From assembly GCA_049724395.1 (NCBI GenBank), contig JAUGWO010000047.1, positions 1-56,517 of the forward strand: DNA of 56,517 nucleotides, in the 5' to 3' direction. This DNA is from Spongospora subterranea f. sp. subterranea (Eukaryota). The notes beneath the pieces are model-generated. The model ran no database searches. It had not been told where the DNA came from and saw nothing but the letters and a program-made list of their open reading frames with translations. Positions within the stretch are counted from its first letter, which is position 1; each line of letters starts with the position of its first letter. The position numbers were made by a program, and so were the translations under genes. Of the stretch, positions 1-56,517 are shown piece by piece.

Positions 1-519
1 GCCTCGTAATACCGGCCACGTTGCTGTCGAGCAGAGTGAATGCCGCTGACCGCCGACAGTAACTGTGCAACGATCGCGGGATCGTTCCAGCCACCTTGGG
101 CAACCATTGGCCGTCCGAATATATCCTTGACCAAGGCCCCGTGTCGATTGATGAGGGGTTCCCCTTTGACGCCGGTTTTGCTGTCGATAAGCAGTTGAAT
201 AGACTCGATCGACATTGACGGGACGAACGGCTCTGGGGGATGATCGACCATGATCAGCAGGCTCTGGTAGTCGCCTACCAGCGAAAACATGTACCGTAAC
301 GCCTTGAAAAACGTTTGGTACTTGAGGAGCGAGTTGACTTTCAGCGGCCTGCTGCCGAGTTTCGTCCGTTTCTCAGAAGAAGTGGTCAACTCCAGCTGTC
401 TGATGGCCAATTCGATGCCCTCGTCAGCGGCCACCTTGATATCGTCGGGAATCTGGTACACAGAGGCGTTCTTTCGGATCGCATGTGACGACGCACCCCC
501 CACAGTTAGTACTGACCAT
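1..519 (-). CDS. 5' part of a spliced ORF running off the window; resembles the N-terminus of Crypton-type (tyrosine recombinase) transposon proteins
   Basis: ATG at 519-517, GTCAGT...AAAG intron at 516-471 (46 nt), then an open frame 470->1 (NASVYQIPDD...RYMFSLVGDYQSLLIM...PSMSIESI...KDIFGRPMVAQGGWNDP...LSAVSGIHSARQQRGRYYE). It is absent from the ORF track because there is no stop in the window. The family call is from recalled motif resemblance; any catalytic YR residues would lie outside the window. Confidence 0.5.
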
Positions 520-800
520 TGCGTCTGGCGAAACCGGCACTGTGGTTCTATCGTGGTTCTATCGTGGATTCACTCGTGGTTTCGGAGTTTCTGCGGGCTT
601 TATATATACCGTAGAACACAGAATATTGCGTCACACAGAATATTCCGTTTTTGACCCCGGATCACAGATATACTCGGTTTTTTAATCAATTTAAACACAA
701 AATTTGCCGATTTTAGAAGAAATTCAGCACACAATAACTCGTCTGTACCCAAGCACAGCTTCGCGGACATTTCGCAACCCTACGGACTCCGTGTCGGCAT

Positions 801-3437
801 ATGTCGGAATTTGAACAATTCAGAACCAATGGGTTTACCCATGGTGGAGCGGTATTCCGTGTTCCAGGTGATTCCAGCAGCGTGCAGAACAATTGCTTGT
901 TCGATTCAGTTCTTGCCTCCGGTCTGATGCCAGAGTGCAGCCCTTCTGAATTCCGAGCAATTGTGATAAAACGCCATTTAGCAGGTCAGCCAGGTCGCGA
1001 GACTGCCAACAAACTCTATTCGCTGTTCGCTCTTGGAACAGAAACAATCGACGATTATCTAAAAACGATGCTTAATACTCCAAAAATGGGGTCAGATTTC
1101 GAAATGGTGCTCATTGCGGTTCAGTTCGGCATCAATGTCGTGTCTTTTTCGAACGCATTGAGTCGTATTCACGTTTTTGATACGGTCGATTTCATTCTAA
1201 ACAAGACCGCTGGGTGTCAAAGTTTGATTCAGCATTTGCCTCCGAACCCCGAGACTGCTTTTGTATACCACCACCAATACCGACGACCTTTGACACCTCG
1301 GCCAAACGCGTCCCTCAACCATTTTCCCGTTAATGTTGACTGTATCGTTTTTTTCATCATCTCAAACTCGTTCTTACGTCAATATTGTTGACACGACGTT
1401 GGATGAGCGCGAGCAAACACGCAAGAGATCTTTTCCCCAGCAAATTTCCAACCAACCGACGAAAAAGGTCACAGTCGAACCAGTTGCGTCCAGTACTAAA
1501 ACACTTGTTCAAACAAAGTTCGCCTGGAATATTAAACCGTTCCAAAAAACGCGTCAACAGTCTAACAAGCCACAAACTCGTGACACAAAACCGAGGCAAT
1601 TTGCGGAGGCGAACGTCCAGTCGATGCGTGAATGGTGTTGCGACCATACCGCAAATCCGCAGGAGAAGCAACGATTGAATCAGATGATCGATGTCGGAAA
1701 AGTACGAGATTCTCATAGACTAAGTGTACTAGAAGCGCTTGGTATTTTTGAAGACTCTGTTGAACTGCACACTGTCATTAGTATTGTCGAAGGAATTGTG
1801 TTAAAATGCGAGTCGAATGCTGGAATCGGCGATATTCTGATACGTCTGAACTGTGTCGGCAGTCTGCAATCATCGTTGTGAAGCGGAGATCGCGAGAATG
1901 GAAGTGGGAGCACCGGGCTATGTCGGTCTTCTTCTATCATCATCCTGAACTTGGCAACGCAAACTTGTCGGTGTCTGCGCGGGCGCTCGGCCTGAACCCC
2001 AGCACACTTAAGAATTGGATCTACTCAAAGGCGCTTTCGCTCAAGTGGGTGCCATTCTTCTCTTCGTTGCAGGCCCCGGCCGTTGTGCGATCAGTGGTTC
2101 TCAAACACTTCTTTAAGTTTTATACTGACGTTACCGATGTCATTCCAAAATCTGTGCTGTCGGGAATAGAGGGATTGTCAAGAGCCCCATTGTCACAGTT
2201 GAAGTTTGGTTTCAACGGTGAAACCATACAAAAGATGGTTGCGGACGCCCGGAGCGGCGAAGTCAAGTTCATGCGCCGCGATGCCTCTCGAGTAGGGGTC
2301 AATGGAAAACTCGGGCGCATGCCCAAGTTTCCAATGGAAGAGCAGTTCGTCGACACATTCATTAGGGAGCGATGGAACAACGGCAATCCCTGTACTTTTG
2401 AACACGTTTTTAATGCTGTTCGGGCGCATTTTATCGGCTCGCTAGTATCGCCGGAGTTCAAGAAAGTAATCGCCAAGTCCAATAACCTCCGTATGTTTAT
2501 AACGCGCGCATTGATTCGATATCGGTGGTCGAATCGCAAAATGACGATATCGCAAACTATGCCGGTTGACTGGAAAACGCGTGCGGAGATTGACGCAGAG
2601 CGAATTTGCAAACTCTTCCGAAGAAAAAAAGTTCAAGTCGAGATAGCTGCAGACGAGACGTTCCTGCAGTTTCATGCGTCAAAAGATCGCTGCATCGCAC
2701 CTGTTGGTGTCAAGCGCACAGGAACGGTCAATCCTTTTGAGAAAGAGAAGTCGACTTTACTGTTGTTGTCGCTGCGGAGCGGCGATCTTCCCAATTGCTG
2801 CCTCATTTCGGGATCATGACTGGCAAATTTGGATGGAGATTTATTTCATGAGTGGAAAAAGTACAAGCAGTCGGTGCTTACTTTTAACAGCACCCACTGG
2901 ATGACCCAGTTAACCGCCGTGATGTTTCTTACGTTCATTGTGGAGTTTTTTCCAGGAAAGACGATCGGGATTGTGTGGGATCGATCTCACACCCATTTCG
3001 GCGATGTTGTTGGTTTTGCAGTACAATATGGAGCACCCTTCTGCGCAACTGACCATCGCCTTCATCGAGGCGGGTATGACGTCCGTCATGCAAGTTTGCG
3101 ACGTCTGTATTGATAAGCCACTCAAGCAGTATATCGAAGCAACGCTTATGGCGAATATCGCGATCAGCGTCTTGCAGGCGAGATAGGGCCGAAATTGCAG
3201 CCCGGCGAAAAATTCAAAGTTCCACGAGAAATCGTGTGGGGCTTTGTTGAACATGCCTTTCAACAGGTTAATCAATCCAATGACACTTCTCGTTGGATTG
3301 CTGATGGGTTCCGCAAATGTGGACAAGATCATTTCTGGTTGGATCGAAGCGCATTCAAAAATCATCTAGATTCATTAAGCGAAAATTCCATCTATGCCAA
3401 GATGGAAGCTGCCGCCAAGACGATGAACCTTCAATAG
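801..3437 (+). mobile_element. Frameshifted pogo/Tigger-like (DDE_1) transposase with N-terminal OTU-like cysteine protease domain
   Basis: Consecutive ORFs: RVPGD...NNCLFDSV and NHF (OTU-like); HTH-like ARALGLNPSTLKNW; CENP-B-like region; IAADETFLQF (D1); IVWDRSHTH (D2); GMTSVMQVCDVCIDKPLK (D3); IADGFRKCG. Several frameshifts and one stop near 3184. Confidence 0.75.
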
Positions 3438-4559
3438 GCAAGATGACCTGCTAAATGCTACTTCCTTCACTGAACTCCTCCCCCGATTTGCACCCTTAAC
3501 TAAAAGATACACTGTACAATTTCGATTTTTCCTACTTGTCAATCCCTCCCCCAGAATGAATGAGAAAAAATCGACAAAACACAGAATTCACAACTTTTTT
3601 AACCCCCCCTCCCCCCTTCCCAGAATGAATGAGATAAAACACAAAACACAGAATGCACGGTTTTTTCGATAGTAACACACAACCGCGTTTTGATTGGGGA
3701 TATAGATGCTGAGCGACATCGCGTCTGCGGCTGCGACCGATCTCAACCCAGACTCCTATTCCGGCATCGGAAAGATTCCATGTGGGTCTACATGAAAACG
3801 GAGACAAGGATCGAACGTGTCGAGGCATTGGCCTTGGTGTGTCGCCTTTCGCTGGACCTTTACGACTGGTTACCAATGGCAGAATTTGGCAGGTCTATCG
3901 CGTCGATCTCGTGAATAATAGCTCGTAGTTTTTAGTTGATCTGGGTCCAGCACAAGAAAATTATATATATTTTAATCACGTGTTGATAGAGAGACGTCTG
4001 TCGCAATACACATCCGCGACCTATGCAGCCCTGAGCAACACTAAAGTGGGCCTGGGCGTTCATTGATGGAATCGTCAATACATCTGCAGGCCCAGTCCTA
4101 GATGTTCTGGCCAAATTCTACACAAAATCTGCAACGTTAGTCTACAATGGGCATCCTGGCAAAAAAAAAATGGAACTACCAAAGAATAACAACTCCTGAT
4201 GGCCAGTTTGGCAGTACTTTTAACCCAATTGAAGGCAGGCGTCACGATATTACAATTCTGTCCATGAGGGGATTAATGGACATGCCTAAGGTTCTTGCAT
4301 TTGGTGAGTACGACCATTTTCCGCAAGACATTATCATCTCAAACAAACCACTGCTTCATGACGCATCCTAATTCAGTAAATCACACGGCAATGCATTATG
4401 ACGGCTGGAAGGTGGCCAAACGCCAACTAAATTATGCTAAACGGTGGCGATTGGCATTGGTAATGGCTTATCTTGTAAATAAATACACAGATGACTATTA
4501 ATGACGTAAATATCACACATGGAATGATCTATAAAAATGGCGTCGTTCCTTTACCAATA

Positions 4560-4823
4560 AGCAACACCCCGATAAGGATACGACGGAATGATCACAAAGC
4601 TGATCTATGAATTTCATTCGACACCGAACGTTAAAATATCCATGATTTGAAAATCAATGGTAGATGGTGTACAAATCAGGAGATTTAGCAACACCCCGAT
4701 AAGGACACGATGGAATGATCACAATCTGGGGCAAAACTGATCTATGAACTTCATCCGACACCGAACGTTGTAATATCCATCACGAACATCAATGGTAGAT
4801 GGTGTACAAATCAGGAGGTTTAG
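4560..4823. repeat. Two-copy tandem duplication (~130 bp)
   Basis: GCAACACCCCGATAAGGA...GGTAGATGGTGTACAAATCAGGAG occurs twice back to back, with substitutions and small indels. Confidence 0.9.
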
Positions 4824-5506
4824 ACCGATCAGGAGTGCTGTGTTTACTGTATGTTTGATTTTTTCGGGGGATTGGTGGAACCGCTGCCGAACAAACAATA
4901 GTTGGTTATCATGATCAAGATAACACTTGCAAGTGTCCCATCTAACCCGACAGTCTATCGTGTATCAGATCAAACTGAAATCAGTTTCTTTTTTTTTATC
5001 GAAACGACATTCCGTTTTGACAGCGCTGGTGAGGTCTAGATTATCGTTTGGCGGTTAATTGTATTCGCGTGGGTGAAGGTCGTGGGCATCGTCAGGGGCA
5101 ACCATATCATGAACAGCATCCAAAGCCAGAGGAAACAACCAATGATAAACTCTGTGGCAGTGGAGGCGACGACTCGAACCTGGAGCGCCACCACCAACCA
5201 CCAATTTGCACGACTATTCGTCCACTGAATATATCGCTCAAGCAAAATGCCGAATCCAGCAGCACAACAATGCGTCGTGATTCCAATTTCTTTCAAGTTA
5301 CCACGTCCCCATCGACGCCGTTTTTGAGGTCCAAACGTTCGAGGTCAAGAGCTTTTCATGCTGAGGAGCTCGAGACATGTACTGCTACTCTTGAGGAACC
5401 GTCAACTTCATCTACCACAGGCATGACCCGAAACATACAACAGATGCTTTCAAGAAATTCGGTATAAAAGCAACCTGCGAATTCGATGCAGTTTGATTTA
5501 TGATTG

Positions 5507-5602
5507 TCTAACCATTGGAGTGACAATCTGAATCAAGCGTTGCACTATATGAGAAAGAGACCGGGAAAGGATGCAATCTTAGAAAGCCTCTTATTTTATC
5601 TA
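5507..5602. repeat. ~95-bp dispersed repeat, probable LTR remnant (copy 1)
   Basis: Direct match to 12103-12199 (TTGGAGTGACAAT...ATCAAGCGTTG...GAGACCGGGAAAG...ATGCAATCTTAGAA). Confidence 0.7.
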
Positions 5603-7388
5603 CTACCTCCGTTCGGAAATAGTTGGCCGGTACGCACTGTTTGTTTGTTCCAAAATAGCTGACCGGTTGCACTTTCACCCTTTGAAATCAACAGGATTTG
5701 AGTAGATTTGAGCAAAGTTATTTCACATTTGCAGTTTATTCAATAGCTGAGCCATCTCATCATCCACGATGATCATCTTCGCATTCGCGACCGATTCCAC
5801 GGAACAAGGAAGTGCAATTGGGAGCTGTCCTGCCCTTTGTAACTTCTCTTTCCCTATGTGCTGGATTTTGAATCTGTTGCCGCCATCATCGTCCACGCAG
5901 GACTGCAGCACTGTATGTAGTGTCAAAAAATTCGAATTGATTTTGTCAGGGTCCAGTTCGTCAAACGACTTCAACATTGACGTGATCAACTCATCCAAAT
6001 TCGCAGTTGATTTTTTGTTGCTGCAGTGACTGGATTGCACTAAAAAACCCAAGATCCAAAATGTTGATATCCGGACTATTGGGGGGTTGACAGAACAAAT
6101 TTATCTTGTATCCACCCTCTTTGGCTGCTGCAAGAAAAGGATCATGATGTGGCCGAATATGGGGTCTTGCATTATCTTGTTGGATTATTATTGGTATGTC
6201 ATTTCAAAACTTGGATTTGATTGCGGGCAAAACCTTGCTTATCAGCATCTCCGCGTAAACCTCCTGGTCAACGGTTACCACCGAAGTGACAGGTGCTCCC
6301 TTCACCCTGTTTTTACTGGACCGTTTTGCAGGTTCCGAAGTTACGAACGGCCACATTCCGATTTTGCCGTTAAAAAATGCCTTTGAAGTTCTCGTCAAAA
6401 CGTGGTCTCGCTATTGCGGCAAGAAACATTCTCTTCCGATAACCTTTTTGCACTTACATGCTCGATAAGGCTCTTCTTCGTCGTTTGTTAGGTTAAATGT
6501 GTTATTTACTTGTGTGAGATTAAACCACTTTTCGTCAATGTGCACATTGTCAAACATCGGTTTGAATTTCGGCGAGATCGGCATAGAATCCTGGTCCATC
6601 ATTGATAAACTAAACTTGAGGCGAAAAATTTTGTTGCTTTCCGTAAGTACTGGCTTGACAGAGTTTGAATGGCGACGAATGCTGTCATTTTTTAGATTGA
6701 GATGTAAAGTTGTAGTAAAAATGCCTGTAGCCGCTAATAGACTTCGCGAAGTCCCTCTTGACTTCAAAGGAACTGCACTTACAGTTGAAGAGATGTCGGC
6801 ATACTTGCTTTTACGCCAGCATCGTTTTTTTAAAGAATTAACATCCGCTGTAATCGCTCCAGAGATTGATGAAGATGTTGCACGCTTCCAAATACGGCTT
6901 GCTGTCTTCCAATACACGCCATTCTTGTCCAACTTTGGTGAAAGCACCTTTCTTTGGTCTTCCGTTGTCATCCAGCATCGTCAGGAGCCGTTCATAATTC
7001 CTCTGCGTTGGTCGGCACCAAGCTCTTTCGACTTGACCATTTCGCGTCAATGGCTGCTGCTCTTGGTTTGTAAAGATTACCGAATCGAATGTTAGGAATT
7101 TGCACGAAACACATGACTTCATGAGGACCGTGTCGTGCACCAAAGGGATCGTGTAAAGCAGAGCAATGACGGGTCGTATTCGTAGGGCGTCGCTCATTTC
7201 TATTGAACGTGGGTTTTGAACGAATTATCAGGAGACCTACATATGGCGACGAGACATCTCAGACACCATTTACGATGTGCGCTAACTTCTTAACAGTAAT
7301 CGACAGATTTATTCTCTTAAATACTACAACAAAAAAGGAGCTTAATCGGGTAAAAACGAAGCGGACTGGCCAACTGTTTCCGAACGGA
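5603..7388 (-). mobile_element. DD39D (plant-type/Stowaway-related) mariner transposon, frameshifted
   Basis: Left TIR CTACCTCCGTTCGGAAATAGTTGGCC follows TA; right TIR GGCCAACTGTTTCCGAACGGA. Transposase pieces 7040->5723: HIDEKWF, GKIGMWPF, QQDNARPH...QPPNSPDINILDLGF, with 39 residues between D2 and D3. Confidence 0.92.
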
Positions 7389-10140
7389 TCCCTACGGTCA
7401 GTTATCGCAGGGAAGACCGTGAATTTTGAAAACTTCAGCGAACACAAGTTTGGACAGCTGCAGACTGCGTGATCGTTTCGTGGCAAGGGATGAAATGTGC
7501 CATTTTAGTGCATCGATCGACAACCACCAGAACACTGTCAAAACCCACTGAACGAGGAAAGCTTTACTATGAAATCCATGGAAATTGATGACCATGGTTG
7601 TGCGGAAATTCGTAAGGGGGGCAACAGTCCAGCAGGTTTGCGACGTGGAATCTTCGAGCGAGCGCAAACGTCGTCAGAATGAACAAATAATTTGACCATT
7701 TTCCGCATGCCAGACCATGTGTAAATTCGTGCAACCAAATCAAACGTTTTGTTGATACCAGAATGGCCTGCTAATGGGAAATCATGACATGAGGAAAGAA
7801 TAGCCAAACGACGAGGAATATCAACAACCAATCTTGTTGGCACTTTGAGTCATAGAATTGACAAAGCGTGAACTGGGCAGCACGGGTTGATGTAGAAACG
7901 GCCTCAAAAACAAATCAGGGCGGCGAGATAACGCATCTGGCTTCTGCCAACACGGTGACGGATTACGAAATTGAATTAAGACAAAAATATTGACCATCGG
8001 GCTTGACGACAATTCGTAACAGTTTTGTTTTCATAAACCATTTTAGACTTTTGTGGTCGCTCAAAACAAGCATTGGGGACATAGCGCCATCCAAGAAATG
8101 GCGCCACGTCTGCAAAGATGTCACAACTGACATCAGCTCCTTGCCATAAATTTCGTAATTCAGTTCGGCAGGAGTGAATTTGCGTGAAAACACGCAACAA
8201 GATGTGATCCATTCGGGTGGGTGTGAGATAAAATAGCGCTAAGGGCGTAATCAGATGCATCTGCTTCAACAATAATGTCTAAAGTAGGCGCAAAATGTCG
8301 TAAACAGGCGCCCAAACAAAAGCCGACTTCAGGTCCTGAAATGCAGCATCGGTACTGGAAGTCCACCTGTAAGGGGTATCTTTCTTGGATATTAAAAACA
8401 GACAGTTGGTGATTTGAGAGTAATTGGCGATGAATCCACGGTCGAAGTTGGAAAAATTTTAAGAACGACTGAAGTTCCTTGACTGATATGGGAATCGGCC
8501 ATGACAGGATGGGTGAAATACGCTCTGGGTCCATCAGCAACCCCCGAGATGACAAGCGGAACCTCACAAAATCAATGTCAATAACGGGAAAGTCACATTT
8601 GCTAGGTTTGGCAAAACGGTTGTGCTTGCGAAAATCGTGAGAACCGTTTGAACGTGTTGAACATGTTCATCGATATTTGAGGAGAAAATCAAGATGTCGT
8701 CTAAGTACACAACAACGAAACGATCGATGCAATCGTGCAGAATATCGTTCATGAATCTTTGAAGAAACTCGGGCGCGTTGGCCTGCCCAAAAGACATCAT
8801 AGATACTCAAACAGACCAAATTTTGTCCGAAAGGTTGTTTTCCATTCATCGCCTTCCATGATGCGAACAAGATCGTATGCCCTTTGAAGATCTAACTTAG
8901 AAAACACCCTTCCAGAATTAACACTATACAGAATGGCGCTGATACAGGGAAGAGGGTACAGATTTTTAATAGATTGAGTTGAGTCGCCGATAATCAACAC
9001 AAAAAGCAAGAGATTTGTCCTTTTTTCGACAAACATGACGGGCGAGCTGCAAGACGAAGATGATGGACGAATGAATCCCTTATGCAAATTATCATCAATG
9101 TACTCGCGCAGAGCGGCGGTTTCAAGAATGGACAGCTGATAAATTGGGCCGAACGGAGGCAGAGACCTAGGTTCCAGATCGATCGAGCAATACAAGGGGC
9201 GATGTGGCAGGAGTGAATCTGTTTTCTTGTCGTCGACAACGTCGGAAAATTGGAAACATGCATAAGAATGAATAGAGGCGGATTAGATGGAGGGTACAGA
9301 TGAAGGGATGAGGGCTGTCTCTGAGGTGTCGGCGGTCTGTGTCCCGAGTGAATGCATTACACTCGGAAACCGAAGGGAGCGGGATAACCAATCCACAGTT
9401 GGATTGTACTTCATCAACAACGAATAGCCCAGAAGAATATGGAATGTTAAGTTGTTGACAATGTGCAAAGAAGTGTTGCAGGAAAACCCATCCACTTGCA
9501 GACGGATGGTGTCCAATTCTTTATCAATCACAGCCTTGTGTCGGTTGAAACAAGAGACTGTTATTGACGTGTGAGCAGGTTGGATAGGTATATTGTGTTT
9601 GGCAGCGAATGCGGCGTCCATCAAATTCGTGCGAGCCCAACTTTACAATAACAGATCAATACCACAGTGGATCACAACTCCGCCTTGAGACAAAACGGAA
9701 AACGGAAATGTACAAGCCGACGCGAACCGAGTGTAATTCAAATTGGAAGCGCTGTATTCGTCTTTGCGAGCTATCGCAGGACATTGCTCAATCGGGTGAG
9801 AGCCTCCGCAATACGAACACAGCCCCAGCCGTCGTCGACGACCTTTCTCTTCGTCAGAGAGGGGGCCACGAGGTCGGCTTCGCGACAGTTTCGAATCGGT
9901 AGTGGGAATGGGAAACTGTGGAACGACCGAGAGATGAGGATGAGTAGTGGGTACCCGAAACGATTCCATCTTCGAATGAGAAGACGCTGTTGCAAACATG
10001 ATTTGATCCAACGACTGGAAAGGGTTGCCTGTGCCCTCTGCCAACATCAGCATGCGCTGCAGGTCGAGCGGCAAGTCCAGCCGAAAATGGTAAACCAATG
10101 TCGACAGAGTCCAGTCCACATCCTGAGTTAACAGACGGAA
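7389..10140 (-). mobile_element. Degenerate Ty3/Gypsy retrotransposon (gag-PR-RT-RH-INT, 3' truncated)
   Basis: CSYCGGSHPIEQC zinc knuckle; PFGPIYQLS; EWKTTFRTKFGLFEY; YLDDILIFS; VEADASDYA; NYEIYGKEL; GHSGINKT...PWSSISMDFI. Many frameshifts. Confidence 0.93.
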
Positions 10141-10606
10141 ACCAACTGCTGTTGGCGCATTGTCAGGTTACGTAAAGCGTTGGCCGCCTTGTTTGATCGT
10201 TCGGGATCGTCGAAAGCCGCCGCGATCGCGATCCAGAATTGAGGCAGGTCGGCGAGGACGCCACTGGCCGACCCATACATTTGGGCGAGCCAGGCTCCCG
10301 GTTAGCAGTGAGCATACCAAAGCAACGCGATGCAGATTGGAGGAATAGGTGAGGGTTGAGCGGCCAGGGAATGTTGCACTTGACCCAACCAGTGCCGAAA
10401 CACAGTTCAAAACTTTCCGGAAGTCCAAAACCAAAATCGGGGTTTTTTATCACTGTGAACAAGATGGCGTAGTTCGTTTTTGGTGAGCCACGATACTCGA
10501 CCTGGTCTACATCAATCACAAATTCAGATAAACACATATACCTGTCACCTGTGGCGTTCAGAACAAACAATGACGTCCTTTGAACCAATATGTAGCAAGG
10601 GGTTTA

Positions 10607-10972
10607 TTATGATTGAATCAAAAACTGATGTTTCTCAAACCAGGAATCAACTTCAAGAATAAGTTTCCAGACAGACCCAGAAACTGGATAAGAAAGATGT
10701 TTGCCAAATAACGCTGTTTCCCATTTTTGTTTAAGCCCAATAAAATTTTCCCGGTTGCTACCTGTTAATTCTGATTGAAATTTTTTAACTACAACCTCGG
10801 CACCATTCGAATAACTTAGTTTCCGGGCGAGTCGGTTTTCCGCCACAAAAACAGAAGGAGGGTGAAGAATAAGACTTTTCTCCAAATAATCAGCTTGGTC
10901 AAGATACACAGCGAGACTGGTTTGCTCGTTTCTGGACCATTTGTAGATATGTCGTTGTAAATAATCTTCCAT
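10607..10972 (-). CDS. Hypothetical 121-aa protein (MEDYLQRHIY...)
   Basis: Uninterrupted ORF from an AAAATG start, 22 nt downstream of the neighbouring ORF; no recognised domain. Confidence 0.45.
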   Translation of the reverse strand: MEDYLQRHIYKWSRNEQTSLAVYLDQADYLEKSLILHPPSVFVAENRLARKLSYSNGAEVVVKKFQSELTGSNRENFIGLKQKWETALFGKHLSYPVSGSVWKLILEVDSWFEKHQFLIQS

Positions 10973-10994
10973 TTTCGAATATAAAGAGAGTAGC

Positions 10995-11417
10995 TCATTC
11001 GAACTTTGCCTTATAGGCGGAGAAATAGTTCTGTTCCGCTTCCAGGACCATGTTAACGTACTTATTTCCACCTGGAATCCTCTTCCCACCGTATATTCTA
11101 TTCCATTCTCTGAGCTGATTTTTAAAGGCTGCGCATTGTTCTTCTGTCGGAGGAGTAGTAATATACAGGTTAATTTTGCGAGTCAAATCTTCAGTTGCCC
11201 TGACGAACTGTGATTCGGATTTGTAGACGAAATAAACGATGATACAAAGCAAAATGAGTACACCGACGATTACACCAACGACATTGCGCCAAACGCGACG
11301 ACTTCTTTTGACAGCATTGGGAGATTCCTGAATATATGGTGACTGCATCATATTCATAGGATAATGGATTGGAGTGGGAACAGAAGTTTGCCAGTTGACC
11401 ACTGGCGAAGAATTCAT
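10995..11417 (-). CDS. Hypothetical 140-aa single-pass membrane protein
   Basis: ATG at 11417; basic KRSRRVWRN followed by hydrophobic VVGVIVGVLILLCIIVYFVY; intact ORF. Confidence 0.55.
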   Translation of the reverse strand: MNSSPVVNWQTSVPTPIHYPMNMMQSPYIQESPNAVKRSRRVWRNVVGVIVGVLILLCIIVYFVYKSESQFVRATEDLTRKINLYITTPPTEEQCAAFKNQLREWNRIYGGKRIPGGNKYVNMVLEAEQNYFSAYKAKFE

Positions 11418-12102
11418 GATTATTTGATAGATTAGGTGAACTTCTGACAGATAACAAAGTGGGAACCGCAGCCAAACCAAATTTTGGTGGTTGGACTATG
11501 ACAATTCGCAATGCCGTGCCGTGACCTGTACTTACTGCGTATCCTCGATTCCCCTTATCCCCTATTCCCAACTCCAAGCGCCACCGGCAATGGTACTGTA
11601 GATATTGTTCTGGCCATCGGTGGCGGCCTATTTGATTGAAGAGGTGGCGGCGTTGGCCGGTCGGTGTTGCCATGGGTCGAGCGTCGGAGGGCTCTGGGCG
11701 GCCAAATCGTCTCCGGCGTTGGTCGGGGGTTCCTCGGTCGCTGTGACCTTCTTCTTGTGCTTTTGACCCCTCCTGTTGGTCACCACTGTCCAGGCGCCAG
11801 GATTGCCTTGTTCGTGGTTCGTCTCCGTGATCTCTCTGATGAAGTAAACAGAGGGATTCATCATGAAACCTAAGCAGATGACAAGAACCAGAAACCGAGA
11901 GAAGAACGTATATCGTTGGCTGTGGCCTGTTGGGTCATTAAAAAAATTAATTACAAATCCTAACTTGAATCTAAAATAGTTGATTCTCTTTAAAGGCAAT
12001 TCCCAGTACCACTTATTAGATCCGCACTTTCCCACACGACAACCAGCAACAGATATCGTATTGCCCGAACTGTCAGGATCCCATCTAATGACCCCATCTT
12101 AA

Positions 12103-12199
12103 TGTAACGATTGGAGTGACAATATGTATCAAGCGTTGAGACAATATGAGACAGAGACCGGGAAAGATGCAATCTTAGAAGCCTTTTATTGTATCTCTA
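12103..12199. repeat. ~95-bp dispersed repeat, probable 3' LTR remnant of the adjacent Copia (copy 2)
   Basis: On the minus strand it contains AATAAA and ends ...GTTACA, just downstream of the Copia RNase H; matches 5507-5602. Confidence 0.6.
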
Positions 12200-12204
12200 T
12201 AAAA

Positions 12205-14325
12205 TTAAGCTCTAGTGGACCATTCATTAGGCGCGCTGCCAAACGGACTTCCGGCGGAAGTCATTGTGATCGTGGACTCCAATCTTTTCTCGTAGAAATT
12301 GAAATCGGGCACCTCCAAGTCCATTTGTAAATTGTCTGCAGTCATGTCTGGTGTCGGGCAAAACTTGAGCTCGATCTGCTTATTACACGAGATCACGTAT
12401 TCAATGGTACTTAATCTCAATATGTTTTGCCCGCTTAAAACTAGCTGTTCGCCGAGCGACCGCGATACAAATTGGTTGTCCTCGAAGATGATCATGGGCT
12501 TAAAGCTTCTTCTCCGAGCAACCCATTCCAGCAGATCGTTAAACGTCATGGCTTCTGTCATTACTTGTGATACGGCTATATCTTCGCCTTCCGTTGTCGA
12601 ACGGGCAACGCAGCACTGCTTTCTTAGATAGTAGGGAACTGGTCCTCCATTACATAAAATGATACCACCAGAAGTAGATTTGCGATCATTAAGACGCCAG
12701 CAAAATCAGCATCCGCGTAAATCTTCACTTGAGAGCTGCCTGCTTCTTTCTGAAAACAAACTCCACAATCCAATGTTCCTTTTGAAAACGCATGATTCTT
12801 TTCACCAGCTTTACATGGCCTAGCTTGAAATTGGATACAGCTCTGGCCGCAATTTTCAATGATATCAGGCCATGTCCGATACATCATGTGACCAACGCAC
12901 TGACGGTAAGGGAATTTTGCTTCTTGGTCTTCCGAGTCCGAGATCACGCCAGATGAGGTTTTGACCGGTTTACAATCCTTCATGTGGAAGCTCTCCAAGA
13001 TCTTATCGGCCTTTGTCTTTTGCGAAAGAGTGATTCGACGTTCAGCACGATTTGTTGTGATCAACATCCCCAACAAAAGTTTAGCTGCTCCCAGACCTTT
13101 GAGAGGAAATATGGACCCTATATCTTTCTTGAACTCGTCATACAATTCAAAATGTGTACAAGCACATAAGATGTCGAGTAGGATAGCGCCCATCATGTAT
13201 TCCCCTGGCAAGCATTGTTTTGAGAACACACAATTATCCATTGAGGCCACCTGATAGCCACATTGAAGCAGAATTTCCAGCAAATGCTTGTGCAGCTCAT
13301 TGCTCCATATAGATTTCTTCTTTGACTACTTGATGCTGAATGCCGACACGATGTCCATTTGGAAGATCTCTAGATTTTTGGCGGCAGCAATCTATATGAT
13401 GGCTCTAACTGCCGTTGTCGACGCAACTGGGCTGAAAGTCTTACGAAATAGTCTCAGTGAAGCCTCAGGCCACGAACCTGGCTTTTTATTTGACCACCTT
13501 ATGGTTCTCGTCCCGTTTGCGTTTGAAACCCAGCGACTATCCACCACCCTCCGGTTGGTAGGTCTCTGAACGACCGACCACATGTCATTCTTCTGCAGGG
13601 CTGATGACCTTGATCCATGGCCTCCTGCCAAAAATTTGGCCTCATCTGATTTAAGAGCCTCGACGCGGTTGCCAGGCTCGTCATCGGTACAGGCCAAGGA
13701 GAACATGGTTTGTTCATCGATAAATCGGGCTGGCTCTGACCGAACGCTTCTTGATGACCCAGGAGGATCTACAGATTTTGACTTGTCTTTAAAATCCGTT
13801 GACTTTCTTCGTCTTCATCTCCGCGTCGCCGCATCGTCTCCTCCATAAACTTGACGTCACGGCTAACACAACCTTGTGAGAGGACTCGTCCATGATTCTG
13901 TAGCCTTTCTTTTCAGTTGAGTATTCGATAATTACCCGTGCTGATCCAATTTACCGGCACCATCGATCTTGTACCAGGCCTTGCAGCCAAAAACGCGAAG
14001 ATGCTTAATACTGGGCTTACGCTGATACCATAATAATTCATACTGGGTCGCTGCCGTCACCAGAGCAGATGATATACAGCGGTGCGAATGTGTACCGCTG
14101 TCTGGACAGCTTCCGCCCAGTAAGCCTTTGACAAACCGGAGCCAATATCATTGTTCGTGTCATCTTAATAATGGTACGGTTCAGCCTTTCCGAGCCTTTA
14201 TTTTGCTGAAGTCGCCTAGACACAGTCAGCTCGCGCTTGACGTCATTCTTTTTCAAAAAACTATTGAAGGCACATGACGTATATTCTCCTCCATTATCGG
14301 AACGAAAGCGCCGAATAGGTCTTCC
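12205..14325 (-). mobile_element. Degenerate Ty1/Copia pol (INT-RT-RH)
   Basis: RRFRSDNGGEYT, QQNKGSERLNRTI, VVDSRWV, TFSPVA, LLGMLI, YADADFAG, FCPTPDMTAD, in the Copia order (integrase before RT). Confidence 0.9.
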
Positions 14326-14329
14326 AAGC

Positions 14330-15115
14330 AGGATCTCCACTGGAAACCCGATGCAAACGAGAATTCTTCGGAAGGTCAACTCATAGGCGACAGGGTTAAT
14401 AGTCCTAACAATGGAAAAACGGATATTTTTTCGGCAAGCTTATCACATGGCCGTTTCGATGGAAGAGATTCTGGAATCAGCCACACCTTATAAGGACGGT
14501 ATATTTCGGATGTGGGCGACGCTTAAAATCTGGGAAGCGTTTCATCGTATCAACCAATTTATGCAGAGTCATCTGGAGTTGCTTCTGTATTATGGAAATG
14601 AGAGATCATGTCGACCATAGCAGGATTGGGGAATACACCAGGGCTTGGTACATAAAAATCATGTCGACGTGGAACCCATAATTCGCAAAAATAGGACCCG
14701 ACGAAGTACGAAAAGAGTTTATAGGCGAATTCAGCCATTGGCAGAAAATCCACCAAATCGTTTTTGACGATAATTAATGAAACAGCGTAGCTAAGATTTT
14801 AGAACCTGGTTGACTCGTTCGGTTTGTCCATCCGATTCCGGGTGGAGCAAAGACGAAAGGTTCGGATCAATCTGCAATAACTTAGGTGGTGTTCCAGAAT
14901 TGAGACACAAATTGAGGGCCGCGATCGGAAACAATATCTCCAGGTAGACCATGAATTCAAATACATGAGCAAACACCAGCTTCGATAATTAAACAGAGGT
15001 AATCGATTCATGGCAAGGACTAAAATGAGCCATTTTTGTACGGCGGTTCATCATTACTAAAATGCTGTTAAACCTAGGGGAACAGGAAGTTTGATTACTC
15101 CTATAAAATCCATAG
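14330..15115 (-). mobile_element. Gypsy integrase 3' part (continuation of 18798-21330)
   Basis: HPESDGQTERVNQ, FLPMAEFAY, INPVAYEL; joins the 18798+ segment exactly through the duplicated ATAG. Confidence 0.85.
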
Positions 15116-15132
15116 CCCTGATGAAACTCCGT

Positions 15133-15370
15133 ATGATCTATAATATAGATCATTGGACGGAAACACCTCTCACATACTCAATTTTGCAATTACGCAGCCC
15201 ATATAAGAAAATAAGTTCAAGAATGGAATAATTCCTATATTTTGATGTTTTCAGAATAAATTCTTGGTCATTTTTCACTGCACAGTGAAGTATAGAAGTG
15301 AGTCGTTTTTGGAGCAAAATTCCACGGATTTTTATGAGGCAAAACCTGTATGATCTATATTATAGATCAT
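15133..15370. repeat. Two copies of the palindrome ATGATCTATA-W-TATAGATCAT (15133-15153, 15350-15370)
   Basis: Perfect 10-bp arms with a 1-bp spacer, read directly from the sequence. Confidence 0.95.
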
Positions 15371-15379
15371 AAGGACAAG

Positions 15380-18300
15380 TCATCGGTGGCGTAATCGCGT
15401 TGCTCGGACAGGAACGGATGGCGTTGGAACATTGTTCTGAACCTCAAGGTCTTCTGACTGGCCACTGGAGGCCTTGAACCCGATTCGACCCTGTCGCTGG
15501 ACGGTGACCCCGTTCGAAGGAAGAGAAACTGTTGGAGATGGTGCGCGTTGCATCGGCGACTCTAGGCGCCTATTCTCGTGGAATTTTGCCCAACATGTTC
15601 GTCTCGTGCCCATCTTTAGTTGAACGCAAAGCGGAACAGTGCATGTCTTGCACGACGCAGTTGTGTTAGCAGAGCAGACCAAGCACCTCAATTGCGAAGG
15701 CAGAGAAATTCTGTCATGTGGAAGATATTGAAGGCGCAGATTGACGCCGTCCGCATTGTTGTTAAACCAAGCCATCCTGTTTCGCTTAGGAATGCGGGGG
15801 CGTTCCACAAGCGATGCGTTGGGCACAGGGCGACCACCACTGGAACAGTTTTCTCTGGCCAGATCCTCTAAAGCGTTTACGAATTTTACAGATGGCGTCC
15901 AATCTTTAACAAACGCGTTTAAAGTCCTGAAAAACGAACCCTTCTCGTTTAAAGAGCCCTTGAGCTCTTTGTATGAAGAGAACGAAGCAATATTGCTCTC
16001 GATCTGGAGCAGCCGATAGAGGTAATGCGCATTCAGTTGAGCTGTAAAAATAAATCTGATCGCAATAAAGGCCAATGGCGAGAGGGATCGGAAGTCGACC
16101 TTCATGTTTTTCAACACGCGGCTATTGACGTCTTGACCTCCTTTTCCTGCAATGTTCCAGATATCCACAGGTACCGGGACCAAGTCATGAGCAGGTGGCA
16201 GTACATTCGTCGAAGATTGCAGCGCCAGTATGGCTTTTGATAGTTCTCGCCATTGTGTAAAGGTATGCAGATCGACAGCATGACCGTATTGGTCTGGTGT
16301 GAGGGTGACGTTGCCCGTTGCAAAAGGCGCGACGTGTTGCTGACACCATCGCGTCAACATGGACCGATAAGTAACGAGCGTTTCCTCCGAGAATTCCACA
16401 AATGTCACGCTGATGATATTTCCCATGTCGGCAACTATATGTGCAAGGTGGCAACAATTTGTGACAGCGGCATGATGAAGAGCCTGCGCGCGATACGAAG
16501 TAGTCCAAATTAAAACCTTGAACAAATCGGATCCAAACGTTGTCACAAAAACTGACTGGTTAGTAAGCCCAGTCGCCGCTGCTGTAACTCGTCGCTCTTC
16601 CGCTTCGCGAATCGTGGCCGGCGAGCACATGGTCTTGATCTCCAGGACACACGCCACATCAACTTTACCCTCACCACGATGAATAACCGCTGCGCCATCG
16701 ATCGAAGTTCCAATAAAAGACTGTTCTGCATGGCCGTCCGGGGTTGGGTTGCGAAACCTTAAAAGCCCTCGTTCTACAATAGGTTCAACGATTTGGAAGA
16801 CACCTTCTCCAGCGCGATTCCTCAAGAAAACAGGCAGAGCCTGTAACACGAAGGATTCGTTGACGGATCCCATTTTGAGATACGTGTTATGAATCGGCTT
16901 CATAAACCACTTCTTCATCAACTCACGCCTAACATTGTTCTCAATGTTCGGAGGTGTCGTCCGCAACCGATCGATTAACATCTGCTTTGCACCCGTACTG
17001 GGAAGCCCCCTGGAAATGAGAAGATTTTTCAAATCTTTGTGTCGCATTTCTGCAAGAGTTCCGATTCGGTTGGCAACTCAAGGAACCTGTCCAAATTGGC
17101 TGCAATTCCCACATTGCTCAAAATATCGTCCTCTTGACTCGAAACAGTACAGGCTCTGCATGCCGATAGGAGAACGACAGACACAGTGCTGGTAACTACA
17201 GGAAGAGCGGCACGATGAACATGCCATTCGCACCCACCCTGCACAGCAGTGATCTGCTCAACGTTCGCGTCAATCTGCAACGCGATCAGAGACGGGGCGG
17301 GCTGTGCCACTCTGTAGGAGCCTGCACGCTTAGCCTTGTAAAACCACGTGCCGACGTGGTTACTTAATGTAGTAATCATCGTGCAGACGTGTCCTTTTCC
17401 AGATCGATACGCCAACGCGAAAAGCTCACGACCAGCGATATAGCGACGAGCAACGTAAAGGGCCTTGGCGCCAACTTCAGGAATGGCCATGCGAGATCCA
17501 GTTGCGGCAACCGTTCCAAACGTGAACGGAAACCACTTAACTCTGACGAACGTGCCGACGATCTCAAATCCACAGGAGAGTACCCATTCCACAAGCTCTG
17601 GGACGCCAGTATCCACGATCCATGGCAATCAAGTTTCCAAGGGACTTGACTTGTTCCACTAGATCCACCTGGTGCATCCACATCATCAAGATTTTGACAA
17701 CAGTGCTGTAGTTCTCGCCGCGTCCGATCAATCTCATGCCCAGCTGAAGGCCTGTGCAAATCGAAACAACGCCGGTTGAAACAGGGCCAAACGCCTTCTT
17801 GGGGTTGTTCAGTCTTGTCAATCCAAGCCGTTCGCACAAAAAAGATGCCAGGCGGTAATGGTCATCATCTACTGAGAGCCTGGTGGTCTTTTGTACATAT
17901 CCGATCTTGGACGTGAATTTCGTAAAATTTCGCTCCAAATCCCGGATTACCGTGTTTTCCGAGAAGGGAGAATCCCACCTATCTTGCTCAGCGTCGCCAG
18001 AATTATTTCGACGACCAGAGCGATTCAGCGCTGTCATCACCTTCTGGAACGGGGCCTTGTCCAATGTACCTGCCAATGGAAACAAGTTCCGATTGAACGG
18101 ATCCCAAAATTTCGTTGGCGTGGCCTTATATAACGACAGGGTCGCCAAAACTCTGATAAAGTGGGCCATGTCACTGCCCGATACCTTCGACCCCGAGTTG
18201 GTCATTCCAGCATCAGTCAGCTGAAACAACTGTGACAATATAGGCTCCAAGCACATGTTGAATACCTCACTAATGCCGACGCTACTGTTGGTCCCAATCT

Positions 18301-18553
18301 TCAAGTGCTCGCGAACCCGGGCACAGACGGTGCGAATTTCCGTTCGCGCTTCGCTGAGCAGAAGGCCGTCAGCTGGTTCCAACGAAATTTTGATTTTTGG
18401 CATTCGAGTGGGATTGAGAATCGACCACTCAGCAGATTCATTTTCATCATTAATGTCATCATCCAGGTCCTCTTCACCTTCCTCCTCGTCCTCAAATACC
18501 GCTAAGTGATCGGTTGCGTTGGCCTCAAGCAGCAGTTCCTGCAAGGTCGTCAT
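15380..18553 (-). CDS. piggyBac-type DDD transposase (~1,057 aa) with inserted SAP + YqaJ/lambda-exonuclease domain and C-terminal Cys-rich domain; two compensating frameshifts
   Basis: Acidic N-terminus; LSVDDD (D1 ~17868); MDRGY (D2 ~17619); IVGT; QGGCEWHVHR...TST; SAP HKDLKNLLISRGLPSTGAKQMLIDRL; GSVNE, GLL, GTSIDG, LEIKT, YRAQ; PVDIWN..GKGGQD (D3 ~16131); NAHYLY; RCLVC...CKTCTVPLC...CWAKFH. ORFs 17564-18553 and 15380-17047 share a frame and are bridged by 17029-17628. Confidence 0.85.
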
Positions 18554-18694
18554 TCCGAGTCAAACAAGAGTACGAGGGTTGGGTAAGCTCGGGTCGCGCA
18601 GTTTCTGGTTTTCTCAAGCACGGAAATCATTTTTACTGTGAGAAAAACTTTTTTTAACGCAGATATTCCGCCCTGAAAATCAGGTAAAAAAATT

Positions 18695-18784
18695 CCATAT
18701 GATCTATATTATAGATCATATGGCATTTCCTGGTGGGAGCCCAAAATAACCCAAAAAGTGCGTATGATCTATAATATAGATCAT
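18695..18784. repeat. Two copies of the same palindrome (18699-18719, extendable to 18695-18723; 18764-18784)
   Basis: CCATATGATCTATA-T-TATAGATCATATGG and ATGATCTATA-A-TATAGATCAT. Confidence 0.95.
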
Positions 18785-18797
18785 ATGGCCATCAGGG

Positions 18798-21330
18798 ATA
18801 GAAATCGATGACCATGGGTGAGAGGGGATGGGAAGCGGGAGTGATAGCCCCGAGGGTTTGCGGCGAAGAAGTTTCGGACGCGCACAGAAGTCCCAAGATT
18901 AAACAAAAGAGGTAAGCATTTTCGCAAGCATGGCCAGATAAAATTGCGAGCAATTAAATCGAAGGTTTTGTTAATGCCAAAATGTCCCGTCAATGGAGAT
19001 TCATGACAGGATGAAAGGATATCCAAACGCCTAGCTGCATCATCGACCAATTCAACCAAATTTTAGGGTTTTTAGGTAGCTCTTTATCGTAAAACTCATC
19101 ATTTAATTCCGCCTGCGAGAGTAAAACACCCCAGGATGTAATCAATCTGCGTGTTCTTTGGACACAATAGCACCGATTGCGTAATCGGACGCATCTGCTT
19201 CGACAATAATGTCCATGTCCGGATCAAAATGGCGAAAAATAGGCGCCGATACAAAAGCTGACTTTAAAGTCTGAAATGAAGCATCAGCACTAGCGGTCCA
19301 CTGATTGATGGCAGCTTTCTTCTTTGACGAAAAAAGTGGGTTGGTGAAGCGTGAACAATTTTGGGTAAATCCACGATAGAATTTCGTAAAACCCACAAAC
19401 GATTGAAGCCCTTTGACAAAATTCGAAATTGTTCAAGATAAATTGCTGAAATACGTTCTGGATCCATGTGTAAGCCACTAGAAGTCAAGCGGAACCCCAA
19501 AAACTCAACCTCGAAGAAATGGAATACAGATTTGCTCAGGTTGGCGAAGAGGTTGTGCTTTCGAAGAATTTGCAGAACAGTGTGAACGTGGTCAACATGT
19601 TCAACAGCGTCCGGAGGAGAAAGTAAAATTTTCGTTCAAATACACAACAACGAATCGATTAATGCAGTCTTGTAGAATGTCGTTCAAAAATCGTTGAAAA
19701 CAAGCGACTACATTGGCCAAGCCAAAAAGCAACACCACATATAAAAACAAACCGAATTTTGTCCTGAATGCGGTTCTCCGCTCACCGCCTGCCCCGATGC
19801 GAACGAGTTTGTATGCGCTTCGAAATTCGATTTTAAAAACACTCGTCCGGACATGACGCTAGACAAAATGGAACTGATAAGCGGAAGAGGGTAGCGATTC
19901 TTGATTGTGATGGAGTTTATTCGTGGATAATCAACACATTCGTGGATAATCAGCACACAGCCGGAGAGATTTGTGCTTTTGCAACAAACATGACCGGGAA
20001 ACTGCATGATGATGAAGAAGGTCGAATGAATTCCTTACGCAAATGATGATCAATGTATTCGAGAAGAGCGGTGGATTCATGACTCGACAATTGGTAGAGG
20101 GGGGCCGAAGGTGGATTGGAGCCAGGTTGGGGATCAATAGGACAGTCGTAGTTGCGATGCGGCGGTAGGCAAACGGCTTTTTGTACGTCAAAAACATCGG
20201 CGAATTGAGAATACTCCTCAGGAAGGACCTCCACGGTGGAAATCTCGGATTCAGATGAAGCCACCACAGAAAGAGCAAACTGTATTGCCTCAACGATGGG
20301 ATCGGTTCGCGTCGATAGAGAGTGCATTACGCAAAGAAGCGGAGAGTGCGGATCGCCAATCGATAACTGGGTAAGCTGAAACAACCATGAATATCCCAAC
20401 AGAGGAGAGAAAGATAAATTGTCAGCTATGAAAAGGGATGCTCTGTTTGAAAACCCATCGACCCGTAAATTCATGAGTTCCGATTTTTTTCCAAGAGTAA
20501 CTTGATGACGATTGAAACTGAATACAGTGAGCGGCGTCCTAGTTGTCTTGATAGGATATGATGCTTGGCGGCGAAGAGAGCGTCCATTAATGCACAAGCC
20601 CCACTATCCAGTAGAACAATTGAGGTGGATATGAAAGACCTTTGTGGGGAATAAACCGAACCGTTGAAAATGCATGAAGACGCTGTATCAACGTGGTTGG
20701 AATTTAGGGTTTGGTGTATTTGTCTTTTTAAAGCCAAACACTGATCGGGCGGATGTGGGTCTTTACAGATAAACATAATTTGAGCTGTCGCCGGCGCTCC
20801 TTCTCCGTATCGTGCCGCCCCAGCCAAACTCCCCACCTGACAATGTCATGGTCGAGCGTCGTCCGAAGACCTCGCGGGCCAGGGGGTGACAGCTGAAAGT
20901 GGTGGGGGCGCTCCTTTGGGCATCGAATGGGCTATTGCGTCAGCTGTGCGGAAAGCGGCCATTTTTTTTAGTGAAACGATGTGGTCGTTGTGACGAGCTG
21001 AACCAACGACGAAAACGGATTTTTCATTCCTTCAGCCAAAATAAGCATACGCTGCAAATCCAGTGTTAAGCCTTGACGAAACTAAAGCATCAACGACACT
21101 GTGTCCAATCCACGGCCTGTGCAAGCAGGCGGAATTCGTTCCAGTAGCGTCCCAGATGGTCTCCCAATATCAACCGAGGCAAGGAATCGGCCGCTTTGAT
21201 GGAACGATCCGGATAAAAAAAAGCGATGGTGAACACCGTTAGGAAAACCGGGAGATCGTGCAATGTTGAGCACGAAGAAACGCTGTCACGAATCAGTCTT
21301 ATCGATGTCAACTTAACGTTGTACCATACA
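18798..21330 (-). mobile_element. Degenerate Ty3/Gypsy 5' part (gag-PR-RT-RH-INT zinc finger)
   Basis: YWNEFRLLAQAVDW gag, LLDSGA protease, PPHRNYDCPID, KNRYPLPLI, VEADASDYAIG, GHFGINKTF; same family as 7389-10140. Confidence 0.9.
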
Positions 21331-21907
21331 GTTTATTAAACTGGTGTCTTGTCTCGCCGCGGGGAGAAAAAACACCACCGTTTATTAAATATCATGCAGG
21401 TACGGTTCAATGTACGGTTCCTGATATGGATCAGCGAAAAATCGCTGATATAGAGGTCCAGGCCATGGTCTGTGCAGGTCTTTCCCATTGTCTACAGGAG
21501 TTGGTTTTGGATAAAGATCTGTCCATTGTAAACGTATAGGTCCCTGATTTTTATAAGGAGAATGGTTCTGTTTTCAGAGTCGAGTGATCGAAGCATCGAA
21601 ATCCTCTGTCATGACCCAGCAGGGATTCACCAGTGTGACCGGAAGGTAATGAGCCTGTATTGTACGTGACCATGTCCAATTTGAATAACGATTTTGATTT
21701 GACAGAACTGGAGCTTTATAATGGGGTCAATTTCCTCCGCAACAAACGAAACGGGACCGAGAATTATCAAAAAATCTTGTGGATCGATTTTGCGTTGCGG
21801 CCAATTCCTTATGTCGATGCAGAAGATACGTGTACGCTCTTAGTCCGATCATCATCAATCTATTTTGCAACAGAACCTTTTGATCGTCGCCAGTCTACAT
21901 CTCATCA

Positions 21908-22759
21908 ATGGCGAGCCCGATATTGAATGAGCTAATAGCAATTGTAGTCTTCATCTGTTTCGGTTTGGCCCTCTTCATCTACGTACTTTGTCAACAGAAA
22001 AAGCTCACTCATTACTGGATTATGCTTCACGGTCTGGCGGTGATTACCAATTTGGTGGCACTTGTGTGCACGATTGCAAATATGTTCGTCCTGGGCCGTA
22101 CTGAGAGTGAATGCCTTCTTCTTCATCGAATCGGGGGCACAGCATTTGCTGCTGTTCAGGGGATGATGCGGATATACTTTTCAGGGCGAGTCACTATGCT
22201 GAACAAGATGGAGTCGAGAATCAGCCAAGGAATCGACTATTTCGTCTTGTTTCTCTCCTGCCTCACGGTGCCGGTCGGCGCCATCTACCTGAACTTAGTG
22301 ATGACCACTATTGTAATCCCCTTCATCGAGCTTTGCGTGTATCTTCCTAGCGACCAACTGCAATATTTAACAACTGTATCCCGGTTAATTATCGACATTA
22401 GCATCAACGTCCGTTTTTTCAAGTATGTTATGACCCGGCATAGCGCTGCCCCCAGCGTCAAAACCACCACTACCGCAGGTTTTCGTGACACCAAACCCAA
22501 AGCGACTTCTTCGCAGAACACTTCTGGTCACAACCGATTGATCAACATCACAATTGGATTTTTTCTAATCCAGACAATGTTCGAAGTATTTACCACATTG
22601 ATGGTGAAAGGATTGACGCCGATAACTGTCGACCGATATGTGCCTGTGTATACATATGAAATGGCTTGCAATGCTGCGTCGACCGTTTGGCCCATGATTT
22701 TGGTGCATTTCTTGAAGAAAACGTCAACGTTCAGCACTTTGCGTTCCAATCGCACGTAA
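21908..22759 (+). CDS. 7TM GPCR-like receptor, copy 1 (283 aa, intronless)
   Basis: Seven hydrophobic segments; Cys at the top of TM3 (TESEC) and in ECL2 (IELCVY); polar Thr/Lys-rich ICL3; basic C-tail. Confidence 0.8.
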   Translation: MASPILNELIAIVVFICFGLALFIYVLCQQKKLTHYWIMLHGLAVITNLVALVCTIANMFVLGRTESECLLLHRIGGTAFAAVQGMMRIYFSGRVTMLNKMESRISQGIDYFVLFLSCLTVPVGAIYLNLVMTTIVIPFIELCVYLPSDQLQYLTTVSRLIIDISINVRFFKYVMTRHSAAPSVKTTTTAGFRDTKPKATSSQNTSGHNRLINITIGFFLIQTMFEVFTTLMVKGLTPITVDRYVPVYTYEMACNAASTVWPMILVHFLKKTSTFSTLRSNRT

Positions 22760-23829
22760 TGGATAAACTCAAATCGTTTCCTGCTCTGAGTTTTGTCATG
22801 AAATTGTGGGAAAATCGAAAAATTGTTGTTACAACGGAAGTTCATCAAGTTCTGAACCTGGTAGCACTATTCGGGTTCATCACGATTGTTGGTTCTTCCA
22901 CAAAACGAATGGGATGTTTGCCGATTCGGCATCAAAACGGCATTTTGTAAAGTAATAGGCAACGTCAATGACCACAGCAGTAGTATCGGACACAATATAT
23001 GTAAAGAAATATCGAGAGGGAATTGTAACCTAATACGCAACGTAAATGGCCACAGCAATACTATCGGATACTGATTACACTCTCTGAACTGACTACTCTG
23101 AGATGATCGAGACGGCATTATAACCTACCCCGCACCGTCAATGGCCACCTTATCGGATATGGAATATGTAACCAGATGATCGAGAGCCATTGTAGCCTCA
23201 TACTCATTAACACTATATTTGATTGCTTCTACGGTGTCAATTCATAGTTCCTGTAATGTTTACATAGTCACGTCGCATCATGAAAAGAAATCTGAATGCT
23301 GATCGCCACTGATCTTTTGATTCTTGTTTTGGAAATGATGTTCCTCCTTGTGCGATGATTCAACGCTTTTGCTGTTGCAGAGGTTTTCTTGTGCTGGTGC
23401 CTATAAAGGGTGTTGGTTTCGTAAAGAACCTCCAATAGAATTTAATAAGATTTCCATTCATAAAAAAATGGAGAAACAGTATTGGTCTGATCCGTTGCGT
23501 AGAAGTCATTGGGCAACAACCTCATAAGTTGTGATGCTGGCCGATCAGAAACAGTCAGATTTACACGACCTTTGGTTAAACTGAGATAAACTGGAGTGAT
23601 TAGGCAACCTAACATTGCTTTGGGCAAAATTGAGATACGACGATGTTTTCCCTGATAGATATAAGTGAAGTTGCATCACTGGTTTGTATACTATAGCTAA
23701 TGGACAAGAACTCATGTGTCAGCAGATCCAAGCTTCCTATCGTTGGGATCGAAGAATCGGGTCTCCAACATTCAAAGGATGTCTGCCGCGGCTTCAGTGA
23801 AGGCAGCCCACAATTTCCTCTCTATACTG

Positions 23830-24312
23830 TCCCGACCCGACCGGATCTGTTGATTGCAAACGGGGACGACGCAACCAGAGACCTGTGCAATGTTATGAAC
23901 CGTTTGTGCAATAGGATTGATAAAAATTGTGATATCGGACACAACCGGAGAATTCTCTCCAGACCGAAAGCGACTATCTAGAGCAGATGGCCAACAGAAG
24001 ACCTCGAGGAATTGTAGAGCTCGCTCTGGCTCTTCATCTAATCAAAAGATAACAGCAGATCCAGATTCTTGACACTGAATTTAGATGCCAGGAACAGCGT
24101 AATGGTTGGATCGCATCCCGCTATTTCAACTTGGCGCTGGGACCAGCGAAGTAGCAGATCCAATGTCAGAAGGACGCTGTTTGTAGATTAATCCACAGTG
24201 TCGGCGACGTTAAAGGAATGTCGACCTGCACGCATCGTGAAGGAATCAGATATGAGGCAAAACATCAATCGAGCACAAGGGAAAGCAAAACGCCATTGTA
24301 AAATTTTGTAAA
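23830..24312 (+). pseudogene. Decayed LRR-like fragment; repeated at ~32970-33400 and ~39290-39720 (partial at ~31305)
   Basis: Nucleotide similarity among the copies; the best-preserved copy reads LRGLSRLKVISLIGSPIIDLQELL. Confidence 0.5.
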
Positions 24313-24318
24313 GTTAGG

Positions 24319-24582
24319 TGTTGCCGTACACTGCATACATATGATTAGACATCAGAAGATCTTGAGGATCAACATGAGGACGAGGTTTATTTGAGGGCTG
24401 TTAACTTATTTGAACAAGGTGTAAGGAGCTACTGCTATTAAGGTGGAACGAACTGCAGGACCCTTTACGTGCCGTCGAGTCGTAAGCTATGTGGGGTGTT
24501 CTCCGTTCAATCAACCTCACTTCCTTTTGTTCTCCAATCTCTCACCCGATTTATCATCGTCGAAAGTTCCAATCCTTCATCA
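24319..24582 (+). mobile_element. Copia LTR followed by PBS-like GGTTATAGACCCAG
   Basis: TGTTG...CATCA boundaries; the next 14 nt resemble the Copia GGTTATGGGCCCAG primer site; related sequence at 33436-33857. Confidence 0.7.
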
Positions 24583-25450
24583 GGTTATAGACCCAGCCCG
24601 TTATGGCAGGCACCGAGGCCTTCACGCTGACTCCGTTCGTCCACTTCATCCACTCAATGCAATTATTGAAACAAGAAGTTCTATTGGGAGCCGAACGACT
24701 AGAAGCGTATGGCATTCTAATTGGTGAAGAATCGTATCCAAGGGCGAACACAGGAAGTCCAGTAGCAGAGCTGCCGTCATTACTACGGTAGCTCTCAACA
24801 AATCCTCAAATTCAACCAAGCAATCAACAAGTCACTTCTTGAACTGTCTCAAAATCTCAAAAAACGAAACCTTAGTTAAGGCAACCTTTGACTCAAGATC
24901 GCTTTTAAACTGGTTCATCTTGAACATCCAAAGACAAACGGTCACTCGCGACGAACCAGCCCACACACCAGACAGCATCAAAGACAACAACGTGAGAAGC
25001 TGGCGACTCATGAACTGCCAGGATTTTCCGGCTCCGCTTTATCTTGTTGCAACATCTGACATCTTAACTGCCGAAGCAGATCTTGAAAGACTGATCATAA
25101 CCAATCCCGACGAAATTCACGTCGTTCTGGACTCTATCCAGATGGCCAAACGCACTCGCTGCATGCGGCGCTCCTATCAGCGATCAAACACTCTGTCTTA
25201 CAGTTTGAAAAATCTACCGCCATCTAGGCAAGTCTCCGGCCGCGACTACAATTTGTTTTAGACAACCAACCGATGATTGCCCTGACATAACGAGACCGTA
25301 TCGAAAAGATCCAAGCACATCGATGTGCGCTATCACTTCGCTAAGAATAAGGTTATCGAGGGGATTATTACTCCTCAGTACTGCCGTATTTCCAATATGA
25401 TCGCGCTGACAGCGTTTGCAAGACTGCGAGGCGCGTTCATGACATCGGGA
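24583..25450 (+). mobile_element. Internally deleted Copia (gag remnant fused to RNase H end)
   Basis: KRSKHIDVRYHF...YCRISNMIA near 25300-25400, following the LTR/PBS. Confidence 0.7.
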
Positions 25451-25549
25451 GCATTCTCCGGCTCATCGAGTCCGTTGCTTTGGACTGAGAGTGGCCAGGA
25501 ATGATTCAATACAAAGAGAAACTCGACTATTCTGTCCTTCGATCTCTTC

Positions 25550-26300
25550 TAACCTCTGATCTTAACCATTAATCACCGATGGCTGGTAGCTTTGATTTCA
25601 ACGATAATCCAACCCCACCTGTTTCTCAGACAGGATGTAATTCTTGAAAAGCGACATTGTTTCTGGTCAAGGCATATACCGGACTTATATGAAAAACGAT
25701 TTTCAATAAATGCACGGTAGAATTAGCGAATCCGAGGAACATTTGTAATTGTTAGCAGACTGAAGGGCCGGAAATTGGAAAATTGCAGCTATTCCTGTTG
25801 GGTCTATATGCAGGACATGCATGCATTATATCGATTATAAAACGTTGGAAAACAAGCACGTGCATTAGCCAGACAAATTTCATGACCAAATATTCGAACA
25901 GTTTGAATGAGTTTCGAAATGCAGTTTTCCACTCATCACCTTCTCGAAATACCAACAAGTTATGCGCGTTTCGAAGGTCGATTTAAAAAATATTCTGCCC
26001 GACATAACGCTAGTCAGAATACTGCTGATCAAAGGAAGGGGATACCGGTTCTTGTTGCTAAGGAATCGTTTCGGCGGTAATCCACACATACACTTAAAGA
26101 TAGTCGAGCTGCAAGACGATACAGATGGGCGAATAAATTCGCGGAGAGCGGCGCTTTCTGGCAGGGAATTTGATAAATGGGCCCAATACGAGGTCTCGAC
26201 TCAAGTTGAAATGCCCGGACCAACAGGGTTTGAGAGAGCAGGGTTCTAGGCTGTAGTTGGGTTCTACAGGGTTTTAACATCGGGGTTTCGTAGTATGAAA
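25550..26300 (-). mobile_element. Gypsy RT fragment
   Basis: KNRYPLPLISSIL, REGDEWKTAFR...LFEYLVM. Confidence 0.85.
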
Positions 26301-28024
26301 GGTGGATTCAGGAAAGGGGCAAGTCAAACTGCTGATCGTCCTTGACTACCCGAGTTATGGTTCATGCAGAGGCGGAGACGTTGTGTCCAAGCTGCACAAA
26401 TCTCGCCATGTGCCTGCACGTCGACCGATGCGAGATTCGCCGTAAAGGCATGATAAGATTCGCGATTTTCTCATCAAGGCGTGCTGCACCAAGGCCTCTA
26501 CCGTTAAAGCTGAAGCTCATGCAGACCGCGACCGCTATTAAACGAACCCAGAACTCCTCGCCGATCTTCGTGATCGCGGACCCGCAGCTCCGAATGGCAA
26601 CATCCACCTGACTTATATTGAGACCATGACCGTCCATATTCAAGCGCTACTGTCTCGTGCTCGCCCAGTGCCCTATGCAAAGCCGACTTCGGTCACCAAG
26701 GCCGCGATTCGCGCCTGCTTGACGCCAGGGAAATTGCGAAAAACAGGAAATACGCGCAAGCTTTTTTGGCCTCGTTCACACTTGTAGTCTTTACTACAGG
26801 AGGGATTCCACTTTCTTCAGTCGAAGCGGTGGCTGAAGCGTCTTGACGTAGTAGGCGCTCTCTCGAACAACGTCTTCTAGATTTGAGCCTCTTACTCTTT
26901 GACACAGTAAACTCAATAAACAATTGAATACGTCCAGATGTGGGTTTTGTTGTGACTAGAATGCCCTCAAAGGTTGCTGATGCATAACTGATAGAACATA
27001 GACTAATCAGTTCGAGTTAAAGCTGGAATCTCGATTCGAATGCATGCTTGTCTTTTTGTAATGAGGGCTCCTGTTCCTTGAAGCCAAAGGCGTTGAACAA
27101 CCGAGAGAGTATAAGCACCAGGAGGTCAAATGATGGTTGAATTAACTTGAAGATCATACCGTCTGGTCATGTACAAACGATATTTCCCAGACTATGGCAA
27201 ATGTTTGGTCATATGAGTAAGGAAAGAGGGTTTCAATCGAGTCCAAGCCAGTATGGTTAATGTTATTAAACGTGACAACAGTCAAGATCAATGGGATACC
27301 AAGCCGTTGGTGGAGTCTTTGGTGTAAAATCCATTTCTACATAAAGTAATCGCTGATGATAAAGGTCCGCGATTGGTTCCGATTGACGACGAAATGAGAA
27401 GTGACAAAAGACACGATTGCGATTAAATTTTGCGATAGCTTGAATTGTTTCAATCTAATCCATTACGACCAGAACACACCAAAGGGTAGCGGATGGATGG
27501 CTGATGACGATACTGTACAAGCGTCATTGATTTTCTATCGGAGCGCAACGGTGTGTAATCATCCAATACATGGATTCGCTGTTTCTGGCACAATCAATGA
27601 TCGCCTTATCCTGTCGGCAAGCCCCGAATCAGCCAGAGAGCCCCTTCTTGTCTGTATGTACCAGCAAATCCGCATTGGTTGAATTGTTTGAATCTTGACT
27701 GACCAACAGCGATTGAGGTCTCCGCGCGAACTGCACACAGCGTGAAGAAAAGAAAAACATGAAACCGATTGAAGTCAAAATAACAATGATCAACCCAGCA
27801 TGTGAGGACAGAACTGGAGCTTTAGTGTGGAGAACAACGATGTTCTTCGCAACAAACAAAATGGGGACCCAGAATCTTGAAAAAACCAAGTGGATCGATA
27901 TATATTACGTTGCGATCAATTCCATTATGTCGTTGCAGAAGATACGCGTACGCTCTTAGTCCGATCATCATCAATCTATTTTAGAACAGAACCTTTTGAT
28001 CGTCGCCAGTCCATATATCAATCA

Positions 28025-28884
28025 ATGGCAAGCCCGATATTGAATGAGCTAATAGCACTTGTAGTTGCCATCTGTTTCGGTTTGGCCCTTTTTATCTACG
28101 TACTTTTTCAGCAGAAAAAACTAACTCGTCATTGGATTATGCTTCACGGTCTGGCGGTGATTACCAATTTGGTGGCAATTCTGTCCACGATTGCAAATAT
28201 GTTCGTCCTGGGCCGTACTGAGAGTGAATGCCTTCTTCTTCATCGAATCGGGGGCACAGCGTTTTCTGCTGTTCAGGGAATGATGCGGATATACTTTTCA
28301 GGGCGAGTCACAATGCTGAATAAGATGGAGTCGAAAATCAGCCAAGGAATCGATAATTTCTTCTTGTTTCTCTCCTGCCTCCTAGTGCCGTTCGGCGCTA
28401 TCTACATGAACATAATGATGACCACTATGGTAATCCCCTTCATCGAGCTTTGTGTTTATATTCCTACGATATTCTGCAATATTTAACAACTGTATCCCGG
28501 TTAATTATCGACATTAGCATCAACGTCCGTTTCTTCAAGTATGTTATGACCAGACATCGCAATACCGACACCGCCAAAACCACCACTTCCCCAGGTTTTC
28601 GTGACACAAAACCCAAAACAACTGCTTCACAGAACACTTCTGGTCACAACCGATTGATGAACATCACAATTGCATTTTTCCTAATTCAGACAATATTCGA
28701 AATATTCACCACCTTGATGGTGAAAGGGTTGACTCCGATAACTGTCGACCAATATGTGCCTGTGTATGCATATGAAATGGCTTGCAATGCGGCATCGACC
28801 GTTTGGCCCTTGATTTTGGTGCATTTTTTGAAGAAAAGGACAACGCTCAGCTCTCTGCGCGTTCTAATCGCACGTAAAAGATAA
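28025..28884 (+). pseudogene. 7TM GPCR-like receptor, copy 2 (1-nt deletion near 28466)
   Basis: Paralog of copies 1, 3 and 4, split into ORFs 27890-28486 and 28450-28884 at ATTCCTA^CGATATT. Confidence 0.8.
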
Positions 28885-29184
28885 ACTCAAATCGGTTTCT
28901 ACTCCATATTTTGTCATGAAAATGTGGGGCAATCGAAAAATTGTTGAAACGGAAGTTTACCAAGTTCGAACCTGGTAGCACAGCAATTGTTCGGTTCATC
29001 ATATTTGTTGGTTCTCCACAAAACCAATGAAATTTTTGCTGAGTCGGCATTGAGACGGCGTTGTAAAGTAATAGGGTTGACCACAGCAACAATATCGAAT
29101 AGTGTAATTTATATGTAAAGAGATGATCGACACGGAATTGTGCCCACATACGCAACGTCAATGACCACAGCAAAACTATCGGAT

Positions 29185-29290
29185 ACTGATTACACTCTCT
29201 GAACTGATTACACTTTCTGAACTGATCTGATTACTCTCTGAACTGATTACTCTCTCTGAACTGATGACACTCCCTGAACTAATTATTCTG
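29185..29290. repeat. 18-bp minisatellite (ACTGATTACACTCTCTGA), ~5-6 imperfect copies; also at 23070-23100 and 31428-31495
   Basis: Read directly; copy number differs between the GPCR repeat units. Confidence 0.85.
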
Positions 29291-30126
29291 AGATGATCGA
29301 GCCGGCATTATAACCAACCCCGCACCGTCAATGGCCACCTTATCGGATACGAAAATGATCGAGAGCCATTGTAGCCTCATACTCATTAACACTATATTTG
29401 ATTGCTTCTGCGGTCTCAAATAATAGTTCCTGCAGTTGTTTACATGGTCACCTCGCATCATGATCGACACTGTCTCATTTTTTATTGTTCTTGTTTTGGA
29501 ATGTTGTTTTTCGTGGTGCGATGTTTCACCGCTTGTGCTATCGCTTCTGCTGGTGTCAATAACCGATCTTGGTTTCGTAAAGTCCCTTGAAATAGAATTT
29601 AGTAAGTTTTCGATTCATCAAAAAGGGGAGAAACAGTATTGGTCTGATCCATTGCGTAGTCATTGGGCAACAACCTCACTACAACAATATCAAAATCAAT
29701 ATCTTTTTCTGGCACAATCAACCATCGCCTTATCTTGTCGGCAAGCCCCGATTCAGCCTGAGAGTCCCTTCTTGTCTGTATATAACTGCAATTCCACATT
29801 GGTTGATTGATTGAATTGTGGATGACCAACTGCCACGAACTGCAAACAGCGTGTGAAGAGAAGAACATGAAACCGATTGTAAGTCAAAGAACACATGATC
29901 AACCAACACGTCAAGACAGAACTGGAGCTTTAGTGTGGGGAACAACAATGTTCTCCGCAACAAACAAAATGGGGACCCAGATTCATCAAAAAATCAAGTG
30001 GATCGATATTATGTTGCGACCACTGTATCATGTCGATACAGAAGATTCGCGTACGCTCTTAGTCCGTCAATAATCAATCTATTTTACAACAGAATCTTTT
30101 GACCGTCGCCACTCTATATCTCATCA

Positions 30127-30984
30127 ATGGCAAGCCCGATATTGAATGTGCTAATAGCACTTGTAGTCGCCATCTGTTTCGGTTTGGTCCTTTTTATCTA
30201 CGTACTTTTTCAGCAGAAAAAACTAACTCGTCACTGGATTATGCTTCACGGTCTGGCGGTGATTACCAATTTGGTGGCAATTCTGTCCACGATTGCAAAT
30301 ATGTTCGTCCTGGGCCGAACTGAGAGTGAATGCGATATTCTTCATCGAATCGGTGGCACAGCGTTTTTTGCTGTTCAGGGAATGATGCGGATATACTTTT
30401 CAGGACGAGTCACGATGCTGAATCAGATGGAGTCGAAATGCAGCCAAGGAATCGACTATTTCGTCTTGTTTCTCTCCTGCCTCCTGGTGCCGCTCGGCGC
30501 TATCTACATGAACATAGTGATGGCCACTATGGTAATCCCCTTCATCGAGCTTTGTGTTTATATTCCTGACCACATTCTGCAATATGTATCAACTGTATGC
30601 CGGTTAATTATCGACATTAGCATCAACTTCCGTTTCTTCAAGTATGTTATGACCAGACATCGCAATACCGACACCGTCCAAACCACCACTTCCCCAGGTC
30701 GTGACACAAAACCCAAAACAACTGCTTCACAGAACACTTCTGGTCATAACCGATTGATGAACATCACAATTGCATTTTTCCTAATCCAGACAATATTCGA
30801 AATATTCACCACCTTGATGGTGAAAGAAATGACGCCGATAACTGTCGACCATTATGTGGTTGTGTATGCATATGAAATGGCTTGCAATGCGGCATCGACC
30901 ATTTGGCCCATGATTTTGGTGCATTTTTTGAAGAAAACGACAACGCTCAGCTCTCTGCGCGTTCCAATCGTACGTAATATATAA
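30127..30984 (+). CDS. 7TM GPCR-like receptor, copy 3 (285 aa)
   Basis: Intact paralog with the same 7TM and Cys pattern. Confidence 0.8.
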   Translation: MASPILNVLIALVVAICFGLVLFIYVLFQQKKLTRHWIMLHGLAVITNLVAILSTIANMFVLGRTESECDILHRIGGTAFFAVQGMMRIYFSGRVTMLNQMESKCSQGIDYFVLFLSCLLVPLGAIYMNIVMATMVIPFIELCVYIPDHILQYVSTVCRLIIDISINFRFFKYVMTRHRNTDTVQTTTSPGRDTKPKTTASQNTSGHNRLMNITIAFFLIQTIFEIFTTLMVKEMTPITVDHYVVVYAYEMACNAASTIWPMILVHFLKKTTTLSSLRVPIVRNI

Positions 30985-31777
30985 TCTCAAATCGTTTCCT
31001 ACTCTACATTGTGGGACAATCGAAAAATTGTTGTTACAACGGAATTTCAAGTTTTGAACCTGGTAGCACAGCAATTGTTCGGGTTCATCACGATTGTTGG
31101 CTCTTCCACAAAACGAATGGGATGTTGGCTAATTCGGCATCAAACCGGCGTTCGTAAAGTAATACGCAACGTGAATGACCACAGCAATACTATCGGATAC
31201 TCCTACAATATGTGACGAGATTGTCGAGAGGGAAGTGCAACCTAATACGCAACGTCAATGACCACTGCAAAAATATCGGATACAATTTCCTCTCTAAACT
31301 GTTGCGACCAGACCGGATATGTTGATCGCAAACGGGGACGATAGCCAGAGAACTGTGCAATATGTAAAGAGATTATCGAGAGGGAATTGTACCCAACTAC
31401 GCAAATTCAATGACAATAATATCGGATACTGATTACACTGTCTGAACTGATTACACTCTTTGAACTGATTACACTCTCTGATGAACTGATTACACGCAGT
31501 GTTGAAGAGAAGAACATGAAACCAATTGTAAGTCAAAGAAAACATGATCAACCCAGCACGTCAGGACAGAACTGGAGCTTTAGTGTGGGGAACAACAATG
31601 TTCTCCACAACAAACAAAATGGGGACCGAGAATAATCAACAGATCATGTGGATCAGTATTGTGTTGCGAATAATTCCATTATGTCGATGCAGAAGATACG
31701 CGTACGCTCTTAGTCCGTTAAATATCAATCTATTGTGGAGCAGGACCTTTCGATCGTCGCCAGTTTATATCTCATCA

Positions 31778-32635
31778 ATGGCGAGCCCGATATTGAATGA
31801 GCTGATAGCAATTGTAGTCGCCATCTGTTTCGGTTTGGTCCTTTTCATCTACGTACTTTTTCAGCAGAAAAAACTAACTCGTCAATGGATTATGCTTCAC
31901 GGTCTGGCGGTGATTACCAATTTGGTGGCACTTGTGTGCACGATTTCAAATATGTTCGTCCTGGGCCGAACTGAGAGTGAATGCGTTATTCTTCATCGAA
32001 TCGGGGGCACAGCGTTTTTTGCTGCTCAGGGAATGATGCGGATATACTTTTCAGGGCGAGTCACAATGCTGAATAAGATGGAGTCGAAATGCAGCCAAGG
32101 AATCGACTATTTCGTCTTGTTTCTCTCCTGCCTCCTAGTGCCGTTCGGCGCTATCTACATTAACATAGTGATGAACACTATGGTAATCCCCTTCATCGAG
32201 CTTTGTGTTTATATTCCTAACGACATTCTGCCATTTATAACAACTGTATGCCGGTTAATTATCGACATTAGCATCAACGTCCGTTTCTTCAAGTATGTTA
32301 TGACCAGACATAACAATACCGGCACCGCCAAAACCACCACTTCCCCAGGTTTTCGTGAAACCAAACCCAAAACAACTGCTTCACAGAACACTTCTGGTCA
32401 CAACCGATTGATGAACATCACAATTGCATTTTTCCTAAGCCAGACAATATTCGAAATATTCACCACCTTCATGGTGAAAGGAATGACGCCGATAACTGTC
32501 GACCATTATGTGGCTGTGTATGCATATGAATTGGCTTGCAATGCGGCATCGACCGTTTGGCCCATGATTTTGGTGCATTTTTTGAAGAAAACGACAACGC
32601 TCAGCACTCTGCGCGTTCCAATCGCACGGGAGTAA
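31778..32635 (+). CDS. 7TM GPCR-like receptor, copy 4 (285 aa)
   Basis: Start set at MASPIL by homology with the other copies; the ORF-track extension from 31544 is not conserved. Confidence 0.8.
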   Translation: MASPILNELIAIVVAICFGLVLFIYVLFQQKKLTRQWIMLHGLAVITNLVALVCTISNMFVLGRTESECVILHRIGGTAFFAAQGMMRIYFSGRVTMLNKMESKCSQGIDYFVLFLSCLLVPFGAIYINIVMNTMVIPFIELCVYIPNDILPFITTVCRLIIDISINVRFFKYVMTRHNNTGTAKTTTSPGFRETKPKTTASQNTSGHNRLMNITIAFFLSQTIFEIFTTFMVKGMTPITVDHYVAVYAYELACNAASTVWPMILVHFLKKTTTLSTLRVPIARE

Positions 32636-33444
32636 TATATAACCTCAAATCGTTTCCTACTCTATATTTTGTCATGAAATTGTGGGACAATCGAAAAATT
32701 GTTTTTACAACGGAATTTCACGTTCTGAACCTGGTAGCACAGCCATTGTTCGGGTTCATCACGATTGTTGGTTCTTCCACAAAACAAATGGGATGTTGGC
32801 TAATTCGGCATCAAAACGGAGTTCGTAAAGTAATACGCAACGTGAATGACCACAGCAATACTATCTAATACTCCTACAATATGTGACGAGATTGTCGAGA
32901 GGGAAGTGCAACCTAATACGCAACGTCGATGACCACTGCAATAATATCGGATACAATTTCCTTTCTAAACTGTTGCGACCAGACTGGATATGTTGACGCA
33001 AACGCGGACGAGGGAGAACTGTGCAATGGCATGAACCGTTGTTGCAAAAGGATTGATCAAATTGTGATCAAGGAAACACAATCGGAGAATTCTCCCCAGA
33101 CTGAAGGTGATTTCTTAGACCAGATCGCCAACAGACGACCTCTAGGAGTTGTGAATCAACAGATAACAACAGATACCGATTTTCGACACTGAATTCAGAT
33201 TCCAGGAACGCATCTAGTTGGATGAGAGCGAAAGGTCGAAAATCATCGACAGCGTGTTGGTCGAATCCGCATCCACTATTTCAACTTGGCGCAGCCACTA
33301 GTAAAGTAGCAGATACACTGACAGAAGGACGGTGCTTGTAGAATAAACATCAATCGAGCACAAGGAAAAGCAAAACGCAATTGTAAAACTTTGTAAAACG
33401 ATTCGCAGCTCCGCTACAGAGAGTTTGGGAGTAGATGTTGCGTA

Positions 33445-33783
33445 TTGGGTTCAACATAAGGTTTGTTTGAAGACTGCTAACTTGATTTGTACAAAGCGTA
33501 AGGAGCTACTGCTATTAAGGCGGATGATCTTTGGGTTCAACATAAGGTTTTGTTTGAAGACTGCTAACTTGATTTGTACAAAGCGTAAGGAGCTACTGCT
33601 ATTAAGGCGGATGATCTTTGGGTTCAACATAAGGTTTGTTTGAAGACTGCTAACTTAATTTGTACAAAGCGTAAGGAGCTACTGCTATTAAGGCGGATGA
33701 TCTTTGGGTTCAACATAAGGTTTGTTTGAAGACTGCTAACTTAATTTGTACAAAGCGTAAGGAGCTACTGCTATTAAGGCGGA
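33445..33783. repeat. Four near-identical 86-bp tandem units inside a Copia LTR (~33436-33857)
   Basis: Units start at 33445, 33531, 33618 and 33704; a single-copy homolog lies in the LTR at ~24370-24450. Confidence 0.92.
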
Positions 33784-33859
33784 ACGATCTGCATTGTCCT
33801 TTACTTGCCGTCGAGTCCTAAGTTATGAACGGTGATACTCCGTTCAATAAAGTTCCACT

Positions 33860-34680
33860 TGGGGCAGGCGGCACTTGCATTCATATCTGAGATGTTGAAG
33901 AATCACAGAACAATGGGCAAGATCATCACTTCTGCTGCGTCAACCGAATCGCATAAATCATCTGCTATTGCAAAACATGACCCGATTGAAATTCAAAACA
34001 CGCCCGGACTCGCAAAGCTGCAAGAAACTCGGCCGCGTCCTCGTGTGGACCATTGTGGTTCCAAGCAAGCAACAAGCATGCAAGACAATTATCACGCAAT
34101 GTCAGTAATTGACGAGTATCTGGGTTTGTTAGTGTATTCTACCTAACCACAAAGGATCAAGCCGTCGAAAGCCTCAAAGCCTGCTTCGCCATGGTATGAA
34201 AACTACACCGGAAATTTTGCTGCCGTGCTCTACGCCGATAATGATGGCGCATTGATGTCAATTCCACAGTTCCTCTCATCCCTATGCAAGCCGACCCGTA
34301 ATATTCCAACACAAAATGGGTTGGCTCACCGTATGCTCAGGACATTAGCGATCCGCTCACGAGCAATGCTTCATCATGCTGGACTTTCATACACATACTG
34401 GGAGTATGCAGTGAGCGCCGCCGCCGCCCACATTACAAACCGCCTACCAACTACAGCCCACGAAGGCCAACCAATCTCCTTATGAGAGATGGGCAGGAGG
34501 AACTAACACCCTGAAGACCCATCAAATTGTTCGGATGCCAAGCGTACGCTCACGTACCTGATTAGCACAGGAAGAAATTAGACCCAAAGGGGTCTGAGTT
34601 CATCTTTATAAGATATGCGACAAAATAAGAAGGGTGGATCGTAAAGGATGAATCGACTGGAAGAGTTATTCACTACTGTA
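33860..34680 (+). mobile_element. Copia integrase fragment
   Basis: QNGLAHRMLRTL...YWEYAV...TNRLPT; LFGCQAYAHVP...RKKLDPKG. Confidence 0.85.
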
Positions 34681-34839
34681 GTTAGGACCTGCGATGTGAG
34701 GAATCAATAATAACAAAACCATCCCTCGGATAACAAACATCAAACTGGGAGTATATGTTAGGGGATTAATGGAACAAGTGATGCTTTGGGTCCAGTTGTA
34801 CGGTACGCTTGTGTTGTTTATTGATGATATCTAATGTCA

Positions 34840-35890
34840 CATCAACCACAACGAGTACAGTTCATGACAGTATCCACACATACGCGTAAAGATAGTTTAT
34901 CCTTTTTTGGCACAAACATAACTGGCGAGCTGCAAGACGATAGAGATGATCGAATAAAGCCTGTGCGAAGATTCAAATCGATGTATTCGCGGAGAGCGGC
35001 GTTCTCTGGCAAGGAAAGTTGACAAATGGGCCCAATAGGAGGACTCGACCCAGGTTGAAAATCTATAACAGTCATAGCTGCGATGATGTGGTAGGCAGTC
35101 GGCCATTTTTTCATCGAAAACATCAGAAATTGCACATTGTCGCAGGTATGGTGACAATGGAAAATCCATGGTACGATCTTGATAATGAGACACCGGTGGG
35201 CGTTGGAAGGGTTTGCTTCTGTGATTGGCGTGGGAAATCCCATGCAGCGGGAAGTCCAATTAATAGAAGCATTTTGTTCTACTACCAACGAATATCCCAA
35301 AAATGACGGGAAAAGACAAGTTATCAACGAGTAAAACAGAAGTGCGACAATGATCTACACCGACTGGAAGGTGAAGGAACTCAGATTCGGGTGTGAGGAG
35401 GATACCATGTCTGGTGAAACTAGATACGGTAAGAGGCGGATGGATGCGTTGGAACACGACAATATATTTAGAAGAAAAAGCGGTATTCATCAAGTTTTAC
35501 CAAGCCCAGCTATCCATTAGAAGATGAGAGCTGCAAATGCGAGAACATGTCCTTGCGAGTAAATCAAATGGAAAGGTGGAAAGGTAGAGAAAGAAGAAAA
35601 AGGGGGATAGTTAGAATTAATTGCATTGTATTTGTCCTTTTGCGCCAAGCGGGACAGTGATCGATGGAATGAGAGCCACCACAATACTGAGACAACGCTC
35701 CTTCTCCTGTCTCTGACCGGTGGTATCAGAATCCACAGTCGTCATGACGGTTTGTCGGAAAGGTAGATAAGACTTAAACATGCGAAGGAGATGAGATTCA
35801 GAAACGCAAAGGTAGATGAATTTAGAGACGCAAAGGTATATGAGATTCAGAATTTCGAAGGTAGATGAGATTTAGAGATGCGAAGCTAGA
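34840..35890 (-). mobile_element. Gypsy gag-PR-RT start fragment, with ~24-bp imperfect repeats at 35788-35885
   Basis: PPIGPICQLSLPENAALREYID...SPVMFVPKKDKLSLRVCVD. Confidence 0.8.
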
Positions 35891-36239
35891 AAATATGATC
35901 AGGTGAAGCTAACGAAAATAGGCGGAACATTATAGATGATAATTTAGTGATGTGAAGAAAGAGAATGATTAGAAGTAGCAAGGTGGAAGTAAGATCGGCG
36001 GACGAAACAATTCTTTGTTCCGACCACCTGTCACTGGATTGGTGACCAAATGATGCTTGGGCAAATAGACGTTGTCCGAACTGAGTATTTGCCCAGTTCG
36101 GACGGTACGCATGAGTCGTGTATTGAAAGTATCTAATGAGACATGAACCATATCGAGTACAAGTCATGGGGCAGACTCGACCATCATCAACATGAACAGG
36201 AAGACGATTAAATCCGACGTCATCGATTAACAACACAGT

Positions 36240-38600
36240 CGCCAACGTCGCCGAGCCCACTTCATACACCGAAGCCATCAACAACCAGAACGCAAAGGAA
36301 ATGGAAGACCGCGATGAAGGCTGAATATCAATCGCTAATAGTCAATTAAACCTGGACGCTGGAACAACTACCCGAAAACCGCAAAGACTTCGGTTTCAAA
36401 TGGGTTTACAAGGTTTGAGCTCAACTCTGATGGATCCAAGGTGAAACTAGTTTCCCAAGGCTTCGCCAAACGTCATGAGTTGCATTCCGAATTACTATAC
36501 GCATCCTTTAAGTCTAAGGGCATCGAACTGGTTTTTGCATCACATCGACGTTGATACATCATACGTAATTGCTGATCTCGATACCGACATCTATCTCGCC
36601 CAACCAACTGGATTTGAAGAGCAAGGTCTCGAAAAAGACCAGTCAGTCTGCCACTTTATAAGGCTATGCATGGTCTCAAACAAGCTGGCAGAGCTTGGTT
36701 CTTACACCTTTCTTGATTCCTCAAATTTCCAATCAACTCTCACAAATCCTTGCCTTTTTGTTAAAGGCATCCAACAACCCCCATGTATACGTCGCATCCT
36801 ATATCCTCTTCGCCAGCAAGAACCAGACCCTCGTACAAGAATTTGAAGAAAGCATCTTAAAACTCCTAAAGAGATGAAGCTGTTAGGACAAGTTCAGTAC
36901 AAAATAGGTCTTCACATAAAAAAGGAGGAAGGTCGGGTCTGTTAATGTCACTCAGGAATCATGATCACATGCAATCCCTCCGGAGCTCCTTCGATCAAAG
37001 AACAACAACATGCGACCTCAATTTCACGCAACACAGGTTCAGTATCTGACTCAAACGAATCATCCTTTATCGAAAAGCTGTCGGCGGCCTGATTAATCAT
37101 GCAAACTGTACCCAGTCAGACATCATGCAAGCAGTACTTCATGTCGCCCGCAGCGTCGTCAACACGACAGCAGTCAACGGTATTGCTGTCAAGCGCGTTC
37201 GGCCAGGTGCCTCTCACACTTGTCGGCACAAGGCCGATGGAATCAGCATTTCATCAGATGAGCGTTACTTCTGCCAACAATGTCCACATGCGAAGTCGAA
37301 ACGACAACCGTTCCCGAAACGGCGAGAGTCTCGATCAACGCACAGATACCAGATCGTATCAGCTGACCTAAAAAGTTCACTTACAACCGCGAACGACGGG
37401 GTATAGGTACTACATCACCTTCAATTGTCTATTTTCTAACTGTGTTGGGTGAACCCCCGAAGAAGTCCTAGCCGCAACCAAGCAATTCAACATTTCTCAC
37501 CGACAATGGAGGCGAATATGATATGTAAATAGCGAGATGAACGCGTGAATGCTGCAAAGAACATCAAGCATCAAAAGACAGTCATAACCCAAAAGAATTG
37601 GATGGCCCAGGGACGGATCAGACAATCATGGCAATTGGCCCTAAAAGAGTACTGGCCCAACGTAGTCAAGTACGCGATGTAAACGTTGAATCGACTCCCA
37701 ACCAAGGCAACCGAGTGCAAAACACCTTTCTAACTATGGATGATCCGCAAGCCAATGGTCAACCTCATGAAGCCATTTGACATTACTGTATATGCCAACA
37801 TCGACCTCTCACTACGAGCATCTCTGCAGTCAACATCAGAACGTTGCACCTTCTTAGGCTACGCTGATTTCCAGAAGGGCTACATCGTAAAACAACTCAG
37901 TAACAAGAATGTTAGCGTACGAAGAGATATATTTTTCGAGGATAGATTCTTCCCGAGCAAGGAGCGTTCGAGCGATCATGACCCTAATGAAATCATCGAT
38001 GATCATGGATTCGAACTCAACTTCGTGAACCACCTAACCAATTTGGAGTACTAAAGAACGTTCCACGATGCAATGCAGATTCCTGACAGTAGTTTCTGGT
38101 GTATATGCATCTCTTGAAGTGCAACGGTCAGGCATCTGCATGGACACTGGCAACTTTACCTGCCAATAACAACGTGATCAAAGGACGATATGTCTTCACC
38201 AACAAGCAATCCGATGGGAAGCTAAGTACAAAGCACGATTCGTGGCCAAAAGCTACTCCCAAATTTACAGCATCGATTACCACGACACAAATTCCTCTCT
38301 GTACTATCGTGCTTCTCTTAGATACCCATCATGAAATCTCCTCAAAGCCCAAAGTCTTCACACATTTTCCTTGCATCTGGTTTCAACACAACGGCTCCGA
38401 CATAATTCTCGCTGCAAGTCCATGTCGATGATCTACTCATCATGAGAGACAAGAATCATCAAGGCCAGGTTTGGCATCGTCCTGACGCAAGAAGTCGACA
38501 TCAGACAAATAACAGAACATTTCGGTCAAGCAAACTGCAAACCGACACCGCTGCCATTGGCGAAGTCACTCGAAACTGAAACGGAGAATATGGTGTAATC
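36240..38600 (+). mobile_element. Two highly degenerate Copia fragments (RT; then INT-RT)
   Basis: GFKWVYK, HHIDVDTSY...DIYLAQPTGF, DNGGEY, CTFLGY...KGY, VIKGRYVF. Confidence 0.8.
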
Positions 38601-40775
38601 TATCTGCGGTCTGAGTTGGTTAGGTTCTGCAGTTTATAGATGGTCACTTTGCATCATCAAAAACAGCTGAATGTCAATCAAGACTGTTTTTGTTTTGACT
38701 GATCTTGGTTTGGACATGAAGTCCTTCCTGGTTCGATGTTTCAAGAGACGCTTCTCCTCGTTAATGCTGCTGTAGAGGGTTTCTTCAATTGTTGTCTATA
38801 TAGATTGCTGTTTTCGTCACGTAATTTTCAATGTAATTGTGGAAGTTCGCGATTCATGGAAAATGGAGAACCAATATGGGTCTGATTGGTTGTTGCCGAC
38901 GTCATTTATTGAAAACAATCTCAATCCGATATCGTGAGGTTGGTCCATCAGAAACAACCTGTTCGGAACACCCTGGAGTAGGCAGAGTCGTCCATTTTCA
39001 GGCACTGCGACATCTTGGAAATTGCAGCGAAAAATGAAGTTTAAACAACGAAGCTTGCATCTGTCAAATGAAAAAGGGCGATATATTTTTTGTCAGAGAT
39101 CAAAGAAATCACATTAGGTTTCACTGTTTTTGAATTCTATAGTTCACAGACAAAACTAGATAAAGTCCAAGCCTTCGATTGGTAGAATCGATGAAATGGG
39201 TCATCCAATAATAAAGTGATTTCTGCCATGACTTCATCGAAGGTTTCCAGATCCGGAAAAGCAACTTTTTTTCATCATTCTCTGGAACCCGAGCCGATAT
39301 TGATCGCGAACGGGGACGACTGAACAGATCAATCTGAATTATCTCTTGAACCGTTTTCGCAATCGGATTGATGACAAATGCTGCGTTGGAATCGTCACCT
39401 GAGAGGTCTCTCCAGACTAAAAGTGATTTCCTTGATCGGATCGCCAATAATCGATCTCCAGGAGTTGCTGCGGCGGAGTACTGATTCTTCATCTTGGTTA
39501 ACAGATAACAAGATATACAGATTCTCGACACTGAACTCAGATGCCAGGAACGTCCCTAGGTAGTTGGGTTAGAGGGCCAGGTCGATGAAAAATAATCGAC
39601 ACAACGTAATAGTCGGATCCGTATCCACTGTTTCAACTTGGCGCTGGAACCAGCGAAGTGGCAGAACCAACGACAGAAGGACGTTTGTTTGTAAAAACTT
39701 CAAAGAACCAACGACGTCAATGGAACGTTCATTGTGTACGGTAGGTCCCAGACACTTTGGATAAACCATAGAGTGCCGATCAGAATCGTCACCCTGATAC
39801 TGATCACGATCTCCCAACGGATATGGAACCCGTCGGATGATCCCCTCAACTTCAAAAAAAGCCACTTGCAGACCCAGAATCCAAGCCAGGCAATCTCTTC
39901 GGCGACAAATTCACACTCATCTGGTTTATGCCGGACATAACTCACCAGCATAAAACTAATAACCCATACGGGACTCATGAATTCGATAAAATGAGCCGAT
40001 GATGAGGAAACCAAATATCAGACTGTTTCAATCGGGTTTTGGCGACTTCCGCGATCCCATTCGGGGCACCACGATCTCCAAATGAACGCTGATGTTAGAT
40101 TCGGCTTTCAATCGCAGTTTTGCCTGCTGGATTCGGTGCATCCAGAAATTGGCGGCATAGCGGAAATCAATCCGACAACGGCGATCGAAGCCAGATATGT
40201 GTGGGCGACAAATACTATTGGAAAGCAATCGACCTGTTCCAGATACCAAAATTAATGAAGTTGATGGCGATAAAGAATACGACAAGAAAGTTCACAGCGG
40301 CATTCGAGCTTGGATAACAGGAACTTTATGGTGCTGAAAGTAAAGGATCATGGGAATCATCACTCAAAACGAAGAAACGCTCAATATCCATATGAGGATT
40401 CTACAGAAATAGGTCTAAAAGGTAGATACGAAGCTGGCCACGTATGCCCTATCACGAACAAGGCACAGCTTCTTGGTCGACCCTCCTCCCAATCGCTGTC
40501 CAATACACCGCTCTGGTTGCAACATGAACAAGCATCCGACAGCTTTCAGTCTGCATTGCGCTCGTGCTGTACAAGTCCAAACCAGGCAGTTTGACATCGC
40601 TAACGTCCATGCGAGAAAAAGCAACTGCAGAGATCCGATATATATATATATGGAAGGTGCTTGTTAATAATATTTCCCAAAGTAATGACATGAAATTGAC
40701 ACAAGACGATGATGAAGATGAGGAAGACCATTTAGGTTCGGTATTGTTGAAATGTTTTGACAAAGCTACAAGTAG

Positions 40776-40984
40776 CGTAAAAGGACGAAGCTACATGTGA
40801 CGTAAAAGGACGAAGCTACATGTGACGTAAAAGGACGAAGCTACATGTGACGTAAAAGGACGAAGCTACATGTGACGTAAAAGGACGAAGCTACATGTGA
40901 CGTAAAAGGACGAAGCTACATGTGACGTAAAAGGACGAAGCTACATGTGACGTAAAAGGACGAAGCTACATGTGACGTAAAAGG
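40776..40984. repeat. Perfect 25-bp tandem repeat, CGTAAAAGGACGAAGCTACATGTGA x8 plus a partial copy
   Basis: Eight identical units at 40776-40975. Confidence 0.97.
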
Positions 40985-41533
40985 CAAAAATGACGATGAA
41001 ACCGCTGAAACGAATAGTCAGTTATTGGTTTCATAAGCAACGAATCTGTCGTTGTTGCAAAAATCCCATCAATATCATGACATGTATATATGAGAACTAT
41101 TTCAAGCTTTGACCATTAAAAGTGTTCAGTTTGATATATTCCTACTGACAATGAGCCTTCTTCATAGTCTATGATTCTACATATAGATACTGTGCGCCGA
41201 TGGATTGAAGTTGTAAACATGGAACGATGATGCACACTCAGACGCAGGTCTTAAAAAGGTCGACTATACACCACTTCTCTCGTGTTGTGATTTTTGCCTA
41301 ATGGAAATATTTCTTATTGAGTAGAAATTCGAATCAGTGAGAGACATAAAGAGCAGGAAACCTAAGACGATGCTGTCAGTACTCAGTATGCTCATCTATG
41401 CTCATCCTGGTTGAATAACCCGGTTGAGATTTATGGCCTCAGTTTCATGGCGTAATGGCTTGCGTCGCACATTATCTTAGTGCGTCTTGCGTACACTGAG
41501 TTACATTAGCGGGTGCCCGGACGACTTTACGTT

Positions 41534-43018
41534 ATGATATTGTCAACCGGTCGATGGGCTGTGATAGGTGTCGGTTCAATTGGGCTGGCAGCGGCAGCAA
41601 AATGGTGGCTTCTGACCATGGACTCAAGCGATTCGGCTGTGGTTGATGTCCTTTCGTCTGTCAATTCGTGTTCACGCTTAGAAAACCATCTTGGTCCAGG
41701 GCCGTACTCGACACGGTACCCTCGTGTATCCACCCATATTGACCCCACTACAGGCGTATCCTTGATAGGCTTTGAGGTAGATTTTTTATCAGTATTGTTT
41801 CGCCAAGTCTTTGATAATTTTTCTCAACATGCTTGATTGATGTTTTTAACTTCAAAACCACTATTATCCCACCAAAATATTTACTACAACTGCGCCGTGA
41901 TAATTGCAAACCAACCGTACGCGTTGAAAGTTGCCGGACCATCACCGTTATTGAAATTTGTTAGTCACGCCAGCATCTTGCGCTCGTTCATAATGGCATT
42001 GTCAAAACTGACTTTTGAGTTATTTTGCGTACTGTTGAACTAGAAAATGTTTTTCGTTCAGGACATGAGCTACTACCCACTTCTCGTAACTTCCAGATTC
42101 TTAACCGTGTTTTGTAGATGAAGACGGTTATCGGTCATGTTGCCTCCGTCTCCGTTGATCCAGAATCAATTATTATCGACTGTCCATGGGACAGCACCCG
42201 GCTCACAATTGATCGATCATCACTGCTGTGGAACGCTGCCACAAAGAAATTTGAAGCAACACCTCAACCGCGCTCAAAAGCATTCCGTTTCCTCGGAAAC
42301 ACGGCTGTTGGTCTAACGGTTGTCATGGGCGCACTTTACATCTTTAATTTTGTTAAACGTGGTGGAATGACTGGTCGTCGTCTTCTCTCCAACATCAGAT
42401 CAAACATGTGAGACATTGTTGTATCTTGTTGATCTTTGGGCATTTTCATTTTTTGACCAATTTTAAGAAATTTCGTGAGTTTTCATGGACATTTGGGTAC
42501 ACAATCCCTCATCTCATTTCTGGACTGCAAAAATTCTGCATTTTTTTGTTCCTGATTGGTTTGGGAGTGTTCTTGCTTTTGCCTGAATACCAAGTGCCTT
42601 GTTTTCAATCACTGTGAATTCTTCAACAGCTGTTTCGTTTTCTGTTTGCTCAATGATCTGTTTTGCCACGACTAAACTGTTTCGGTTCGGCTGTATGCCT
42701 TGATGCATTTTATTTAGCGGATTGCATTCATTCGTCAGCTGTCTGCCTATCTAACATGGTTTTACAAATTTAAACTGTATTTTCAGGACTGTAATAAATT
42801 CGCTGGGCGCTCCTGTCAAGTCCAATGCACAAATGAAAGGCACCATCACAGGCGGCGTGATCAACGTGCGCATTCCGCTTCAAGGGTCACGCTCCTCGGG
42901 AACAGCTGTCGTTCAGGCTGTTCGCGCCACCGATTCATCACCTTGGCTATATACTTACTCTGCTCTCGAATTGGACCTGAATCGATCACGAATCAAATTC
43001 GATGTTCAAGAAAGATAG
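41534..43018 (+). CDS. Spliced ~254-aa protein with two TM + Coa1/Tim21-like modules (exons 41534-41776, 42118-42407, 42787-43018)
   Basis: GT-AG introns (GAG|GTAGAT, GTAG|ATG, AT|GTGAGA, TTCAG|G) keep one reading frame. The C-terminal VINSLGAPVK...IPLQGSRSSGTAVVQAVR...W resembles the Coa1 family. Start uncertain. Confidence 0.65.
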
Positions 43019-43784
43019 TCTGCTAGCAGCCAATACTCCCTCGATCATCCATGGCTATCAATCATATAAACGCTTCAACTAGTTTAGCGAAAAAAGCTAT
43101 GATTTCGCTTTCGATACAGTGCCGGATGGTTGCAATCAATGACAGCGAGCCTAAAGAGCTCTTGTTCCGTCGTCGTTTTGCAACAACAAAACCCTACGTA
43201 AAACATCATCATTTTACTATCATTTTGAAAGTCCTGATTTACGTACTTTCAGAATCAGTTCTCGATATCCGGGCAAATGTAAGAGGTTAATCACTTTCAA
43301 GCTGACCATACACGAATTTATTGATTCGTGGACTTTCCCGTTATCAGCACATATCTCGACCATTTTCAAAAAAGCCGAAGACCTGTCTGTGGGCCCAGCT
43401 GGAAGGTACTGTACCATTGACGAAGTTTTCAGTTTGGTCCCGCCTTGAAACTCTGTTGAGACCCGCGTATGGCAACAACCGTTGTGGCGTAGTGTTTTCA
43501 TCACCGAGCTAAAAAGGAAGAAATATCCAATTTAGACTGGGGTGAGGGCCACCACTGGCGGTTGCTCAATGTTTCAGAACATCTCAGAAACGACAGGTTT
43601 ATGCTCTTTCATAAAGTGTACCCGATTGAACACACATGCCGCTCTGGGCGTTGAAAGAGACAGGCTGAGGGCTTTAGACACATTCTGGGAGGGGGTTGAC
43701 ACAACCTTGAAGGTATAAAATATAAAGTTTCTTGTTTTCAGCGTCTATTGATGAAGAAGCAAGACCAAAGGATTGTATGCTTTT

Positions 43785-44398
43785 TCATTCTTCATAAACT
43801 GTGCAAGGATTTGCTAAGAGTCTGCCGTCTCTTGTGATGATAGAACGCATGTCGGCGTCACGACAATGACTTAATAGGGCAATTGCCAACGTGAGACTTC
43901 CGAGTTGATGAGTTGATAAGTCAAAGGGATAGTATAACGTTCTGAATATCTCATTAATGCGATAGTTGTTTTCATACAACGGTTACACCATAAATGGTCA
44001 TACGCCCCTTCATAAACTCTATAATATCGTTGGATCGACGTTGTTCTAAAAATCCATTGCTGGAGATTGGACGTCCCACCGCGTGCTTGTGGATTTACGC
44101 CAACCCGGAATCCGATGGAACGCGAGAGTTCCTTCATGGTAGACAGCATTACTTTACATGTGGCAAAGCGCGAACCGACCGCGATGCAATTATTCGAAGC
44201 TATGGTTTGGGATGGGCACTCAACAGTATCTTCAACAGGATCGACACACCCGATTTCAACAAGTTCATACGAGGGATCGTCACCAGCCTCAACACGATTG
44301 TCAGAATTTGCATTTTGGTCAATACAAGTTGGAGTTGGAACAGTGCTATCAACCCGAACCGTCTCGGACGATCGTCGAAAAATCGAAGATAACGACAT
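43785..44398 (-). pseudogene. Possible FAR1/MULE-type DNA-binding-domain remnant
   Basis: IAVGSRFATCKVMLSTMKELSRSIGFRV resembles the start of FAR1/MuDR DNA-binding domains; no DDE core seen. Confidence 0.3.
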
Positions 44399-44699
44399 TA
44401 TGCAGTATCCCTCTTACAAGATACGACACACCGTTGTTTATATCATCAATGCATGGGTCAATTGATACAACACCTCTGTCCGTCGCAAAGCTCATTATCT
44501 CCTGATGTAGTCGGGATGCAATGGCCAGGTGAAGGCACCGCTGTCTTTACAGGTTTAAATCCAGTACATGGGCCAGCTCAACGCGCCCGACATATAACCA
44601 ATGCAAATGTTAGTAATCATTCATATCTAACGAAACGTCCAGCCAAGCTACAAAAGGGATGCACCAGCTGCAGGCGTGAAAATCGTGTTCAGCCTGGAC

Positions 44700-46881
44700 A
44701 ACCACACACCAGGAGAAGCTAATGCTCAGGAACCGACGCTAATCACAACACCTGAACTTTCAGATATTGCCTCCCAAATGCTGAATGAAGCAATGCATCG
44801 CATTGTTGACTATGGCGACGACATTGAAGAAGCAAGTAATGAAATTTTACTTCAAGCAAAGCAACTTCTTGAAGGACAATTTGCGACTACAGCAGGATTG
44901 TTTGATCATAATTACTGGTGTTGTACAATCGGTAATTCTTCTAAGAACATTACTTTGGTCAGGATTTTCATACGTGCCTTCAGACACTCTGTTGCTAGAA
45001 TCCGTCCCATTGACAGAGCTTATGAGGCGCGAACAATTGTAATAAATACTATATGGTCTTGATGTATATTTTGATGATATCTTCAGAACACGTTATGAAT
45101 GAAATGCGGTGATCAAATTCATTTTTAAAGATAGACAGGGAACAATAAATTGTACTGACTTTAGAAAGTACAGCCAGTGGTATGGGTGAAGATGTGTAAA
45201 CAAGGTTTACAAGAGTTCTTAAGAGCTTATAAGATTTATTCATTAAAACGATCCGTTACAATCAACGAGCACGACGAAGTTGGCAATGACGTATAACGGA
45301 TATCATTAAAGCGGCGGGGCCATCACCGAACCAACTTCTGTGCCAAAATGGGCTAACACGACCCTTGTGTGCGTCTTCGTTTGAGCAATCAACTGATGAT
45401 GTCCTGTATATTGCTCCAATGCATGTCTGTCATATTGACCTCGCTAATATTATATCACAGAAACGGAGATGTCGCTTCTGTGTTTAAGGCCAGCGAAATA
45501 ATCAATCTCAGGAACCAAAAGGGGCGCACTGCTCTCATGTCGGCAATTCATTTTTTTAAAAGGTTGGTCAAATTCACTGTCTGAGTTTGTTTAGCACATT
45601 CAATATTGAATTTTCATCTTCAGAGATGGTACCGCCCGAATTCTGTTGGATAATGGCGCTGATCCCACAATATCGGATAATGATGGCAATACCGCAATAC
45701 ACCTGGCGATAAATCTGAAAGGGTATTCTGCTATAATGTGTCTTCAAATCGATTGATCTGATTGAGATCTCACAGATCTGGACCACTCGTGATTCCTATA
45801 ATCAATGCGGCGAGGGCAACCGCAATCGATCCTTCTTGTTTGGTAAATCTAAAGAACAAGGCTGGGAAAACTGCTCTTGTGTTAGCATATTCTTGTTCAA
45901 AGGTTAATTTACTGCTTGGATTTGGTTTTCTCCCTCATTTTTCGGTGATATTGTGTCCAGGTGTGATATCGGCCATATTCTTCTTGAGAATGGTGCCGAC
46001 CCCAGTATATCCGATAATGATGGTGTCTCCCCATTGACCGCTCTCATGTCATATCACCAGTTCATTTCTCAAGTCGTTTAGTTCAATCATTCATTCAAGT
46101 ACTCGCAGGATGAACGAAATCCTGTTTTTAACGATTAAGGATATTAATATTGATATCAACCATTTGTACGATGGGAACACTCTACTCCATATGGCTGTTA
46201 AGGCTAATTTGTTGGTTGACAATAATATAATGATTAGCCACCTCAGTTAAATTGATTCACTAGTAAGGAGTTGATTCAGGATCTGTTGGTTCGTGATGCC
46301 GATCCCGTTGTTGCTGACAGAAAAGGGAATACACCATTGCACTTGGCAATACCAAAGCTGCTGTATTTCTGCAATAATCTGTTTGTATCACTAATTTGAA
46401 TAATCTCCAGATCTTCAGACGTCTTTCGCAATATAATCAATGCGGGAGGTTGACGTCGTATGGGGCAGGATGAAACTGAGAAACGATATGGAGAATTGCC
46501 CGGATCATTGGTTCGTCTTTTCATGTCACCTTTTACCACAAATATTTTTGAAACATCGAAATCACTGACTTGATCTCACAGAAAAGTCTTTAAAGATTCC
46601 GGTCCGAAGTGTTGAAAAAAAACAACGTCCAAAACCATTAGGGGGAAACTGCTCTCCATGTGGCAGTTTCAAAAAATGTGTCTGTCAAATCTTCGCCTGT
46701 TCAACCCCTTTTTGTTGATCTGGCTTTTTGCAGTCACTCTCGTATTATGGTTCTTCTGGAAATGGGTGCCAGCCGCACCATCAAATGTAATGGCCAGACA
46801 GCGCTGGAGCTGGGAAAACAGAAGTTGGCAGAGAACGATTCCATAAATGCCAACTTTCTCGTTCTCCAATTTCAAAATTGA
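44700..46881 (+). pseudogene. Ankyrin-repeat pseudogene
   Basis: Fragments in several frames: KGRTALMSA, ADPTISDNDGNTAIHLA, AGKTALVLA, DGNTLLHMAV, DRKGNTPLHLA, GETALHVAV; many stops and frameshifts. Confidence 0.85.
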
Positions 46882-49049
46882 GTTCATAAACCAGTGGCGT
46901 GTACTGCATTTGCTGCTCTCTATGTGGTTAGATTTCAGACCGTTTTTGTCAAACTTCCAGCCCAACTGATTTTATCACCTCAATCATATTGGAGAAATAG
47001 TGCAATTGAGGGGATATCACAAGTGGCGATAACTTGGATCATTGCCCAGATCAGGGACTATTGATCACCTGGCTTATTAGTCCTATCCTTAGACAACAAT
47101 ATTGGCAATCCAGCCGAAGCGGGTTCCAGATCATTCGATCTGTAATTAATACGGGTAATGACGGAATCGCTCAATATTGATCCCGTTGACCATACATGAG
47201 ACTGAACCAATATGTGATATTCTTGATATTTCTCTATTGCCTCCTTTCTCATTCCGCTGGATTTTTGTTTGACGTTTGGTCATGTTCCTAGAGATGCAAT
47301 TTGTATTTGTTTACTTTCTGCCACTTCTAATCTTCCAACTAATCCACTTTGTTGTGGCATGTGCTTTTTATCTGTTAATCTGATTGTAATTGTGTGGCAG
47401 ATGTTGACTGTTTCCACAAATGTCCCATCTATGACCATTGCAATTGTTCTTTTTAGAGCGGTTCTTTGTGAAACACCTAAGCATCCTTTCCGTTTTGTTC
47501 CCTAATGTCGCTCCGATAACACTTCCAACATCGACCATCCATTCAGCCCCTGTCAATCCTGGTTTGTGTTGCCCTCAGATGCTGGATCGAGTGGGCCCAA
47601 TAATTGCCCAGAACCCCGAAATGGCGCAGATGAAAGGAATACTTGCCTTCGGATAGATTGTTTTGTTTGGGCTCATGCGTTAGTATGAGAATTTTGACAG
47701 CTGCCCAACTGCGGAAATGACAAACAGCCGCCTTGCGAATGACACCAACGCACCGTGGCGGCATCCGCGGTGCCGAGTCTTGGCAGGACTTTCTGTGCGA
47801 AACGGATTAGAGATGTTTCCCATGAAATCTACCCCATGATATGATTAATTTCTGTTCCACTATGAACCATTCAGTGTTGGCTGTTTTACAGTGCAGTTCT
47901 TGTCGCCTATGGGATACTGATGCAAATGACGGTCGTGATCAAGACCTTCATCACAATACGGTGATTGATTTCGGCCCTGAAGAACAACGAGGGACTCAGA
48001 TTACCTCAATCTGCGTTGGCAAGGCATCATCGCTTTGTGTGCGGAAAGATCGTCGCTTCACCATACGAGGTGTTCCTGGATCAAGAGCCGCAACGACAGG
48101 ACAACGACGACTAAGATTTTCACTTTAGCAATTTGTAAAAGCGTCCGGACCGACGCAATCCAGCCAGACGATGTCGGCGGAGACGGTCGAAAGAATATCG
48201 ACGATGAGCGAGATTCAAGTGACGGTAAAGATGACGACGTCTGGGCAGTGAACGAGTACACCATGAGGGATCGAACGGTGACCAAAACGCGTCTCACGAT
48301 GTGCAAGTTCGATCGCTCGCGTTGCCCCAATCAGCATCAGCCTACCGGCGACCAGCTTGGGCTCAAACTGAGGTGATGTTATTGTTGCTCTTGAAAAAAC
48401 ACATGTTTTGTACTTTTTCTTGGAAGCTTGGTGAAACACCTTGTCACCATGCCCCTCGACAGAAGACATGGCTGATTCAGCGCTTCGATTTCTCATCAAA
48501 TGATGACAGTCGGATTTTCCAGCCATGAACCAACAACCAAAATTGTTCACACACTATGCAACTTGTAAACCATAAATTACCAATTCGACTCTGTCGGACT
48601 GAAATAGCAGACCCGTGAATTACAGAAAAGTCCATTAAAATCGGGTCATCCTAAACAAAAATTAGATCACAATGCCAATAACAATATGCCAAACACAATT
48701 GGCTGGTGAAGCGTCAGAAACAAAGGAACAGGTCAAGAACTGACTTCCATAACTTAGCAATCACCACGAGGGTTGGAATATCAGAGTAATTGCAATTTGT
48801 TGATATCGTTCAATAACAGACATGTAGCGCCAAAGAGAAATTCAAGTGGAATAAACGTGGAGAGGACCAGGGGTTAGGCCCTGTTGATCTCGAGATTCAA
48901 TGAGATAAGCGGTGAACACTGATATCTTGATCATGTCTTTACTGCATTGCAGGATCCATTTCAGGATATTGCCGAGAGATAATACATCCACCTTTCATGA
49001 AGATGGCTTTCATGCACGGAACCGTCCCGTACTTGAACGGAATCGTCGG

Positions 49050-51510
49050 CCCAATACAGATATCATAGTATGGAAAAGGTGGTAATGATTTCTGTAGAGC
49101 AATAAGCCCAAGATAAGATCGAACATGTAAAATGGCTCAAGGCGTCGGTTCTATCCGGTAGATGTATCAGTAATGATCCAGCAATGTCTGCGAGGACTCG
49201 ACCTGCCGATTTCTTACATTGTTGAAAGACTCTTTGGAATTAAATATTACAGTGAGGGAAGTGATTGATCGTCATATTCTAGGGAATTCGAGAGCTCAAA
49301 ACGATCACATGAATTCAGGATCAGGCGATTGGTTGAAGATGTGAGTCTGGACACCAATATTATCACATTTAGCAGATGAATCTGATTGCCGCACAACCAT
49401 TTCAATGTTTGAACGAATCTCACGCGCTCTGGGAGAATCAACTATGTTCCAAACGTGACCGCACAATAATCGTTTACCTTTCACGAACACGCAAACAGAA
49501 AATAAATCGAATGACCATCAGAGAGAGACTTTAAGAGCAGAAATTGTTGATTAACGTTTAAAGAGGGACAAACAGAAGTCTGAACGTGACAATAATGTCC
49601 ACTATAAAGGGGGAATACGCTCCTACAAACCTGGCACCAAAATGTCGACCTCAAACACCAAAAAAAAACAAAGAGATCTAGGGAATTCGAGAGCCGCTGT
49701 CACACAAGATATTGGTGTAAATCAAAACGAATAGGAATTATTGTCAATAGTCATTCTCTATCTTGTCAGTGAGATGTTCAGCATATGCCAATGTTGCTGA
49801 TTGACCGTGTTTGGGAGTGAAACCTTTGATGATTGTTTGCAACCCTAGTAAGTTCGGTTTGATTCATTATCATTCAATTAGTAAAAGGACACAATTCCAT
49901 TACCAAGTGGCGAGCGTATATCTTCTAGTGCCAAGACGAATCTTTGTGTCAAAGCTCATTTGCAGGCCAACGCAGCACCAACAACCATGACGCCATATAG
50001 GCGAAAGGTCACCTCAAAGCCTTTCCGATAACGCGCCGAAATTCTTCCAGATAACCAAATCCAAACTTGGATCTATACAACATTGACAGCTTGAATTAGA
50101 CACAAATGGAATTCGCCTTTGAAAAAAGAAGTCAACAAACGCAACAGAAAGCGTTAAACGCTCTGACAGCGTTAAAATGATTTTGTGTTTGGTCAAAAAT
50201 TGGGAGTTGGGTTTTTTATCATTATGAAAACGATGGTGTTGATTGTTTTTGGTGAGTCCCGGTCCTCGACGTGGTCGACCTTGTTTGGTGAGTTATTGGA
50301 GGTTCAACCATTATCTAACCTTGGGATGACCGAAATCATATTGACAGATATCAGATTCCTTTCTGTCTGTTCCAGGACAGTAATCGCGACTGAACTTGCG
50401 GTAGGATACTGATTCTCCCCATTTTCGAACAAATTCCTCAACACTCCCAGCGCAATGACGATGTAAACAATTGTAAACAGGACGGCATTTGCAGATGAAA
50501 GAGATTAAACCCGGATGAGGCGATCTCATTGATGCTGTCTTCGCAATCACGAACTGCTCATACTTTTCGAAAACTTCGGAAAGGGCTGAGAGGAGGTCTC
50601 GGGTTGATCTAAGGGGAAGATTAAATCTTGCTGGAATATCAAATGGTGGCTCAGTCGATCCGCATTTGATGGACTCCAAGCCTTGACATTTCTTCCTGCC
50701 GAATTTCGAATGTACGAATCCATGGCCCCACTTCCGAATCCACTCATTGACATTTTGGCCACAATGATGAACAAAGCACCCCCAAATGGGTTTCGGAGAC
50801 TCGATATAATATGATCGGAAAACCTGTCGAGCCATTGTGCCACTTGACCGGTATTTGTCGTTGAATTTCCAGCATTCATAGAGTTTTTCTTCTGCAGTTT
50901 TTGAATTTAAAACAGCAAGAGCAACAGCTTTGAGATCCAATAAACCGGAGTCTTTGTCTCTGAAAGCACAAATGTTCATCAGTTTTTCTGAAAAATGGCA
51001 AATGAAAACCTGTTTTCAGGGTTTCTGGCGATTTTCGACATCAGGGAGCCGCAGGATTGATGATTTGATCTTAGACCCGGGCAGCATTTCCATCCAAAAC
51101 TACTGTGCTTGAAACGCTTTCCCCAACGTCCCTGGAACAGGTCGATGTCTTTGCGGCAACATGTCACAAGACATTGAAGGACGGGAATACAGACGTACTT
51201 GAGACAATAAAACACCTTAGGACTAATACTGCACCCCGATTTTCTGCAAGAGACCAGTTTCAAAACGAAATTCGAAATTACGATGAGTTTTTGCAAGGTG
51301 CTGGTTGCCTTGACAATTTGCCTAGGGTCAGGAAGATCGATGTTGCTTTGTCCGACCTCAATCTTATGTCGCCTCGACTTTTTAGGCACCAGTAATTCAA
51401 TCAATTGTTCCGTTATGGCGACACTGTTGTCAAACTCGATTTGTTCAGGATTTGTCTCCTTTCCCTAAGCAGACGATACCGTTTGTGATCATCAAATCCC
51501 AGAAAAAGCG
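49050..51510. repeat. Segmental duplication copy A (copy B runs from 53460 to the window end)
   Basis: Long high-identity match, with an internal ~300-bp inversion and a ~560-bp indel. Confidence 0.93.
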
Positions 51511-51639
51511 GCGAACCAGAGTTCTGACCAGAAACAAACAAAGGCTATCATGGTCTTTGACTTCATTCATGTTCCAGTTTAAGAGCGGACAGATCACTCT
51601 GAATCCCAACAAGTACTTGGAATTACGGAAATAAACCAT
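50311..51639 (-). CDS. Spliced hypothetical protein with three copies of a Cys/His-rich ~85-aa domain (introns 51465-51516, 50960-51009)
   Basis: Both ~50-nt GT-AG introns join the ORFs in frame (VRTL|GKETN; PENR|DKDSG). Repeat consensus P..C...hC......F..kWG.......F....C.G. Start uncertain. Confidence 0.7.
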
Positions 51640-51849
51640 TTTGCGAGTTTGCTGCGGAAATCCATCCTATTACGACATAATTCAGATATTGGTAATCACG
51701 ATTATCGGCAATCGCTTACTGGCACGAAAATCTCACGAACGTCAACTGGCTGGTTGTTCGGATTTATCGTATTTTCGATGCGGCAATCGAAAGATGTGGC
51801 CTCATCAACACTTTCAATTGACTGTTGACCATCAATACTGATATAGGAT

Positions 51850-52930
51850 GCATCACGATTTAAACTCGTGCTCGGGTTGGAATCCTAAGTCTAACTCAGC
51901 AAATATCAAGCACAATTTGGACATGAACTGAACGGCTAAGTTTCTGGAAGAACTGTCACCAAACTGGTGTGCGTTTCTGTTATCGGGTACGAGATTCGCG
52001 AGAAAGTCTTTTGACTGTAACATTTCCGAAGCAATAGGAATTTGATTCAAATCGATAAGGCAATCGAGGTTCTCGCGCTCTTGGATCAACTGTTGAGAAT
52101 CGATACTGATATGGATCGTGTGAAGTTTCGAACCCGGACTCGAGTCCCATTCCTAAAGAACAACTTAACAAGCCGAATATCCATATGAAGAGGAGCTGAA
52201 CGACTTCATTCATCGAAGAACTGTCACCAAACTGGTGCGCGTTTCTGTTATCGGGCACGAGATTCTCGCGAAAGTCAATTGACGGCAAAATTTCCGAATC
52301 AATAGGATTTCGATTTAGATCGATGAGGCAATCGGGGTTGTCGCCCTTTTGCCTCAACTGTTGAGAATCGATACTGATATGGGACGCGTCAAGTTTCGAC
52401 CCCGGGCTCGAGTGCCATTCCTACAAAAGCACTTAATAAGCCGAATCACTATATGAAGTTGAACTGAACGACTACATTCATCGAAGAACATTCACCAAAC
52501 TGGTCGACACGATTGATGTTGCAAAAATCCAGCGCCAACAGGCAATTGCCTGGCAGCACATTTGAATTCAATGTCAAATATTCGAATGCTGGATAGTGTA
52601 AACCTTGGGTCTTGGTGTTGACAATTGCCAACTCCTGCGACGACGACATGGTGTCCTGCAAGGATTAATGATCTCAGAAATTGGCCATTCTTTGGAGCGA
52701 TATTCCGCCATCCATACCGATAAAGTCGAGGAGGTGATTATTGTGGCGGCATTGGCCTGACCGGAGCGAAGCGGTTCACCCCAATCATGACAAGATTTCT
52801 GGTGTCACAGATCGAGTCGGTCTGATCGCCACCAGCAGCAATCCCAACAAGTTGAGGACCCGCATTGGAGGAATGGGATGGCGCAACAGTAACGCGGTTC
52901 GCCAAGAACAAGGATGAGTTCAGAGTCAAG
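51850..52930 (-). pseudogene. LRR-like pseudogene with ~268-bp internal tandem repeats
   Basis: FEYLTLNSNVL and LIDLNQIPI...NAHQFGDSS; repeat units start near 51924, 52193 and 52461. Confidence 0.5.
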
Positions 52931-53459
52931 GATGAGACGAACGGTTCTGTAGGTCAATAGGTGTCATACACACACCGGTTCAGATACCCGATTATCATCT
53001 CCCACCTATTCAGCATTCCTACTGTGATTTAGATCTGTAATTGATAGGTGCGTTGTTCTCATACATGCTGCATAACCTTTTGCCTAGCCAATGTCGTAGG
53101 AAAGAGGCACATTCAACCTGCCATGTTTGGTTCAATCTGTGGGAGCAAATAATGGCGGGTAGTTATCTCATTGTTTCGTTTTAAGAACGCCCTTCAATCT
53201 TCATATCCCGGCATCGTAATAGATTTTTTTTTGTGATTGCCTTCAGCACATTTGTGTGTTAGTTCTGAGTACCCATATCTAGTCTAGGGCCAAATGACGA
53301 TTGGGCCCAAACTCATATGTTTGTGATAAGGACCTTCGCTATACGTTTAATCAGCAGTCTGTTTTAGAACAATAGTTCACTGGTTAACAAACACTATTGA
53401 CTCTACCACACTACCTAATGCTGTGACCAGTGTAGTGTGAGGTTGGGAACACCCGACTC

Positions 53460-56400
53460 GCCCAATACAGATATCATAGTATGGAAAAGGTGGTCATGAT
53501 TTCTGTAGAGCAATAAGCCCAAGATAAGATCGAACATGTAAAAGGGCTCAAGGCGTCGGTTCTATCCGGTAGATGTATCAGTAATGATCCAGCAATGTCT
53601 GCGAGGACTTGACCAGCCGATTTCTTACTTTGTTGAAAGACTCTTTGGAAGTAAATATTACAGTGAGGGAAGTGATTGATCGTCATATTCGGCAAAATCA
53701 GAGTTCAAAACGATCACATGAATTCAGGATCAGGCGATTGGTTGGAGATGTGAGTCTGGACACCAATATTATCACATTTAGCAGATGAACCTGATTGCCG
53801 CACAACCATTTTTATGTTTGAACGAATCTCACGCGCTCTGGGAGAATCAACTATGTTCCAAACGTGACCGCACAATAATCGTTTAACTTTCACGAACACG
53901 CAAACAGAAATGAATCGAATGACCATTAGAGAGAGACTTTAAGAGCAGAAATTGTTGATTAACGTTCAAAGATGGACAAACAGAAGTCTGAAGGTGACAA
54001 TAATGTCCACTATAAAGGGGGAATACGCTCGTCAGTTGGTAATGGAATTGTGTCCTTTTACAAATTAAATGATAGTGTATCAAACCGAACAATAATAGGG
54101 TTGGAAAAATCATCAAAGGTGAGCCAATATCTTATAAGGTAATGATCTTCAGTTGATTTCACTCCCAAACACGGTCAATCAGCAACATTGGCATATGCTG
54201 AACATCCCACTGACAAGATAGAGAATCACTATTGACAATAGTTCCTATTACACTCTTTTTGATTTACACCAATATCTTGTGTGACAACGGCGCAAGATCA
54301 CAGCAGATCTCTTTGCTGGTTTTGGTGTTTGAGTTCGGCATTTTGTGTCAGGTTTGTAGAACCTATATCAACTAGTGCCAAGACGAATCTTGGTGTCAAA
54401 GCTCATTTTCCAGACATAATCACCTTCGGTGAATGTTGTGCAGTCTGACCGACATTGTGATAGTGTGAGGTTGATCCCATGATCCGACTCACTAAAACCC
54501 CTAATCATTGGACCTGTTCGGAACGCCACAATGCCTTGAACCCAAATCGCATCATTACAAATCAGCTGTCTATTGTTCCCTGAGGTTCGTTCCTCCCATG
54601 CTCAATCTGCGCTCTACTTCTGTATCAGCTGGCCAACCTTAGGGGTTCCCAAAATCCCAGCCCACACGGTTTTTGAACTCAGATCTTACACTGACCTGGT
54701 CCTACCTGCCACCAACCGGGACAGACAGAAACCAAGCTCAACAGCAGATCTCTCATGAATTGTGGTTCTCGTGCAAACTGATCAGGAGTTCGCACGCTGT
54801 TTCAATTGAAAACAACTGCAAATTACTTCGGCAGAAAAAGGGAAAACTTGTTAAAATGGCAAACAAAAATATAAAGTTGAACTGGCCCAATCATATTCAA
54901 TACTTCGGCGAACCAATTTCGATAACTACAAGTACACAGCAAAATCAGCACCGGCGCCATTTTCGACCAGGCCAACGCAGCACCAACAACCATGACGCCA
55001 TATAGGCGAAAGGTCCCCTCAAAGCCTTCCCGATAACGCGCCGAAATTCTTCCAGATAACCAAATTTAAACTTGGATCTATACAACATTGACCGCTTGAA
55101 TTAGACACAAATGGAATTCGCCTTTGAAAACAGAAGTCAACAAACGCAACAGAAAGCGTTAAACGCTCTGACAGCGTCAAAATGATTTAGTGTTTGGTCA
55201 AAAATTGGGAGTTGGGTTTTTTATGATTATGAAAACGATGGTGTTGATTGTTTTTGGTGAGTCCCGGTCCTCGACGTGGTCGACCTTGTTTGGTGAGTTA
55301 TTGGCGGTTCAACCATTGTCTACCCTTGGGATGACCGAAATCATGTTGACAGATATCAGATTCCTTTCTGTCTGTTCCAGGACAGTAATCGCGACTGAAC
55401 TTGCGGTAGGATACTGATTCTCCCCATTTTCGAACAAATTCCTCAACACTCCCAGCACAATGACGATGCAAACAATTGTAAACAGGACGGCATTTGCAGA
55501 TGAAATTGCTTAAACCAGGATGAGGCGATTTCATTGATGCTGTCTTCGCAATTACGAACTGCTCATACTTGTCGAAAATTTCGGGAAGCGCTGAGAGGAG
55601 GTCTCGGGTTGATTTATGGGGAAGATTGAATCTTGCTGGAATATCAAATGGTGGCTCGGTCGCTCCGCATTGAAGGGACTCCAAGCCTTGACATTTCTTG
55701 GTGCCGAATTTCGCATGCGGAAATCGATGGCCCCATCTCCTAATCCACTCTTTTACATTTTGGCCACAGTGATGAACAAAGCACCCCCAAATGGGTTTCG
55801 GAGACTCGACATAAAATGATCGGAGAACCTGTCGAGCCATTGTGCCACTTGACCGGTATTTGTCGTTGAATTTCCAGCATGCATAGAGTTTTTCTTCTGC
55901 AGTTTTTAACTTTGAAACAGCAAGAGCAACAGCTTTGAGATCCAATAAACCGGAGTCTGTGTCTCTGAAAGCACAAATGTTAATCAGTGTTTCTAAAAAA
56001 TGGCAAATGAAAACCTGTTTTCAGGGTTTCTGACGATTTTCGTCATCAGGAAACCGCAGGAGTGATGATTTGATTTTAGACCCGGGCAGCATTTGAATCC
56101 AAACCTACTGTGCTTGAAACGCTTTCCCCAACGTCCCTGGAACAGGTCGATGTCTTTGCGGCAACATGTCACAAGACATTTAAGGACGGGAACACAGATG
56201 TACTTGAGACAATCAATCATTTTACGCCTAATACTGCACCCCGATTTTCTGCAAGAGACCAGTTTCAAAACGAAATTCGAAATTACGATGAGTTTTTGCA
56301 AGGTGCTGGTTGCCTTGACAATTTGCCTAGGGTCAGGAACATCGACGTTGCATTGTCCGACCTCAACCTTATACCGCCCCGACTTTTCGGGCACCAGTAG

Positions 56401-56517
56401 TTCTATCATTTGTTCCGATATGGCGACACTTCTGTCAAACTCGATTTGTTCAGGATTTGTCTCCTTTCCCTGAGCAGACGATACCGTTTGTGATCATCAT
56501 TTTGAGAAAAAGCGGGA
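53460..56517. repeat. Segmental duplication copy B
   Basis: Matches 49050-51510; begins with a decayed LRR-like stretch (53460-54030, equivalent to 49050-49620). Confidence 0.93.
55298..56469 (-). CDS. Second copy of the triple Cys/His-domain gene (intron 55965-56014; 5' exon off-window)
   Basis: Paralog of 50311-51639 with the same intron position and open frames. Confidence 0.7.

Follow-up and report, generated by a model that had tools for sequence, protein, structure and literature searches.

The window, a 56,517-nt stretch of Spongospora subterranea DNA, contains a whole transposable element at positions 15116-18797 whose ends, on inspection of the sequence, read CCC...GGG. Its termini, palindromes and insertion site are as follows.

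15116-15123, plus strand: terminal inverted repeat CCCTGATG, 8 bp, at the 3' end of the gene strand, pairing with 18790-18797
18790-18797, plus strand: terminal inverted repeat CATCAGGG, at the 5' end of the gene strand
15112-15115, plus strand: first copy of the target-site duplication, ATAG, which reads CTAT along the gene strand, on the side of the gene's 3' end
18798-18801, plus strand: second copy of the target-site duplication ATAG
18802-19432, minus strand: degraded Ty3/gypsy-type pol relic with RNase H and integrase zinc-finger parts, the insertion site
15132-15154, no strand: subterminal palindrome 1, perfect over 21 bp at 15133-15153, bp 17-39 from the end
15349-15371, no strand: subterminal palindrome 2, 23 bp perfect
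18695-18723, no strand: subterminal palindrome 3, 29 bp perfect
18763-18785, no strand: subterminal palindrome 4, perfect over 23 bp, at bp 13-35 from the end

The 8-bp inverted repeats and the ATAG flanks show that the coordinates proposed in an initial annotation of this DNA are the true ends. The duplication is a perfect 4-bp ATAG/CTAT, with TTAA absent at both flanks; two flanks in this window would share a 4-mer by chance with a probability of about 0.004. The element interrupts a Ty3/gypsy-type integrase gene: the relic at 18802-19432 matches Pfam Integrase_H2C2 (E 1.6e-11) and RT_RNaseH_2 (E 4.7e-13), and the flanks join into one reading frame when one ATAG copy is counted, so that the integrase resumes in frame on the other flank below 15111 (the pieces at 14562-15111 gave no integrase Pfam match). 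Because the copy interrupts a host reading frame, it provides clean proof of the 4-bp duplication. The initial annotation had mentioned neither the ATAG flanks nor the four palindromes.

We found no second copy of the element within the window. A membrane-protein gene near the element matched eukaryotic clusters only. A relative with 39% protein identity (L001) has an end that reads ATCAGGG followed directly by CTAT, and palindromes in similar positions (1824-1846 and 2029-2053). The gene strand thus carries CTAT in each of the elements checked, a preference drawn from two elements and, for L001, from one end only. Inverted repeats that begin with C (most often CCY), together with subterminal palindromes, are features of the piggyBac superfamily; at 8 bp, these repeats are shorter than the 12-19 bp of piggyBac (PMC5381638). 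Palindrome 1 is likely the binding site of the element's cysteine-rich domain, by analogy with piggyBac, where a dimer of this domain sits on a palindrome spanning bp 17-33 (PMC7351741, excerpts).

A transposase gene with a nuclease between D2 and D3

The element encodes a single protein on the minus strand, with these features.

15380-18553, minus strand: transposase-exonuclease gene, about 1,057 codons with two frameshifts, 38-42% identical to the intact relative P0014 over three segments
17867-17869, minus strand: catalytic D1, first D of SVDDD; D in 41/41 sequences, aligned with piggyBat SLDE
17618-17620, minus strand: catalytic D2, in DRGY; D in 41/41, aligned with piggyBat DNYY
16130-16132, minus strand: catalytic D3, in WN...KGGQD; D in 41/41
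16240-17270 (approximate limits), minus strand: lambda-exonuclease (YqaJ-like, PD-(D/E)xK) domain, lying within the D2-D3 interval
17226, 17214, 17193-17185 and 16858, minus strand: exonuclease motif residues W, R, TST and E in the window copy
16705-16697, 16642-16634 and 16486, minus strand: exonuclease motif residues S-x-D, E-x-K and Q in the window copy
16961-17056, minus strand: SAP DNA-binding motif (Pfam PF02037, E 2.2e-7), inside the exonuclease domain
15578-15685, minus strand: C-terminal cysteine-rich zinc-binding domain (CxxC...CxxC...C...C...H), conserved in A2

A tblastn search with P0014 as query aligns its residues 57-347, 347-477 and 522-1018 to the locus, and locates the two frameshifts anticipated by the initial annotation near 17600 and near 17065. 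In the assembled sequence these spread the gene over three frames, in pieces of 315, 176 and 560 amino acids, none of which holds an in-frame stop; the Spongospora copy itself is probably inactive. The piggyBac landmarks that the annotation had listed, from an acidic N-terminus through the DDD motifs to the C-terminal cysteines, all lie in that order on the minus strand. Its spacings also proved correct: counted from the sequence, D1 and D2 are 83 codons apart and D2 and D3 are 496 apart, against 78 and 101 in Trichoplusia ni piggyBac (D268/D346/D447; PMC7351741, excerpts). The canonical arrangement, with about 100 residues and a small three-stranded insertion domain between D2 and D3, is not found here, and D2-D3 spacing is 488-834 among 36 relatives. 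The Spongospora copy has one additional residue between WN and K compared to most relatives.

As the annotation had proposed, the excess between D2 and D3 contains a YqaJ-type motif set split by a SAP motif. The catalytic E, D, E-x-K and Q are all in the window copy, as is the N-terminal W-x3-R phosphate pocket. Pfam YqaJ matches this copy weakly (E 0.093, below cut-off) and is below cut-off in relatives too, and no piece of the gene matches Pfam DDE_Tnp_1_7. Because Pfam is weak or absent on the window's pieces, we base the piggyBac and exonuclease assignments on relatives, profiles and folds. A family profile matches piggyBat (E 2.9e-6) and aligns the cysteine-rich domain to the piggyBat C-terminus (529-574). 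An exonuclease-core profile matched only mimivirus R354, weakly (E 0.1), and the RecE-like family of PHROGs was matched in 4/18. Among 36 relatives, NCBIfam gave weak lambda-exonuclease matches in two and an IS1182 match in one (E 0.061), with no match to a piggyBac-like or IS1380/IS701 model.

Relatives and a structure model

We gathered 455 relatives (at 50% clustering). The nuclease is present, in one open frame, in all 59 that span D2-D3, and 54 of these keep all ten key residues checked, with five lacking a key residue. In P0014 numbering, D258, D341, D833, W470, R474, S635, D637, E658, K660, Q711 and W825 are identical in 41/41, E588 is kept in 40/41 and N826 in 39/41; one relative (P0142) keeps the DDD triad with a degenerate nuclease site. 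As the relatives were gathered with queries that contained the exonuclease, sampling favors nuclease carriers, and this conservation is therefore partly ascertained. Word-based protein searches were insensitive (1, 11 and 2 matches), including the one search able to reveal nuclease-free sisters (2 matches), whose outcome is therefore no evidence that such sisters are absent. We did not find relatives in viral contigs, plasmids or phages, or in prokaryote genomes when searched with two peptide patterns only; a metagenome scan (31/64 parts) yielded at least one locus. Plasmodiophora brassicae holds members of the family. SAP is found in 18 of 36 relatives, a frequency at which we rejected it as a defining part of the family, and the insert also differs among these 36 in other small modules (B-box, C1-like).

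Distances for the transposase and exonuclease halves correlate (Mantel r 0.69, with 0/2,000 permutations as high). Their trees have 13 well-supported splits in common, of 23 and 18 respectively, and five pairs of supported splits conflict, at deeper nodes. By these sequence comparisons the two halves have evolved together. The data support an architecture common to a wide eukaryotic family with both active sites conserved.

In one reading, the joined protein does not exist, and the YqaJ segment is either an assembly artefact or a separate nested element, the second of which the initial annotation had itself offered as a refutation. The two frameshifts in this copy are in keeping with it. Neither frameshift lies at an insert boundary, however, no repeats flank the insert, and this copy runs colinear with P0014 along its length. 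Together with the correlated trees and the single open frames of the 59 relatives, which largely refute and lead us to reject a nested insertion, this makes such a reading highly improbable. Relatives, profiles and folds instead bear out the annotation's central claim, a single DDD transposase with a YqaJ-like domain and SAP motif between D2 and D3.

We modeled P0014 (pLDDT 81.4, pTM 0.74). Its best fold match is piggyBac 6x67 (Z 26.0, r.m.s.d. 3.9 over 380 residues, model residues 88-924), with piggyBat 9c0f at Z 24.4 and Tn5 at Z 16.0. Residues 458-797 overlay with lambda exonuclease chain residues 1-225 (Z 15.1, r.m.s.d. 3.3, 202/225 residues), and D341 and D833 bracket this match. The model thus predicts a piggyBac fold in which the exonuclease follows the beta-stranded insertion domain. 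Lambda exonuclease is also the first Foldseek match of the window's own core fold (E 3.9e-3), weaker than the P0014 match. The annotation had named the lack of a PD-(D/E)xK fold as a second refutation, which the lambda-exonuclease match answers.

From motif order and the motifs known for the family, we take P0014 R474, D637 and K660 to correspond to lambda R28, D119 and K131. In lambda exonuclease, R28 and K131 are essential (PMC5758106, excerpts), and R28A/D119A/K131A is a dead mutant (PMC12804191, excerpts). The relatives appear to keep a lambda-type exonuclease active site, and the single enzyme is predicted to combine two nucleases.

Possible roles of the nested exonuclease

Our preferred explanation, held tentatively at a little under even chances, is that the element undergoes piggyBac-type excision and integration at CTAT, and that the nested exonuclease chews the flanks at the donor site, so that the donor copy is rebuilt by homologous repair and the element gains copies. 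By analogy with piggyBac, the cysteine-rich domains would bind the palindromes, the DDD site would nick the 3' ends and form hairpins, and the donor flanks would be released with complementary 4-nt 5' overhangs; passages of PMC7351741 describe complementary overhangs after piggyBac excision. The exonuclease, positioned near the flank/target channel, would bind the 5'-phosphate ends of the flanks and resect them 5' to 3', as lambda exonuclease does. Resection would strip the overhangs needed for seamless closing and leave 3' tails, which could recombine with the sister chromatid or homolog, copying the element back at the donor site. The steering of donor repair to homology-directed restoration is plausible by these analogies. 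Lambda exonuclease is a toroid (by PDB title) and a trimer (by a title cited in PMC12804191), whereas piggyBac is a dimer whose insertion domain lines the target-DNA channel (PMC7351741, excerpts); processive resection is therefore not assured.

A different division of labor would have the PD-(D/E)xK domain replace the hairpin step and cut the strand that is not transferred, in the manner of TnsA in Tn7. The domain occupies the insertion-domain position, adjoining flank DNA, and the nuclease is conserved as strongly as the DDD triad, as expected of an essential step. Yet, measured from D3, W825/N826 and G830 of P0014 fall where piggyBac has Y439/N440 and G444, of which Y439/N440 touch the hairpin (PMC7351741, partial text). 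With W825 kept in 41/41 and N826 in 39/41, the hairpin chemistry is probably kept. Moreover, the closest folds of the nested domain are end-dependent exonucleases (lambda and LHK), the putative 5'-phosphate-binding arginine is invariant, and P0142 keeps its DDD triad without an intact nuclease site. We consider a TnsA-like role improbable.

Somewhat less doubtful, though still unlikely, is that the exonuclease acts on the transposon's own ends or the integration product, trimming 4-nt 5' overhangs or mismatched flaps after strand transfer. Hairpin opening gives 4-nt overhangs in piggyBac (PMC7351741, excerpts), and short trimming needs no ring-shaped enzyme. Because CTAT is not palindromic, inverted or near-cognate integrations there would be expected to give mismatched flaps. 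Against this, canonical piggyBac integrates with no trimming of this kind (PMC7351741, as excerpted), the duplication is perfect, and both elements checked have CTAT on their gene strand.

We assign a low probability, like that of the TnsA-like role, to the nuclease and SAP motif acting on target or host DNA outside excision, by binding or widening ends or nicks, or by degrading competing free ends. Such a role would agree with an insertion domain that lines the target channel (PMC7351741, same passages) and with SAP, B-box and C1-like modules that vary in the insert, as targeting add-ons might. A fixed tetranucleotide target, duplicated exactly over 4 bp, nonetheless indicates ordinary strand transfer into intact DNA. 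The annotation's suggestion that the exonuclease enables non-TTAA targeting is unsupported, and we rejected it as a cause: T. ni piggyBac chooses its target by protein contacts, independent of the end overhang (PMC7351741, excerpts). Since target choice comes from protein contacts, a changed recognition surface suffices to explain CTAT without the nuclease.

Resection of the donor flanks, the explanation we prefer, would, if correct, naturally connect transposition to homology-directed repair. Several eukaryotic transposon groups, including ISL2EU and KolobokE, carry a phage-like exonuclease; the passages describing them name the nuclease and give no test of its role. Their separate acquisition of lambda-type nucleases suggests a general benefit. 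Here the exonuclease is in the same chain as a well-characterised piggyBac-type enzyme, and its role is thus directly testable by two point mutants. PiggyBac is prized for seamless TTAA excision, and a relative with a different, asymmetric target could give orientation-fixed integration.

Comparison with known systems

Our literature search found no description of a nested-exonuclease piggyBac architecture, with the Repbase/Dfam PiggyBac-X entries outside the comparison, and the terms sought were not found in the supplements of PMC9587614 and PMC8969392. piggyBacX is a Repbase group; neither a definition of piggyBacX/PiggyBac-X nor, in any main text searched, the word 'piggyBacX' was found. 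The RepeatMasker-Dfam label DNA/PiggyBac-X is applied to Plasmodiophora brassicae repeats (bioRxiv 10.1101/2025.07.30.667784, excerpts). A divergent piggyBac class is thus labelled in a species that holds members of the nuclease-bearing family, and the chances are about even that the two are the same. It would be a bolder and rather unlikely conclusion that these elements form an undescribed, ancient and widespread piggyBac branch of protists and further eukaryotes that carries a functional exonuclease in the DDD core, inserts at CTAT in a fixed orientation, and destroys its own seamless ends, thereby achieving net copying through homologous repair.

The element resembles T. ni piggyBac (6x67/6x68) and Myotis piggyBat (9c0f; Pfam DDE_Tnp_1_7) in fold, DDD triad, acidic disordered N-terminus, beta-stranded insertion, aromatic-N..KGG.D helix and C-terminal cysteine-rich domain, and in its CCC termini, 4-bp duplication and subterminal palindrome at about bp 17. 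Protein identity to them is about 15%. It differs in a D2-D3 stretch longer by about 400 residues, which hold a lambda-exonuclease domain and, in many cases, SAP, in its D1 and D2 motifs (DDD and DRGY, against LDE and DNYY), and in an asymmetric CTAT/ATAG target in place of TTAA. The TTAA duplication of canonical PBLEs is replaced by ATAG on both flanks here and by CTAT in L001; rare non-TTAA sites, ATAG included, occur in single PBLE copies (PMC5381638).

KolobokE, as partly described, has a nuclease downstream of its transposase domain, RR...YY termini and a TTAA duplication. We rejected this identity on the CCC termini, the ATAG flanks and a nuclease that is nested in the catalytic core, in an enzyme of piggyBac fold. 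ISL2EU, of the PHIS group, likewise carries a YqaJ exonuclease, but in a separate ORF beside an IS5/Harbinger-like transposase with a THAP domain, and with a 2-bp duplication (PMC4122938, excerpts); the single ORF in relatives and the 4-bp duplication led us to reject it as well. Finally, the nested domain is like lambda exonuclease (Red-alpha; 1avq, 3slp, 6m9k) and LHK exonuclease (3syy) in fold (about 200/225 residues, Z 15) and in its active-site motif set, and unlike them it forms part of a transposase, is split by SAP, and is carried by an element without an annealing-protein partner.

Transposase core, nested nuclease and family

The element at 15116-18797 encodes one gene, read in three frames:

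~18553 to 15380, minus strand: transposase-exonuclease gene

P0014, an intact 1,074-aa relative, aligns to this gene in three frame-split segments (P0014 residues 57-347, 347-477 and 522-1018; 38-42% identity), placing frameshifts near 17600 and 17065. None of the three frame pieces contains an in-frame stop, whereas the neighbouring retrotransposons are broken, and the insertion is therefore probably younger than its host retrotransposon. The catalytic spacings agree with the initial annotation's estimates: we counted 83 codons from D1 to D2 and 496 from D2 to D3, compared with 78 and 101 in T. ni piggyBac, with one additional residue immediately ahead of D3 in the window copy. Pfam identified SAP (E 2.2e-7) and a below-threshold YqaJ match in the window gene, and nothing else. 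The SAP domain proposed earlier is thus recovered by Pfam; YqaJ, sub-threshold in Pfam alone, is supported by predicted fold.

We modeled P0014 with AlphaFold2 (pLDDT 81.4, pTM 0.74). Foldseek ranked piggyBac, piggyBat and Tn5 first and lambda exonuclease next, and also returned viral YqaJ-type nucleases. In VIA-align, model residues 88-924 overlay piggyBac (Z 26.0, 380 residues) and model residues 458-797 overlay lambda exonuclease (Z 15.1, 202 of 225 residues), as expected from the earlier proposal of a PD-(D/E)xK fold inside a piggyBac core. Because the lambda match spans 458-797 and the strands of the beta-stranded insertion lie at 392-434, the exonuclease domain is predicted to sit after this insertion and before the D833-bearing helix. 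A profile of 36 aligned relatives (A1) matched piggyBat (E 2.9e-6) at three places flanking the insert, with weak matches to T. ni piggyBac, mimivirus R354 and LHK exonuclease. Lambda exonuclease was also the top match for the window's own 200-residue core model (pLDDT 85.4), at an E of only 3.9e-3. By predicted fold, the element belongs to the piggyBac superfamily.

Queried with the last frame of the window gene, a full HMMER search (E up to 0.001) identified 455 representatives, 150 of them listed. Among 43 fetched proteins of at least 850 aa, 36 were aligned as A1, the other seven being three near-duplicates and four that lack motifs; residues were checked in all 69 fetched proteins of at least 600 aa, including near-duplicates and the seven omitted from A1. 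The nuclease segment occurs in 59 of the 59 relatives (of 69 fetched) spanning D2 and D3, a count partly ascertained because the queries contained the nuclease; D1 and D2 are invariant although they lie outside the main query. All ten checked residues are kept in 54 of these 59 (exceptions: P0001, P0102, P0137, P0142 and P0156). In P0142 the DDD triad is intact and the nuclease site degenerate. Across A1, D2-D3 spacing ranges from 488 to 834 residues, and SAP is present in 18 of 36. Some family members (P0076, P0104, P0078) carry extra small domains, with B-box and C1-like Pfam matches within A1.

In a 41-sequence set (A1 minus three N-terminally truncated sequences, with seven others and the window copy added), tree distances for the transposase and nuclease parts are correlated (Mantel r 0.69, 0/2,000 permutations). 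The trees share 13 supported splits, of 23 and 18, with five conflicting pairs at deeper nodes. The nuclease-bearing transposase is a family, not an accident, and the initial annotation's refuting case, a one-off nested YqaJ insertion absent elsewhere, fails on the 59 relatives. The nuclease-bearing element is a real feature; we consider an artefact very improbable. Look-ups for 30 proteins gave a single named host, Plasmodiophora brassicae (2/30 clusters). The nearest Atlas cluster, at a score of 0.97, is eukaryotic, with a phylum assigned to 2 of its 56 members. Prokaryote, viral, phage and plasmid collections yielded no relatives at the sensitivity used.

Ends, target site and neighbouring sequence

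The element is bounded as follows:

15116: transposon end, CCCTGATG
18797: transposon end, CATCAGGG
both sides of 15116-18797: ATAG

A 4-bp target-site duplication other than TTAA flanks the element; the chance of a 4-mer common to two flanks in the window is ~0.004. With a single ATAG counted, the flanks share one reading frame, ...WSSIS on one side and MDF starting the other, which we take to be halves of one gypsy integrase motif. In one flank, Pfam matches two parts of a Ty3/gypsy-type pol, a zinc finger of the integrase (E 1.6e-11) and a fragment of RNase H (E 4.7e-13); the left-flank pieces lack a Pfam integrase match. L001, a metagenome locus with one end available, encodes a protein 39% identical to the window element's and ends in ATCAGGG then CTAT, so that CTAT lies at the gene's 3' end in both elements checked (window copy; one end of L001). 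Its gene also carries a frameshift. Canonical piggyBac targets TTAA, and other sites, ATAG among them, occur as rare single cases (PMC5381638).

The element contains four perfect palindromes of 21-29 bp with a common core, two near either end; the window has no other perfect odd-centred palindrome whose arms reach 9 bp. The outer pair begin at bp 17 and bp 13 from the ends, compared with the bp 17-33 palindrome that binds a cysteine-rich domain dimer in T. ni piggyBac (PMC7351741). L001 has two palindromes of different sequence at similar positions; these (1824-2073) share the TA ends and central ATA-W-TAT of the window's, and their arms differ. This comparison is a possible handle on DNA reading by the cysteine-rich domain.

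The window is eukaryotic DNA (~44% GC) with many decayed retrotransposons. Other features are:

738-2819, plus strand: two open frames, no Pfam match
12200-14440, minus strand: decayed copia-type retrotransposon beside the gypsy relic (RVT_2 E 2.3e-7, rve E 2.5e-4)
21884-22759, 27881-28486, 30103-30984 and 31532-32635, plus strand: ~280-aa multi-pass membrane protein genes, at least four tandem copies
22933-23148, downstream of the first membrane-protein gene: 43-nt repeat, three diverged copies, spacing 78 and 95 nt
50311-51015 and 55298-56020, minus strand: open frames of ~235-240 aa that closely resemble each other, separated by 5 kb

The copia-type element has numerous stops and frameshifts. 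At 738-2819, the first frame may encode an OTU-like protease and the second the start of a pogo/Tc1-mariner transposase, judged by eye. Neither the membrane-protein genes nor the 50311-51015 frame has a Pfam match; Atlas links the membrane protein, at 0.91-0.92, to a serpentine-receptor cluster and to unnamed eukaryotic clusters.

Excision and known systems

In piggyBac, the 3' ends are nicked and hairpins form that reach four bases into the flanking DNA; the complementary overhangs left behind then close without a scar. Two residues, Y439 and N440, secure the hairpin, and the insertion domain borders the target channel (PMC7351741). In the nuclease-bearing family the Y439 and N440 positions are occupied by an aromatic residue and Asn (W825 in 41/41, N826 in 39/41), suggesting piggyBac-type excision chemistry. 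TnsA-like cutting of the second strand by the nuclease domain we regard as distinctly improbable.

Lambda exonuclease is a 5'-to-3' enzyme that requires R28 and K131 (PMC5758106); R474 and K660, which probably correspond to them, show no variation in the family. As substrate, the simplest candidate would be the 5'-phosphorylated pair of flank ends freed at excision. Resection of these flanks would block seamless closing, and the break would undergo homologous repair templated by a copy still holding the element. That the exonuclease thereby restores the element is our tentative preference, a little short of an even chance; that it trims the element's own overhangs or flaps is unlikely. The initial annotation also suggested that the exonuclease enables non-TTAA targeting. 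Since piggyBac chooses its target independently of the overhang (PMC7351741), the CTAT target would be best explained by altered protein contacts rather than by the nuclease. Nuclease action on target or host appears as improbable as TnsA-like cutting.

By analogy, the element would work like piggyBac, and it departs from canonical piggyBac in two respects, TTAA target and core spacing. The PiggyBac-X label has been applied to P. brassicae repeats (bioRxiv 10.1101/2025.07.30.667784), and P. brassicae also has members of the nuclease-bearing family; that the two are the same has about even odds. No PiggyBac-X definition appears in the available part of PMC7805219 or in the PMC8969392 supplements. 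The literature covered, with most subscription journals and Repbase outside it, yielded no piggyBac with a nested exonuclease. piggyBac has been paired with bacterial IS1380-like elements (PMC5718144). Known nuclease-bearing systems differ in nuclease placement: in KolobokE the lambda-like nuclease lies downstream of the transposase (PMC9587614), and in ISL2EU a separate ORF encodes YqaJ (PMC4122938).
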